Part shown: positions 1 through 64,000 of the stretch, piece by piece
How positions within the stretch are numbered: position 1 is the stretch's first letter
How the letters are laid out: each line of letters starts with the position of its first letter
DNA from: Podarcis gaigeae
Taxonomy: Eukaryota
Assembly (NCBI GenBank): GCA_964106915.2
Contig: OZ066915.1
Length of the DNA: 64,000 bases
Strand: one strand, 5' to 3'
Notes under the pieces: model-generated
Database searches by the model: none
Seen by the model: only the letters and a program-made list of their open reading frames with translations
What the model was told of the DNA's origin: nothing
Program-made: the position numbers and the translations under genes

Positions 1-29
1 AAGGGGGAGAAAAAGGGGAAGAACAAACA

Positions 30-1100
30 CACAGGAGACTATTTATACAAACTCATGTTCCTGGAAGCCTAATGACCTCCAGCTGCTCAGTGATTAGAGC
101 GTTTCTGCTACCTTTTAACCCTTTGATAGCAACAAAACTTAGCAAGGACAGTGCCTGCCTAATTTCTAATGGTAGGGAGTTCCTTAGAGTAAGTCTGTTA
201 CAATGGAGGCATGACTTCTTGTTGACATGAGTTGTGCTTCTGGTCCATGGGGGACCACACTTCCCCGGGTGATCTCACTGATCAACCTGGGACATATGGG
301 CTAAAGCAGTCAGTAAGGTATCCTGAGCCCAGGTTGTTCAGGACTTTGTACATGGTAGCAGATGGGAAGCCAGTGCAAGTCTTCGAAGTCCGTTGTCATG
401 TGTTGGTGGTAGTCTGTTTCTATCACCAGTCTAGCCAGAACATTCCACAATAGTTGAAGCTTCTGGATGAAACACAAAGGCATAGTCTTGAGGTTATCAA
501 TACACATGGAATTTAGTAGCCAGGTCATCCCTAATCAGGAACTGCCACACTTGGTGGGTATCCAAAAAAAGAACTCCCAGTCACTGAGGCCACCAAGTTA
601 GTTCCAGGAGTACCCCCAAACTATGTACCTGCTCCTTCAGGAGGAGTGCAGCCCTATCCAGAGTGGGCAACTGCCCTCTCTCTTGTATCTGGGAACCAGC
701 CTCAGAGTTGGATCCAGGAGCACACCTAGTCTACAAACCTGCTCCATGACAGGAGTACAACCCAATAGGAAGGCAACTGTCCCATTATTGAGACTTGGGA
801 ACCACTTACCCGCAGCATCTTCATCTTGCAATGATTCAGACTCATTTTTTTGGCCTTTACCGAGTCCACACTCTGGTCCAGGGCATGCACAGTCTCTCCT
901 GATTCAGATGGGGTGTGAGCCTCTAGGCCAGGAAAGTTTCAAGAGTCTTGGCACTGTGTAGGAATCTAGGCCGCCAAATCCTCTGGGACATCTATTGAAA
1001 TGCCCCATCCTATCTGCCAGTCAACATGGGATAGGATCATTATAATGAGCCTTTAGCTACTGTCGCTACCCTTTGTCATGTGCACTGGGGACCCAATTAT
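30..1100 (-). mobile_element. Degenerate L2/CR1-clade LINE fragment
   Basis: Minus-strand peptides LEDLHWLPICYHVQ and EQVCRLGVLLDPTL resemble the LHWLP and VRSLGVLLDP motifs of the L2/CR1 ORF2 C-terminus. Frames are broken and boundaries are approximate. Confidence 0.6.
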
Positions 1101-2149
1101 GTGCACCAAGGGTGGAGAGCTCTTACTCCTCTGCAAGAACTGTGTCAACATCTGTTAAAGCTGGGCGGGCTCTCTGCCACAAGCCTACTTTGAACAGACT
1201 GTATATTATCAGTACATGTGGGAACATAAATGAGCTGTGTGGAAGTCTGTTGCCATGGAAACCTTCCTCTTTGGGACTGCCTTGATCTACTTGATATGAC
1301 TGGAGCTGACTTACTGGCCTCTGCAAGAGGGAATGTGGAGTCCCGGGTTCTGTTGCCAGTTTGACTGTGGACCTTTTTTGGCACCTGTTGGCAAAGCCCC
1401 TTTAACATTGTGCTTCCGTACTTGTGGCAGCTTTTTGACTCAGGGTTATGAGCATGTTGGGCTGATTCATTATCCGATAATTAATGAGCCAGCAGTGCTT
1501 AGGGTCATTATCTTGCAGGGTCAGAGCATGAACATTTGGCAGCAAGCTTGTTTAAAATGGAGGCGCAGAGAGTGCTCTGAGGTGCTAGCCTTTTTAGAGC
1601 CACTGCCCTGGGCAATTCAAGAAATCAGCCCTAATTTGGTAGTGATGGAAACTAGAATATTGAGATTACCTTCTTAGAGGCCTATGAATAAATGGAAGGA
1701 AGTGTAGAATAGAGCTCCCCCCCTCCCCGGGTTATGACTTTTTGCTTTGTGATGTTTAACTTATTTTTTTAGTTGATGATTTAAGTGTTTTATGAATTGT
1801 AATTGTTTTCCTGATTAACAAATAATATTCTATGTTGTTTATGGTGTATTTGTGATGTATTATGCTGTATCATATTATTGTTATTTATTGTTCGTAATTA
1901 TATTGTTCGTATTATATAAATCTAATAAATCTAATAAATTTATTATATAAATATAATAAATCACATCAAATCAGTGCATTGAGCTCTTACAGTGGGCATT
2001 TAGGCTTACTCATGCAGAGGATGAGAGTGCCTTCTGCCATCATTTAGTGCCTTCTGCTAGCTTACCTGACTGGTACACCAACGATGACTATACTTGGACA
2101 GAGATAGCCTGGCTTCAGTGATCTTGGTGTGTCTTGGTAACCTAATTCG

Positions 2150-3010
2150 GTCACTGTGAGGTGTTGTATGTTGGACTGCCTTTGATGATTGTCCAGAAAC
2201 TCCAGATAGTATAGAATACAGCTGCAAGAGTACTATTTGTTATACGGGACTGCCTCTCCTGGTATGCCCCACGAAGGACCTTAAGGTCCACATATAGCAA
2301 CACCCTAGAGGTCCTGGGCCCTAAGGAAGTTAGATTAGCTTCAACCAGAGCCAGGGCCTTCTCAACTCTGGCTCCGGCCTGGTGGAATGCTCTGTCTCAT
2401 GAGACCAGGGCCCTGCGGGATCTGATTTCTTTCCGCAGGGCCTGTAAGACAGAGTTGTTCCACCTGGCCTTTGGCTTAGAATCAGTTTGATTCCCTCCCC
2501 CTCTTTCTTTTTCCTTTCTCCTCCTATGAAGAGACTGCATCCTAATGTTTTATTTAATGTTGTATCTTAATCTTTTAAATTGTATTTTAATCAACTTGTT
2601 TTTATTATTGGTTGTTAGCTGCCCTGAGCCCGGTCTTGGCTGGGGAGGGCAGGGTATAAATAAAAAAATATTATTATTATTATTTGGGGCTGGGTACTAT
2701 GAGCCTATTATGCCAACTACACTGGTGCCCAGCGTGTTGCCAAGCCCAAATCAGAGTGCTGATTCTGACCTTCCAAGTCCTTCATAGTTTGGGATTGCAG
2801 TATCTGAAAAACTGCTTTCCCTCCTTATGTACCTATATACTCTGAGATCAACAATGGGGATCCTTCTCTGAGTGCCACCACAGCTGAGATACAACAGGTG
2901 ACTACGAAAAAAACCTGGGCTGCTCAGTAGTGGCTTGCCAGAGAGGTTCTCTCTGCTGCCTAGCTAGACGTCTTTTCGTCCCCAGGCAAAACCCTTTCAT
3001 ATTCTCACAG
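2150..3010 (+). mobile_element. Nested L2-type LINE 3' ends (younger copy ~2241-2683 with (TTA)n tail inside an older copy)
   Basis: RAFSTLAPAWWNAL-like coding remnant, then a T-rich 3' UTR ending in ttattattattatt at ~2670. Older L2-like sequence (ccagaaactccag...cagctgcaag; cactggtgcccag) flanks it on both sides. Confidence 0.55.
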
Positions 3011-5060
3011 GTTTTTAAAATCTGTCGCTTTTAATTTCTTTATCTACTCCCCCCCCCCCTTTTGTATGTGTGCTTGTTTTCTTTTCTGGAATTTGTTTTC
3101 CTATCTGAAATGTTGCTGCCTCTTTTAATGCTGTTTCTGTATTGCATTTATTTTTTGTGATTTTTTCTTGTTTTAATATTTCTTTGCCCATAACCCAAAG
3201 AATAACTAAAGCAAACAGGCAAGCAAGCAAACAAACAAACAAATAAATGGATACAATTTTAAACAGTAGATGGGAAGATATAATAATTCCTGGGTGTAGG
3301 AAACTATCTTATCAGGACTAGTCTAGCCTATTGCTTGCTGTGATGGTTTCTGCTCAGGGTTGTTTTTGTTGGACTTCTGGGAGCATTCGGAAAATATGGT
3401 TCTCTACCTGCTGTCAGAAGTTCACCTTTATTTTGCTTCATGTGTAAACCAGACCTTGATCTGTGGCATTGGGAGACCAAACATTCATTTGCAAACAGTT
3501 AACAGCAGGCTTTCAGGCTCCCTCCTAGTAATGCCGAGTATTCAAAGCCTTCACACCTGCTCAGGAAATGATGCTGTCCTGCCCATCTTGCTTCCCAAAT
3601 ATCTTTTCCAGTTTCCTCCAATTCAGCTGTTTGTGCTTCCAGCTCATCTCTGAGCATGTTTCCAATTTAGCTCCCTGATACGCTGCCTCATCAGAATAAA
3701 TCTGTGCCAAGATACTTACTTCAGTTCTTGCCCTGAGAAATCACCAAACAGTTTAAGTCACGAGTCCTGCCTTTAGTTAGAGGGGACACAGAGGATTGTT
3801 ACTCCTTATATTATTGCCTCTATGAGGAGGCAAAAATAGCAAGTCATATATGCTTGTTTCTCTACTGTTCAGCTCTGCCAGCTAGGTCTGGAGACAAGTA
3901 TAAAGAAACTGGGTGACATTTCTGAATGTTAGGTGTCTTGAGATTTATCCTACCCCGAGAGTGCCCACTCATACATCACCAAGAAAGAGTAAACCTTACC
4001 AAAAAGCGGTAAAAAAACCCATACAAACCTGTAGTAAATCTGTATGTGCTAATTCATATGTATCGATGCAGATTTAGAAAGAACTGATATTTTAGGTAAA
4101 AGTACAATATATCTATCTCATCCATAGTGGGAAAGATTGACCAGGTGACCTGTGTGCCTCTCAGTCCACTGCTGAGGGGCAACTTCAAAGACAACCCCCC
4201 CCCCTTGGTTCTTTATCTTTAAACTGGATTCTGACCAGACAGCCCAAATAGAAAACTGTCCTCTCCATAGGGGTGCCCAAACTTTTTTCAAAGAGGGCCA
4301 GATTTGATGAAGTGAACATGCGTGAGGGCCAACCAAAGTTGTTGAAATTTTTTTAGGATTGAAGTTGTTGAGCATTTTTTACAATTTTACCCCAAAGTTG
4401 CTGAGCTTTTTAAAGGATTTTTACCCCAGAACATATACGACCAGCGGGCTGGATTAGGCCCCTGAAACGGACTTTGGACATGCCTGCCATAGTAGGACAC
4501 ATGGCCAGCCTATCTGCCCCATGGAAGCTGGCAAGCATTAGGTTGTGGCAATGAAGACAGAGAAAGTGTTGTGAATCCATGGTTCCATGGCAATGCTGAA
4601 TCTTTACCTTCCTGCGTACATGGTCATGCTGTGTGAGTGCTGAACTGTGAGGCTGGGCTAGCATATTCTTGAAGCGCCATCAGTGGCCACATCATAGCAA
4701 GAGCACACCTCAGTGAGGGAGAGGTGTCAGTGGTTCCACACACAGCAAGAGGGCTGGAACTCAGGGCAGTGGTGGAGCTGACATGTCAGCATCTGATATG
4801 TGCCTTCCTTCCTTCCTTTCCTGCCTGTTAACCAACTGAACATCAGACTGTACTCTTAACTACTCTAGAGCTAAAATAAAGGTCCTGTTCTGTGTGAGAG
4901 GGAAATTGCAGTTGCATCATCACTATTACAATTTGACAGACCAAGGCTGAATCCTGCTAGGGAGCGCCTTTCCTCATTGTGGTCCCATCAAATATCATAC
5001 CAGACTCGTGTCCTGTTCTGATTGGCCTGTTAAGCTACAAAAATATGCTACCAGCTTATA

Positions 5061-5291
5061 CAGTGGTACCTCGGGTTAAGAACTTAATTTGTTCTGGAGG
5101 TCCGTTCTTAACCTGAAACTGTTCTTAAGCTGAGGTACCACTTTACCTAATGGGGCCTCCCGCTGCCGCCGCACGATTTCTGTTCTCATCCTGAAGCAAA
5201 GTTCTTAACCCAAGGTACTATTTCTGGGTTAGCTGAGTCTGTAACCTGAAGTGTCTGTAACCTGAAGCGTCTGTAACCCGAGGTACCACTG
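5061..5291. mobile_element. Tc1/mariner-type MITE
   Basis: TIRs cagtggtacctcgggtta...taacccgaggtaccactg flanked by TA on both sides (5059-5060, 5292-5293). Confidence 0.85.
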
Positions 5292-6295
5292 TATAGGATT
5301 CTGACTGCAGTTGACCAAGTGGGCCAGGGGAGGCTATCAGTGATCATCACTGGAGCAGGATGTTCCTAGGGACAGTAGAAGCTGCCACCAGTATATAATG
5401 TATCGAGCAGTGGTGAGAAACTTGGCACCCTCCATATGTTGTTGGACTCTTGCTCCCATTGGCCGCAGCATGGTCCACGGTCAGGGATAATGGGAGTTGT
5501 AGTCCAACTGCATTGGCCGGAGATGGTGGGGAGGCACAGGTTCCCCAGCCCAATATAGGCTTTCCAAGAGTTCTTTTATTGGCGGCTAAAATAAGGAAAT
5601 GATTTACAGTAGCCTTGGTGAGAGAATAACTGGTGGCTGTGCAAGTATTGTCAGTTTTGGAGCTCCTCCTTTGCCATCCAGCGTGTTTATTTTCGTTTTC
5701 CACCCTACTGCCTGAGGCAGGAGGAGGAGCTAGATATGGGAGTCAGCTTGTCATCAGAGGAGAATAACTTAGGCTTCTGTGAGGAGCAGGTCTGGGTGGA
5801 TCCTGCCTCCTTGTTGGGAGTTGCTTCTTCCTGCTGAAGCATCTCCCGCATTTGGACTCTGCTCTGGCTGGGTGAGTAAATAGGTCAGTAAAAGGGATAC
5901 AGGAGACGGGGCCCGTAGTTAGCTGTAGAGCAGGGGTGGGGACCTTGCAGCCCTCCAGATGTTGTTGGGCATTTATGCCCATCAGCCTCAACTAGCAAGG
6001 CCAGTGGTCAGGATTGATGGGAGTTGTAGGCCAACAACAGCTTCTGCACTCCCTACCCCTCCCGTAATATCAGTGGCTTCTATTGGTGTGCTTGACTACC
6101 AAAGCTTAAGAGGACTTGTTTCCTAGCATGGTGTCACTAGGAACTGGTGTGAGGACCTTTCGCTGACAGGAATGGATTGGGATAGATTTTTAGCCTGCTG
6201 TCCCTACAGGCTGGTGGGAACAAACATATCAATAACTTGTGTGCCTGTGTGACTTCTTTTGGCAGTGCTGGCATTCCGCTTGTCGTTAAATCTCC

Positions 6296-9200
6296 ATGGC
6301 AACAGCACAGGCTTCTCATGTGACCTGTGACCCTGGCAATTGTCTTTTTGATCCTTACTCTCTGGATTCTGAGCCTGACGACGGCAGCATGGGCAGCGTG
6401 GGCAGCCTAGTAGAGAAACAGGATTTCTTGCCAACTGCTCCAGGAGGTCTGCGCGGCATGCGTCAGCCAGATGGGCTGCTCCGGAAAGGAATGTCACAGC
6501 GTGAAGTTTTTGGCTACTTGCATGGGGGCAAGCGGGACACCCGGGCTGAGAAGAAGCACCAGTCGTCTGGAGGTGGCTTTAAACGGGACTATGAGAGTGA
6601 CCGGGAGAACCAGTCCCCCGAGCGGTATTTCCGGGACAATCAACGGGCAGCTGATTTCTCCAAAAGCTCCTTGCCTGAACGTGGACGCTTTGACAAGGTG
6701 AGCAAGCTGGGGGTGTGGTTTTAGGAAGGAAGAGAGAGTTTCTTGGCAGAGACTGATTGGAAGGGGAATGGGGTGGGGCTTCTTGGCATAAATCCAATGC
6801 ATTTTCCCACCAGTAGTCCTACAGTATTTCTGATGTGTTGAAACAGAAAGCCTTTAGCTGTACATAGGGTCCAGCAGTGTGTGATGTGGGGATATTGGAT
6901 TAATGGGGTGTTTTGGAGGTCAGGAACTTGCAGTCCTCCAGGTGTTGTTGGACTCTAACTCCCATTAGCCAAAGCAAACGGTCAGGGCTGTTGAGAGCTG
7001 TAATCAAACAATATATGGGGGGGGGCACAGGTTCTCCACCACTGCATTGGAGCATAGGAGGAGCTAATGGACCCGGAGGGACCTAGATCTAAGGAGATGC
7101 TGTTTATAGTGGACAGAACAACTAGATTGGCTACTGTTGCTGTACTGTTGCTATCGGTGGACCCTAGGATACACTTGGCCTCATGGCCACCAAATTCCAC
7201 ATCGTCTCCAGTATGCTGCTGCTGCTGGCCAGGGAGTGCCCAGCCTCCTTGGTCAAAGAAGTAGGCTGCCCTGGCCTGAAACTTGTTCTTCTTTAAGGCC
7301 TATGCCATTTATCTTCAACATCTGAACGAGGAAGTAGTTGAGGGGCGATCAGTAGGGAAAACCAATCTATATAACAGGGCAGCAACCCTTTTTTAGACCA
7401 AGGGCTACAATCCTTTTGGGGCTACAGGCCAGTGTTGGGTGGGGCCAGAGGCAGAAGTGGGCAGAGCAACAACAAATGTGAATTTTACTTTTGTGCAGGT
7501 GGCTAGTTTCCAGGTGGCAAGCGACAAGTATTATCAATTTCAATCAAGCACACGCTGCAGCCAAGCAAAAACATTCAGGGCAGTATTTCCCACCCCCAAT
7601 AACCATCACTTTATTAATGCAGCAAAATGAGTACAGTGGTACCTTGGGTTAATTACTTAATTCGTTCCGGAGGTCTGTTCTTAACCTGAAACTGTTCTTA
7701 ACCTGAAGCACCACTTTAGCTAATGGGGCCTCCCGCTGCCGCCGGAGCACGATTTCTGTTCTCATCCTGAAGCAAAGTTATTAAACCAAAGTACTATTTC
7801 TGGGTTAGCAGAGTCTGTAACCTGAAGTGTATGTAACCTGAAGCATATGTAACCCAAGGTACCACTGTACTCCTAAGGCATGTGCAAATGGATCTGCATT
7901 GTCTGAGAAAATAGTCTTCTCTGATGAGGGAGTGCACCTCATCATCTGTTTGGTATCTTCTGAGCTCCGAGTGTTGGCAACGCTGATGAACGAACAGTAG
8001 ACAACAACCCAGGCTCACCACTTTAGCTTCAGCATCAAGTCACACATACTGAAAATCATTCCCAGTAGATTCATGTAGTCTGGTGTGGGGTCTTCCAGGA
8101 TAGGGTTGTTCTCTGTGGACAGAGGTTTGTATCTGAGAATGTGATTTGGCCACTGTGGGTTCATTATGTTGTTACTGGCCATTGTGCATTGCCTATGGCT
8201 ACTCTGAACAGCCCCCATCGCAACACTAGCTTCCGCTTCTCTCACTACTCAGAGCAGTATTAAAAGAAATAATTTCATGAGCAGAACTACTTCTGCTTGC
8301 ACAATGGGACTCCCACCCCCCACCATGTGAGGTGTGCGCCTCCCCAGATTTGCTCCGGAGTGTTGGGGCAACCCCTAAATCAGATTTGGGGGACAGGGTG
8401 GAGGGAGAAGAGGGGGAGATTGTTGCACAGGGAGAATTCCGTGTGCTGATGGAATGTTCACCTGAGCACCATATTGAATTCCACCATAGCGCTATATTGA
8501 ATTCCATCCTTGAGGCAGGTCCAGTAGCGGGTGTGGCTGAGGAAGGGTGTGTGGCTTGAGAAGAGTCCCAGTGGCCAGATAAGAGACCTGGAGGACCACA
8601 GTTGCCCCCTAGGCCTGCTGTTTTGCACCCCTGCTATATAGAACCAACTCTATAAATTGTGGCAAGAACACGTTGACCTCCTTCCATCCCTGCTTTGCTC
8701 ATGGGCTGATGTACCTGCTAATGGCTCTTGTGTTCCTTCCAGTGTCGGATAAGACCCTCTGCCTTCAAGGTGGTGTCTGGGAAGAGCTTGTTGTCCATGC
8801 CGGGGCTGTCATCAGCCAAAGGCCAGAAGCTGTCCAAGAGCAACGGGAGCCTGCACACGCTGCTGACCCAGAGCAGCACCAGCAGCTCCTCGCAACGCGG
8901 CCCTCTCCGCAGCCACCTGCTGCACACCATCAGCCTGGACGAGAGCACCAACTCTATCCAAAGCTTCCCTACCTACACTCCCCGTTTCAAACCTGCTCCA
9001 ACCCAGCTCAGTGCTTCCGTAGGCCACATCAACCACATTGGCGGTTCCTTAGACAGGGCTTCTCGGGGGCCACGGGACCCTTTGGCTGTAGACAAAGCAC
9101 CTCTGTCTTGCAAGAGCCTCAGCCGCCTGCAGAGCTCTGGGGAACCACCCCCTCCGTATGAACCCACATACTCCTTGGAAGATGTGGTGAAGCAGCTCGA

Positions 9201-12200
9201 GGACCGGCTGACTGAGAAGGGCATGGAGCTCCGCCAGCTTAAGAGAAATCTGAGTGAGAATGATGATCCCTTCACACAGGTGGGTGGATTTTCACCACAG
9301 GATGGGCTTACTTGGTCCTGTGGAAACTACAGTCTGCTCTCCCTTTCCTTATTTTGCCTTCTCTTTTTTGGATCTTGCATCATCTTCCGTTCCTAAAGCA
9401 TCCGATCCTTAATTTGCATCCCACATACATCACTGTCAGCCATGTCACCCTTCTCTAGGCTTGCTAGTAGCCACTTTCCTGGATGCCTGTGGTGAATAAG
9501 AATGGCCTCAAGGCAATGGAGAAGCTTTTCTATGGAGTAAGAAAGCTGGTTGCTCCTACACTGCTTTCAGGCTTTCAAAGTGCCATACAGATTACTAACA
9601 TGGGTATGTTGGGGCAGGTGGACTAGTAACAGTACTTCATTGCAAGCCTGCTTATTTGCAAATCTCTCAGTGTCTGATTTCCACTCCTATCTGGAACCAA
9701 TTCCTGCCACCAATCTAATCCTGAGCTACTTTGAAAGAAAGGGTGGGATATAAATTTAATTAAAGAATTCCTTGCACATTCCTCATAAAGTATATAACAG
9801 AAATAGAGGAAAGGAAAAAATAGTTTACATAGGAGATGTGTGTGAAGTACCGTGTGTGCCAGTGGAAGGAAGGAGTAGAGCATGTAATCGTCGTGGTGAA
9901 GCTTTTCCACACAGAAATGGGTTATATTGAAATGCGTGTTGATGAGGGATCTCCTCTGTGGAGCAGACTGTAGAGCTGAGAAGTTGAGCTCCAATTTTTC
10001 TGCCTGGTCTGATTTTATTTATTTTACTATATGTATATGATCATTGAAAAACATCTTATCTTACATTGGTCCCAGCACCAGTGTCAAGGGAGCTGAACTC
10101 CCCACAGTGAAAGACAATGGCCAAATTGTGTTACAGGCAGGGGTTTAAAAACAATTGTGCAATTATGTTCATAAAAGTGACTTGCCCAATTGTCCCTATG
10201 TGAATAATTTGTGTGGTCTAAAATATTAAAGAACTACTTTTGGGGGCAAACTTTTCTGCTTGATTTCCTTGAAGGAATTCTTAGCCTCCCTAGGCTGTCA
10301 GGTAAATGATGCTTCATAGCCCCTTTTTGTTTTACTTGGTTTTGTTTTGAAAGTCTTCTTTTTTGTTGATGATGTGGAGAGCACAATAGAGTGAAAAAGT
10401 GAACTGCTCAGATAATATTGCAGGGTTTTGCTGCCCATCCATATCTTCTGTTTGGAACATGCAGTCTTACTGAGTGTCAAGCTATGCTCTGGGGACAGAA
10501 TGACTTGGCAGTTCTGCTGTCACTGGACTGTGTTTTGCTCTACCATCCTTAAAGTGCCAAGGAGTTACACATCATGAATAATGGAAAGCTGCTCCTTTTC
10601 TGAATCATAACATATGTTAATTAAGTTTATACAGTCATACATATTCAGGGTGATTATAAATGAGCTGACTTATTCTGAAGCAGGCAGCCTCTTCTTACCA
10701 GTCCTGTCTATAAACAGACTGGCAGCAGAATCTCAGGATGTAGACTCTCCCCAGTTCTGCTATCTGGATCCTTTCAGAGGTAACCAATGTGGTCTCTCTA
10801 GATGTTTCCATACTACAACTCCCATCATCCATGACCATTGGCCATGCTGGCTGGGGTTGATGGGGGCTTGGAATCCAACATCTGCAGGGTACTGTGTTGG
10901 CTATGCCTTTTACCTTGTGATGCTATGGACTTAAACTGAGACATTTAAAGAATGAGTCCTAGAGTAGAATAGATTTGCCTTCCATAGAAAGCCTGAGCTT
11001 TCTGGATTGGGATAACCTTTGGACTGAGAAAAGCCACTGATTTGCCAACTGAATTTGGCCATTCATCTCAAGGGCTGACGTAAGACCCCTCCATGATCTT
11101 CTCTCATTTTGACAGATGTTTGAGGATAAACAGCGCTTGTGGATGGATGAGCTGGATGAACTGAAGCAGATGTATGTAGCCAAGCTGCAGCAAGTGATGC
11201 AACAGGCCCAACGCAGCCAGCGGGCACTTCAGCTGCAGCTCTACAAAGCTCAGCAGGAAAAGAAACGGCTGCAAGAAGAGCTGGACCTTCAGCAGAGGCA
11301 GTGCGAGGAGCTGAGGCTGCAGCAGCAACAGGCAGAGCGCCTGAGCCCCAAGTTGGAGGAGACCCAGTGGGAGGTGAGTGGGGGAAACCCATACAGAGCA
11401 CGGTGCCAATGTCCACTGTGATCCTGGCTCTTCTTTGCTCCTCAGCATGCTCATATTCTACTGGTGTCCATGCATCCCCATCTGGGAGTGGAGGCTGCCA
11501 GTTCTATTGAACTCTGGTGTTTTTGCAAAGCAGATCAATTCTTACTAGACAGCTGGCAAAGTTTTTGTGGCTACTGCTTCCCTCTTGCCAAGCTGTAGAA
11601 CTAAGTTTTCACATGCAAAGCCTTATGTTCACAATCCTATCTGAGCAACTCCCAACATCTCCCTTTCTCTCTAGTCTTTGTTGTTGCTTGGTTGACTTTG
11701 CTGTGGGCATGACATTGTCCTTTGGAAATATTCCAACCCTTTCCCTCTGCTGTGCTGCAGCACCCAGGATCCAACAGCTCACTGCTTCTCTTTGTCTAGT
11801 CTTATCCCCTGTTCTCACCCTAATGTACTGTTTTGACAGGTCTGTCAGAAGACTGCAGAGATTTCATTGCTCAAGCAGCAGTTCCGAGATGCCCAGGAGG
11901 AGATAGCCCAGAAACTGGGTGAAATCTTCAGCTTGAAAACACAGCTGCGGGAGGTCCGAACAGAGCTGCAAGCCAAGGACTCACAACTGGCACAGTTGGG
12001 GGACTCTTTCCAAACCTTGCCAGAGCGCAGCTCCCCTGTTCCTCCACGGGACTCTCCCATGCAAGCATGCCAGGACTTTTTGGGTTGTGAAACAGATGAC
12101 TCTAAAAGTCAGGGGATGCAGGGGGAGAGCTCAGAGGGCGCTGAGTGGCTATGGGGAGAATTGCTGCGCGAGAGGCGCCAGGCCCAGCTACAAGCTGCAA

Positions 12201-12409
12201 ACTTTGAGCAGGAGCGGAAAACTTGGCAAAAGGAGAAGGAAAAAGTCCTGCGCTACCAGCGGGAGATTCAGGCCAGCTATATGGAGATGTACTACCGGAA
12301 CCAGACACTGGAGAGGCAGCTAAGTGAGTTCCGGCAGTTCCAAGCTGAGCCCAGAAGTATCAGCTCGGAGCCACCTTGGATTGAAAGAGTTGAGTCCTCA
12401 AAGATCTGA
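6296..12409 (+). CDS. N4BP3: NEDD4-binding protein 3 (Fezzin/LZTS family), 4 coding exons, ~588 aa
   Basis: Exons 6296-6697, 8743-9279, 11116-11373 and 11840-12409, all GT-AG and phase 0. The peptide has MATA...[31 protein letters not shown], a PPPPY WW-binding motif, the Fez1 coiled coil [16 protein letters not shown] and C-terminal ESSKI. A likely acceptor for an upstream non-coding exon ends at 6265. Confidence 0.95.
7634..7867. mobile_element. Tc1/mariner-type MITE (same family as 5061-5291)
   Basis: TIRs cagtggtaccttgggtta...taacccaaggtaccactg with a TA target duplication; internal sequence is nearly the same as the 5061 copy. Confidence 0.85.
7938..8182 (-). pseudogene. WDR83OS: Processed pseudogene of PAT complex subunit Asterix (WDR83OS/PAT10)
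   Basis: Minus strand reads [80 protein letters not shown]. This is colinear with Asterix (MSTNN...RYKP...[51 protein letters not shown]). No introns, in-frame TGA at 8017-8015 in place of Cys, and the C-terminal ~25 aa are missing. Confidence 0.9.
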
Positions 12410-12881
12410 ACAGTATGCAAGGGGCTCTGTGCTGGAATTACAAAGGGGAGAGGTACCACACAGCAGCATGGACCTTAGGGTTTTGGTAGAAGTGGTTAAA
12501 CTAAAGGGCTGGTTAACCTCGCCCATAGAGGATTTTGAAGACTGCTGCTGTCCATGGAATGGAATCCCAGCATTGCACCTGGCATTTTCTGTCCGTCCAG
12601 GTAGGCCTTTGCCTCCCTGTCACTGCTGTTTTGGAGGGCAGAATGCTTTCCTGTTGTGTCCTGCTTTGTGCCCACACTGGCACTGTCTGTCAGGATGGAA
12701 GGCTTGTTATTGTGGAATGTGAACAGCCACGATTGGGAGCTATGGCCCTTCTTGAAAAGATCTGAAGAAGAATGTGCAAATGATGGTGCCACCAAGTAGT
12801 GAGCCCTTCGTGGAGCTTTGGCTGTCTCTCTTCACAACTTGAGACTTGGCCTGTTGTGCTGAGAAGCAGCGGTGGGGCAAG

Positions 12882-13685
12882 CTTACAACACAAGGCCCAC
12901 ACAACTGGAGCTTCTAAGACAGGCACAGCATGAGGACCAGCGGCAGAGCAAACCGATCGGGCACCTGGGGTAGCGCGCGTGCCCTGTGCCTGCGGGGCAG
13001 GGCCAGCCAGGACAGGACACTCTGCAGTGCCTCTGAGGAGTCTGCCTGCCTCCTCCCACTCAGCCATCCTACAGCTGAGGGGGAGGTGTGGGCAGACCGT
13101 TTCGGGTAGCATGGAGCCTGCGGGTGCCCAAGCCACCGCGTCACTCCCAGGCCCCGTAGTGAGTGCTGCCTGGCATTTTGTGTCTCCCCTCAGTGGTGAC
13201 ACCAGGGCCCACCCATCCCACCGCACCCCTCCCCCCCCTCCGCTGAGAATGTTGAGAGCCAACCTACCTCAGCATGAGCCTTGCCCTGTAGGATTTGTTT
13301 ACTCTCCATCTGGCTTCTCACCACCAGGGGCGGAAGAATGACAAAAGAGGGGGGTGACAAAATGTGGGGTGGCACTCACCACGGGGCCTGCAGTGTGCCC
13401 GACCCACACGTCTCTCCTGGGAGTAACAAAGTGGCTTGGGCGCCCACAGGCTCCACGCTACCCCAAACGGTCTGCCTGCCACCTCCCCCTCAGCTGTAGG
13501 GCGGCTGAGTGGGAGGAGGCAGGCAGACTCCTTGGAGGCCCCGCGGAGTGTCCTGCTCCGGCTGGTGGTGCCCCTGGGCACAGGGCATGTGCGCTGCCCC
13601 AGGCACCCGATTGGCTTGCTCCGCTGCTGGTCCTCATGCTGTGCCTGTCTTAGAAGCTCCAGTTGTGTGTGCCTTGTATTGTAAG
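12882..13685. repeat. Long inverted repeat (arms ~12882-13191 and ~13347-13685) in N4BP3 3' UTR, built on a GC-rich transposon-like element
   Basis: 12882 cttacaacacaaggcccacacaactggagcttctaagacaggcacagcatgaggac... is the reverse complement of ...gtcctcatgctgtgcctgtcttagaagctccagttgtgtgtgccttgtattgtaag ending at 13685. Complementarity continues inward for ~300 bp. Confidence 0.9.
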
Positions 13686-16600
13686 TGACAAAATGTTCAG
13701 CTCCAGAATGCGTAAGTCTGGTCCAAAAGCTCACTGAAAGCCAAACCAATTGGGCTCATCAATCCAGAGGGCAGGCAGGGTCATCTGGGCTTGGGCCAGT
13801 TTCTCCATAGGCAATGGGGAGAATGGGGGGTGGGACTGTTCTGTCCCTCTGTTCTGTTGCTGCTTGGTGCCCCAGTTTTTGGATTTGAAGGTTCTGGGCC
13901 AGAGTGATGAGTCCTGAAATGGAAGTTCTACCTGGCAATTCCTGGAATAAAAATCTGCCTGACACCTTTGGCTCCACGTTTGTTGCTTTCTCTTTTCACT
14001 GTAGCATCCCCTAACATTTCTGCTATTGTTGACCATGGCATTTATACTGTAATGAACGTTCAATACACATGCTTACGTTGCTCCACAACCAGTTCTTGCA
14101 GTCTAACCTAGGCCAGATAGAGCAGTGAGAAGAAATGGGGCCGTGCATAAGACAAGAATGGAGATGACTCTCTTGCCTCTGTTTCTTCGGTAGGGAGGTG
14201 GGTGGGTGGGTAGGTAGGGGGTGGTGATAAAAGGGAATCTTCTTGAAGCATTTTTCTGAATTCAAGGGTGGAAAGTCATTTTAATCCTTTATCTGGACTG
14301 CAATCTGAGATGATGGAGAAAGGATTGATTGTGGTTTCTAGCATCCTGCAGCTTCTCTTCCTGCTTTAGAACAGGGTTTGCTCACCCTACTGGTGTGTGA
14401 GGTGAGCACAGAGAGTTTGGCATGCCCAAGCCATTTGAATTCAGGAAATGTACAGCGTAACTAGCAAGAGCAGAAAACAAAATAATTATCTGCTGGCTGG
14501 TAGAGGATTTGACAGATCGGATGACCAAATATTGTGCTGGGTGTGGGATATCCAGTCTTATATAACACAGCTTCCTTTCCTGCAAAAATTTCTCTAAATT
14601 ATACTGCAACTGAAGCAGCTAAGCAATTTAATTTATTAGCCTGAGAAACTGGCTGAGCTTCACTGTGGCCCCGCCACCTCTAGAAATCTAATGTATTTAT
14701 TGGATACCTATGATGTGTACTTGGCTCATGTCCAAGCCACAAGCCACAAGACAAAGGCCTGGGTTAGTGAATGGTGGAATGGAAATTAATGAAGAAATTG
14801 CAAAATAGATTGCACAAGAACACCAGGCTGCATAAAAATACTAGGCCTGGTTGGGAACGTGCTTCCTACAATTCCAGTTGAATTGGACTTCCCTGGTCCC
14901 AGGAAACTGCAAAGGCTTGGCTTGTTTTTCTTGTCGGACAGCTGGCTGTTGAAATCCCTTGTTTGTTTCACTGTGCCCACACCAGTCCAGTGCTCTGTTG
15001 GCGCCTCATCCAAAATCCCCAAAGCAGGTTTCCACCCATCAATTAGAGCTGTGCAGAGTTGAGGAGCAACCCAGGAGAGGGCGGCACCAAAACTTGGCAG
15101 CAAAGCCAGAAACCAAGCTGCTAGCTCAGATGCCACAGGGAAGAGTTGAGGCGTCACAGGGAGCAGTAGTGCTTGCCTTCTAGAGCTGCTGGACAAACCA
15201 GTTTCCTGAATTCCACAGGACTGAATCATTCCCTGGAAGGAGATGGGGCCCAGGCAGGTGCCACTGATACAAAGAAATCTGCGGTGCTACAGCTCCAATC
15301 CAAAAACATTTGGAAAGCTCAGACGTCCTGGCCCCTCCAGCCATCCTGCGTTTGGCATGTGTTTCCTCCAAAGGTCTATGACAGCAGTGTTTCCTTCTTG
15401 GCCCCCAGCCCAGAAACCTGGTCTCTACAGCTTTTGTGGAGACAAGTGTGTCACTCCACTTTACATTTCTTCCCACTACAGCTGGACATAAGACAGCCTC
15501 AAAAGCATGTACTGTTCACATTGGTGTTTTTCACTGGTGGGATTGTTCCTTAGTGTCAGTTCTGCCATTTCATTTCCTGGACCTGTAGGTGAACATTGCT
15601 CAACAATCCTTTCCCACTTCTGTGGTTTATATCCAGCAAAGATGTGGACACTACATTTTTGTCACAAGCCAAGGTCAGAGGTTTTCTGTAGACTAGCTCC
15701 TGTTTCTCAGCTTCTGTAGTTTCTGTCTATGAAGTGGACTGCCTGTGGATTCGCCTTTGTCAACATTGAGGCACCCAAACAGGTACTGATGCTCCACTGC
15801 AAGTCTACTGTACTAGCATTGTGGACACATAGCACAATTCATCTGCATAAGCAATGGCCAAATTGCTGTGCATAAGCTGGGTGTTTAGTTGTTTTATCAA
15901 ATTTTAATCAAGGTGTGATTGAATAAGAAATGCACACATAAGGAAAATAAAATGTCTGGCACATGTTGCTCATTGTTTTCAATGTAATGCCCCAGCTGAA
16001 AACCTTAGAAGAGCAATGAGATACCATGTGCATTTCATAAAAGTTGAATGGACTGCAGTCTAGTGTTTTCCAAAAAGTAAGGGACCACTGCTGATTTGCC
16101 TCTAGAAGAATAAATATATAGGAAATGAGTTAAGCCTTCATATAAGCCACCCATAAATGAATGTACCATTGGTAATGGAAAGCAGGGATACTTCTTATTT
16201 TCCCTTCTTGCCCCAATGGAAGTAAGTCCTGTTTAACACAATGGGACTTACTACTGAGTAGATGTTTATAGGGTTGCACAGTAAAGGTAAAAACCAATAC
16301 ACTGAATTTAAGTTGGAGATGTAACTGGATGCCACCAGAGCTCTCCCAGAATTGGGCTTATATGGCTCTCATTTTGTATTGGATGAAGTTTCAAGGGCAG
16401 CCCCATGCAGAATTCACTACAGCAATCAAGATGAATATTTACGTAGACATGCTCCTTGAGCATATATTAAAGGTTTGTATCACCTCTGACGCCTTGAGCT
16501 GAAGAATTAACAGAAATGCTTCAGAAAAGCCATAGTAAAACATGCCAGGGCTGTGTCACCTGTTGGAGCACTAAACCTGCTAGGATTGGTCGTTCTTAAT

Positions 16601-17179
16601 AGGTACCTTTTTAGATAATGAGCTACTTTTCACAAACCGACAAGCCTCTGCCTGATCTGTCACTGGAGAAACACTTCGTTGGGCTTTCAAACTAAAAGTG
16701 GGTTCTGATTAGCTCTAAAAATGGTTCATTCCAGTCCTGCACTGCACGTCATCCGAGCCAAGAATGGTCCGTTCCACCCAGCTGTTGCCCGTTGATGGTT
16801 CATTCCAGGCACACCCTATCCGAAAATGAGGATGGTTTGATCCATCATTAGAGAACTTTAGCAGTTATGCCTATATAGGACCGCACCAGGGAAGGAGGCG
16901 GCTGGATACGCAATTATTCTTCTGTTGTTCCGGTCCGGAGAAGATTGACGTCTCATTCCGCGACTCTCAGGTTAGCTGTTCTTTTCCCCTTCCCCACCCC
17001 GCCTGTCCCTGGAAATGGTTCCGTCCAGTGCTCACACCGACCAGTAAAGGAATGTGCCACTGTAATATAAGGGGTGTGCGTGTGTTCTCCACCCCCACCG
17101 TACGGTGGTCTAGTCTCGCCCAGAGAATGTCTGAGACGGGTTAAAGCCTATGGTGTCCCTCACCTCCTCAGTTTGAACG

Positions 17180-17680
17180 CTCCGGGCCGTGAAATACACA
17201 CTCCCATAAGGGGCTGCCACAGTACCTTTCTCGGCCAGTACCAAGCGGTTAGGGAGGCCGGGGGTGGGGGGGGCTTCCTTTCCGTTCCCTCTCTTCCTCC
17301 CTGACACCTTCCCCTTTGGCTCGGGTCTTTATGGCCGCGCCGGGCCAGTGACTGATTGGGCGCTCTTGTCCCGCCTCCTTCAGGGCGCGCGCGGCAGAGG
17401 CAAGGCCGGGGCGATGGAGCGCTGCGCCTGCGTGGAGAGGGAGCTGGACAAAGTGCTGCAGAAGTTCCTGTGCTACGGCCAGCACTGCGAGCGAGGTCTG
17501 GAGGAGTTGCTGCGCTACGTCAGCCAACTGAGGGAGGAGCTGGGCGCTGCAGGTACGCGCGGGGGCCTCCGTCTGGTGGTGGCCAGTCGGCTCCTGCCTC
17601 TGAGGGAGCGAGGAAGGAAGGGCGGGTGGGTCGAGGGCGGCGTCGGGAGCGGCAACAGCTGGCGGCTTCTCGAGTGTCCT
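17180..17680 (+). promoter_or_regulatory. CpG-island promoter / first exon of RMND5B
   Basis: High CpG and GC density around the ATG at 17414; reverse CCAAT box (gattgg) near 17354; GC-box-like runs. Confidence 0.7.
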
Positions 17681-20600
17681 TATTGTTATTTACAAGATGC
17701 TCCTTTTCTTTTTAGATGCATCAAATGTGTGAAGTGTTATCCTCAGCTGGCAGATATATAGTGTGGGTGGGTGGGGGAATCTGTAATCCCTGGAGCCCCA
17801 AAGGCAATGAAATGTAGCTACAGGGTGCATCATTTGCTTCAGTCATTTTACAAGTGAATTAATTGTGAGTCCCTGTCCAAGGAACCAGAACAAATCTGGT
17901 TGCATTGTAAGCTTGAGTTACCGACAGTGGAGCCTGTGGTGTGCTCCTTGTGGTAGCTGGAAGCTTGTGTACTTCCTAAAGGAAGTGGTCAGTGCAGTGG
18001 TCAGCATGTTTCTGGGTTAAGATAGGACTTGTATTGTCCATTCTGTAGCTACACAGTCTAACACATTTCTAACTTCTTACTCTGCCATCAGCCTGAGTCT
18101 GGACCAGTCGTGGAACAAGTTATAGTGGTACCTCGGTTTACAAACTTAATCTGTTCCTGAAGTCTGTTCTTAAACCAAATACGTTCTTCAACCAAGGCGC
18201 ACTTTCCCTAATGAGGCCTTTCGCCGCTGGGGCCTTTCCACCGTTCAGCTTCCATTTGTAGACCGAGGTAAAGTTCACAAACCAGAACACTACTTCCAGT
18301 TTTGTGGAGTTTGTAAACCGTGTAGTTCATAAACAGGACTGTTTGTAAACCGAGGTATCACTGTACCGTCTTGAAGTCCTCGAACCTTTTGAAACAGAAG
18401 CCAAAGAATGGTTGATCGAAGACAGCCATAAATATTGTATACGTTGGCATAATGTAGAGTTGTTTAGGTATCAGTGGTAGCGTTATTGACCTGAAGATAC
18501 AAATTTCCCAAAGATCTGAAGTAACTGTGGAGGAGGATGTACTGAAATATCTTCAGGAATGACAGTACTGGTAGATTATCCATCTTGGTAGGGAAGTTGA
18601 TGTTTACAACCTCAACCTCTACCTCTTTGTTTGTTGGAACAGTGTCTCTGGGAGACTATCAGTACATTGAAACTTCAAGGAAATCTCTGACAAAAGGGAA
18701 ATTTTGGCATGAGTTTGCTGAACCAGAATTTATCAATAAAGTTGTTTGTTTAGGACTCAGAACCAAGGTTTTCTCTTAGGACTAATGATGATAAATTGGC
18801 ACAGCAAAGATTGTGTTAACCAATGAAAGCTATTGTTTATGTTACTAATAGATTAGTGAAAAGGTTGAATTTGTGTTTTGCTTTTGTAGAACGTTGTCCT
18901 GTTTTCTTGGAGCATATTATACCATAATTTATATATCATCTATTTGAAAGCAGCAAGATTCCTAGAATTGGTTTTGAGTGTTCCTGCTCTAGAAGCAGTG
19001 GGAAAAGCCAGTGTGGTGTCATGGTTAGAGTGCTGGACTAGGACTTGGGAGACCAGTATATAAATCCCTATGTGACCATGAAAGCTCCTCAGATGACCTT
19101 GAGCTGGTCACTATCTCTCAGCTTATCCTACCTCATAGGGTTGTTTTGAAGATAAAAAGGAAAGAGGAAGAATTACGTATGTCACCTTGAGTTCCTTGGA
19201 AGAAAAGTGGGATAGATGTAATAATAAATAGATAAAATTAAGATTCCACCCTCCCATAGCCCCATAATCTGTTCGTTCTCTTACTGGTGAACATAAATTT
19301 CTCCCAAGACTAAGATCTGGGGGGAAAACTGTTGGCTTCTGTTAATTCCTACCTGAACCAGATCAAATTTGTAAGCAATGAGGAATTCTTGCTCTATAGA
19401 CTACAGGTAACTTGCATCTTACATGATGGTTCAGTTCTGGGAGTCCACATGTAAATGCAAAAATGTCCATAACCGGGAACTTTGGGTGTGAGGGCTCCAG
19501 GATGTTGCCAGAGCCCTAGCACTGCCTTCCCAAAGCCAGGTAAGTCGGTGATCACAGCCTTGTGTGGATGGGTGGAGAATAAACAAATGGAGAGTGGGTT
19601 TCCCCTGCTCTCCATGTATTTAATAAATCTTCCTTAGCGGTCAGTTGTAGCGAAGTAAGATTGTCTTCCATAAACACGGTTTTAACAATGAGTCCATAAG
19701 TGACTGTGGAGGCCAATGCTGGATCCACACGTCCGTCCTTCTACAGTGGGGACATTGGATTTCGGGCGGGAGCTGATCACAGTGTGGCTTTGCCAAGCAT
19801 GCCTTCCTCTTAGCACGTTTCTCCCTTGCATCCGGAGTTTGAGTGTCTTCAAAGCCCATAACGCCTTTGATAAAGGCTGTTCTCCAATTGGAGCGCTCAC
19901 AGGCAAGTGTTTCCCAATTGTTGCTGTTTATACTACTTTTCAAAATACCTCCCTGCACACAGCTGCAATTGTGTAAGTAAAATAAGTGTAAGATGCGAGT
20001 TACCTGTATACTCTTGAACTGGCACCCACACTAAGATATAATTTCTGCTTCTCCTGCAGCCTTGCAACGAACGCCACTGTCTGCTACTCTCTCTCTGGTT
20101 ATGTCCCAATGCTGTAAGAAGATCAAAGACACAGTGCAGAACCTAGCTTCAGACCACAAAGACATTCACAGCAGTATCTCTCGTGTGGGCAAAGCAATCG
20201 ATAGGGTGAGTAGGTTCCAGGAGGAAGGTGGGAACCCAAGCATTTAAAACTGAAAACTTTATGAGTTTTGAGAGCAAATGTTTTTCTTGCATATGCTCCA
20301 TCATCCTATATAGAGCTCATTATTGAAACATGGGTCTTTTATGGATTAGTGCAGTGTGCATCTTCTCTCCTGTGTTGTGCTTTGACTACATCCACACTGC
20401 CTGATTTTACTCAGGCCCACAAATGTCTCCCTGTTTTTCCAACCTTCAGAACCAGTGTCTTTCCTCTGTGTTAACACTGAAATCTAGAATTCTGCATAAA
20501 AGAATACAGTCATACCTCGGGTTGTGAACGCTGCGGGTTGCGTGTTTTTGGGTTACAGATGCGGTGAACCCAGAAGTACCGGAATGGGTTACCTCCAGGT

Positions 20601-23600
20601 TTCGGCACTTGCACATGCACAGAAGTGCTAAATCATGCTTTACGCATGCACAGAAGCGCCGAATTGCGTCATGCGCGTGCGCAGACATGGTGCTGTGTTT
20701 TGCGAATGTGCCTCCCACACGGATCACGTTTGCAACCCGAGGTTCCACTGTATTAGATTGTCCAGAGTTCAGTATTTGTAGTAAACACATGTGTGCATTG
20801 TATTGGCTAAACAAGGGTGGCTCCTGTTTTTTTCTTCTTCTTCACACATAGTTTAAATGGGATTAGTTTTGGTTTTGCAGGGCTAGGAGTGAAAGCACGG
20901 GACATTAAGCAGAAGAATCAGAGTTGAATCTTGTGAGAATTTCCTTGACTGTTGCCAAGGAGAGGGATATTATTTAAGCCTTGATAGTGAACATGACTAG
21001 AAACCATTGCAAACTCTGTTCATGCCATAATAATGTGATCTCTACAGTTGCCAGGATGGCAACCCACCTTGCTTTCCAACATGCATAAGTTACATCAAAT
21101 GACTATACCCCCTTTTTAAACTCAAAGATGAAGAACTAGTGGCAAGCACTGTGGGAAGCCCAGATCATGAATAAGTTTTTGGAATTGAAACCAGTAATTC
21201 AGCTGTTGTCTGATATATCATTTAAGAAATTGAAGGAAGTTCTCCTGCCTCAACTGAGGATTGGGCCTAGGGTCCCTCCCCATCAGTATCTATGGAGAGG
21301 AAGACTTAACCCATGTGCTTTCCTTTTGCTGTTAAATCAAGAGCATCCACATTTCTCCAGCACACAACAAGCCTTTCTACCTATCCAATTCCTTGCTCTG
21401 AATTCAGCCTCAGTTCCGGGTTGATGATGTTCATAAACAACAAGAGTAGGGCTTTTTCTGTTGATAGTTTCCTCAAGGATAGTTTGTGAGGGAGCTACAT
21501 GATGATAGTGCTGGGCAGGACACTCCCTTTTTCTCCTTGCCACCAGAATGAAATTAGGTTGAGGGCCGCATCTGTGATCTACAAGCTTTATTGAGGTTCC
21601 TAAGCTCTGTTGCTTGCCTGTCTTTTCTCTTAGACTGTTTAAATTACTGGAAACAAGTTACTGACAAGAATGCCCCTGAATTTGAAAAAAGACTTGCATG
21701 GGGTGTAATATGGCTGCCACTACTATGTCCAAAACTTCAATATACTTCTCTACCTGTCTGTAGCTACTGCCAAATTCATAGTGATATGGGATGACAGCTA
21801 GTATTGTACTCAGTGCTGATGGAAAGCCACTTATTGTTCTGGGATTTGGAATACTATTTGGTCTGGGGCTTTCTTTAGTGCTTTTGAATGACTGACTCCT
21901 TGTTCTGTTCCAGCATTTTGATGCTGATTTGTGTGGCATTGTTCCTGCTATGGTCTGGGAGTCTCAAGAGAAGCAGATCCTGGTGTTGGCCATCATAGAG
22001 CACCTCTACCAACAAGGGATGCTGGGAGTGGCAGAGGAACTGTGTCAGGTACAGGGGTTTGAGGAGTTGGAAGTGCAAATGTTATTTGCATGGTGTATGG
22101 GAACCGATAGTTGTATCTCTACATTGTGCTATGCCGCTTCTTGGTAGGAAAGGTCTCTGTTTCTTGCTTACAAATGCAGGAGGATCAGAAGCCTGAACCT
22201 GCCAGCCAGTTCCACTGCAAAGTACAACAAGCTGCCTATTATGCTGCCTGTTCTATCCAACCTGCAGAGGATAGATATGTACTTGACAGCTTCCCTCTGG
22301 GAATATATATCTTACCTAGAGCCTTGTTCTAATTTTGCTTGCCCTTCCACAGGAATCCACTGTGAATGTGGATGTAGACTTTAAAAAGCCATTCCTGGAA
22401 CTTAACAGCATATTGGAAGCTCTGCACAAACAGGATCTGGAGCCTGCTCTGAGGTAAGAATGATGAGCTATATTCTGTTTCCCCTCTTAGGAAGTACAGT
22501 GGGAGAGGAAACAGAGTCCTAACAGAATGATTTTGAAGTAGGGCCTATGGCAAGGGCCATTGGGAGAACCACACTCCTCATTATCAGTGAGCCTATCCAC
22601 TCTATGGGTCTACCATCTTTTCTCTTCCAACAAGCACTGAGAAGTGCTGCTTGTTTTGTTTTCACTCATTATCTTCTACACAAGGCCAGGGTATTCCTGT
22701 AATAAGATACCTGAACTTGTGAGCTCACAGCATGCTGCTGCAACCTGCCTCAGACCAGGTCGTCCACAAATATGTAGCTTGGATTGGAGCAGCACCCACT
22801 CTAAGGGCAGCTTTATATGTAGATGATGGCATTGAGCAGTGTTGTCTCTTGCTCAGTTGGGCAGTCTTCCACCGACAGCAGCTGGCAGAAATGAACAGCA
22901 ATCTGGAGTTCCGGCTGCATCGACTCCACTTCATCAGGCTCCTTGCTGGCGGTCCAGGCAAGGAGCTAGAGGCCCTGAGCTACGCACGCCATTTCCAGCC
23001 CTTTGCTCACCTGCATCAGCAAGGTGAGGCTGTTTCCAGAAGCCTACTCTGCTACTTGTTCCTTGGGAGGAGCTTTCTTGCCTTTAGGCTGTTTCTCTGG
23101 GCCTTGCCACACCCAATAGAATGGGCTCCTATTTTGTTGCTTCAAAGTGTTTGGAGTTTCCCTTTTTAGTAGGGGAAGTCTTGGGAGTTGTTGACTCAGC
23201 CTGGTCATTGTCATAGGTATCAACCATTTCCCAATAACTGGTTCCATAACAGGCCAGCCCCGTTAGCAAAAGTATGTTTACCTGAGTGCTGCTTCCTGCA
23301 TTTGTCATCTGCAGAGATCCAGGTGATGATGGGCAGCCTGGTGTACCTGCGTTTGGGCCTTAAGAATTCTCCATATAGGCATCTTCTGGATGAGAGTCAG
23401 TGGACTGAGATTTGTGAGATATTCACTCGTGATGCCTGTGCCCTGTTAGGTCTCTCAGTGGAGTCACCTCTGAGTGTCAGGTAAAGCTTGTTATGGGTGG
23501 GACTGGTGGTGGATTGAGCAGTGCTGAGCTATCTCCTCCCTCCTTCTCTCTCGGCAGCTTTGCTGCAGGATGTGTAGCGCTGCCGGTGCTGATGAACATC

Positions 23601-24964
23601 AAGGCTGTGATTGAGCAGAGACAGTGCACGGGTGTCTGGAGCCACAAAGATGAGCTGCCTGTGAGTGCCTGGCCCATTCAGGGGCTGCAGGGTGGGGATA
23701 TTTTTGTGAAAGAGAGTTAACTGTAACAACCAGGTCATGGGCCTAATTATTTTCTGCTTGTTTTATCAGATTGAAATTGAGCTTGGAATGAAATGCTGGT
23801 ACCACTCGGTCTTTGCATGTCCCATTTTGCGACAGCAGACAACTGATTCTAACCCACCTATCAAGCTCATCTGTGGGCATGTTATTTCTCGAGATGCCCT
23901 TAACAAGCTCATCAATGGAGGGAAGTGAGTGGTTTTTACAAACTGTTGTTACTTTCCTCCATTCTGGGAGGCTGTGGATGATGAACTCTTGCCTGAAAAA
24001 TTGAAGTATCCAGAGTCTCCTACCTGTGAAATGCTATTGTCACCCTGACAGGATTAGATTCCCCACACATCTCATTTCCGTGTACTGTATTTTTCACTCT
24101 ATAAGATGCACTTTTTCCCTCCTAAAAAGTAAGGGGAAATGTGTGTGCGTCTTATGGAGCGAATGCAAGCTGTGCAGCTATCCCTGAAGCCAGAACAGTG
24201 AGAGGGAGCGCTGCGCAGCTGTTCTAGCTTGTGGCTTAGCCGTGCGCAGCCTCTTAAGGGCAGCGGGGAGCCTTCATCCCGCTACCCTGAAGAGGCTGCG
24301 CAGCTATCCCAGAAGCCAGAAGAGCAAGAGGGATTGGTGTGCACCGATCCCTCTTGCTGTTCTGGCTTCAGGGATAGCCACACAAACCCTCTTGGGCACA
24401 GTGGGAACGCTCCTGCCTCTTCGCTCAAGAGGGTTGGTGTTGCTTTCATGTTTCTTGTTTCCCTCCTCTAAAAACTAGGTGCATCTTATGGTCGGGTGCG
24501 TCTTATAGAGCGAAAAATATGGTAGGTCCAGGAAGTCCCTTTCATCTTGAAGCAGTTTCTCACTATCATTTTATTTTTTGGGACTACATGTTAGTTTCAC
24601 TGTGTCTGCTGCCCTCTGCTGGGTAACTAGGTCATACTGCAGTTGCTACAGTAAGGGGGACCTTAGCACTGCTCCTTGTAGTTTCTTAGTAACTGGCAAG
24701 CCCAAGGCCAAATCAGACTTGTTAACGGGGCAGAGAAGAGAGTGAGGTAGTGGACCAAACACCAGGACTTGCTAGTGGTCTACTGGAAGTATGGGTCTGG
24801 GTCAGCTTCCTGCTTATCTGATTTAGTGGTCTGGTAGGACTACTTGCCAATGAGAATTCTAAGGCCTTGTTTTGATTCTGGTCTTTCTTTCTTTGTGCAG
24901 GCTGAAGTGTCCATATTGTCCCATGGAGCAGAGCCCAGCTGATGGAAAACGCCTAATCTTTTGA
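17414..24964 (+). CDS. RMND5B: E3 ubiquitin ligase RMND5B (CTLH/GID complex RING subunit), 9 coding exons, ~391 aa
   Basis: Exons 17414-17552, 20060-20205, 21914-22048, 22353-22453, 22857-23023, 23315-23480, 23558-23660, 23770-23924 and 24901-24964 total 1176 nt in frame. Peptide runs [18 protein letters not shown]... through LisH/CTLH/CRA regions to the [55 protein letters not shown]. Position between N4BP3 and NHP2 supports the 5B paralogue. Confidence 0.95.
18123..18363. mobile_element. Tc1/mariner-type MITE
   Basis: TIRs tagtggtacctcggtttac...gtaaaccgaggtatcactg with TA flanks. Confidence 0.8.
19005..19235 (+). mobile_element. tRNA-derived MIR/CORE-like SINE
   Basis: A-box-like gtggtgtcatggttagagtgctggac, core ctcagcttatcctacctcatagggttgtt, and an A-rich tail. 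A reverse copy lies at ~27460-27650. Confidence 0.6.
19645..19945 (-). mobile_element. RTE-clade LINE 3' fragment
   Basis: Minus-strand peptide [16 protein letters not shown]...REKRAKRK...[18 protein letters not shown] is typical of the C-terminal region and C2H2 finger of RTE-type ORFs; it is frameshifted. Confidence 0.65.
20507..20750. mobile_element. Tc1/mariner-type MITE
   Basis: Imperfect TIRs cagtcatacctcgggttg...caacccgaggttccactg with TA flanks. Confidence 0.75.
24085..24522. mobile_element. Tc1/mariner (pogo/Tigger-like) non-autonomous element
   Basis: TIRs ctgtatttttcactctataagatgcac...gtgcgtcttatagagcgaaaaatatgg with TA flanks. A related copy in opposite orientation lies at 26959-27452. 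Confidence 0.75.
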
Positions 24965-26594
24965 TAATGGCATGCCTTGGAGATGTGCTGGTGAAAATAG
25001 GCTATTGGGATAATGCTTGATGGAAGGTGGCATATGCTGGCAGGAATGGTCTTCTGCTGTGAACAGTATTAGCTGCTAAACGCTGGGAACTGACTGTAGC
25101 TCACTGGGCCAGAGGAGAGCAATCTTATGTCTACTGTAAGCCAAGCCACATTATTCTGTACTCCTCGCAACATACAACTTCCTAGGATTCTTCCTGGGAG
25201 CGTTAACTGGCAGTGATCCTTCCTAGCAAGATGGTTTACACTCTCCCCATGCATAGCTCTACTTGTTGAGATACAGCTTGTATCACAAATTGTACACAGA
25301 GAGCTGTTGCTATTTTTAAAACACTTCAAGATAAATCTAGGTATTTTTTTCTGTTTCAATCCATCAGTTGGGGGGGGGGGAGGAGTCTTAGAGCTGTCTT
25401 TCTCTTCCCACTGCCCAATATGTGCTTTTGACAATGGGAAGGATGGAATTTAAGTTGGGAGAAGTATGCTGGAAACTTGGCTTACTGCTATTTTGAAGAA
25501 AAGTTTAAAATAGGTTGGTGAAAATATTTGAATCAACAAAGGTGGAGTTTGGGCCCTCTGTGTACTAATACACAGTGTAGCTCTTCAAAAAACAAGGGAT
25601 AAGTAATAAGGTGTATTGTTTCCTAATGAAAATAACACAAGTGAAAAACTGGGACAGCACTGTATTGAAGAAATTCATACTTTATGACAGGTACATGATA
25701 GCAGCTTGCTGCTTTTGAGTGTTAGAAAGCCTAGCTAAGCTGCTTTATCTATTGTGAAGGAGTAGAAAATGGAGAAAGTACCATGACTTTGTGCAGGTTG
25801 AGAAAGCTGGTAGAATAGTAACTATCATTGAGACATCTTTAAAAGTAGGTATACAGTCTATTTTATTCAAGAAATTTGAAGTAATCCTTTCCCCTGTTGC
25901 TGACAATTCACAGCATTTGCAAGTACTCATTAAGGTTACAGATACACATCAGAACCTGACTAAGTGAACTATGTTAGGCAATGGTCCTAAAAATGCTCTG
26001 TAATATGGGAGAATGGGGGTATGGATAATTAACAGGGATCTTGAATCTGATTTAGAGATTTGAACTCCCTTGGAACGAGACCCGAAAGTAATATTAAAAC
26101 AACTGGCAGAGTTTAAATCTGTGTTGCTTGAAGTCTGAACTTAGCTTTGAAAGCTGAGCCCATTTTTATTAGAACGGTGAGGGTAAATAGTTTAAAGCTG
26201 TAGGCGCAGGAGTTGGTGCCTACAAGTTGCACTTTAATTGGATTTTTGTTGTTAAAAAAAATGCAGTAGTTTGGAGTATCAGTCTGGAATAACAGTGGAT
26301 GTGAAGATCTGCACTAGCCTGGAGGGAGACGTTTAAAGATACTTTTATGATGCCACACTGCATGTATTCTTAGTTTTTCTTCCTCCGAGACACCAGGAAC
26401 TGTTAAACCCAGGATAGAGATGGATGGCATGGAAATACAGCTAAATAAATTTCTTTTCAGCAAACTTGTGTATGGTTTTTGGTGTTGATATATTTAGAAC
26501 GAAAAAGAAACATTTTCCTTAAAGTAGACACGTTCTTGACAATATTGCTTTTAAAGTCTCCCAGCAGAGCAAAACTCTTACACAAGTGTAGTAG

Positions 26595-26890
26595 TAGTAA
26601 TAATAATTTATTATTATTTATACCCCGCCCATCTGGCTGGGTTTCCCCATTCACTCTGGGTGGCTTCCAACAAAATATTAAAATACAACAGTCCATCAAA
26701 CATTAAAGGCTTCCCTAAACGGCTGCCTTCAGATGTCTTCTAAAAGTCTGGTAGATGTTTTTCTTTGATATCTGGTGGGTGGGCATTCCACAGGGCAGGT
26801 GCCACTACCGAGAAGGCCCTCTGCCTGGTTCCCTGTAACTTGGCTTCTTGCAGCGAGGGAACCACCAGAAGGCCCTTGCCGCTTGACTTA
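26595..26890 (-). mobile_element. L2-type LINE 3' end
   Basis: (TAA/ATT)n tail, then ataccccgcccatctggctgggtttcccc... Minus strand encodes RAFSVVAPALWNA. Same family as 31371-31787. Confidence 0.75.
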
Positions 26891-26958
26891 TCGGAACTGT
26901 CCATCTCCCTTCACCATGCATTCTGTGTTTACTTGTATTATTTATTTTAATTTTATTA

Positions 26959-27452
26959 CCGTATTTTTCACTCTATAGGATGCACCCGACCATAGGACGC
27001 ACCTTGTTTTAGAGGGGGAGAACAAGAAAAAAATTCCCCCTCTGTGCTCAGCGCCCCTTCAGCAAAGCGGCAGGAGAAACGGAGCCCCTTCCATTTCTCC
27101 TCCCGCTTGGCTGAAGGGGTGCTGCGCAGCTCTCCCTCTCTGCTGAAGCCAGGAGAGTCTTGCTCTCTCAGCTTCAGCAAAAGGAACCCGAAGCCTTCGG
27201 AGCGCAGCACGAGTTCCCGCTGCACTCCAAAGGCTTCAGGCGGCTATCCCTGAAGCCCGGAGAGCAAGAGGGGTCGGTGCGCACCGACCCCTCTTGCTCT
27301 CCAGGCTTCAGCGAAAGCAACGCGTAGCCTCCGGAGCGCAAAGGGAGTGCTCCCTCTGCCAAGGAGCCTGCACTCACTCCATAGGACGCACACATATTTC
27401 CCCTTAATTTTTGGAGGGGGGAAAAGTGTGTCTTATAGAGCAGAAAATACGG
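26959..27452. mobile_element. Tc1/mariner (pogo/Tigger-like) non-autonomous element
   Basis: TIRs ccgtatttttcactctatag...cttatagagcagaaaatacgg with TA flanks. Confidence 0.75.
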
Positions 27453-28461
27453 TAAATATATATCCCACCTTTCCTCTAAGGCGCTCGAGGTGGCATACAT
27501 AGCTTTCCCTCCCCATAAACACAACAACCTTATGAGGTAGATTAGCCTGATGGCAGTGACTACTAGTCCAAGGTCACTCAGTGAACTTCATGGCAAGTGG
27601 GGATTTGAACTCTGAACTCCCAGGCCCTAGTCCAACACTACACCACAGTAGTCTAGATTACATAAGACTGGAGAAGGGAACTAGCTGGAGGCTAACTAAG
27701 GCTACACTTCTATGGCCCCTGGAAGGGCATCTCAGAGGTGCTATTTCTTTTGAGGTAGGGGGCATCTCTCAAGGGCAGAGAAGCTGACCTTGAGATCCTC
27801 CTCTCAGAAGACTGAAAAGTTCCACAGGTGGTGCTTCTTTTAAAAGTCCAAGGATGTTTAAAAGGGAGAAGCTGTGGACCTACAAGCCCCAAAGTTCTCC
27901 TGTTGCCCCAGCCCAGGGGAACAAACTATGCCAGCTCTCACACTGAAATAAATGGGACGGACACTGCTGAAGGGAGAAAACAACACCCACTGCCACCACC
28001 TGCCCTGCCAAAACAGGGATATTGCAGTTTCTCTACCATATGTGGATTGATCAGCTTACACATTAAATTTAAAAATCATTTATTTATCTACTTCAAGTGG
28101 AAGAATGTAAAAGTTGGTGAACACTTCACCTTGTCAAGGATAAGTTGTGGTATGTAGGGGTAAATAGTGTGTTGTAATAGACACTACACAACATTACAAG
28201 TGTTTTAATGAGTTTAATCTCTCCGCCTCCCCCCCCCCCCCCAAGCTTCACAAACTTCCCTTGCTGCAAGACAAGTCAATAACTTCTTTCTAAATCAGTT
28301 GCTTAATATCTGGCACTTGAAGCGGGTATGAGCCACAGGGCTGGTGACAGTGCCAATTGTAGTATTCTCTTCCTTGCACGGCTCCTCTAAAATCAGGGTC
28401 AAGCTACTGCCCAGGCAAGTGCCTGCTTGTCAGTCTTAGTAGCATCTCTTACTGATGTTCT

Positions 28462-30275
28462 TCACAGAGGGAGGGGAAGAGCCTCCACCTCTTCCATACA
28501 CTCATCATAGGCTTCCTGATATTCCTCATGGGGCTTGATCATGATAACACACGTTGGTCGCTTTGAACCTGCAGCTGCTCCCAAGTCCTGAAAGAAAAAA
28601 ATAGGAAAGCGGCATTCAGTTTCCTAATTCACATACAAGTTTACCTTTTTTACTTTAAGCAGCAAACGGACCTTGTGCCAATTCACATGGAGAAATTATA
28701 TAAATGCCAGCTGCATGAAACTGCTCTTCTAGAATAACCAAGATTTCTGTTCCTTATCAGGATGCAGGTCTATGGTGAAGAATAAAAATTCTACAAGAAA
28801 TGGAAGCCTCCTTCTACTTCCCCACCCTACATTACCGTTTTGGAAGGGATGTAGACATATGGAAGGCTCCTGTCTTCACACATGATGGGAATGTGGCAAT
28901 AGACATCAATAGGAAGTGTGTCTCCTGCAAGAACTGTGATCCTAAGAGAGACAGACAATGCAGCATCAGCAACAAAAATAAGACCAGAGCAATGCAAGTA
29001 GAGAAGACAACAAACACATTAAAACAGATATAGTATGAATCTTTCCAAATATTTGATATTGTAATACAGGTATAATCCTGTGTATACGTATCAAATTGTG
29101 CTTCATCTCTGCAGTCATCATTTGCACAAATAAGAGATTTCAAGCATGCATGTACACACATAAGGGAGGAGGTGAAATAGCTCACTGAGGCAAGTATGTC
29201 CATGCAAGGCAAAAAACTTACTATGCGGAGCCAACTGAAAACAAGGTCTGATGAAAAGGATTAAAATCTGTTTTTGCTGGGCAAAGTATACTCATTTGCA
29301 TGCAAGACACCCTTACTCATTCTCACACACAACCAGATTGTTTCTCTGGTGATGATGCCTTCAAGGATGAAGGCCTTCAAATGTTACAAATCTGATAATC
29401 CCTGAAAATTAGCTATGCTAGCTGTGACTAAGAGGAGATGGAATAAAAAGTTTCCCCACCCTTGTATTAGCACAGCCTTCGCCAATCAGGTGCCCTTCAG
29501 GTGTTGTGGACTACAACTCCCATCAGCTGTGCTGGCTGGGGCCCTGAGCTGTAGCCAAAATATCTGGAAGGCACCAGTTTGGCAAAGACTGCACTAAAAG
29601 CAGAGTTCCTTCAGTCCCTTTGTCTCTTGCACCAACAGAATCACAGGATTATAAACTAGTTGAGGATTATTTGAAAGCTTGCGACCCTGAACATCTCAGA
29701 AAATGTCATCTACTGATTCCAAAGCTGTGTGTGTGTGTGTGTCTAAACAACACATAACTGCGTGTCTATAGCTCTCACCGATAGATAGACAGACAGAAAG
29801 AGGATTTCCTAACACGGTGAGAGTAGGGACCAGACCTGGCGAACCAGACTGGCTCCGAATTCAAGACCTGAACTGGTAGCGTCAGGCAGCGGCACGGAGA
29901 GCGAAAGAAGGCATATCGCGTCGCAACGGCGCGGAGTTCTTACCCCTTCTCGCCTTTGTTGATGAATTTCTGGACCTCTTTCACCCCACGCCGGATCTGC
30001 TTCTGCTTCGATGCTGCAAGTCAAACAGGAGAGTTTCCAGCAACGGTTGTTGGACGGAGCCCCCACCGCCCGCGAAAGCCGGTCTGCCCTCCTTCCCCTC
30101 CCCGTCCTGCACGCGCACCTTTCTTGATGCACTTGTACAGCTTGCGCGTCAACTTGCGGGAGGCCAGAGGCCGCGCGATGGCGTTCACGTTCTCCACCAG
30201 CTCGTGGTATGACTTCTCCGGGGTCGCCTCGGGCTCCGGCTCTTCCCTCGACTCCTGATGCTTGGCTTTGCCCAT
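28462..30275 (-). CDS. NHP2: H/ACA ribonucleoprotein complex subunit 2, 4 exons, ~152 aa
   Basis: Minus exons 30275-30119, 30013-29944, 28941-28836 and 28587-28462 total 459 nt. Peptide: ...IARPLASRKLTRKLYKCIKKASKQKQIRRGVKEVQKFINKGEKGITVLAGDTLPIDVYCHIPIMCEDRSLPYVYIPSKTDLGAAAGSKRPTCVIMIKPHEEYQEAYDECMEEVEALPLPL*, L7Ae family. Minus-strand AATAAA at 28084-28079. Confidence 0.97.
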
Positions 30276-30526
30276 CTTTGCCGCCGAAAGAAAGCGGACC
30301 CACGTGCGGCCACTTCCGTTCCTAACTCTCCCAGAGCAATGAACTCTGGGAAGGCAACCATAGAGCTCATAGGGAGAAAAATACCTTGTTTCCGGTTACC
30401 CCATTGGTCGGCCGGCTCTGCCATCATCCAATAGAAAAGCGACTTTGAGGAATAAGCGTCGCCCTCGCCTTCCTCCTCGGAGCAGGTTTCCCAGCAAGCA
30501 TCGCGCTTGTTCGCGTCTTCGGGAAG
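30276..30526. promoter_or_regulatory. Bidirectional CpG-island promoter shared by NHP2 and BRD8
   Basis: 251 bp separate the divergent ATGs. E-box cacgtg at 30301, ETS cacttccg at ~30311, opposed CCAAT boxes at 30403 (attgg) and 30428 (ccaat), palindrome tcccagag-N7-ctctggga at 30329-30351, and YY1-like aagatggcggc over the BRD8 ATG. Confidence 0.85.
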
Positions 30527-31370
30527 ATGGCGGCGGGGACGGGTAGTGAGTGGGGGTCTTTCTTTGGGGAAGGAGGGACGTGGCGCGGAGAGGGGAGCTA
30601 GGGTTGGTCCCGCCATAAAAAAAACCTAGAGAAGGTTGCCTGTTTCTTGGTTGAGCGAAGCTTCGTTTGTTGTGTCAGGTGTCAGGCAACTTTTAACATG
30701 ACTTTAAGAAGGGTTGGTTGGGAGGTGGCTGGTCTAAAAGGCCTCCGATGACAGGTCAGTTTTCTCCTTAGCTGAGGTACCCGGGAATAACGGCATAGGA
30801 GGTAGTAAAAGGGCTTATGCTTAGCCAGACAAACGGTTTATTTATTGTTCATACTGACTGGCAGTGATTTTCCAGGGCTTCAGACAGGAATCTTCCCTAC
30901 CACTAAGTGAGGGCACCTCTTCAGGATTTCAGATGGGAATGTTTCCTGAGGTTAACAGGGAATTGACCCTGTGACTTTTTGCATGCAACATATATTCTCT
31001 GCCACTGAGTTACCAGTAGACTTTTGATTGAGTTGACTTCTAGTGTGGCTGTTTTGTGGTGGGTCATGGAGGGTGTAGGGGCTTGAAAACCAAACTTTTA
31101 AAAGCAGCATGGATTGAGATAGGTTTAATTTTAGTTTGAGGGTTCTTTTTAACTGTGTGGGCATGTTGCAACACTGTAATGTTTATCTTTTTCCACATCA
31201 GAGCACAAGTTGCTGAGTGCTGGGCCTACAGAGCCATGGTCTATCCGGGAAAAACTTTGCTTGGCTTCTTCAGTCATGCGGAGTGGAGACCAAAACTGGT
31301 AAGAAACTGATATAACTGTTGGCTACATAAAAACTGTTGCTAAATGCAGATCCTACTATGCCTTGGAACA

Positions 31371-31416
<46 letters not shown>

Positions 31417-34400
31417 TGTACCCCGCCCATCTGGCTGGGTTTCCCCAGCCACTCTGGGCAGCTTCCAACAAAGATTAAAAATACATTAAAATGTCACACA
31501 TTAAAAACTTCCCTCAACAGGCCTGCCTTCAGATGTCTTCTGAATGTCAGGTAGTTGTTTATCGCTTTGACATCTGCTGGAAGGGCGTTCCACAGGGTGG
31601 GCGCCACTACCGAGAAGGCCCTCTGCCTGTTTCCCTGTAGCTTTGCTTCTCGCAATGAGGGAACCGCCAGAAGGCCCTCAGTGCTGGACCTCAGCGCCTG
31701 GGCAGAACGATGGGGGTGGAGACACTCCTTCAGGTATATTGGGCCAAGGCCGTTTAGGGCTTTAAAGGTCAACACCAGCACTTTGAATGCATATTGTTTA
31801 ACTGTATTACATACTTCATAAAGAACCCTCAATTGATTTGTGGTGGCTCTTATTCCAAACACAAGAAGTAATTGAATGCCCTTTGTGATCCTAACTTTGC
31901 ATGTGTTGGAAAAATTGTTAAAAACCGAATTGTAGGATCGCAAGACTAGGAAGCATACCAAAAACCTACTGAGAAGGGATTTTCTAGACATTAGCCAGTG
32001 AGCTTTGACATATAGCCCAGCTACATATTACATAGCCAACTATGCTAAAATGATCTTGTGTCAGATAATTTAAAAATATAATTCTAAATATATAATCAAC
32101 AATATACGCTGGTGAAAAAAGGAGAGAAATGGGCTTTAATAGAAAATTAAGCAGGTATCTACATCTGCACTGTGTCATTATTCATATGTAGTAGTAGTTC
32201 AGATGATTGTTAACACCAAATAGTAATACTGACAACTGGATAATTTGGGCTTCCAAAGAAAAACTGATTTAGAAGGATGAAGGTGTTCTTTTATACAGAG
32301 GTTCAAGATGGGGGAAGCTGTTCTTGGATACCATGTGACTATCCCTAAGCGTCTCAGAGCTGAACTTGGGGTTATTTTCTGGCAAGCTGTTAATAGTTAG
32401 GAGGCTTTCATGTTTCTGCTTGCCAGTGTTCTGTTATCCTCTTGCAAGTGTATTTAGCATCATCCTTACAGTCATGGAACTGCAAGTACAAAACCTACAA
32501 GGCAGGGTGGTGCACATCTTAGCTGCACAGCAGCAAAATCAACCACTCTTTCTAGCTCCAAATATGGGCTACAGGTGGTTAGACTTGTAGAAGTCAGTTG
32601 GCCCATAACCTGTTATATTGGGCCCACCATCTGTTGTTGATATTACACCACACTTTGACAAGTGCAAAGAGCAGAGTATGCACAGCTCCAGCAGAGTCAT
32701 CCAGCAGAACTTCAAAGTCTTCTTACCTTCCAGTAGTCAGTATTTTCCAGAGTTCCCTGTTAAGAAAACTCCTTTACCATACAGCATGTAACATCCACCA
32801 ACATGATAAAAGCTCAGTCATGTAAATCCTGCTGAATCCAACCTTGGCTTTATAACTACCACTGCACATACACACATTGCTAGAGAAAGGGGAGGGGTAA
32901 GACGTGCTATAGGCCTTTGACCTTTGACTGTTTCTAACCACCCACTTGCTGCTGGGTTTTTCTTTAAACAAAATCTAGATGTGGGAGATGGGTTTCTCAA
33001 AACATGGTCCAAGCACTTAGTGCAATTTCACCCATTTTATTCTAAGTTACACTAACACAGAAGAGCATAGGAGATTTGGCGGGAGGGTGTGTGGAATAGA
33101 CCTCCTGTTTTTTTTCTGAAAAGAAGGGAATGAAGGAAAGTTTTCCCCAATTTTTGTGGATCTTCAAATAGGCACCCTAACTACCACAATGTGGGGGAGG
33201 AGGGTTACTTAAAATGAGCTCTAGTTATGGGGCACAATGTAACATAGTCATTTTCAGAAAGTATTGTATTATCTGTTGGTCAAAGTTTTCCAGTCCAATC
33301 AACTGGTGACCAAACCTTCCCCACTATATTTTGCCCAGCAAAGGAGGGAAGATCTTGAAACTTTCTCCTTTTTCTCTAGGGTTTCTGTCAGCAGAGCCAT
33401 CAAACCCTTTGCAGAGCCAGGCCGCCCACCTGATTGGTTTTCCCAAAAGGTAGGGTGCTTAAAATTCACATCATAATAGGCTTTCATTTCACCTATGGGG
33501 AATACCTGTTCAGGGGACTCCCTGTAAGTATCTATTGCATGTTAAATGTGTAAAACATGTTTAAAATCGTTTGCCAGGAAAGTATACTTCCTAGCTCACA
33601 TATCTGGAAACAGCTTTAATATGTGGAATGTGTGTTATATAAACTACCCCAAGTTTTTGTCTCAACTCAGATTCTTAGTACTGTCTGTTGTGATTTATCT
33701 TCTGAAATCTGTATGCACTTTTATTATCTTTTTTTTTAGCATTGTGCATCACAATATTCTGAGCTTCTGGAGACCACAGAAACCCCAAAGTGAGTTCAAA
33801 GGCCAAACCACCTCTTTGAGTGGGGTGGGACAGTAAACTACTGCGTTATAGACTATTTGAGAACTGAAGAGGAATGATAGTTTGAACACAACATACGAAA
33901 GTACCTGAAACGCTGCTTCCTGACCATCTTTCTTTTTAAGTCTGGCTCCCAGAAATTATAGTAACTTGCATATTTTACCCTAAGCTAAGTTGTTTGGTTA
34001 CAAAGAAAGATAATTCACTGGCAGAACAATCCAAACCCTGGCTGGGTAGTCACTAAACATGAAAGAAGGGCACAGCCACGGTCTCATCTAGTTCCATCCA
34101 GACCCATAGCTCATGCTGGCCAGGTGGGGGGCAGACAGAATGCTGCCGGAGCAGTCAGGCCCATTGCCATCAAATGACAGCAATGAGGCCAACTTGGAAT
34201 CCAGTGGATTTTGTATTAGCTCAGGCTCTCATGCCCACCTCCAGAATGCTGCATTCTGGTTTGGGGAGTAGATGTGTTTCTAATATTTTTGTAACCTGTG
34301 CTTTACTTGAGGGTGAGTTCGACATCAGTCCCCGGGAAAGAGCAGTAGGATGTTTAAATCTGCAAAAGTCACTCAGCTTCAGGAGCCAAACACTTTTTCT

Positions 34401-37400
34401 TATATGTTATTGTGTCTTGTGACTGAATCATTTGTTCTGTTTATTTGTGTTTCAGTCCCTATAAATCATACAATGTACAATGTTTGGGAAGTTTCCCATA
34501 CAGATTTCCAAATACAGATTCCCATTGCAGTTTCCCATACAGATTTCCAAAGTGGCTGCCTGATACTTAGGCTGTAGTGATCTTTTTAAGATTGCATTTC
34601 CACTGAGTTGCAGAATAGCAAAAGTGGGAAAGAGATAATGGAACAAGGAAGAATAAGGTGGGATATGTGAGGGCAAAAGCTGCTGTATATGGGAAGATTG
34701 AAAGCCATGACTGGTTGCTAGATTGTTTTCTCCTTTTTTGTGTAGAAGAAAGCGTGGTGAGAAGGGAGAAGTGGTAGAAACTGTGGAAGATGTAATTGTG
34801 AGAAAACTGACAGCAGAACGGGTTGAGGAGTTAAAGAAGATGATTAAGGAGACACAGGAAAAGTACAGGTACCTATCACATTTTTTGGAGTCTGGAGCTC
34901 TTGAAAACCCTGGTTGCTTCAGGGCATGTGAATAATGATAACGTGGATCAAACCTATCTGTGTTGTCTCTACAGGCAGCTGAAGAGGGATGCAGAACTGA
35001 TCCAGGCAGGGCACATGGACCATAGGCTGGAGGAACTGTGCAATGACATTGTGGTGTGGGTTATCTTATTATTTCCCTGCTACAGCTTTTCTTTCTTTCT
35101 GGGACTTCATATCTGAGCCCTCAGATTTAGTTCTTAGCATTGCAACGAAATGATTGAACTTGACGCTTCTTGGCTTTATGGCATCATTATCCCATGTGGT
35201 GCAATTGCCGAAGCTTTGTAGCATTTGCTCACTTTCTCTCCCTCATCCCATGGCTTGCAAAGCCTTGTGGCTTTTGAAGTAGAGCTTTGAGGGCATTCTT
35301 GGGAAATGGTCCCGATATCTGGCCTGACGTTTTTAAGGTCTTGGCTGAAAAGCCTGCCTCGGGGCTTAATTGTGAGCAGTTACTTATTATATTAGTGACT
35401 GTGGGATATCTGTCTAAGACATCCATGGGAAGCACCTCCGTTTTGCACCCAATAGCCTAGTGTAACATTGAACTTGGTTATTTTTTTCAGGAAGAAAAGA
35501 ATGGAAGAGGAGGAGGCAGAAGTGAAGAGAAAGGCTACAGATGCTGCCTATCAAGGTTAGTTGGAAGTCAGTTTTTGATTCCATAGAACCAAACTCCTGG
35601 AGGTGAACATGTTTAGTGGTGCAACTGAGCTGAGACGAAGAAAGAGGTCTTACAGGTAGATGGATTGGGTCAGCCTGATTTCCTCAGTCTTTCCTTTGTG
35701 AAGTGGAAGACAGTGTATGATTTTCAGAAGCCTCTCCCTTCTTCAAAGACTGTCCTCAGTATTAGATGCCAGGTTATGGTGCAAGAATCCTGAGGGAAGG
35801 CAAACTGCCAGAGAGATTCCTCTAAGAGAAAAAGAGATGAAGTAAAAAAGCTGCCTGGATTAGTGATGAATAAGCCACTGAGGAAGAATTTGCTACCAGT
35901 TGCGTATTCTGATTCTTTATGCTGGGAGAAACGGCAGGAATTCATTAGCACCAACAATGTTTGTGATGGTGTTTTGGGGATCATTTCATCTTGTGCTGAG
36001 ATTTCTTATTTATCAAGGTGATTCTTTGAACTTCTTGACTAAATTTTCGGCATTTTCCAGCTCGTCAGGCAGTTAAGAACACATCACGAAGACCTCCAGG
36101 AATTATGGTCCGTTCTCCTGCAGGCTCAACCTCGCCAGGAGCAGACTACAGTCTGGGTGACTTATCTCAACCCACGTTGGAAGAGGCTAGTCCAGGGGTA
36201 AGGATATGGCAAGAATGAGAAACCATTGAGACCCTATAGGTCTCTCTGCAGTTTTCCCAGACTTCTTGCCCCCCCTTTTTTTTCTTTTATAATGTTGATA
36301 GCTTGCATGCAACCTTTTCCAGAGAACAAAGCCTGCTTTGTGCTGTGTGACAAAAGGTTGAAATGCACTTTGGTGGTAACTGCTAGTGTAGGTCTGAAAA
36401 GGTGGAGGTTCACAAAGGGCTGAGGGGAGCAAGAGTGATGGAGGAGGTGCTTGGGGTATGCTTGGTCATTGGCCCTGGTGGGAGGGGTGATTGGGACTTG
36501 TCAGGATGATGAGGATGTGGCATTGAACAGTGTGGTTTTTCTCTTTCTCAGGTAACTCCAGGGACATTGCCCAGCACCCCAGTTGCCTCCTTCATTGGGA
36601 TCCCTGACACCCCTAAGGGCTCCACCTCCCTGGATGCCCCCATGACCCCAGTCACAGATGATTCAGCCCAGAAAAAGATGCTAGGACAGAAAGCAACTCC
36701 GCCTCCTTCTCCTCTGCTTTCAGAGCTGCTGAAGAAGGGCAGCCTCCTGCCCACAAGCCCCAGGCTGGTATGGAGTTCCCTGCTTACATATGCAATAGTC
36801 CTGGTGAATCTCTGTGACTGACTTTCACTGGAAAGGGCAAAAGGCCCAAACATTTTTCAAAGGGGGAAGCTTAGATAGGACTTAAATGCCACAAGTTTAA
36901 TTTGGCTGCTATATAGCAAATTTTCCAAGCTCCACAAAGCACTATGCATGCAGCATCTTAGTCATTTATATGATAACCCTATGTGGCAGGCCAGTATTAT
37001 TATCTGCATGTTACAGCTGTGGGAAAGAGTGACTGTCCTAAGTGAGTTCATAACACTAAGATGACATTTGAACTGGGAATTTTTAGTTCATGAGTAAACA
37101 GGGTTGAAGACCATACACAGCTGTATTAAGGAAATGCAGTTGCAGATTGGTTGGGATTTTTATTGCTTTTTAAAAAAATAATTGTTCTTAATGGTGATTG
37201 GTTGTTTCTTTAAAAAAATATTTATTATACTTAATACCTTGTTCTAACACGGGGCTCCCAGTGATTTCTCATCCAAGGGATTTGATCAGAACCACAATGG
37301 TTAGCCTCCAGTGCTTCAACATTAACTGTTTCCTGATCACTCACTGGACTTGTTCACTGCCTGCATGTGGCGGGATCCCCAAAGAGCAGGGGTGTGTGAA

Positions 37401-40400
37401 GAAACTGTAGCCCTCCACATGTTGGGCTCCAACCCACATCAGCCCCAGGCACATGGTCAGTTGGGTTTGGGCAGATGGGCATTCTAGTCCAATAATCTCC
37501 AGAGGGCCACAGCCTTCCCATCTGTCCCATAAAGTCTGTCTTCTCTCACCATTGGTGAGTGTGCATGGGCAGGTGGAATGGACACTGTGTGGAATGGGAG
37601 GATCTGCAGCCATATGGGGATCCCTTCATATGAGTAAGGTCATCTGGGATGTGTGTGACCATCTATGCAATGTAGTCTTTGTTTGCTTCATATACACCTT
37701 GGTTATTTTTTTCCTTCTCTCCTGTGACTTTTTAATACATAGTGTTTCATTTTGTGTTTTTAGCATTGATTATATTGGGGAGGTGGGCTTGGGGAAAAAA
37801 TCTGTCTTGTGTTTCCAAGGAAAGCTCTACAATTTTCTCCTTTTTGAGCTGATCTTTCCTGTCTGGCATTTCTTACAAATTAAGCCAAGCTAACCTGAAT
37901 TTCTAGTCATGGATGAGAAACAGAGTGTTATTTCTTTGGATGAGAATGAGGGAGTTTTTTGTTTTGGATTTTCCTTGCCTCTGTACTTGATTGACTTTAT
38001 TTACTTGATTGACTTTATCCATGTTGCTGGCTCCTTGCTTAAATGCTACATGAGAGCAGCTGGAGCATCTCAGCGGAGCCAGCTGCAAGAACCTGAGTTA
38101 GTTTTATTGGTAGTACAGGCAAGACCTTGTTGTATGTAGATAGCAGCGGGACAGTCTGTGTATTGGTTTTTAGTATGTGAATATCCTTTGGCAGGTGGGT
38201 GAGAGCGACATGACAGTAGTTTCTGGTCACACAAGCAGCTCTGGTCTCCTCCTGGAAGTGGGAGGGGTTCTTCCAGGGCTACACGGTGGAGAAATGCAGT
38301 CAGCTTCAACTACGGTTCCTGCATCTCCTGCTGCTTCAGGTAGGCCTATTCTGCTATTGTTGTGTTTTTCTCTCTTCTGCATTAGTATCCTAGAGTTGGA
38401 AGGGGCTTCAGAAGAAATCCACTGCTACAGTGTGTAATTTCTGGTCTGCCATTTGTGTTGAGAACAGCAGGGGGTGTGAGGGTCCTGTTTCAAATAATGT
38501 GAATAAATCAAGAACATATTCTATGAAAGCTGAGACCTTGGAGACCAAATATGTAATTTGCATGGCAAAGCCTTTAGTCAAAGCTTTGCTTGTATGTGTC
38601 GGGGCTTTGTGTGATGTTTGATCATGTTACTTCGTGTTATGAATGTTATTGCCTTGATTCTCTTCCTTAAATCACTTTGTTCGCTTACTTCCCCTTAATG
38701 TCATATTTAGCTTAATGTTCCTTTCCACTTCCTCCATTCTTTTGGTATGTTTGTTCTTGGTATGAGCTTTCGTGTGCATGGTATCTGAAGAACTGTGCAT
38801 GTACACAAAAGCTCATACCAAGAACAAACTTAGTTGGTCTTTAAGGTGCTACTGGAAGGAATTTTTTGTGCACTTTTGTATGTATTTAACTGATAGCTTG
38901 AAACTTTTATCTGAACCATAGTGTGTCCTTTTCCCCTGCTCCCCCTTTCCTCCCTCCTTCCCTATCTTTCCCCTGCCCTCATTGTTAAGCACCTAGCAGT
39001 AGGCTGGTGGTGGGGAACCTAATTACATCCACGACCTCAGCAGTTAGCCCACTAGTTTGAGATGTACAGGTATAGGGTGGTATACAGATTTAATAAATAA
39101 TATTTTTTCCCTTGTTTTGACGTCTTATGGCATCAGGTGCAGGAAAGTTCAAGCAGGAAAAGTTTAATAATAATAATAATAAGAGGAGAAAAAGTGTGAA
39201 TATATTCCTGAATCTTCCGTTGGAGCCGGGGTTTGAAGTTTGTCACATAATGTCCTACGACATCGGCTAATTAACCCAAGGAGGCTCAGCCACTTTTGGA
39301 TCCAGCTCTCCAGTGTGATCCAATTCCTCACCCCTTCTAGATGCAAAAGGATAATACAAACATAAAGATTGGTGCCATGTGCAGCACAAAGTACCCTGAG
39401 AATCTCAACTTTTTTAAAAAAGTAGTTTTCTGGCCCATTTTAAAACAGTGTTAAAAGTGTAATTCCTGAGGAAAATGCAGGTGTTGGGGAAGTGATGTAT
39501 TCTATACTGGTTGCAGAATTCACCTTCTCTTGGTCCAAATATTTCCAGAGCACTGTTAACATGGTGCATATACAGGCTTGGCTTCAGAGTTCTGCATCAG
39601 ACTTTGTCTGCTCCAGCCCTGCTACATGACATAAGATCTTGATTGATGCCGAATTGCCTTCCTAGCTTGGTCCTCCTCCTCCATTTTTCTCGCAATGATA
39701 AACCTTATGAGGAAAAAAAATTGGGCTCTAAGTCTGCTAAACACTCCGGATTCAGCAGAAGACTTGTGTTGAGGTTCCATGAAAGGCATTTTATACTTTA
39801 CTAGCTCCCATGACTCCAGAATCCTGCTATCCCTTGGGCATTGTTGCTCAGCCCAAACTTTGCTCACTCCCTTCCTTCCCCTATCCGATTCCATCTATAC
39901 CAAAATATTGTGAATTCTGCACACCTTTAAATACTGAAAATTGAATTTAGGTTTTGCAAATAAAGGGAAAGCTATGAAAACCTCCTATGATTTGTTCAGT
40001 GTACGAAAATGTTGTTTTGCCCCAGATTTGGATTTCTTCTAGTGGTATAAAATGCTGCCCTTCCTCTTTTAAAAGCACACAGTGATCCTTGCTTGTATAT
40101 GCTCCTGAGCCCTGCTAAGTGAGTCCCAGGACAGCTCTCTGTGGTCCGTTTTGTGACTTGTGTCGGCGTGTGCAACCCTGGTGGGCATGAGCAGGTCAAG
40201 AGCCCAAAGATTGCTTGCTCTGTAGTATTCTGTAGCTTCTTGGCTAATGTGCTTTCCCCCTTCTTCACACTTTTGTTAGGTGCTCCTACACTTTCCCGCC
40301 TTTTAGAAGCTGGTCCAGCGCAATTCACCACATCGCTTGCTTCCTTTTCTGCTGTTGCCAGTGAACCTCCAGGCAAACTCCTGCCTCCCCCTGTAGAGTC

Positions 40401-43400
40401 CGTGTCTCAGGCAACTCTAGTCATGGTGCCCACGCTACAAGCACCAGCTGCTGTGCCACCCGCTGCAACTCCCGAAAGTGTAGCGACAGGTGCGTCCTTG
40501 CACTCGTATGCCCGTCCCTACCTTGCAGAAGACTTTCCCTCTTAGGTTCGGTAGAAGGTCTATGGGAATGCGGGCTGTGGGTGTCTCTAAAATCTGTAGC
40601 CGGGTGGTTGATTTTGGGAATCATTGTGCCAGAGGCCCAGTGTTGTTGAGAAGAGTCCCCCTTGTGTTTCAGGCAGGGTGCAGGAACTGATAAGGAAATA
40701 TGATCTGGGGTGAAGTTAGGGATAGAGCTAGACTCCGATGCTAAGAGATGGCTCCTGCTCTGACTCTTATCATTTGGGAGGGTGGGGGAAATAGGGGCCA
40801 TCAGCCTGCAAGTGCCTTTATTTGGGGCTGTAGAATGTGTTTTGATTTTCTTGATCTGACCCATGCTGCTGGTTGCTGCAGCTGCCAGGCTTTCACTTGA
40901 CTTGTCACTCTTGTCCAGTGAGTCAGCCCAACACCTGTGTTTCCATGGAGGCAGTGCCTGATCCTCACACTGTGACAGTGTCAATGGACAGCAGTGAGAT
41001 TTCCATGATCATTGATTCCATCAAGAAAGATTGCCTGGGCTCTGGGGCATCTGGTGCTGTAGGGACTTCCAAAGACCACAGCATTGATGGGAAGGAAGAC
41101 CTAGATCTGGCTGAGAAGATGGACATTGCAGTTTCCTACACAGGGGAAGAACTGGACTTCGAGACTGTTGGGGACATCATAGCTATCATTGAGGACAAGG
41201 TAAAATTATCTAGAGGCTTGGTCATGCCTCTCATATCACATGAAACCATAGTTAAAATAAACTTCATTTGTTTTAAACAAGGGTTAAACCTTGCTGGGTT
41301 CAGGTGACACTACAGGGTATACCCTGGCTCAGCACAACTGGAGAGTTATGAGGCACCCACAATTTTAGCAGCATGTAGTAGCATGCTGCTCGTTCATATT
41401 GTTTAAATTACTGTTTTAATGCGACATGTGAACTAGACCTCTACTCCCTCCCTGTGTTTGGCACCCTAGCCTGTTGAATAGACGGGATAGTGCAAGGTCT
41501 TTCTTTACATCTCCATTGTTCTCATGGCCTCTGATTGTTGCTTGTATCGCTGTTGGTAAAGGTGGACGACCATTCTGAGGTCCTGGATGTAGCAGCAGTA
41601 GAGGCTTTCTGCGATGAGATTGAGGATCCTCAGTCACTGACCGACCCCTGGGAGCACCCACTTCAACGAGAGCACCCAATCCAACAGGAGCACGAGAAGC
41701 AGAGTCAGATCCCCCCAATGGCTGTGACTGTAAAGCAGGAGAGACCAGACTGTGAGGAATCGGAGGCTAAGGGGATCAGAGATCTGATGAGCATTGGGGA
41801 TCTGGGAACAGAAATAAAGACAGAACCTTCTGAGCAGGGACAGATTCATCTGAGCCCTGAGGAAGCTTCAGCACTAGCAACCAGAACAAGTGAAGCCCCT
41901 GATGATGAAGAGACACGGGTTGCTGGTCTGGAGTGCTCTGAAATGGAGATGGAATCCTCAAAGGTTGAAATGGATCATGGCACAGTGAAGACAGAGGTAA
42001 ATCGATGAAGAGGCTTCTGGATATAACATGAATGGGGAATCGGTTGATAGATGAGGTATGGGAGGAGAGAGGGAGCCCCTAGCTTGAAGCTGTTTTTCAG
42101 ACCTATGCTTAGTGCACAGTAACAAGCAAATTTGTTTGTTAGCCAAACTGACTAGACAAACTAACTATGTTCACTCTGTGCAATCTGTGCTTGGGCATTC
42201 TTAGATTTACCCCAAATAAAAATCTGGCATGTATAGATTATGCAAATTGCTGAAATTGGGGCAGGGGTTATGGGTATTCTTGTTTTGCTAGCCAGAAGGG
42301 AGTGGCAGTGAGTACTGAATCCCTGTCCCCAGTCCCTCGGGAATGTTCTTCAACTATCCCTGTCACTTGGAAGACATTACCCAGCAAGTATATTGTGCAG
42401 TCACCCTTTCTTTATCATTGAAATCTGGATTCACAGTCAGCTGAACACTTCATTCTCCATTTCTTTGTACTTGTGGGGCTATAGTATACACACAGTTTTG
42501 GCCATATGTTAGATCCTTGGGGAGCCACTTGCTCAGGTATGCAGAGCTTTGCTGTGGATGCAGCTGTTTTGTTGTTCAATTGCTGTCTGCCTTTAGAGTC
42601 CTGATGGTATAAAATAGGACTTGATGCTGAGTTGTGTAGGAAGCTGGTGCTGTTGCTCATGTGAGGCCATTCTTTTCTTTCTAGCTTCCCCCTGATGATG
42701 ATACTTCCTCCCCACATGCACCAAGTGCAAGCGAAGATTCCTCACAAGCAGATCTTCACCACAAATATGAGCTTTCAGGTAACCTGACTGGCTTGCTGGG
42801 GAAGGGGGAACTGGTTGTGACACTGCTAGGGAGGGAGGCTGGTATCTGTGACTGCCTGAAATGATTGGAGTAATTTTTTCCCCTTTTCCCCCCTCCCAGA
42901 ATCAATGAAGGAAGAAGCCCAAGCTCTTTTTGAGAACCAACTGAAGGTATTTTATTTACCCTCAGATTTCTTGACTTACATGCAGAATGAAAGTATTTGT
43001 CAGCTGTTTGCATCTGAGGCCATAGGTGGAGAATGCCAGAATTAATTTAGACTGTGATCCCAATATATACCAGGTTCTCAAAAATTACAGACGAAAAGGA
43101 AAAGTTGAGTTAATCTTTCTGCAGGCAGAGATCCAGGCCTCCCTTGTAGCTATGCTATTGTGTGTTAATATTTATTCCCATCCTGTTTTTTCTGGTCAAA
43201 GACCCTCAAAAGAATGAACAAAGTATTGTGTAACAAAATGCAATATAATTAATATCTGGCAGCAGGCTGCGCTGGGTGGGGGGAAGTAGTGGTGCAGGGA
43301 TTCAGGGCCGCTACCAGCTCTGCTGAGAAGCTAGGCTGCTTCCTTCAGCTCACTTAGCAGCAGCCGTTAACATCCAACAGTGGGGGAGGAGGGGTGCAGG

Positions 43401-46400
43401 GCCATATCACCCGAGCAGCTGAGAGACCAGCAATTCTGGCACCTGTTCGTGAAGTTTTCCACTCCAGCTGCCCACTGGAAGAATTTGAAATGAAGAACTT
43501 ATACTTGAGTTTGCTTTTTCTTTCTCCCACCCAGTCTGTTTCCCTTTTATGTTGTGTACCTCTAAATTGTAAGCCTGTGAGCAGGGTCTCTTTAGGGAGG
43601 TTGGGGTAGGGAGGGTCCTGTTGTAAAAGTGGAAATAATTGTGCTAATAGGATGAGGTACCATCCTTCGTCTTAAGCATGTCAAAACCTGGCAACAATAC
43701 CATCCATAGATTTTAAGATGCTGGCATAAAATTACAGAAATCAAGGGGAAGGTAGCAGAAGCTGAAAACCTCAATTGTTGAAAAAGTCTTGATGGAGAAG
43801 AGTGGGCTTTGCCATCCTTCAAAAGTAGGAGAGGGAGGAAAAAACACCTGCCTTTTGATAGAGGTGCCACTTCTGTGAAGGCCCTGTGACTTGGGGTGGG
43901 GGAAGTGGGACAGAGTCCCTTCTGTAAATCTCAGCAAGCAGATAGACTCGTGTGGGGAAGTTAGCTGAAAGGCATTCTCCCTAATCATGCTTCCCTAGTA
44001 TGCTAGGAGCAGATGTTTGTCCATATAGCTTTTCCTTTTGCTCTGCTGTCTTCTTTGGCAGCTGGTGCAGATGCTGTTATTGGCAGCTGCACCTTAGTTG
44101 TGCTACTTGATTTGCTGGAATCTTAATCTTGTATCTAAGGGTGAAGAGGATGAGGAGGATGGTGCCAGTGAGGCTGCCAGTCTGGAAGAGCCCAAAGAGG
44201 AAGATCAGGGTGAGGGATACCTCTCTGAAATGGACAATGAGCCCCCTGTGAGTGAGAGTGATGATGGCTTCAGTATCCATAATGCGCCTTTGCAGTCTCA
44301 CACTTTGGCTGATTCCATTCCCAGCAGCCCCGCCTCCTCACAGTTGTGAGTATTGGTGAACCTACAACTACTCACTAGATAGCCCAGAACATGCAACTAG
44401 CCTGCTGAAAGTTGAGACTAACTTTGTCCCTTTGTACAGTGGTATGTAGTGTGAATTAGCTGAGACCCATGCAATGTTATAGTCACCTTCTTCTTCTTCT
44501 TGTACTACTTCTTGGCTGTATGGAGAAGCCTCAAGGTTAGACTTTTGCTTGCTAGGAGACCAGCAAACATTTCTTTTTTTTCTTTTTTGTTAACTTAGAT
44601 AAATTTGAAGTAGGAGGGGATGGATGTTGGAGATTGTGGTTAGTTGCTAGGCCATAATCTGTATGCTTTGCTTTAGGAGCCTTTGGGTGTCCTTTTCTAA
44701 TAGATGCCTTTTCCTCTTCAGCTCTGTTTGCAGTGAGGATCAGGAGGCTATTCAGGCCCAGAAGATCTGGAAAAAGGCTATTATGTTAGTTTGGAGAGCA
44801 GCAGCCAATCACAGGTAAATCAACTTGAATCCAGTGTCCAAGTATGTAGAACAGGAATGGAGAACCTTTTTGGCTCCATGGGTCAGATCTTTTATCAGGA
44901 TCTGCCTTATGGGGCAAATTTGACAGGTTGGCAGGGCCATCCACCTGTCAAAATCCCTTGTGCTTTGCGAGTCTCCCTGCGCTCCCCCTTTTTCAGCTAC
45001 TGATTGCAGAGGCTTAAAATGGGAGCAGGAGGAGACTCAGAAACCCTTTTCCAAGTCTCTCTGCAGTTCCCATTCAAGCCTCCAAGATCGGGGACTTAAA
45101 AAGGGTGGAGATAGACTTGCAGAAGGCCTTAAAAAAGCGCCCACGTTCCTCTTTGAGTCTCTGGAGCCACAAATGGGAGCTATACTAAAGTCTTTGAAGT
45201 AACTTCGGAATTAAACTGCTGCCTTGACTGCATGGACTAGTTCCCTGCTGGGAATGCATAGCCAATGCAGGATTAGACCCTGCCCTCCCACTCATCAGCT
45301 GATGTCACCAGTGATGTCAGCTGATGGGTGTGTGGGTGGCCATGGTTTGGGAGAAATGACCTGGCAGTTCCCTATGCCCGATGTAGGAAGAGGAGAGACT
45401 GCTGTATGTGTCTGTTGTACTAACATTCATTCTAGAAGAGGCATTTCCTTGTGTGAGAGAGAAAGGGGAATGCCTCTTCTTAATAGGGTGTTTGCCATCT
45501 GCAGTCCTTAGAAGTACTTGCACTTAATTTTTAAAAAATCTGCCTGATTAATTGGGCATCATTTTAGTTGATTAATTGCTTAGATTAATATATTTTAAAA
45601 CTTTTAATCAATTAAATGTTGCAACTCTAGGCATTTCCATGCGAGCCTTTAGCATAAAACCTGGCAAACGCCATGAAATTTTGAAAAACTAAGCTGTCAA
45701 ATTGAAACATAAACCCTCAAAACATGCCAGGTACTGATGGCTATGGGAGAAAACTGAAAAGGTATTGAGTGATCTTACCACATGGGCATCTGCAGCAGAA
45801 TTCTGTAGCCTATCTTCTATGTTCAGTGGGTGTCATATCTTTGTGTGGTGCAGTTCACAGTACATCCATCAGACTGCATATCTGCTACTGCTCTATGTGC
45901 ATATTTCTCAAGTCCCAACTACGCTTTGCCAGTTTGATGGAACTGGTACAAAAATATGCATATATAACACTGGTATGTAGTTTTCTCTTTGTGTATCTCC
46001 AATCGTAGAAGGTGGATTTTCAGGTGTAGAATTCTCTTGGCTATAGCATATTGAGCAAATGAGAGCATGTTGAGAGACAGTTCTGTACTTCTGCATGTGG
46101 AAGTTGTGTTACTTCCACTGACCTTGTATGTACTCAAACTTTCAGTAGCTAGTCCTGTGTCACTCTCTTACACATTTTTTTGTTGTACAGGTATGCCAAT
46201 GTCTTCTTGCAGCCCGTGACCGATGATATAGCTCCAGGTTACCACAGTATTGTACAGAGGTGAGTCACCAGTTTTTGCCTTAGTGTTGATGCCATCTGTC
46301 ACAGATCTGCCCCGGACGTCAGTCAGCCTGTAGATATCAGACACTGCCAGCATATACCTGGGACAGTCTCTTCAATCTAGCATTAATAAAGTTGACCAGG

Positions 46401-49400
46401 TACAATGATCCGATTCTTGGCAGAAGTGGGGAGAACAGCTAGTTTAGTTCTTTTTAAATATATTTTTAGATTGTATTAATAAATTTAATTTCTTCGGTAA
46501 CGTTTTCCTGGTGTTTCATTGACAGGCCAATGGATTTATCAACCATTAAGAAGAATATTGAGAATGGGCTAATCCGGACCACAGCAGAGTTCCAACGTGA
46601 TATCATGCTGATGTTCCAAAATGCTGTCATGTACAACAGCTCTGACCATGATGTATACCACATGGCTGTGGAAATGCAGCGAGATGTCTTGGAGCAGATT
46701 CAGGTAAAGCCACAGTCGGAAGTTTTCAGTGGGGCACTGTTCTTATCCTGATGTTGTATGGGAAGCACTGAGTACACTAGAGAAGATGCCTGCTGCTTGC
46801 GGCATCTTTATTGTCTCATTAGCTTTTAAGATTCTCTTAGAGAGAAACTGGTTAAACCTGATGTCTGACCATCCCTGCATGATTTACCATTCCTACGATC
46901 AATCAAAAGGAATGCAGGCTTAGAAACAAACCAGTAAACTGAAGTTACCTCCATTGTTTCTGTAGCAAGCCACTAAACTTGCATTCATGTTGAGAACCTT
47001 AATAGCTATTATGTGGTTTCTTGCAGCAATTTCTAGCCACACAGTTGATCATGCAGACGTCTGAGTCTGGGATCAGTGCAAAAAGTCTGCGTGGACGAGA
47101 TTCCACTCGGAAACAAGATGCTTCAGAGAAGGTGGGGGCTAACAAGAACCTTTGATTTGTTTGGGGGAGGTTGTTTGAGCCATTTGATAGATGCATCCAT
47201 TTGAGGGGGGGAGTAGAGAAGCTTGGACTCCTTCATTTAGAAGTCTCTTTCGGAATAGAAGTGGGCTTACCCTTTCGGTTTAATTAGTAACAAAGATGGC
47301 TGTGGCAGTCCCTCTCCCTTGCCCCCATATCCTGCATTTTTCATTATCTAGTACACTGAAAAATTAATTTGTCCTTGAAGTTGAGGATTGCTACCACATG
47401 AGGAGGGCTGGTATTTCAGTGTGTGAAGAGCAGCTCTATTCTGTTATCTGAGTGGTGGGTTAGAGACAGAGAAGTCACTTTTCCAAAACTTGAAGTCAGG
47501 AGCCCAATCGAGACATGCTTTTTTGGTTTAGACCAGGGGTTCTCAAACTTTCTACCCCCAGCACCAATTTGAGATGATTGAACATTATTGAGGTGAACCA
47601 GTCAGAAAGTAGTGGCAGAGGGAGGAAGAGCTTGCCATAATTGGCTAGCAAATTGCTGTCCTTGTTGCAAGGAGTTCCATAGCTCACCTTTCCTCAAGCT
47701 AAGTACAAACATTAGTCTGCAAGTATTGCGGCTGTTTTCCCATGTTAAGCCAGATTCACTGATTCAGATATTCTAAGTGGAGAAGTCTTTTTCTTTTATA
47801 TTTTTCCCTTTCCACCTGCACCTGCATTTTAAAGAGGTATTACCCATCTCTTCTTATTCTCCTATTCTCCTTTCACACTCAACTTGTACTTATTTTCCCA
47901 CCCACCCACCAACCCAAACTGCCTGTTTCATTCCTCTTCTCTGGTCCTTTTACATTCACTTTTCCCTATAATATCTTTCCTTTCTTAGACCCTTCTTTTT
48001 TATTCCCAGTTTGTTTATTTTCTTATTAGTCTCAATAATAATAATAACAATAAATATTAATATTTTATCTTTCTAACTTTCTTCAACACTATTCTGTGCC
48101 TTTTCCCTGAGAGGAGGGAGACCTTCTTTACCTCCTCCCCACCTGAACTTTCCTGCCTTCTGATTAGAATTTGCTGGTGCTGTCTTTGGTCCAGCCAAAA
48201 GGCTATAGTCCAGTTAGGAGGCAGGGAGGCAAGTGAGGAAGAACAGGGGAGGCTGTGACACTGAGAATGCTGGAAAGTGGCCCAAGGCCCTCTGGTGGGT
48301 CCCAGACCATGGTTTGAGAAACAGTGGCTTAGACTGCCACGTTGTCTTGTCTTCTTGTCTTCCTGTGTGTAGAGGTGTATATTTCCATCCAATTCATTTG
48401 CTACTTCGGTTTGTCTTTTAACAGGACAGTGTCCCCATGGGCTCCCCTGCCTTCCTCCTTTCTCTCTTTGTAAGTACTTAATGATTACGCTTTCAGCAGC
48501 ACAATAACAATATGGGGACATTGTCTGCATGATGAGGGGCTTTCTAAAATTACAATCAGACTATGGTCATGTCTGGGTTGCTGAAATATAAGAAGTGTCT
48601 CTACCCCCTTTTGCTTCAGTGTATTGTTTCGTGATTGGATGTCTGGGGGAAAGTGGGGGACTTTTTGTTATTTCTGGCTGCAGGCTGCTCACTTCCTTTC
48701 ATTTCTTCAGTCTGTCTCCTTCCATTCTGGCTTTGGGTAGGTCACAAGACTCTACATTTAAAAAGGCAACACTAGCTTAGAGGGTAATGTTACGCACTAA
48801 AGTCCACATTGCAGAGTAATATCCTTGGCTTGCGGCTCTTCCCTTGTTTTCCCTGCATCCCTATGTTGGATTTAATTATTCACATCTAAAGCTTGGTTCC
48901 TGCCTTCATAGCTCACAGGACTCTCAGAGCAGCTTTCTGTAAGACGTAACACAAGAATAAAATTGTGAAATTATTCTGAGAATTGCAGAGGAAAAGATCC
49001 CTAGGAAGGGTTGTCTCAATAACAGCTTCCCCGGCTGTAAAGAGAAATCTAGTTACATATGAGCTGCTGTTTCATACATACTTCTTGCAACAGTTTGTGT
49101 TGAAGCCTCCTCCAAACTATGGGATAGTTCTAGACAGTGTACATTGCAAGAAGACTAAAATACAGTGTTTTGTTTCCATGAATGCAGCCATGGTCCTATA
49201 GTAAGAAAGCTGCTGTTCTGCCCAAAGATGTGTTTTGGCAGTTTCATCCTCCACCCAAGGGAATGCGGGTAGGGATTGTTTTCTAATGCCTATTTATTAA
49301 AGACAGAGAAGCATGAGGAAAGGCAGCCAGATGGAGTGGGCAGCAGATGGAAGTGATCTCTCTAGCTTCCGTACATTCACAGAGAGCCGCTGTGAGGACA

Positions 49401-49829
49401 TGCTAGGGAGATAGTGGCAGGGTCACCCACCTGGAAGAGAACTTCTGTAAAGAGCAGCGGTTGATCAGGTATGTTAGCCAGCATCCTTTCTGCCCACTGA
49501 AAGAAATGACTTGGAACTTTTCACATGGGGCAAACACATCATCCCATATGCCAATGCCAAAAGTCCATTTTTCCCTTTCCCCTTTTGAGTTCACATGCAA
49601 ACTCTGTAGCTGGTTTCATAAGGTAGTCCTCTGTGTTTTAGGAAGGCAAGTAGCACTGCCTGTCTGCGCAGTCAGTCTTTCCTGGCAACACAGATGGCAA
49701 CCAGCAGTCTTTCCTTTTTCACAGTCTTGCTAATAACAGTGCCTTCCCTTCTCTTTGCATTTTGATTAGGATGGGGGAACCAGAGGGCGGCGTTGTGCCA
49801 TTGAAGCAGATATGAAGATGAAGAAATGA
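30527..49829 (+). CDS. BRD8: Bromodomain-containing protein 8, short (single-bromodomain) isoform, ~941 aa
   Basis: Shared exons: 30527-30545, 31202-31298, 33380-33449, 33740-33789, 34746-34868, 34975-35055, 35491-35555, 36061-36197, 36552-36767, 38195-38339, 40280-40489, 40919-41199, 41562-41996, 42685-42778, 42900-42946, 44140-44345, 44722-44814, 46191-46259, 46526-46703, 47027-47131. Then 48425-48469 (DSVPMGSPAFLLSLF) and 49770-49829 (DGGTRGRRCAIEADMKMKK*). N-terminus MAAGTGKHKLLSAGPTEPWSIREKLCLASSVMRSGDQNW; bromodomain 1 includes PMDLSTIKKNIENGLIRTTAEFQRDIMLMFQNAVMYN. AATAAA at 49938 and 50133. Confidence 0.95.
31371..31787 (-). mobile_element. L2-type LINE 3' end with (ATT)n microsatellite tail
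   Basis: (ATT)n run at ~31371-31415. Minus-strand peptide FKVLVLTFKALNGLGPIYLKE...RAFSVVAPTLWNALP...FRRHLK matches the L2 ORF2 C-terminus. Confidence 0.85.
38749..38862. mobile_element. Penelope-like retroelement terminal remnant with degenerate minimal hammerhead ribozyme
   Basis: Inverted pair 38749-38780 / 38798-38829. 38781 gtat-CTGAAGA-actgtgcatgtacac-aAAA-gctc-atac has type I hammerhead topology and is followed by aacttagttggtctttaaggtgctac. Confidence 0.55.
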
Positions 49830-50183
49830 TGCTGAAGATAAGAAACAGCCCAGTCTTTGGTGTCTGGACCCAGGAAGCAAATGAAAACCTTCCTGATCCT
49901 GAGGATGAAATGGACAGGGAAGGGCTGACCTGTCAGTAATAAAGAATATCTATCATCCTGGAATGTGTAACCAGGGTAATCCCATAAACAAGAGAGCAGC
50001 CCCACTGCCTGTTGTAGGGCAGCAGTATTGGGGTCCTATTAGTGTCCTCATATTAGCTAGCAACTGGTGGCTAGTACGTACTGTAATGTGAAGTGTACAG
50101 ATTTTTTGTATTTGTGGAGTGTAAATGTGTATAATAAACTGTCGTAGAGAATCCTGTAGAATAAGGTGTGCTGGCTGCATTGA

Positions 50184-51573
50184 TTTATTTACATTACCAC
50201 CCTCTCTAAGAAAAACTTGTTTGTAAAGACCTACACATACTGTGAATCAAGATTTTGACTACATAGTCCAAAATGGCAAATCCATCAGCTAGATCAGACC
50301 TGCCAAGCAATTTCAAACAGGTCTGTTAACTCCCATCTTCCAGCCCAGGTGCTGAAAAAATAGTTGCCTCTGCTCTTCAGAGATCAGTTGCTGAAGAGCA
50401 AAAGGAAACAATTGTATTTTCCATGGCAGTTTTGGTCTTTCTGGAGGAGTTTGAGCTAGTCTATCAAACCCAGTTCTGTGATAGATGAGTTTCTACCTGT
50501 CTCTGGGTGCAGGATAGTCACGTCAACATTGGCCATGGCCCTCTGCTGGCATGTGGTAGTCCAGTACTGTCTCTTTTCATCGGCAGAGGTGTGCATGCAG
50601 GGTGTGCTATGTGTGCCCAGACACACCCTAATGTTTCAAGACATGAGGTTATAGCAAGGAGGAGAGAGCATGGAACAGCTATGGGGGGAGAGACTAAGGC
50701 AGAAGTGGGGAGGAGGGAAGCAGAAAGAGAGACAGAATAAAAAGCCTAGAATGGACCTGCAGTTTCCTCCTTACTTACTGTTGCGGCTGGAGCTAAGTAT
50801 CCCACCATTGCTTACAGATACAGATGCAGGCAGAAGCTGCTGCCTTTTTTCTTTTGCCTGTGTCTGTCTCATGGCTCCACCACTTGCCTCCTTCCTAGGA
50901 CAGGAAGATGATGAAACCATAATCTGTTTTGGTCAATTTGGTTTAACACATCTGTTTAAAGGTCATGACATTTCATTATCACGGCAGCAAAAATTTGGTA
51001 TTTTTTGTTAATAAAAAAGTTACATTTTAGTTTCTTCAGTTTATTTATTTATCAAACAATGTCCTTTATGATTATGTATTCAATAAATATTCATCCTTGG
51101 GGGAAAAGCAAAAACCCTGCATACACACCCTCGTTAAATGTGCTGCACACAGCTATGCTCATTGGTAGAGACTCTGCAAGGCAGGGATGGGGAGTCTGGC
51201 TTTCCAGATGATGTTGAACTCTTGCCAGCTCTGACTATTGGTCATACTGACTGCACTTGATAGAAGTTGGAGTCTAACAACAGGATCTCCATGCCTGATC
51301 CAATATCGTGGATAAGTTTCCCTTCCCAGCCCTGCTACTTAAGAACTCTTTCTCCCTTGCCCACTTTTCAAACTGGAGACGCCAAAGACTGAAACTATGA
51401 TTGTTTAGGTCTTATGGGGGCAGCCAGCAGCTGGTTTATTTACATTACCACACGCTCTCTAAGAAAAACTTGTTTGTAAAGACCTACACATACTGTGAAT
51501 CAGTGTTTTGACTACATAGTCCAGAATGGCAAATCCATCAGCTAGATCAAAACTGTCAAGCAATTTCAAACAG
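50184..51573 (+). repeat. Dispersed direct duplication, ~138 bp (50184-50320 and 51435-51573)
   Basis: Both copies read tttatttacattacca..ctctctaagaaaaacttgtttgtaaagacctacacatactgtgaatca...aagcaatttcaaacag. Confidence 0.9.
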
Positions 51574-53353
51574 TGGTTCATACCTTCTGGGCCCTACATG
51601 TCATTGCTGGCTGCGGCCAGAGACAAACATGCTTAGAGAAATGGATGTGATTCTTCACCTTTCTACAATAGGCTACATTACAACTGTGTGGAAGTTTCTA
51701 TACACCTACACTTGTCCTCCATACAAGCAAGCAAGACACATTTTAACCCAGCAAAAGCAGTCAAGGAGGGCACAGGAAAATAATACAATATTTATATCAC
51801 ACCACTCTGGGTGGCTTCCAACACATAACATAATAAAACGTTAATAACAACAATCTGATCCAATATTTAAAAAATCACAACTTTAAAATAGACAACCTAT
51901 CAAACAGCAACAATCCATCAGAATCTAATAATACACAGTAAAATTAAACAACAGCAAATAATAATTAAACAGTTCACACATATCACAATAAAGAATATAC
52001 CAATCTATAATCAATAAAAACATCAGCAAATCACAATGCATGAAAACCATAAAACATACAAAACCATGTAAAAGGGTCAAATTGAAAAACAGACACACAA
52101 ATTATAAAACCACACACACACAAACATCCCTGAAATCCTCTCTTCCGAGCTGCTGCTGTTCTCAAAGTCACAGTCTGGGAAAGGCTGTGTGGGGCAGATG
52201 GAAACACCAGTGCCTGAGTAGGAACAGAAAACCCATGAGGGATGTGGGCTGAGGAGGGGAAGTGGCTGAGGGAGAGTCCTGAGAGTTGGATAGAGCCCTG
52301 GGGAGACCCACCTAAGGCTCCTCAACCTCAGCTTCACCACCACTTCTTTCAACCATGATATCTCAGCAAACACTTCAATGTGTTGCTTCAAAACTTATGT
52401 CTACTAAAATTTATATTGTCACCAATGGGAGTAAAATAAGAAACCATCATAATGTTTTAAGACATCCTCAGGTTTTGTCAGCAAAAACGACTTACTGATT
52501 TTCTCCATCCTGAAGACTCTTTCAGGGATAATCAAAAGAATAACTGGATAATCACCAGTTAAGTGATCCCAGCATAAGCAATACAATTTCCCCAGGGTGG
52601 TGTTAACGGAAGGCTTCCATGACTTTCACCTGCATTCTCATGCAGCATCTTTATCTCCTCCTCCTTTAAACCTAGATAAAATTTTGAGATCTTGACTTCT
52701 AGACACATTGGATTGTAATAAGGCAGTGGCTTCCAACTCTTTTGCAAAATTGTTCTATCAATGGATTGTAGTTCTTGTTAGAAAGGATCTGCCTTTTCTA
52801 TTCGCCTTACATTGAGAAATCCACCTCTCCTCCTTTACCTATTATGCAGGAACATTGGAAGCTGCCTTGTACCATTCTAGCCAATTAGTCCACCTAGATC
52901 AGTACAGTCTGTGTTGATTGGCAGTGGCTCTTAAGGGTTTCAGGCAAAGGACATTCCTACCCATACTTGGAGATACCAGGGTTTGATCCTGGTCCCTTCT
53001 GCAGGCAAAGCAGGTGCTCTGCCATTGAGCCACTTCTGGGTTGCCCTGTTCCCAATCCCCACTGCTAGCAAACCTGGTGATATAACCCAAGGCTTCAGCA
53101 ACCCACTCCTGGCTCACCATTTGGATTGCTGTGGGACTTGGCAGATGTGCAGTGCCACATAGACAATTAGAAGCTAGGGATAATTTTTGGTTAAAGTTCT
53201 TTCAAGTCACAGCTGAGAGCATTACCACAATAGATTGTATATTTCAGGGTTTGAACTTGGCTCCTTTACTACTTGCTCGAACACCTGATCAGATCTGAAG
53301 CTAGCACGTGAGCGAGTGACAAACCCTCTTCCCATCTCGTGTACCTCTTGTAG

Positions 53354-56300
53354 ATGGGTCACGTGTGGACCTGGCTGGAGTCTAAAGAAGAATTCTTCAC
53401 GGAGTCTGAGAAGAGCAGCAGCTGCCAGTCTCCCCAGGGCTCCCCAGGCTCTAGCTCAGATCTTGACCTGGAACTAGGCTGCTGGAGAAAGGGGGAAGAA
53501 ACTGCTGAGGAGGAGGTCGAGGAGAGCAGCAGCCAAGAGGAGGAGAGTCAGCTGGGAACAAGTGGTCCTCTGGCATGGGAAGGTGCCAGCAGAGGGGACC
53601 AAGAAGAGGCTGGGAGGTACAAGCAGGATGCTATCTTGAGGTTCCTGTCAGAGGTATGGCTGCTGGTGGGTGCAGTTGAGGAAAAGGTGGTGGTGGGTGA
53701 CCTTGTCAGTTAGAGGGGACTGCTGAAAAAATAGTGCTCCCAGTCAGCGTGGCAGACTGGCAAATTTCTGTATGCGGTTGGGTAAAGGTACCTGGAGATA
53801 GAGGTTCAGGATAAATGTGTTGACAAGGGTTGGTGCCTGCCCTCTAATTCAAAAGTGGAAGGGTGTCTTTGCCCAGATGCACTTCTATTCACACGCCCAT
53901 GGAGTGTTATTCTCTGTTTTGGCTGTGTCTTTATCCTATGCCCGTTAGGACAAAAGATGTGTTGAATGGACAGATCTGCATATAGTTTTGTAATGTCACT
54001 AATTCTGTAAAGGTCTTAAGCTGTTAGCCTGTCATCCTCTCTTCCAGGTAACTCATTTGATGGAGCCCCTTTGCATTGGCAGCACATACCTGGCCCAGGG
54101 TCCACAGGCACTTTGCAGTGCTGGGGAGCTGCCTGGAAGGGGATTGCTGGATCATGAAGGAGACATAAAGGGATCTGTCACCCACCAAGAGGAGGAAGTG
54201 GCTAAAGGAAGTCAGCTTCAGGTTCTGAAAAAGAGAGCTACTTCCCAGGGAAGGGGAAAGTTGGCATTTCAGGTCTCAGAAGAGTTGCCAGTTATGAACT
54301 GGGAAGCAGAAGGAATGGAAGAGCAACAGGATCTGTGTGAGGAGTCAGGAGACTCTCAGATTCAGGATGACAATCCTGATGGGGGTTTGGGAAAGAAGAT
54401 GCTGCATAGCCTTGTGGAAAGTGCAGGAGAAACAGATGAAGATGACTACTCATTAGAGCTTACAAATGATACTTCCTTCAGTTGGAGAACACTGAAGGAT
54501 GGGGTGCCACAAAACATAGAGGTAAGTGGTGAAACTCTCACAAGTCGAGTTTTAGGACTAGCACCAAGGGAAAGATGAAATCTGTGAGCTAGCCATGATT
54601 GTTGGTGGGAAGGGGGAAAGTGAGAACAAGTTGCTTGGGAGGGCTTAGCTGCGTTTTCAGGTGGGGTGGAGAAAAGATGGACCCACCCAGTTAGAATCCT
54701 TGTATCTTGGCATCATGGGCATCTGGCCCTGACTTTGATATTCCAATTGTTACTTTGCCAATTCAGCTCATGCCTATTTTGTGTTCACCAGGAAGTGGCT
54801 GCAGAACGCACTGAAGAACAAGCTGAAGACTGGAAAGATTGTGACTTCCACCTGAGTTACAGCAACGATGACTCCAGTCCCTATGGAACGCCCTTAATGA
54901 GCTCTCCTACCACAAGTACAGCTTCTTTGCCTTTGTGAGTAATGGTGGCACAAAGCTCAGAAATGGCATCATACCTGCTCTTCAGGCTTAGTAATTTAAG
55001 TGTAGCCAGTCATCTTGCCATGCAATCATGCACAGGTCTACTCAGAAGTAAACCCCACTGAGTTATGTGGGCCTGGCTCCCAGCTTAAGTTTATATCTAG
55101 GGTTGCAGCCTAAAGCTCCCTCTAGAAGAGGCGTGGGGAACTCTTTGTTAGGAAATAACTGGGGGATACTAGTTAATCCAGATACTCCATGTGTGGAGGA
55201 AACTACAAAAGAAAACAAAAAACATGGGGCTGACTCACTCTGTAGTCAAAAGGGCCCCCAGCAGAGTTTAAAACTAAAATATATGCGGTGTTTGCAAAGC
55301 GTGGCAAATATATGATGTTAGACCTTTAAATGTCCCAGTATTAAGCACTGGGTACTAATTGTGTTCCCCTGTCTCTACCACTCTCAGAGTTAATAGAGCA
55401 CAAACTTTCGTAAGTTTAAATGCTTTACTTATATTAAGTAAAGGTCACACTCATGCATCAATCAATGCTACAGCAAAAACAACACAGGTAAAAACTTATT
55501 GAGTACAAAATACGAAAAGGGTACCTTCAAGCATGGAGTTTGAACAGGGAGCGCCAGCCTCATGTGTCTGGTCAGTTGCATGGTTCAAAAAGAAGAGGGA
55601 GAGAGGAGCAGGAAACAAACAATACTTCCCCCCTCCCTGAAGGTGAGGGGGTGAATCTTAGCTGTGCCTTCTCTAGAAATTTACAGTTCTGTGCTCCTTA
55701 ACCCCTTCATTTACTAACTTTCATTGGTAAGTTGTACAAATTTCTTTTTCCATCAGGGGCTAACAAACCTTAGCTGCACCACTGGTCCAATAACACATTT
55801 CATCCCACCAATTTCTTTTTCCTGATGGGAATAAATCTGTTCTGTTTCTTATCTGTATAGGATGCGGCTGAGCCAAGATGACCCTCTCCAGCAGCATTTG
55901 CTTTTCAAGAAAACTCTGTTGTCCATCTGGAAGATGGTGGCTGGTCATAGGTGTGTTATTAAGGTTTATGGAGGCGAAGAGGACTAAGGGTGCATCCACA
56001 GTAGCACATCTTCATGGCTGCTGGTTACTAACCATTCAAGAGCTGGTGCAGGTCACACAGCATCTTGCGATTTGTCTGTGTCTGCATGGCACTTCCTGTG
56101 AGGGTCCTCTTCTCCCCCCAATTTAAGAGATGCAACCTTTTGCACAGTCTGGTCTAGACTGAAATCTCCTGCTGTCCCACTTCCTGACGCTGCAGTTTTC
56201 CTCTTTCAAATTGTTTCATTTCTTTGAGTGGTGTAACGTTGCATCTATACATCCAGTAACCTAGGCACCTTGCTTATTGCATTTACTGCATCTGCTAATT

Positions 56301-59136
56301 TTTTTTAAATAGCAGAAATCGTATCAGACTTGCTTCATGATCCTAAAATCCAATACACTCCTGAGATTTTCACCCTGGGGTTTTTTTTTGGCAAGCAGCA
56401 TCAAATTTATAAAGGTGTATTTGGGTAAACAGGAGCGACTGCCCGTATCTGGTGGTTATTAAGAGGGCAAACTATGTGTGTAAGGTGAGGGTGAGGGTTG
56501 AAATTTAAGAGGAGGAAATGTATAAATAGAGGAAATGTGCGACAATTTAGTACCGATACAGTGAGAGTAAACCTAAGACTTTAAAACCTGTGTGGAAAGA
56601 CCAGAGTTGGATACTGAGGGAGTCAAAGCTCGAACAGAAAAATGTTGTGGGTCAAGCTCAGAGAGAACTGGTGAAAATATGGGGGAAGACACTGGGATCC
56701 CAGGACTGAAGCCCAGAGGAAATGGAGTGTCCTATATGTATTAGCGTTAGGAATGTTGAAAGCAACCTTATACCAAATCAGACCCTTTGTCCCTCTAGCT
56801 TAGCACTGTCTACTCTGACTGGCAGCTATCCTCCAGATTTCAGACTAGGGACATTTTCAGTCTTGTCTGGAGACTGAACTGCAATCATTGCAATCATTGC
56901 AACCAAAGCAGATGCTCTTCCACTGAGCTACAGCCGAAGCTAGCACGTGAGCCAGTGACAAACCCTCTTCCCATCTCATGTACCTCTTGTAGATGGGTCA
57001 CGTGTGGACCTGGCTGGAATCCAAAGAAGAATTCTTCACGGAGTCTGAGTGATTTCTTAGCCAATTGACTTGCATCTGCCAATCACTGTCATCCCCACCA
57101 GTCATTCTGAGATACAGAAAAGGGTGTGGCATGAAGTCCGGCGGTGAGCCAAGGGATTGTGTAATGCACATGGGAAAGCCTATTTAGCTCTCTTCATCTC
57201 TGTCTCCCCATTAGATACAGCGGCCCCTTTCTGAAGCCCGTTTCCGAGAAGCAGGCTCCTGGTTACAAAGATGTGGTGAAAAGGTCAGCTGAAAAAGTGG
57301 AGGGAGAGCTGGTATGGAGAATAAGGCTGTGAGAGTGGTACAAGTCACAACAACTTCCATGGTTGCAGTTCCAGCCGAATTGTCCAATGCCAGAGTCTAT
57401 GATATGTTATGGGATCAGTTTAAGCTTATGCAGTCAAGTTGATATGGATAAGATGCTGGTGGCAATACGTCTGCCCACATGCCCTCTTCACCCCTGCCCT
57501 CCTAGCTGCTTAAATCTACCAAAGGGGGTTTGATTCCTTGGGGCCAAGGCATGGAGAGAACATTTTATTGTGTGATGGGGTGGTTCCAGCTGCCTTGAAA
57601 GAGATGGTGGTGTGAACACTCTTGAAGAAACTGGCCCTGGGTCCTTCGGACTAGAATAACTACCATCCAGTTGCAGCTACCAATTTCTTGGTGGCAGAGA
57701 GAGTAGTGGCAGGGCAGCTGCAAGCATTATTGGAGGACACAGAGCATTTAAACCCATTCCAATCTGGGTTCAGGCTTGACTATGGGACCGAGTCATCCTT
57801 GGCCACCTTTACAGTGAGCAGGGCAAGGGTAGTGCAGCTTTGTTCCTGTTTTTCTGCCTCTCTGCTGTTTTTGATACCAGTGTCCATATAGCCTCTTGGA
57901 CTGGCTCCATGGAATGAGAAATGGGGGTTCCAGTCCTACCTACATTGAGAGAGTACTTTTTGGCCCCTTTGGTGGTTAAATTAAGGGATGCTGCCAGGCA
58001 CTATTTTATCCCCTATGCCACTGAATACCTATATGAAGCTGTTGGGAAGCGGTCATTAGGCATTTTGGGGCCAGATGCCATCAGTATACTTATGACACTC
58101 AGCTCTATTTCTCCATAACATCTGGATCAGGAGAAGCCTGCCTGGATGCAGTGGTGGGATTGATGAGGTCCGTGAGTCAGTCTCCCAGTCCCTCCCCTTA
58201 CCTACCCAGTAATTATTATTGATTGAAAAGCAGTGAGGTAGAGGATGGGATTTGAATTGAGACTTCAGTACTGGGGTAGATTCCCTTAACATGAATCACT
58301 CCCCCAGAGGCTATTGTTTAGATCAGTATTTCCCAACCTTGTGCCTCCAGCTGTTTTTGAACTACAACTCCCATCATCCCTGACTAGCAAGACCAGTGGC
58401 AAGGGATGATGGGAATTGTAGTCCAAAAACAGCTGGAGGCACAAGGTTGGGAAACACTGGTTTAGATGAGAAAAGACAATCACCTGTATTGTACCCATCT
58501 TCCTATCTACCCACTCTGTGGATAATAGCAGCTTTAGTGTGTGATTTATGTATTAAGCAGTATGAGTATGTGAAGGGTTAAAGCCACCCCCAGAATCATC
58601 ATAGACCTGTTCCAAATTGAGGGAAGGGGCTGATTTCAACCAAAGAAAAGTATGTTGGAAGATTAAATCCACTGTATAACACAGCCAGTAATTGCCACCA
58701 TCCACTGATGGAGGAACAGAAATTCTTACTCTAAGGATTGGATATTTCCTTTGAGAGCTGTCTGGGCTACCAAGTTAAAATTCTGCTAGTTTCCAATCTA
58801 TAACCGCCCAAATCCTTCTCTGAGAGACAATGTAATTTTTTTCTTAACAACTTGGCCAAAATGACAGACAATTGCAACTCACTTCTCCCTCCTTTCTGAA
58901 GACCAGCCGATCTTTCCTCCATAAAGAGGAGCCTCTCCAAGGGCCGCATTCAGAATATGGTGCAGTTCCAGCGGGATCTCATGCTGATGTTCCAGAATGC
59001 CATCATGTACAATAATGCCAACCACCATATACATCGCATTGCTCTGGAGATGCAACGAGAAGTCCTGGAGCAGCTTCAGATGCTGGGCGAGGCACTCCTG
59101 TGCTCAGAGGAAATGCAGGGCTTTGTGAGAAGGTGA
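53354..59136 (+). CDS. BRD8: BRD8 long-isoform 3' exons encoding the second bromodomain (spliced from 47131; full ORF ~1343 aa)
   Basis: Exons 53354-53653 (MGHVWTWL...LRFLSE), 54048-54521 (VTHLMEPLCI...), 54792-54934, 55861-55950 (SQDDPLQQHLLFKKTLLSIWKMVAGHR), 57215-57283 (YSGPFLKPVSEKQAPGYKDVVKR) and 58902-59136 (PADLSSIKRSLSKGRIQNMVQFQRDLMLMFQNAIMYN...). Phases are consistent and the peptide matches the C-terminal part of the long human BRD8 isoform as recalled. Confidence 0.88.
56745..56935 (-). mobile_element. tRNA-derived squamate SINE (Squam3-like)
   Basis: Ends agcagatgctcttccactgagctacagcc, the reverse complement of a tRNA-like head. Related copies at ~30830-31015, 52845-53035, 59390-59550 and 63465-63610 (+). 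Confidence 0.6.
56936..57049 (+). repeat. 114-bp duplicate of BRD8 acceptor plus exon start (source 53297-53410)
   Basis: 4 mismatches over 114 bp. The copy keeps the polypyrimidine tract, AG (56991-56992) and ATG GGT CAC GTG TGG..., and is followed directly by TGA (57050-57052). Confidence 0.92.
57420..58175 (+). mobile_element. Degenerate L2/CR1 LINE reverse-transcriptase fragment
   Basis: Peptide remnants NNYHPV..., ERVVAGQLQALLEDTEHLNPFQSGFRLDYGTES (FQSGFR..GTE motif) and a YxDD-like region near 58085. Confidence 0.75.
58324..58459. mobile_element. Palindromic hAT-type MITE with 8-bp TSD
   Basis: Near-perfect hairpin cagtatttcccaaccttgtgcctccagctgtttttg...caaaaacagctggaggcacaaggttgggaaacactg; gtttagat is duplicated at 58316-58323 and 58460-58467. 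Older relatives at ~5410, 5930, 6920, 10780, 29470 and 37390. Confidence 0.85.
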
Positions 59137-60384
59137 GAGGATTGTGTTCAAAGGGAATCAACCACATCAGCCTCCCCTTTGGGAACAAATGAGTGGAACA
59201 AATGAGTGGAAATCCAACTATTTATTCACAGGATGTTATTGGGTAAGGCATCTCTGCTTGTGTCTCCCAAACATGAGTGCTATTCATCTCAAGGTGAAAG
59301 CCTCTTCCTTAGATTTCCCAATAATGAGTAGAATTTTCTGCCAACCTGCAAGGCATATAGATTAAAAATTCACTCAGCTCCCTAAGCAGGAACATAGGAA
59401 ACTGCCTTATATCAAGTCAGGCCATTGGTCTGCCTAGCTTATTATTGTCTATGTTGACGGACAGTGGCCCTCCAAGATGTCAGACAGGGGTCTCTACCAG
59501 CCCTGCCTGGAGATAGATGCCAGGGATTGAACCTGGTACTTTCTGTGGCCCTTCGTAATGAGGTTTATGTAGGCATAGATACAGGCTATTCTGGAACATG
59601 ATAAATTCCTAGGGAACTGGGAGATTTACTGTCTTTCTTTCAATTTATAGATGTTGAGGAGCCAGAAGAATCAGGCTAGTCCAGAAGCCGGATTTCAACC
59701 TGGATACCTTCAGTCTGGCTCTAGGGAAAAGTTGTTAAGATAACCACAGTTCAGCAGTCTGATGCCCCTCCACTTCCTTAAGAGCTTTTGTTATCTATTA
59801 TATGTCTCAAAGTATTAGTCATAACAGGTTTATATGTATCAGAAATGTCAGTTTTTAGACTACAGATACTATGATTTTTCCTGTTGTTTATTCCTGGAAA
59901 CGTGTTGTCTTGTCCTCACCCAGGAGTCTCAGTCGAAGTTTAATGGATGAAAAAGTTAAAGAACCAACAAGCTATAGCACAGGCAAGACTTGTTGTCCCA
60001 CAAAGCTAAGCCCCATTTTTGGTAGCAGGCACCAACAAGGGGCTGTAGAACGTACATTTCCAGAGAATAAATGTTATGTTGTGTATAACCATTCCAGAAC
60101 AGTTCTGTTCTAGATTCTGAAAGATTTTTTAAAAATCTGTATTGGCTTCCTTTTTAGAAAATTCTAAAACTGAAAGAGCATGCAGTTATCTGCAAACATT
60201 ATTTTGGAGGCAAAAAAACCCCCCAAAACCCTACATGATGCCACTGTTAGTACCCAAGCAAGGTAGCTTTGTTGGTTTCAACACTGGCACAAATTAACTC
60301 TATTCATGCCTCCCTAGCAGAACACTTCTCTCTGAAGTTGCATCCATTGTACTCACCTTTACCAGTTACCAAGTAGTTATCACT

Positions 60385-60750
60385 AAAAAAGGTAAAGGTA
60401 CCCCTGCCCGTACGGGCCAGTCATGTCCGACTCTAGGGTTGTGCACCCATCTCACTTAAGAGGCCGGGGGCCAGTGCTGTCCGGAGACACTTCCGGGTCA
60501 CGTGGCCAGCGTGACGAAGCTGCTCTGGCGAGCCAGCACCAGCGCAGCACACGGAAACGCCGTTTACCTTCCCGCTGTAAAGTGGTACCTATTTATCTAC
60601 TTGCACTTAAGCATGCTTTCGAACTGCTAGGTGGGCAGGAGCTGGGACCGAAAGACGGGAGCTCACCCCGCCGCGGGGATTCGAACCGCCGACCATGCAA
60701 TCGGCAAGTCCTAGGCACTGAGGTTTTACCCACAACGCCACCAGCGTCCC
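60385..60750 (-). mobile_element. Sauria SINE, full length
   Basis: Diagnostic aaaggtaaaggtacccctg tail, ccgtttaccttcccgc, ggtacctatttatctac, a B-box-like ggattcgaacc and a 5' end ...cgccaccagcgtccc. Short atcac(t/c)a flanking duplication. Confidence 0.9.
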
Positions 60751-61255
60751 ATCACCACCCGTGTCTCATCAGTAGGCGTGGCCTAATTTGGGAAGGGCGT
60801 AAGAGATATTGGGAGTTCTCCACCAATAATGATAAATTATTTGTGAATGCCTGATATAAAAGGAAAGGAGCAGATAATGACCACGAGGAAAGAAAAGGGG
60901 AAAACAAATACCATAGCACGCTTCGCTTCACTTATACCTGTGAAAACAGGATCACCTTTATGACAAGACCAGATATAATGACAGCAGCTTTGCAAAGTGC
61001 CAGGAAACTGCTAGACTCTGCCTCTTCTCTGTCCCACAGAGTTTGAGCATAATGCGGCAGAAGCTAAAGTTGGACTGGGGAGAAACTGTGTGTGTGTGTG
61101 TGACTGACGGTGAATGTGGTTAAGAGGAAACATCCCTAGCAGCAGGTGGGGTGTGCAATGCTTGGTGTATACACTATTTTGCAGAGCACCAGCACCTGGT
61201 GGACTGCTACTAGGTAAAATCCATGTATGGCAGGGGTGGGAACCTGAGACCCAGG

Positions 61256-61769
61256 CAGGGGCGCTGACTTATAAAAAATATTGGGGGGGGGCGGGGGCCC
61301 ATACCGACTTATAAAAAATATTGGGGGGGCCCAAGACCTCCAAACTGCTGCTGCTGGGGGAACGAAAGGGGCGAGCCCCAGGCTGCCCCGACCTTAAGTG
61401 AACCTGTGAGGGCCCGCCCTTTGCGGCAGCCGATTGGCTGCCGCCATGGGCGGTGAATATTAATGAGCTAGGGGGAATCCCCGCTTCTCGTGGGGCTGAC
61501 GCCAGCCCCGCGAGATTGTTGATGGGTAGAGCCCGCAACCCCACCCCCTCTCTAGATCGGGAGTGGCTTTGTTTTAACATTACTGAATGTATTTTAAAAG
61601 GTAACTATCGTCAAACAAGGAAAATAAAAAATACCAACATAATTTTGTGATTTTACAAAGCATAATATAACTAATAATTTTCTTAAATTATTGGGGGGGC
61701 AGAGCCCCCCCCAAACGAATTTTTGAGGGGGCTCGGGCCCCCTCAGGCCCCATGGAGTCGGCGCCTATG
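61256..61769. mobile_element. hAT-type non-autonomous transposon with 8-bp TSD, nested in an older MITE
   Basis: Termini caggggcgctgact / agtcggcgcctatg; gacccagg is duplicated at 61248-61255 and 61770-61777. Confidence 0.8.
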
Positions 61770-62559
61770 GACCCAGGGCCAGATGTGGCCCTCCAAGCAT
61801 ATCTGTGGCCCTAAGGATACTTCAGATGCCACATCCCCTCCTAATCCACACTTCTCCATCCCTCCCCAAGTGCTTTGGTATGTCCTTAAACTAGCTTGCC
61901 AGGATGGCATCGTATGAGTGTAGAAATGTCTGTCTTTTTTTGTGGCTGGAATGCGGCCTATCATATAAAGGTAAGAGTAGCACCTTTTGCCCACCGTCAT
62001 GTCTAGCCCCATCCACCACTGGCAAATGGCTCCTGGAAGTTTTCCCTTGATGTAATGTGGGGGTTTTTTAACTAAAAAAAAAAAAATGTTCCCCATTCCT
62101 GGGATCTGGGCAAGGCTATCCATCTTGCAGTTGGAGCAATTGCACCAGGGCCCATGTCTGCAGATTATGAGCTCCCCCCCCCCCCCAAGAAAAAAGCAAG
62201 AGTCTTTTGGAAGCTGAGTTAGGAATCAAAATGTGACTGGAGAGGACCCTTTTTTTACTTGAAGTCAAGGATGCAGGTTTCATATAGCTCGCCTGAGCAA
62301 TTCCCGATGTCTGAAGGGTTCCTTCACCTTCCACTGTGATTGGCTGTGAAGTAATCCTCTCTTTTTTTTTTTGGAGTTTGTGTTGTAAGGGGGTTGCAGC
62401 CGAAGGTAGCCCCCCTCCCACTTTTTGTGAGATATTTGGAGGTGGGTGGGGGCAAAAATGGGCACTGGAATGGTGGCAGGGGGCATATTTTGTGGCCCAG
62501 AGGGTTTTAATAGAGGGAGAAGAAGCAGACCGAAGTAAACCGCCCGCTGCTTCTTCCAT

Positions 62560-62990
62560 TCCTCTCAGACTGAGGCTGGACTACATGCGACAAGAGCCGG
62601 AATTAGAAACAGCCTCGCGTTAAGCTCCGCGCTGGCCACGCCCCGGGTAGGTGATTAGCCGCTGAGTTTTGCGCGTCCTGATTGGCTGATCGGGCCGACC
62701 GCGAGGTTTGAAAGAGCAGGAGAAGCAGAAGAGGATTTCGAGGGCTCCATTGTGGCTCGTACGGACACCGGCGATCGAGCGGACAAAGCTTGGCGGGCCG
62801 GGCAGAGGAGAGCACGGAGCGGGGGAAAGCCTGGTGAGAGGGGGGAGAATTCCTTTGGACTCAATCCTTGCTACTGGTGTCGGGGAGAACGCGGCTCGGG
62901 CGTGAGTTGCTCCTTTACTTCTGCAACGGCCGCGGCGGGTGATTTAAGTCTCCCGCTGCCCCTCCTAATGTGAGCGCTGAGCATGTCTCA
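62560..62990 (+). promoter_or_regulatory. CpG-island promoter with CCAAT and CHR elements and probable non-coding first exon of the next gene
   Basis: CpG-rich. E2F-like ttttgcgcg at ~62667, reverse CCAAT attgg at 62681, ccgcgagg-TTTGAA (CDE/CHR-like) at 62699-62712, and a candidate donor gtgagt at 62902. Confidence 0.65.
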
Positions 62991-64000
62991 TTTTGGGTAC
63001 TCGTGAAAACCTCCCCCTTTCACTAGGTTGGCAGTCGTATTCGTAATTCTGGGCATTTATTTACCCACCTTATTTAAATTCCTCTTTACCTTATGGGACC
63101 TGGAAGATACGTTACAGACGCTAGGCTTGAGGCGGGTCTCCTGAATTAAGTTGCTCTCATAGGGAAAAGAAGAGGTGGATCCCAAAGGCAAATTAGGTAG
63201 AGTGGCATGTTCTTTTTACAAAATCCTTTGCAGAAGCTGGTTAAAGAAGCTACGCTTGCACGAAGGTCACATTCGTTGCTGCTACAATAGTGTCTGAGCC
63301 AAACAATGCACTTTCTAGTACTTCCATAACGAAACAAAGTGCCCACATGACAGTGTTTTCGCTGTCGTCCTAACCCCACTTCCTTGGAACTAAGTCCTAG
63401 TGGATTTATTTCTGAGGATATGTAGTTGGGAGTGTACTTAAGGGCTGTCCCTTGGTTGGTAGAGACCACGTGTGTTGAATACAGAAGGTCCCAGGTTCAG
63501 TCCCTGACATCCTCAGGTAGTGTGCAGACTGGGAAAGATGCTCTCTGAAACCTTGAGAGCTGCTCTCAGCAGGTAGAACAGACAATACTGGGCCCAGATG
63601 GAGCAGTGGTCAGGTAAGGTACCTCCAGATTTTTATCTAGTTAGTTTTTCCTAGAATGCAATGCATCTCTAGCCGAGGTATGTTGCTGGGATCCTATCTA
63701 CTGTTTGGCTAGTGGAGTCAAGTAGATGGTTTTATTCAGTTCCAAAAGGTAATAAAATTGTGTTCCAAGGATGGAGGGGAAGGGACCTGACTCATGGCAT
63801 GAATGGAACAGGGACTCCATAATTCTCAAGATGTATCATCACGCAGTTAACAGCCCTGACAAAGGGGCCAGACTAGGTGTTATCAGAGGGAAATGAGACC
63901 CAAGAAGAACAAATAAAGGTGCAGAGGGATGTTTTCCTGACAAGGGGATATGTAAATACTCTCATTGTGTGAAGTGGGTACTTGAACCATGTGTGATTGA

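Follow-up and report, generated by a model that had tools for sequence, protein, structure and literature searches.

A long predicted RNA hairpin in the likely N4BP3 3′ UTR of Podarcis gaigeae, probably built from two opposed hAT-type MITE copies and local templated copying

Introduction

In human 3′ UTRs, inverted Alu pairs (IRAlus) place two roughly 300-nt inverted copies of an abundant repeat close together in one UTR (PMC11263572), and neighbouring inverted repeats are the main ADAR targets across animals, a lizard included (PMC5625713). Hairpins can also be made by template switches, a mechanism class in which a nearby sequence is copied as its reverse complement before synthesis returns to its template, creating or extending a stem (10.1101/2023.04.19.537475). 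Among DNA transposons, hAT elements and their MITEs carry TIRs of 10–25 bp and 8-bp target-site duplications (PMC3942097). The inverted duplications of Ac/Ds and Mu killer combine an inverted transposon with host flank and are transcribed from a host promoter into dsRNA (10.1101/2020.01.07.897926). In SOS splicing, paired inverted repeats within an mRNA act as a sequence-independent trigger (PMC12779559).

Herein, we describe a fold-back hairpin in the window, the 64,000-nt stretch of Podarcis gaigeae DNA that was analysed. Like IRAlus, it consists of two roughly 300-nt inverted copies of an abundant repeat, close together in one likely UTR; the arms are likewise about 81–86% complementary, and a long dsRNA is predicted. 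Unlike the 7SL-derived Alu SINE, the repeat is a DNA-transposon MITE with TIRs and 8-bp duplications, 56 bp of unique flank extend the stem, and editing is here likely by analogy, regulation improbable. The locus shares with template-switch hairpins the nearby reverse-complement copy and the return to the template, but here a transposon pair seemingly guided the switch, which would have duplicated an element end, and the stem greatly exceeds a miRNA hairpin in length. The family shares with non-autonomous hAT elements its 11-bp TIRs, 8-bp duplications, short non-coding sequence and high copy number. The Ac/Ds and Mu killer cases are kilobase-scale, involve active elements and yield plant silencing siRNAs, whereas the MITE family found here looks old. 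SOS splicing is shown in worm and human reporters; by analogy, the N4BP3 hairpin is a possible natural substrate, although no hairpin-skipping contig is listed for the locus.

Results and Discussion

Geometry and predicted fold of the hairpin

The hairpin was originally placed between the stop codon (12409) and the first AATAAA (13946), and both positions proved correct. Its arms span 12882–13191 and 13347–13685, with 155 nt separating the innermost arms. The proposed reverse complementarity around a loop of about 155 nt was confirmed by four ungapped segments (Table 1) and by BLAST of arm against arm (233 of 271 positions identical, E 1e-86). Folding of 12860–13700 as RNA gave −646.8 kcal/mol, compared with −369 ± 7.8 kcal/mol for 20 shuffled sequences (z −35.5). 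In the predicted fold of 12410–13965, 286 pairs join the two arms, 20 of them G–U, and the unbroken helices reach 47 (the longest), 37 and 29 bp. No known miRNA or other Rfam family was recognised: 0 of 15 Rfam matches reached the gathering threshold, and the best scored 32.6 bits against 100, on the internal hairpin of the MITE. This 32-bp internal hairpin, at 13463–13535, is the source of sub-threshold Rfam miRNA matches.

Other fold-back repeats are present in the window. A second, nested inverted-repeat set lies at 24083–24524 and 26957–27454, 2.4–3.2 kb apart, between the CTLH and L7Ae matches described below; each side is self-complementary, and the set is likely another MITE pair. Short fold-backs occur at 58319–58464 (63-nt arms, 92%) and 38746–38832 (35-nt arms, 91%).

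Table 1. Features of the N4BP3 hairpin and its surroundings (positions in the window)
Feature	Position	Strand	Remarks
Last coding exon, N4BP3-like gene	11840-12409	+	ORF ending in TGA at 12409; Pfam Fez1 E 5e-36
Target-site duplication of original left insertion, outer copy (CTGAGAAG)	12859-12866	+	likely; 7/8 to 13243-13250
Stranded 15-nt MITE 3′ terminus	12867-12881	-	likely original left-copy end; compared with family end
Outer stem, left arm (inverted copy of unique flank)	12882-12937	-	54/56 to 13630-13685
Left MITE copy	12938-13245	-	29-nt internal deletion, damaged 5′ TIR; 85% to consensus; profile E 5e-75
Target-site duplication of left insertion, inner copy (CTGAGAAT)	13243-13250	+	likely
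Spacer (loop), non-element	13246-13324	.	ends in 12 nt (13313-13324) that match 12856-12867 reversed
Right MITE copy	13325-13629	+	5′ part rearranged; 89% to consensus; profile E 2e-91
Outer stem, right arm (56-nt unique sequence)	13630-13685	+	likely source of left copy
Direct repeat, 12 nt	13685-13696	+	exact copy of 13354-13365 (inside right MITE), at stem end
AATAAA	13946-13951	+	first after stop; polyadenylation likely near 13964
Arm segment	12882-12990 / 13577-13685		90% identity, ungapped
Arm segment	12994-13088 / 13480-13574		86% identity, ungapped
Arm segment	13091-13151 / 13416-13476		87% identity, ungapped
Arm segment	13148-13191 / 13347-13390		80% identity, ungapped

The host gene and its 3′ UTR

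The start of the last coding exon near 11840 coincides with a joint in two spliced retrocopies. The protein-atlas neighbours of the exon product are the Fez1, N4BP3 and LZTS1 clusters, and this search by itself therefore does not tell the paralogues apart. Downstream lie a CTLH-domain gene at 22849–23478 (+) and, at 28836–28940 (−), a weak match to L7Ae (E 0.06); these neighbours fit the human gene order, N4BP3-RMND5B-NHP2. In two studies of organism B, probable-RNA contigs stop at 13963 and 13964, 12–13 nt beyond the AATAAA; past 13964 the four probable-RNA runs concerned have no cover, and DNA contigs continue. These ends hint weakly that the transcript terminates near 13964 and that the UTR spans the stem. 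Taken with the Fez1 domain and the CTLH and L7Ae neighbours, they support the proposed placement of the stem in the N4BP3 3′ UTR as likely. Additionally, one contig of X1 (probable RNA) ends at 14010, and a low-depth X1 contig at 14111–14700, past the AATAAA, could reflect read-through, carried-over DNA or a longer 3′ form.

Two intronless retrocopies of the N4BP3-like gene, L034 (G000:C30:1742706-1746470) and L035/L036 (G000:C3:5194801-5198279), are about 87–90% identical to the parent gene. Both lose similarity to the window at 12599, which ruled them out as a record of the empty site. They have a common tail of 330–400 nt, absent from the rest of the genome in the search. A splice-donor-like CAG/GTAGGC at 12598–12606 marks the point where the similarity ends, through an old alternative 3′ end or chance. 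One X1 contig looks like a rearranged retrocopy.

The MITE family

A genome search with the hairpin returned 2466 first-look candidates, of which 40 were scored, giving 91 matches. Among the scored loci, those elsewhere match one arm length, a unit of roughly 285–340 bp, and never the whole hairpin. The family consensus is 337 bp long and non-coding, with 11-bp TIRs whose consensus ends agree at 10 of 11 positions. Thirty loci were fetched for target duplications; after three self-matches and one duplicate were left out, 12 of 26 had exact 8-bp duplications and 2 more had one mismatch. Because short TIRs and 8-bp duplications define hAT elements, we assign the element to the hAT-type MITEs; its short, non-coding, dispersed copies agree with that superfamily's MITEs. 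Its CAGGG-type termini resemble those of the Tip100 group, to which the family may belong. One 28-mer of the MITE has 316 exact genome matches on both strands, compared with none for its reversed control, and the copy number is at least 316. The family looks old, at about 5% non-CpG divergence from the consensus, and may already bear a name in repeat databases.

In the search for an autonomous partner, which covered DUF4371 only, MITE termini were present at 0 of 15 DUF4371 loci within about 1.5 kb of the match. Two DUF4371 matches, L038 (G000:C1:109567671) and L041 (G000:C2:65529581), lie in open frames of 730 and 854 aa and may be intact hAT transposases or domesticated genes. Two further MITE copies, L009 and L010 (G000:C30, 7.2 kb apart), have equal scores and common flanks, likely through a recent tandem segmental duplication. 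Loose contig ends at 13530–13531 reflect related MITE subfamilies that diverge past the internal hairpin.

Two inverted copies form the inner arms

The inner arms had been read as one palindromic element. This reading failed: they are two inverted copies of the 337-bp MITE, and within that element only the 11-bp ends and the 32-bp internal hairpin are palindromic. The 29 nt reported missing from the left arm between CCTG microhomologies are retained in the family consensus, which confirmed their loss from the left copy. In the 5′ part of the right copy, about 40 nt of consensus are replaced by a TGACAAAA repeat; no target duplication flanks this copy, the best match between its 5′ and 3′ flanks being 5/8.

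Left and right copies are 81% identical, compared with a pairwise mean of 80.9% among 24 family copies, figures biased by the 25 aligned or tested family loci being the best matches to the N4BP3 locus. They differ at 20 of 196 non-CpG columns (10.2%), compared with 9.6 ± 2.0% for pairs among 22 copies, and at 22 of 55 CpG columns. This divergence, equal to that of family pairs, indicates that the arms are two family members about as old as the family's spread. Six departures from the consensus are common to both copies, and all six recur in 2–11 other copies. A FastTree of 24 copies, with low supports, did not pair left with right. The family is star-like, so the arm divergence fits two insertions or an early local duplication alike. 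Close inverted pairs of this MITE are uncommon: the N4BP3 pair is the only one within 1 kb among the first 100 of the 316 matches, and chance would give 0.06–1 pair within 500 bp genome-wide, given 600–2500 copies.

The outer stem and its junctions

The outer 56 nt have only two genome matches, both at this locus, in a search that skips very common words. They lie outside the repeat family, as proposed, and occupy two places that differ at two positions (12889/13678 and 12897/13670). As in a template switch, 12882–12937 is the reverse complement of a nearby sequence, 13630–13685, at 54 of 56 positions. The inner arms had been described as more diverged than the outer ones. Most of this excess is CpG decay (22/55 CpG against 20/196 other columns), and the outer 2/56 compared with the inner non-CpG 20/196 falls short of significance (Fisher P 0.18, binomial 0.07). 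At 2 changes in 56 the outer stem seems younger than the inner one, but a younger age lost significance once CpG sites were removed (P 0.07–0.18).

The element terminus noticed outside the left arm at 12867 is indeed present and occupies 12867–12881. Three matches at the junctions speak for local copying, with chances from statistics chosen after looking: the pair 12859–12866 and 13243–13250 agrees at 7 of 8 positions (0.004 within 7 registers), 13685–13696 equals 13354–13365 at 12 of 12 (0.0006 near one junction), and 13313–13324 matches 12856–12867 reversed at 11 of 12 (about 0.004 among 5 junction flanks). The 7/8 pair makes 12867 to about 13242 the likely extent of the left insertion, with the 56 nt and a new element end inside it. 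At its return point, the inferred switch has one base of microhomology. Taken together, the inverted 56 nt of unique sequence, the stranded element end and the 7/8 pair suggest local templated copying. The proposed template switch that copied the right flank in reverse is supported in this form, the unique flank fitting a switch or templated repair. The spacer was also considered as a decayed third MITE end and rejected, since 300 of 2000 shuffles and 367 of 2960 random pieces of the window scored at least as high and there was no profile match.

Contig support

Sequencing data, all in the form of contigs, comprised 18 runs guessed to be RNA and 6 unlabelled runs, the RNA labels being guesses. 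We compared 5 of the 18 guessed-RNA runs and 3 of the 6 unlabelled runs, the latter large and treated as DNA. The left junction is crossed by contigs of organisms E, F and G (12397–12927, 11800–13049 and 12551–12967; DNA runs X19, X21 and X24); the organism E contig may share its source sample with the assembly. Both right junctions are crossed in organism G by an X24 contig (13595–14700). Probable-RNA contigs bridge the junction of the left outer arm in X5 and the right outer arm in X3, and those of organisms A, B and C run from upstream to 12872–12927 and again from 13549–13686. Bridging of the outer junctions in contigs of other organisms argues against an assembly artefact. No listed contig, DNA or RNA, crosses the spacer or the entire hairpin. 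The spacer bin 13244–13297 has zero cover in four probable-RNA runs, which are therefore uninformative there, and no contig joint skipping the hairpin occurs among those listed. Organisms A, B, E, F and G all have the outer junctions. The duplication is older than the divergence of these close relatives.

Editing and selection

ADAR prefers UAG and AAG contexts. In X3 (organism A, represented by probable RNA only; depth 12), A>G changes lie in the right outer arm at 13652 (UAG) and 13655 (AAG), and the same contig carries A>C at 13636 in that arm. X5 (organism B) has none of these three changes. The A>G pair is thus found in 1 of 3 probable-RNA runs covering 13652–13655 or part of the arm, in contigs, which drop minority variants; ADAR editing of the stem is only hinted at. 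Per-run counts of A>G and T>C were 8/2, 10/6, 11/7 and 4/1 in four probable-RNA runs, 11/8 in X1, and 17/14, 26/21 and 25/22 in DNA runs, but these mix species differences with other MITE copies and were not used as evidence.

Organism B, which has both outer-stem mismatches of the window, shows 0 changes in 92 outer-stem bases against 17 in 511 of the flanks (binomial 0.044, Fisher 0.09), a faint hint of constraint. In organism F, 2 changes occur in 112 outer-stem bases among the rows listed, or 3 at most, against 1.7 expected from the flanks. Two left-outer-arm changes are found in F and two in G, none matched by a partner change among the rows listed. On the sequences compared, there appears to be no clear sign of selection on the stem, and the outer stem seems to change about as fast as its flanks. 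At two positions, 12920 (C>G) and 12931 (T>C), F and G have changes in common that break pairing with the right arm; the window pairs perfectly at both, as does B at 12920. This pattern may reflect correction between the arms, lineage sorting or, at 12931, CpG decay.

The original prediction linked N4BP3 to MAVS antiviral signalling, which agrees with the account of human N4BP3 as a promoter of RIG-I/MAVS signalling (PMC8646042). Its suggestion of an MDA5/MAVS feedback role for the stem found nothing in support, the outer stem evolving about as its flanks do. A literature search on N4BP3 in lizards or RNA editing, with most subscription papers outside its coverage, returned nothing on this locus.

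Proposed origin and alternatives

We consider it probable that the hairpin comprises two opposed hAT-type MITE copies joined to a local templated copy of 56 nt and an element end, and that it gives a predicted mRNA duplex of about 290 bp, a likely edited and near-neutral passenger. Editing and neutrality are here likely by analogy with the general behaviour of UTR inverted repeats. In this account, the left copy would have inserted first, with the target duplication CTGAGAAG. Synthesis or break repair near its 3′ end would then have switched to the inverted, homologous right copy and read on past the element end into 56 nt of flank. Return 15 nt before the old element end would have left that end stranded. 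Given its missing target duplication and the nearby matches to both of its junctions, the right copy may likewise be a product of local copying, about when the family spread.

Transposase-driven alternative transposition, using sister chromatids or hybrid ends with re-replication, could have produced the structure in a single event, as for maize Ac/Ds, where it yields inverted duplications and composite insertions (10.1101/2020.01.07.897926). The hAT hallmarks of the family, a duplicated unit that begins at an element end, the right copy's missing target duplication and the lack of a significant age difference between outer and inner arms all accord with such an event. Yet there is no new 8-bp duplication to indicate a second transposase target, the 15 stranded nt are cut inside the element, away from a transposase cleavage site, and the maize inverted repeats are kilobases to megabases long. 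We regard this origin as unlikely, with a minor but appreciable chance. The single palindromic (fold-back) element extended by a template switch shares with our account the inverted 56-nt flank and the stranded terminus, both of which are real. It is largely refuted, and we give it a very slight chance, as the other scored loci hold one unit of about 285–340 bp with its own TIRs and target duplication and no 800-bp palindrome. An inversion created by misassembly would agree with the lack of a listed contig bridging the spacer or full hairpin. It is barely credible, since the arms differ by 14–19% and by a 29-nt deletion, unlike a fold-back chimera, and the left and right junctions are bridged in other organisms by X21 (11800–13049) and X24 (13595–14700).

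As to function, the duplex could have been co-opted under selection for N4BP3 regulation through editing, nuclear retention, Staufen decay, excision or immune feedback. The outer junctions in five related organisms (A, B, E, F and G), the 0 of 92 outer-stem changes in organism B, the part of human N4BP3 in promoting RIG-I/MAVS signalling (PMC8646042) and the described ability of UTR inverted Alu pairs to regulate mRNAs (PMC11263572) would suit such a role. Against this, F and G each have two left-outer-arm changes without a listed partner, A has three in the right outer arm, and the inner arms have decayed like unconstrained copies. The compared organisms are only about 2–4% apart, so that presence says little, and the 64-kb window has other fold-back repeats. 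Co-option is therefore improbable. A working switch is a bolder possibility, and we hold it to be highly improbable: the fold-back would be edited, or excised from the N4BP3 mRNA as a natural substrate of SOS-type excision in a vertebrate 3′ UTR, tying the level of an RLR-MAVS activator to dsRNA handling in the cell, or its small RNAs would silence the MITE family as Mu killer does MuDR.

Conclusions

Our preferred reading, two opposed MITE copies with local copying, makes the N4BP3 hairpin an inverted-Alu-like UTR duplex of an already known kind, probably neutral. Greater importance would follow only if the duplex controls N4BP3, whose human orthologue promotes antiviral signalling, and nothing here indicates such control. 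The locus neatly illustrates how a DNA transposon and local templated copying can give a non-mammalian mRNA an inverted-Alu-like duplex, the marks of copying being still legible, and it could offer a locus-specific test of ADAR editing or SOS-type excision in these animals.

What the first reader, a model, noticed from the sequence alone, without database searches (positions are those of the whole stretch)
56936..57052. Duplicated BRD8 splice acceptor creates a candidate decoy or poison exon inside bromodomain 2
Seen: 56936-57049 copies 53297-53410 with 4 mismatches (two intronic, two synonymous: GAG>GAA, TCT>TCC). It holds the complete 3' splice site and first 19 codons of the exon that opens the long isoform, and sits between two BD2 exons right against a SINE end. 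Splicing from the 47131 (or 48469) donor gives a third C-terminus, MGHVWTWLESKEEFFTESE*, with TGA at 57050. Splicing from the 55950 donor shifts frame and stops about 25 codons later, truncating BD2. A usable donor (cg|gtgagc) follows at 57144. Inference: a young templated insertion that could tune the ratio of one- to two-bromodomain BRD8, or trigger NMD.
Basis: partly seen in the sequence, partly recalled or inferred. Interest (0 to 1): 0.7.

Follow-up and report, generated by a model that had tools for sequence, protein, structure and literature searches.

The report
Stray splice-site copy in lizard BRD8
A 114-base piece covering the start of one exon of the chromatin gene BRD8 has been copied into a later intron in some wall-lizard-like species, most likely as a DNA-repair accident that the cell largely ignores; nothing found here shows that it is spliced or that it regulates the gene.

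Summary
The copy is real: 56936-57049 matches 53297-53410 at 110 of 114 bases, and only these two places hold it in the genome. Contigs of a second sample and two related organisms carry it; one contig of a fourth organism has other sequence there. It has no target-site duplication or poly(A) and abuts a SINE's 5' head, so it is best read as a local templated patch at a DNA break. A second such local copy lies 5 kb upstream. The functional reading has no support. The two synonymous differences are not selection on the copy: one arose in the source gene, one varies within the species. The copied acceptor scores below the true one and below 8 other AGs in its intron on a crude matrix. Every product would be an NMD target, and the site lies downstream of the short/long choice, so it cannot raise the one-bromodomain form. 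RNA use is untested. This scan noted like cases in other genomes (SMG1, ELMOD3, XPA). Ordinary; low interest.

The parts
56936..57049 (+). The inserted copy (114 nt) of 53297-53410
   Evidence: 110 of 114 identical; two places in the genome; present in contigs of X3, X6, X7
56936..56992 (+). Copied intron end: candidate branch motif at -35, pyrimidine tract, AG at 56991-56992; the letter at 56978 adds a yUnAy match at -15
   Evidence: branch point inferred from motif only
56993..57049 (+). Copied first 19 codons of the exon that opens the BD2 half
57050..57052 (+). TGA in the frame of donors 47131 and 48469
57066..57068 (+). TGA in the shifted frame reached from donor 55950; 75 nt before 57143 and 215 nt before 57283
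57124..57149 (+). Two weak candidate donors (GT at 57124 and 57144); would leave introns of 91 and 71 nt
   Evidence: matrix scores 5.4 and 4.3 against 2.6-11.4 for 25 real donors
53297..53410 (+). Template: intron end and start of the source exon
53354..53653 (+). Source exon; opens the BD2-containing half, begins with ATG
   Evidence: spliced alignment to P0037; homologues in squamates at 56-99%
55861..55950 (+). BD2 exon upstream of the host intron, phase-2 donor
57215..57283 (+). BD2 exon with the true acceptor of the host intron, 222 nt after the copied one
58902..59136 (+). BD2 exon to the stop codon
56766..56935 (-). Old tRNA-type SINE; its 5' head abuts the copy. Family name (Squam3-like) is recalled, not from a call
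   Evidence: A box at 56930 on the minus strand; 71% match to another copy at 59405-59513; very high contig depth
47027..47131 (+). Exon after BD1, phase-0 donor
48425..48469 (+). 45-nt exon, phase-0 donor; precedes the source exon in 9 of 10 fused protein models
49770..49830 (+). Coding part of the last exon of the short, one-bromodomain form; AATAAA at 49938, 50133, 50736, 51010, 51082 follow

Best explanation
A 114-base copy of a BRD8 intron end and exon start sits in a later intron of the same gene; it likely arose once, as a patch copied from 3.6 kb upstream during repair of a DNA break, and is likely skipped by the spliceosome apart from noise that nonsense-mediated decay would remove. 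Shown: the copy, its two-place distribution, its presence in three organisms, a different sequence at this place in one contig of a fourth, no target-site duplication, poly(A) or shared junction letters beyond one base, an intact BD2 frame. Inferred: a break beside the SINE head, loss of about 200 bases, copying from the nearby template in the same orientation, rejoining by end-joining; the true acceptor at 57215 wins because it is stronger and paired with its own donor 69 nt on, while the copy has lost its donor (53653) and has only weak ones too close to 57215; any use from 55950 shifts the frame and is degraded; the copy then drifts neutrally.
For: Origin: X10 (organism F) has one contig unbroken over the template and another that fits only from 57049, with 199 unlike letters before it; X3, X6, X7 break at the template exactly where a shared repeat predicts. 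No TSD, no A run, flanks unlike the template's flanks, and no diverged homology beyond the ends apart from a 34-nt SINE head: the class 2 pattern of PMC5110952, whose experimental inserts were 73-414 bp. A second same-strand local copy (50181-50320 to 51432-51573, 92%) exists in this locus with two places in the genome, so the process needs no splice function; 390 of 11659 possible 114-nt templates within 6 kb (3%) would hold an acceptor. Neutrality: 4 differences in 114 is compatible with the 1.8-2.4% distance to F (P of 4 or more 0.15-0.29; 0.06-0.08 against D and E). The change at 53383 is in the source of organism A and 57019 varies between two samples of A, so 'both synonymous' shows no selection on the copy. 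Splicing: copy 4.9, source 5.4, true acceptor 6.3-7.3; 8 other AGs in the host intron score higher; 133 of 1579 intronic AGs of the gene score as high (copy included), 74 of the 133 with an equal or better donor within 50-250 nt. BD2 is still conserved: 119-120 of 120 residues against 5 of 5 lacertid proteins compared, the linker 292-309 of 316. Copied exon borders in amphioxus did not disturb splicing (PMC3087553, section 16).
Against: No RNA was examined, so 'skipped' is an inference. The matrix rests on 26 acceptors and 25 donors of this one gene and ignores branch points and enhancers; the copy is not a random AG but carries the real upstream 57 nt and first 57 exon nt of a site that is used, so factors that open the source may open the copy. 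It lies upstream of the true acceptor. The letter at 56978 adds a branch-like motif and differs from the source in D and E too. It has been kept in 3 of the 4 runs laid. The F evidence is one contig at about 60% of the neighbouring depth, possibly one haplotype, and with no outgroup beyond F gain is not formally told from loss. A conserved BD2 does not exclude partial use.
Confidence: 0.75

Rival explanations
1. Leaky or regulated poison acceptor: where the BD2 half is transcribed (testis in human), donor 55950 is joined to 56993 in a sizeable share of transcripts, the frame shifts, and NMD lowers the amount of BD2-containing protein.
For: The copy holds a proven acceptor with its flanks; it lies upstream of the true acceptor; the stop at 57066 is 75 or 215 nt before the next junction, so it meets the 50-55 nt rule (established knowledge); kept in organisms A, D, E; the human two-bromodomain form is testis-specific (PMC11462934 and PMC10139981, passages), so splicing here is likely regulated.
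Against: Lower score than the true acceptor, weak donors with a 71-91 nt remaining intron; no sign of constraint on the copy; absent from the F contig, so not needed by a close relative.
Confidence: 0.17
2. Third C-terminus: donor 47131 or 48469 splices to 56993 and a one-bromodomain protein with a 19-residue new tail is made.
For: Both donors are phase 0 and the frame is open for 19 codons.
Against: Needs skipping of the short last exon and four further exons, among them the stronger and nearer source acceptor; TGA 57050 lies 91 nt or more before later junctions, an NMD target; 0 of 38 proteins held end so (weak, as only 15 of 50 members of the main cluster were listed).
Confidence: 0.02
3. 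Other origin, same lack of function: the patch was reverse-transcribed from pre-mRNA, or the two SINE heads (53000-53034 and 56898-56935) guided a template switch followed by a deletion, or the copy is older and was replaced in F.
For: The copy is intron plus exon on the sense strand of a region likely transcribed in the germ line; PMC5110952 argues for RNA templates; a like SINE head on the same strand lies 263 nt before the template.
Against: A template 3.6 kb away in cis, and a second local copy 1.25 kb from its template, fit DNA copying better than capture of a free RNA (inference); the 263 nt between SINE head and template are not in the copy nor in the F contig's unlike letters; 4 such heads occur in the 64 kb.
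Confidence: 0.2
4. Assembly artefact.
For: Near-identical short duplication beside a repeat.
Against: Four differences from the template; an independent sample's contig crosses the right junction; contig ends in three runs match the repeat.
Confidence: 0.01

Closest known systems
Class 2 templated sequence insertions (TSI/TSIP; PMC5110952, parts 1-2 of 4 of the text read)
   Same: Short copy of unique genomic sequence, donor intact, size in the 73-414 bp range, no TSD, no poly(A), loss of sequence at the recipient site.
   Different: Those were defined with donors from distant regions; here the donor is 3.6 kb away in the same gene. Here it is shared between organisms, not a human polymorphism.
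Templated micro-insertions at human deletion breakpoints copied from a few kb away (Abyzov et al. 2015; recalled, paper not held)
   Same: As recalled: deletion with an inserted stretch copied from a site 2-6 kb away.
   Different: Unverified here; those inserts are recalled as mostly shorter.
Amphioxus 'mirages', duplicated intron-exon borders (PMC3087553, abstract and section 16 read)
   Same: Copy of an intron 3' end plus exon start inside the gene, keeps the AG; reported not to interfere with regular splicing.
   Different: Mirages are tandem minisatellite arrays at the border itself; this is a single, non-tandem copy moved four exons downstream.
Internal duplication activating latent splice sites (review PMC3443670, passages read)
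   Same: Intragenic duplication supplies new splice signals as raw material.
   Different: No new intron or exon is shown here; the duplication is not tandem.
Poison exons (AS-NMD) of splicing and chromatin regulators (established knowledge, recalled)
   Same: Use would add a premature stop over 50 nt before a junction.
   Different: Those are shown to be spliced, respond to NMD block and are usually deeply conserved; this one is lineage-limited and unshown.

Membership tests
Class 2 templated sequence insertion | Insert is a copy of unique sequence, donor intact | tested here: met
Class 2 templated sequence insertion | No target-site duplication, no poly(A) tail | tested here: met
   left flank rests on the assembly alone
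Class 2 templated sequence insertion | End-joining marks: deletion, microhomology or added bases at the recipient | tested here: inconclusive
   F contig has 199 unlike letters in place of the copy and fits from 57049 (one shared base); the letters were not shown
Class 2 templated sequence insertion | [quoted passage not shown] | tested here: not met
   donor 3639 nt upstream in the same gene; so it works like one, but is a local variant
Class 2 templated sequence insertion | Empty site is the ancestral state | tested here: inconclusive
   one contig of F, no outgroup
Retrotransposon-mediated transduction / class 1 TSIP | TSD, poly(A), insert at the element's 3' end | tested here: not met
   no TSD or A run; insert touches the 5' head of a minus-strand SINE
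Mirage (duplicated exon border) | Copy spans an intron-exon border and keeps the splice signal | tested here: met
Mirage (duplicated exon border) | Tandem array at the border | tested here: not met
   single copy 3.6 kb away
Poison exon (AS-NMD) | Premature stop over 50-55 nt before a later junction if used | tested here: met
   75 and 215 nt
Poison exon (AS-NMD) | Junction seen in RNA | not tested
   no RNA data were examined
Poison exon (AS-NMD) | Rises on NMD block; regulated | not testable with these tools
   needs an experiment
Poison exon (AS-NMD) | Conserved beyond neutral intron | tested here: inconclusive
   differences compatible with neutral drift, little power; other sequence in the F contig

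The most novel reading that the evidence does not exclude
One lizard lineage has gained, by a single repair event, a self-matching brake on the testis BRD8 form: the factors that open the acceptor at 53354 also open its copy at 56993, so a set share of BD2 transcripts is sent to NMD. It would be a poison exon caught at birth, with close relatives with and without it for comparison.
Probability: 0.06. Interest if true: 0.6.

Novelty: new member of a known kind. Interest (0 to 1): 0.15.

Why it matters
As read here it matters little: one more tolerated copy of an exon border, and a marker that separates organisms A, D, E from F. If RNA showed real use, it would be a rare dated origin of an AS-NMD switch, in a gene whose two-bromodomain form is testis-specific in human and of open function (PMC11462934, passages), with a natural with/without comparison.

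Tried and rejected
The left junction (56935/56936) is bridged by no listed contig in 4 of 4 runs, all long contigs ending at 56933 in the SINE; this says nothing for or against. 4 of the 20 runs holding part of the stretch were laid; B, C, G and the RNA-guessed runs were not. 'Both coding differences are synonymous' as a sign of selection (chance 0.057): rejected after placing the changes. SINE-driven transduction: rejected. 'The copy cuts off the SINE head': weak only; other copies tend to go on about 7 nt (table 7, agreement 0.4), but the three genomic heads fetched differ from each other there. A protein-level look for the shifted-frame tail in the large collection was not obtained; among the 38 proteins held none ends in either predicted tail. 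Literature: 'BRD8'+'lizard' 4 papers, 'brd8dc' 1 paper, 'BRD8'+'isoform'+'second bromodomain' 6 papers, seen as listings only, none on this copy; pseudoexon and partial-duplication searches gave no matching case in the 15 listed each. The library lacks most subscription papers; supplements were not opened. MaxEntScan and SpliceAI were not available.

Full report
Observation. Window 56936-57049 matches 53297-53410 at 110 of 114 bases with sharp ends. The differences are at copy/source 56953/53314, 56978/53339, 57019/53380 and 57022/53383. A search of the whole genome finds the stretch at these two places only.

Gene and host. The source exon's best matches are BRD8 proteins of Podarcis (97-99%), Zootoca and Lacerta, so the host is a lacertid lizard. 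Spliced alignment to P0037 gives 26 exons, an open frame of 1358 codons, and 25 GT-AG introns. After BD1 the gene either ends in the exon at 49770 (short form) or goes on at 53354 through five further exons to a second bromodomain. The copy lies in the 1264-nt intron 55951-57214, 222 nt before the true acceptor. In human the two-bromodomain form is testis-specific and BD2's role is open (PMC11462934, PMC10139981; passages). In 13 of the 23 hits the protein begins at or next to the ATG of the source exon, mostly filed as a separate 'BRD8-like' gene, so 'the exon that opens the long isoform' may also open an independent transcript; not resolved here.

Is it real, and who has it. Contigs of four DNA runs were laid on 53000-57500 (4 of the 20 runs that hold part of the stretch). 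X3, a second sample of the window's organism A, has a contig from 56992 to 57500, crossing the right junction. X6 (D) and X7 (E) have contigs that begin at 57020 and run into the flank (30 letters of the copy, one short of the tool's bar for bridging), and their contigs over the template end at 53369 and restart at 53381. These are the ends predicted for a repeat that stops at 53410. X10 (F) differs: one contig runs unbroken over the template, and the contig over the recipient fits only from 57049, with 199 unlike letters before it. So the copy is in 3 of 4 runs, and one F contig holds other sequence. That contig has depth 44 against 73 beside it and may be one haplotype; absence from all of F is not shown, and no outgroup was laid.

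Where the differences arose. Contig ends tell which sites differ between source and copy. In D and E both places carry the same letter at 53383/57022; the source contigs are trimmed by three letters against the window and the copy contigs are not, so both carry the copy's letter, and the change is in the source gene of A. In X3 both places agree at 53380/57019 and the source matches the window, so the copy varies there within A. The two synonymous differences (chance 0.057 if both were in a neutral copy) therefore show no selection on the copy's frame. The difference at 53339/56978 is shared with D and E; which side changed is not known. Four differences in 114 fit the 1.8-2.4% distance to F (P 0.15-0.29) and are at the edge for D and E (1.3-1.4%, P 0.06-0.08).

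How it arose. There is no target-site duplication, no A run, and the flanks of recipient and template are unlike; at most one base is shared at the right junction. The SINE beside it is on the minus strand with its A box at 56930, so the copy touches the head, not the tail, which rules out transduction. Replacement of about 200 bases by a 114-base copy is the pattern of a break repaired with a templated patch: class 2 in PMC5110952 (parts 1-2 of 4 read), except that the donor is local. A report of inserts templated 2-6 kb from human deletion breakpoints is recalled only (not held). The same locus has a second local copy with no splice signal at stake, 50181-50320 to 51432-51573, 92% alike and at two places in the genome. 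Of all 114-nt templates within 6 kb, 390 of 11659 would hold an acceptor; catching one is uncommon per event but expected many times in a genome (inference).

Would it be spliced. No RNA was examined, so this is inference. A matrix from the gene's own 26 acceptors and 25 donors (crude; no branch point or enhancer terms) gives the copy 4.9, the source 5.4 (sixth weakest of 26) and the true acceptor 6.3 left out or 7.3 included. Eight other AGs in the host intron score above the copy. Over the gene's 23,877 intron bases (which include the short form's last exon), 133 of 1579 AGs score as high, the copy included, and 74 of these have a donor as good as 57144 within 50-250 nt. The copy lost the source's own strong donor (8.2). 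GT 57144 scores 4.3, above 3 of 25 real donors, and leaves 71 nt, against a shortest real intron of 106; GT 57124 scores 5.4 and leaves 91 nt. Against this, the copy carries the real context of a used site, lies first in the intron's 3' part, and gains a branch-like motif at -15; some use cannot be excluded.

What use would do. Every product stops 75 nt or more before a later junction and would be an NMD target by the 50-55 nt rule (established knowledge). The short/long choice is made upstream, with AATAAA signals at 49938-51082, so the copy can only subtract from BD2 transcripts, not add one-bromodomain protein. BD2 remains nearly invariant (119-120 of 120 against 5 lacertid proteins; 98-114 of 119-120 against 7 other squamates). 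None of 38 proteins held ends in either predicted tail, a weak test as only 15 of 50 cluster members were listed.

Comparison. It works like a class 2 templated insertion but fails the 'distant donor' feature; it resembles amphioxus mirages, reported not to interfere with regular splicing (PMC3087553, section 16), but is not tandem; it meets only the stop-position feature of a poison exon. No paper on this copy turned up (listings seen). Earlier notes of this scan describe like cases in other genomes; they gave the leads to PMC3087553 and PMC3443670 and are not counted as support.

Verdict. Observation confirmed; interpretation partly supported. Best reading: a lineage-limited local repair patch that happened to include an acceptor, likely silent (0.75). 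Sizeable poison use 0.17, of which a regulated, selected switch about 0.06. Interest 0.15.

Noticed in passing
window 50181-50320 and 51432-51573: A second short local duplication, same strand, 92% alike over 142 nt, from the 3' untranslated region of the short form to 1.25 kb downstream; only these two places in the genome.
   Followed up: partly
window 53354-59136: 13 of 23 squamate homologues begin at or next to the ATG of this exon, mostly as separate 'BRD8-like' genes of about 245-442 residues. The BD2 half may be an independent transcript as well as, or instead of, a long BRD8 isoform.
   Followed up: partly
window 54934 (donor), proteins P0006-P0008, P0026, P0029, P0031, P0035, P0036: 8 of 8 long Lacerta agilis models held end right at this donor and lack BD2 (my notebook entry says 7, the count is 8). 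Assembly problem, intron read-through or real loss: not checked.
   Followed up: no
window 53000-53034: A SINE head of the same kind and strand as the one beside the copy lies 263 nt before the template (82% over 34 nt); 4 such heads in the window.
   Followed up: partly
window 5059-5293 / 7632-7869 and 26589-26876 / 31386-31678: Further same-strand pairs (91% over 238 nt; 82% over 293 nt) and an inverted pair 12882-13151 / 13416-13685 (86%); not checked whether mobile elements or local copies.
   Followed up: no
window 49770-49826 and 56993-57049: The short form's tail and the tail the copy would give are both 19 residues long; taken as coincidence.
   Followed up: no
window 56880-56897: A 9-nt tandem doubling inside the SINE head, absent from X3, X7 and X10 but not listed as absent in X6 (table 4).
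   Followed up: no
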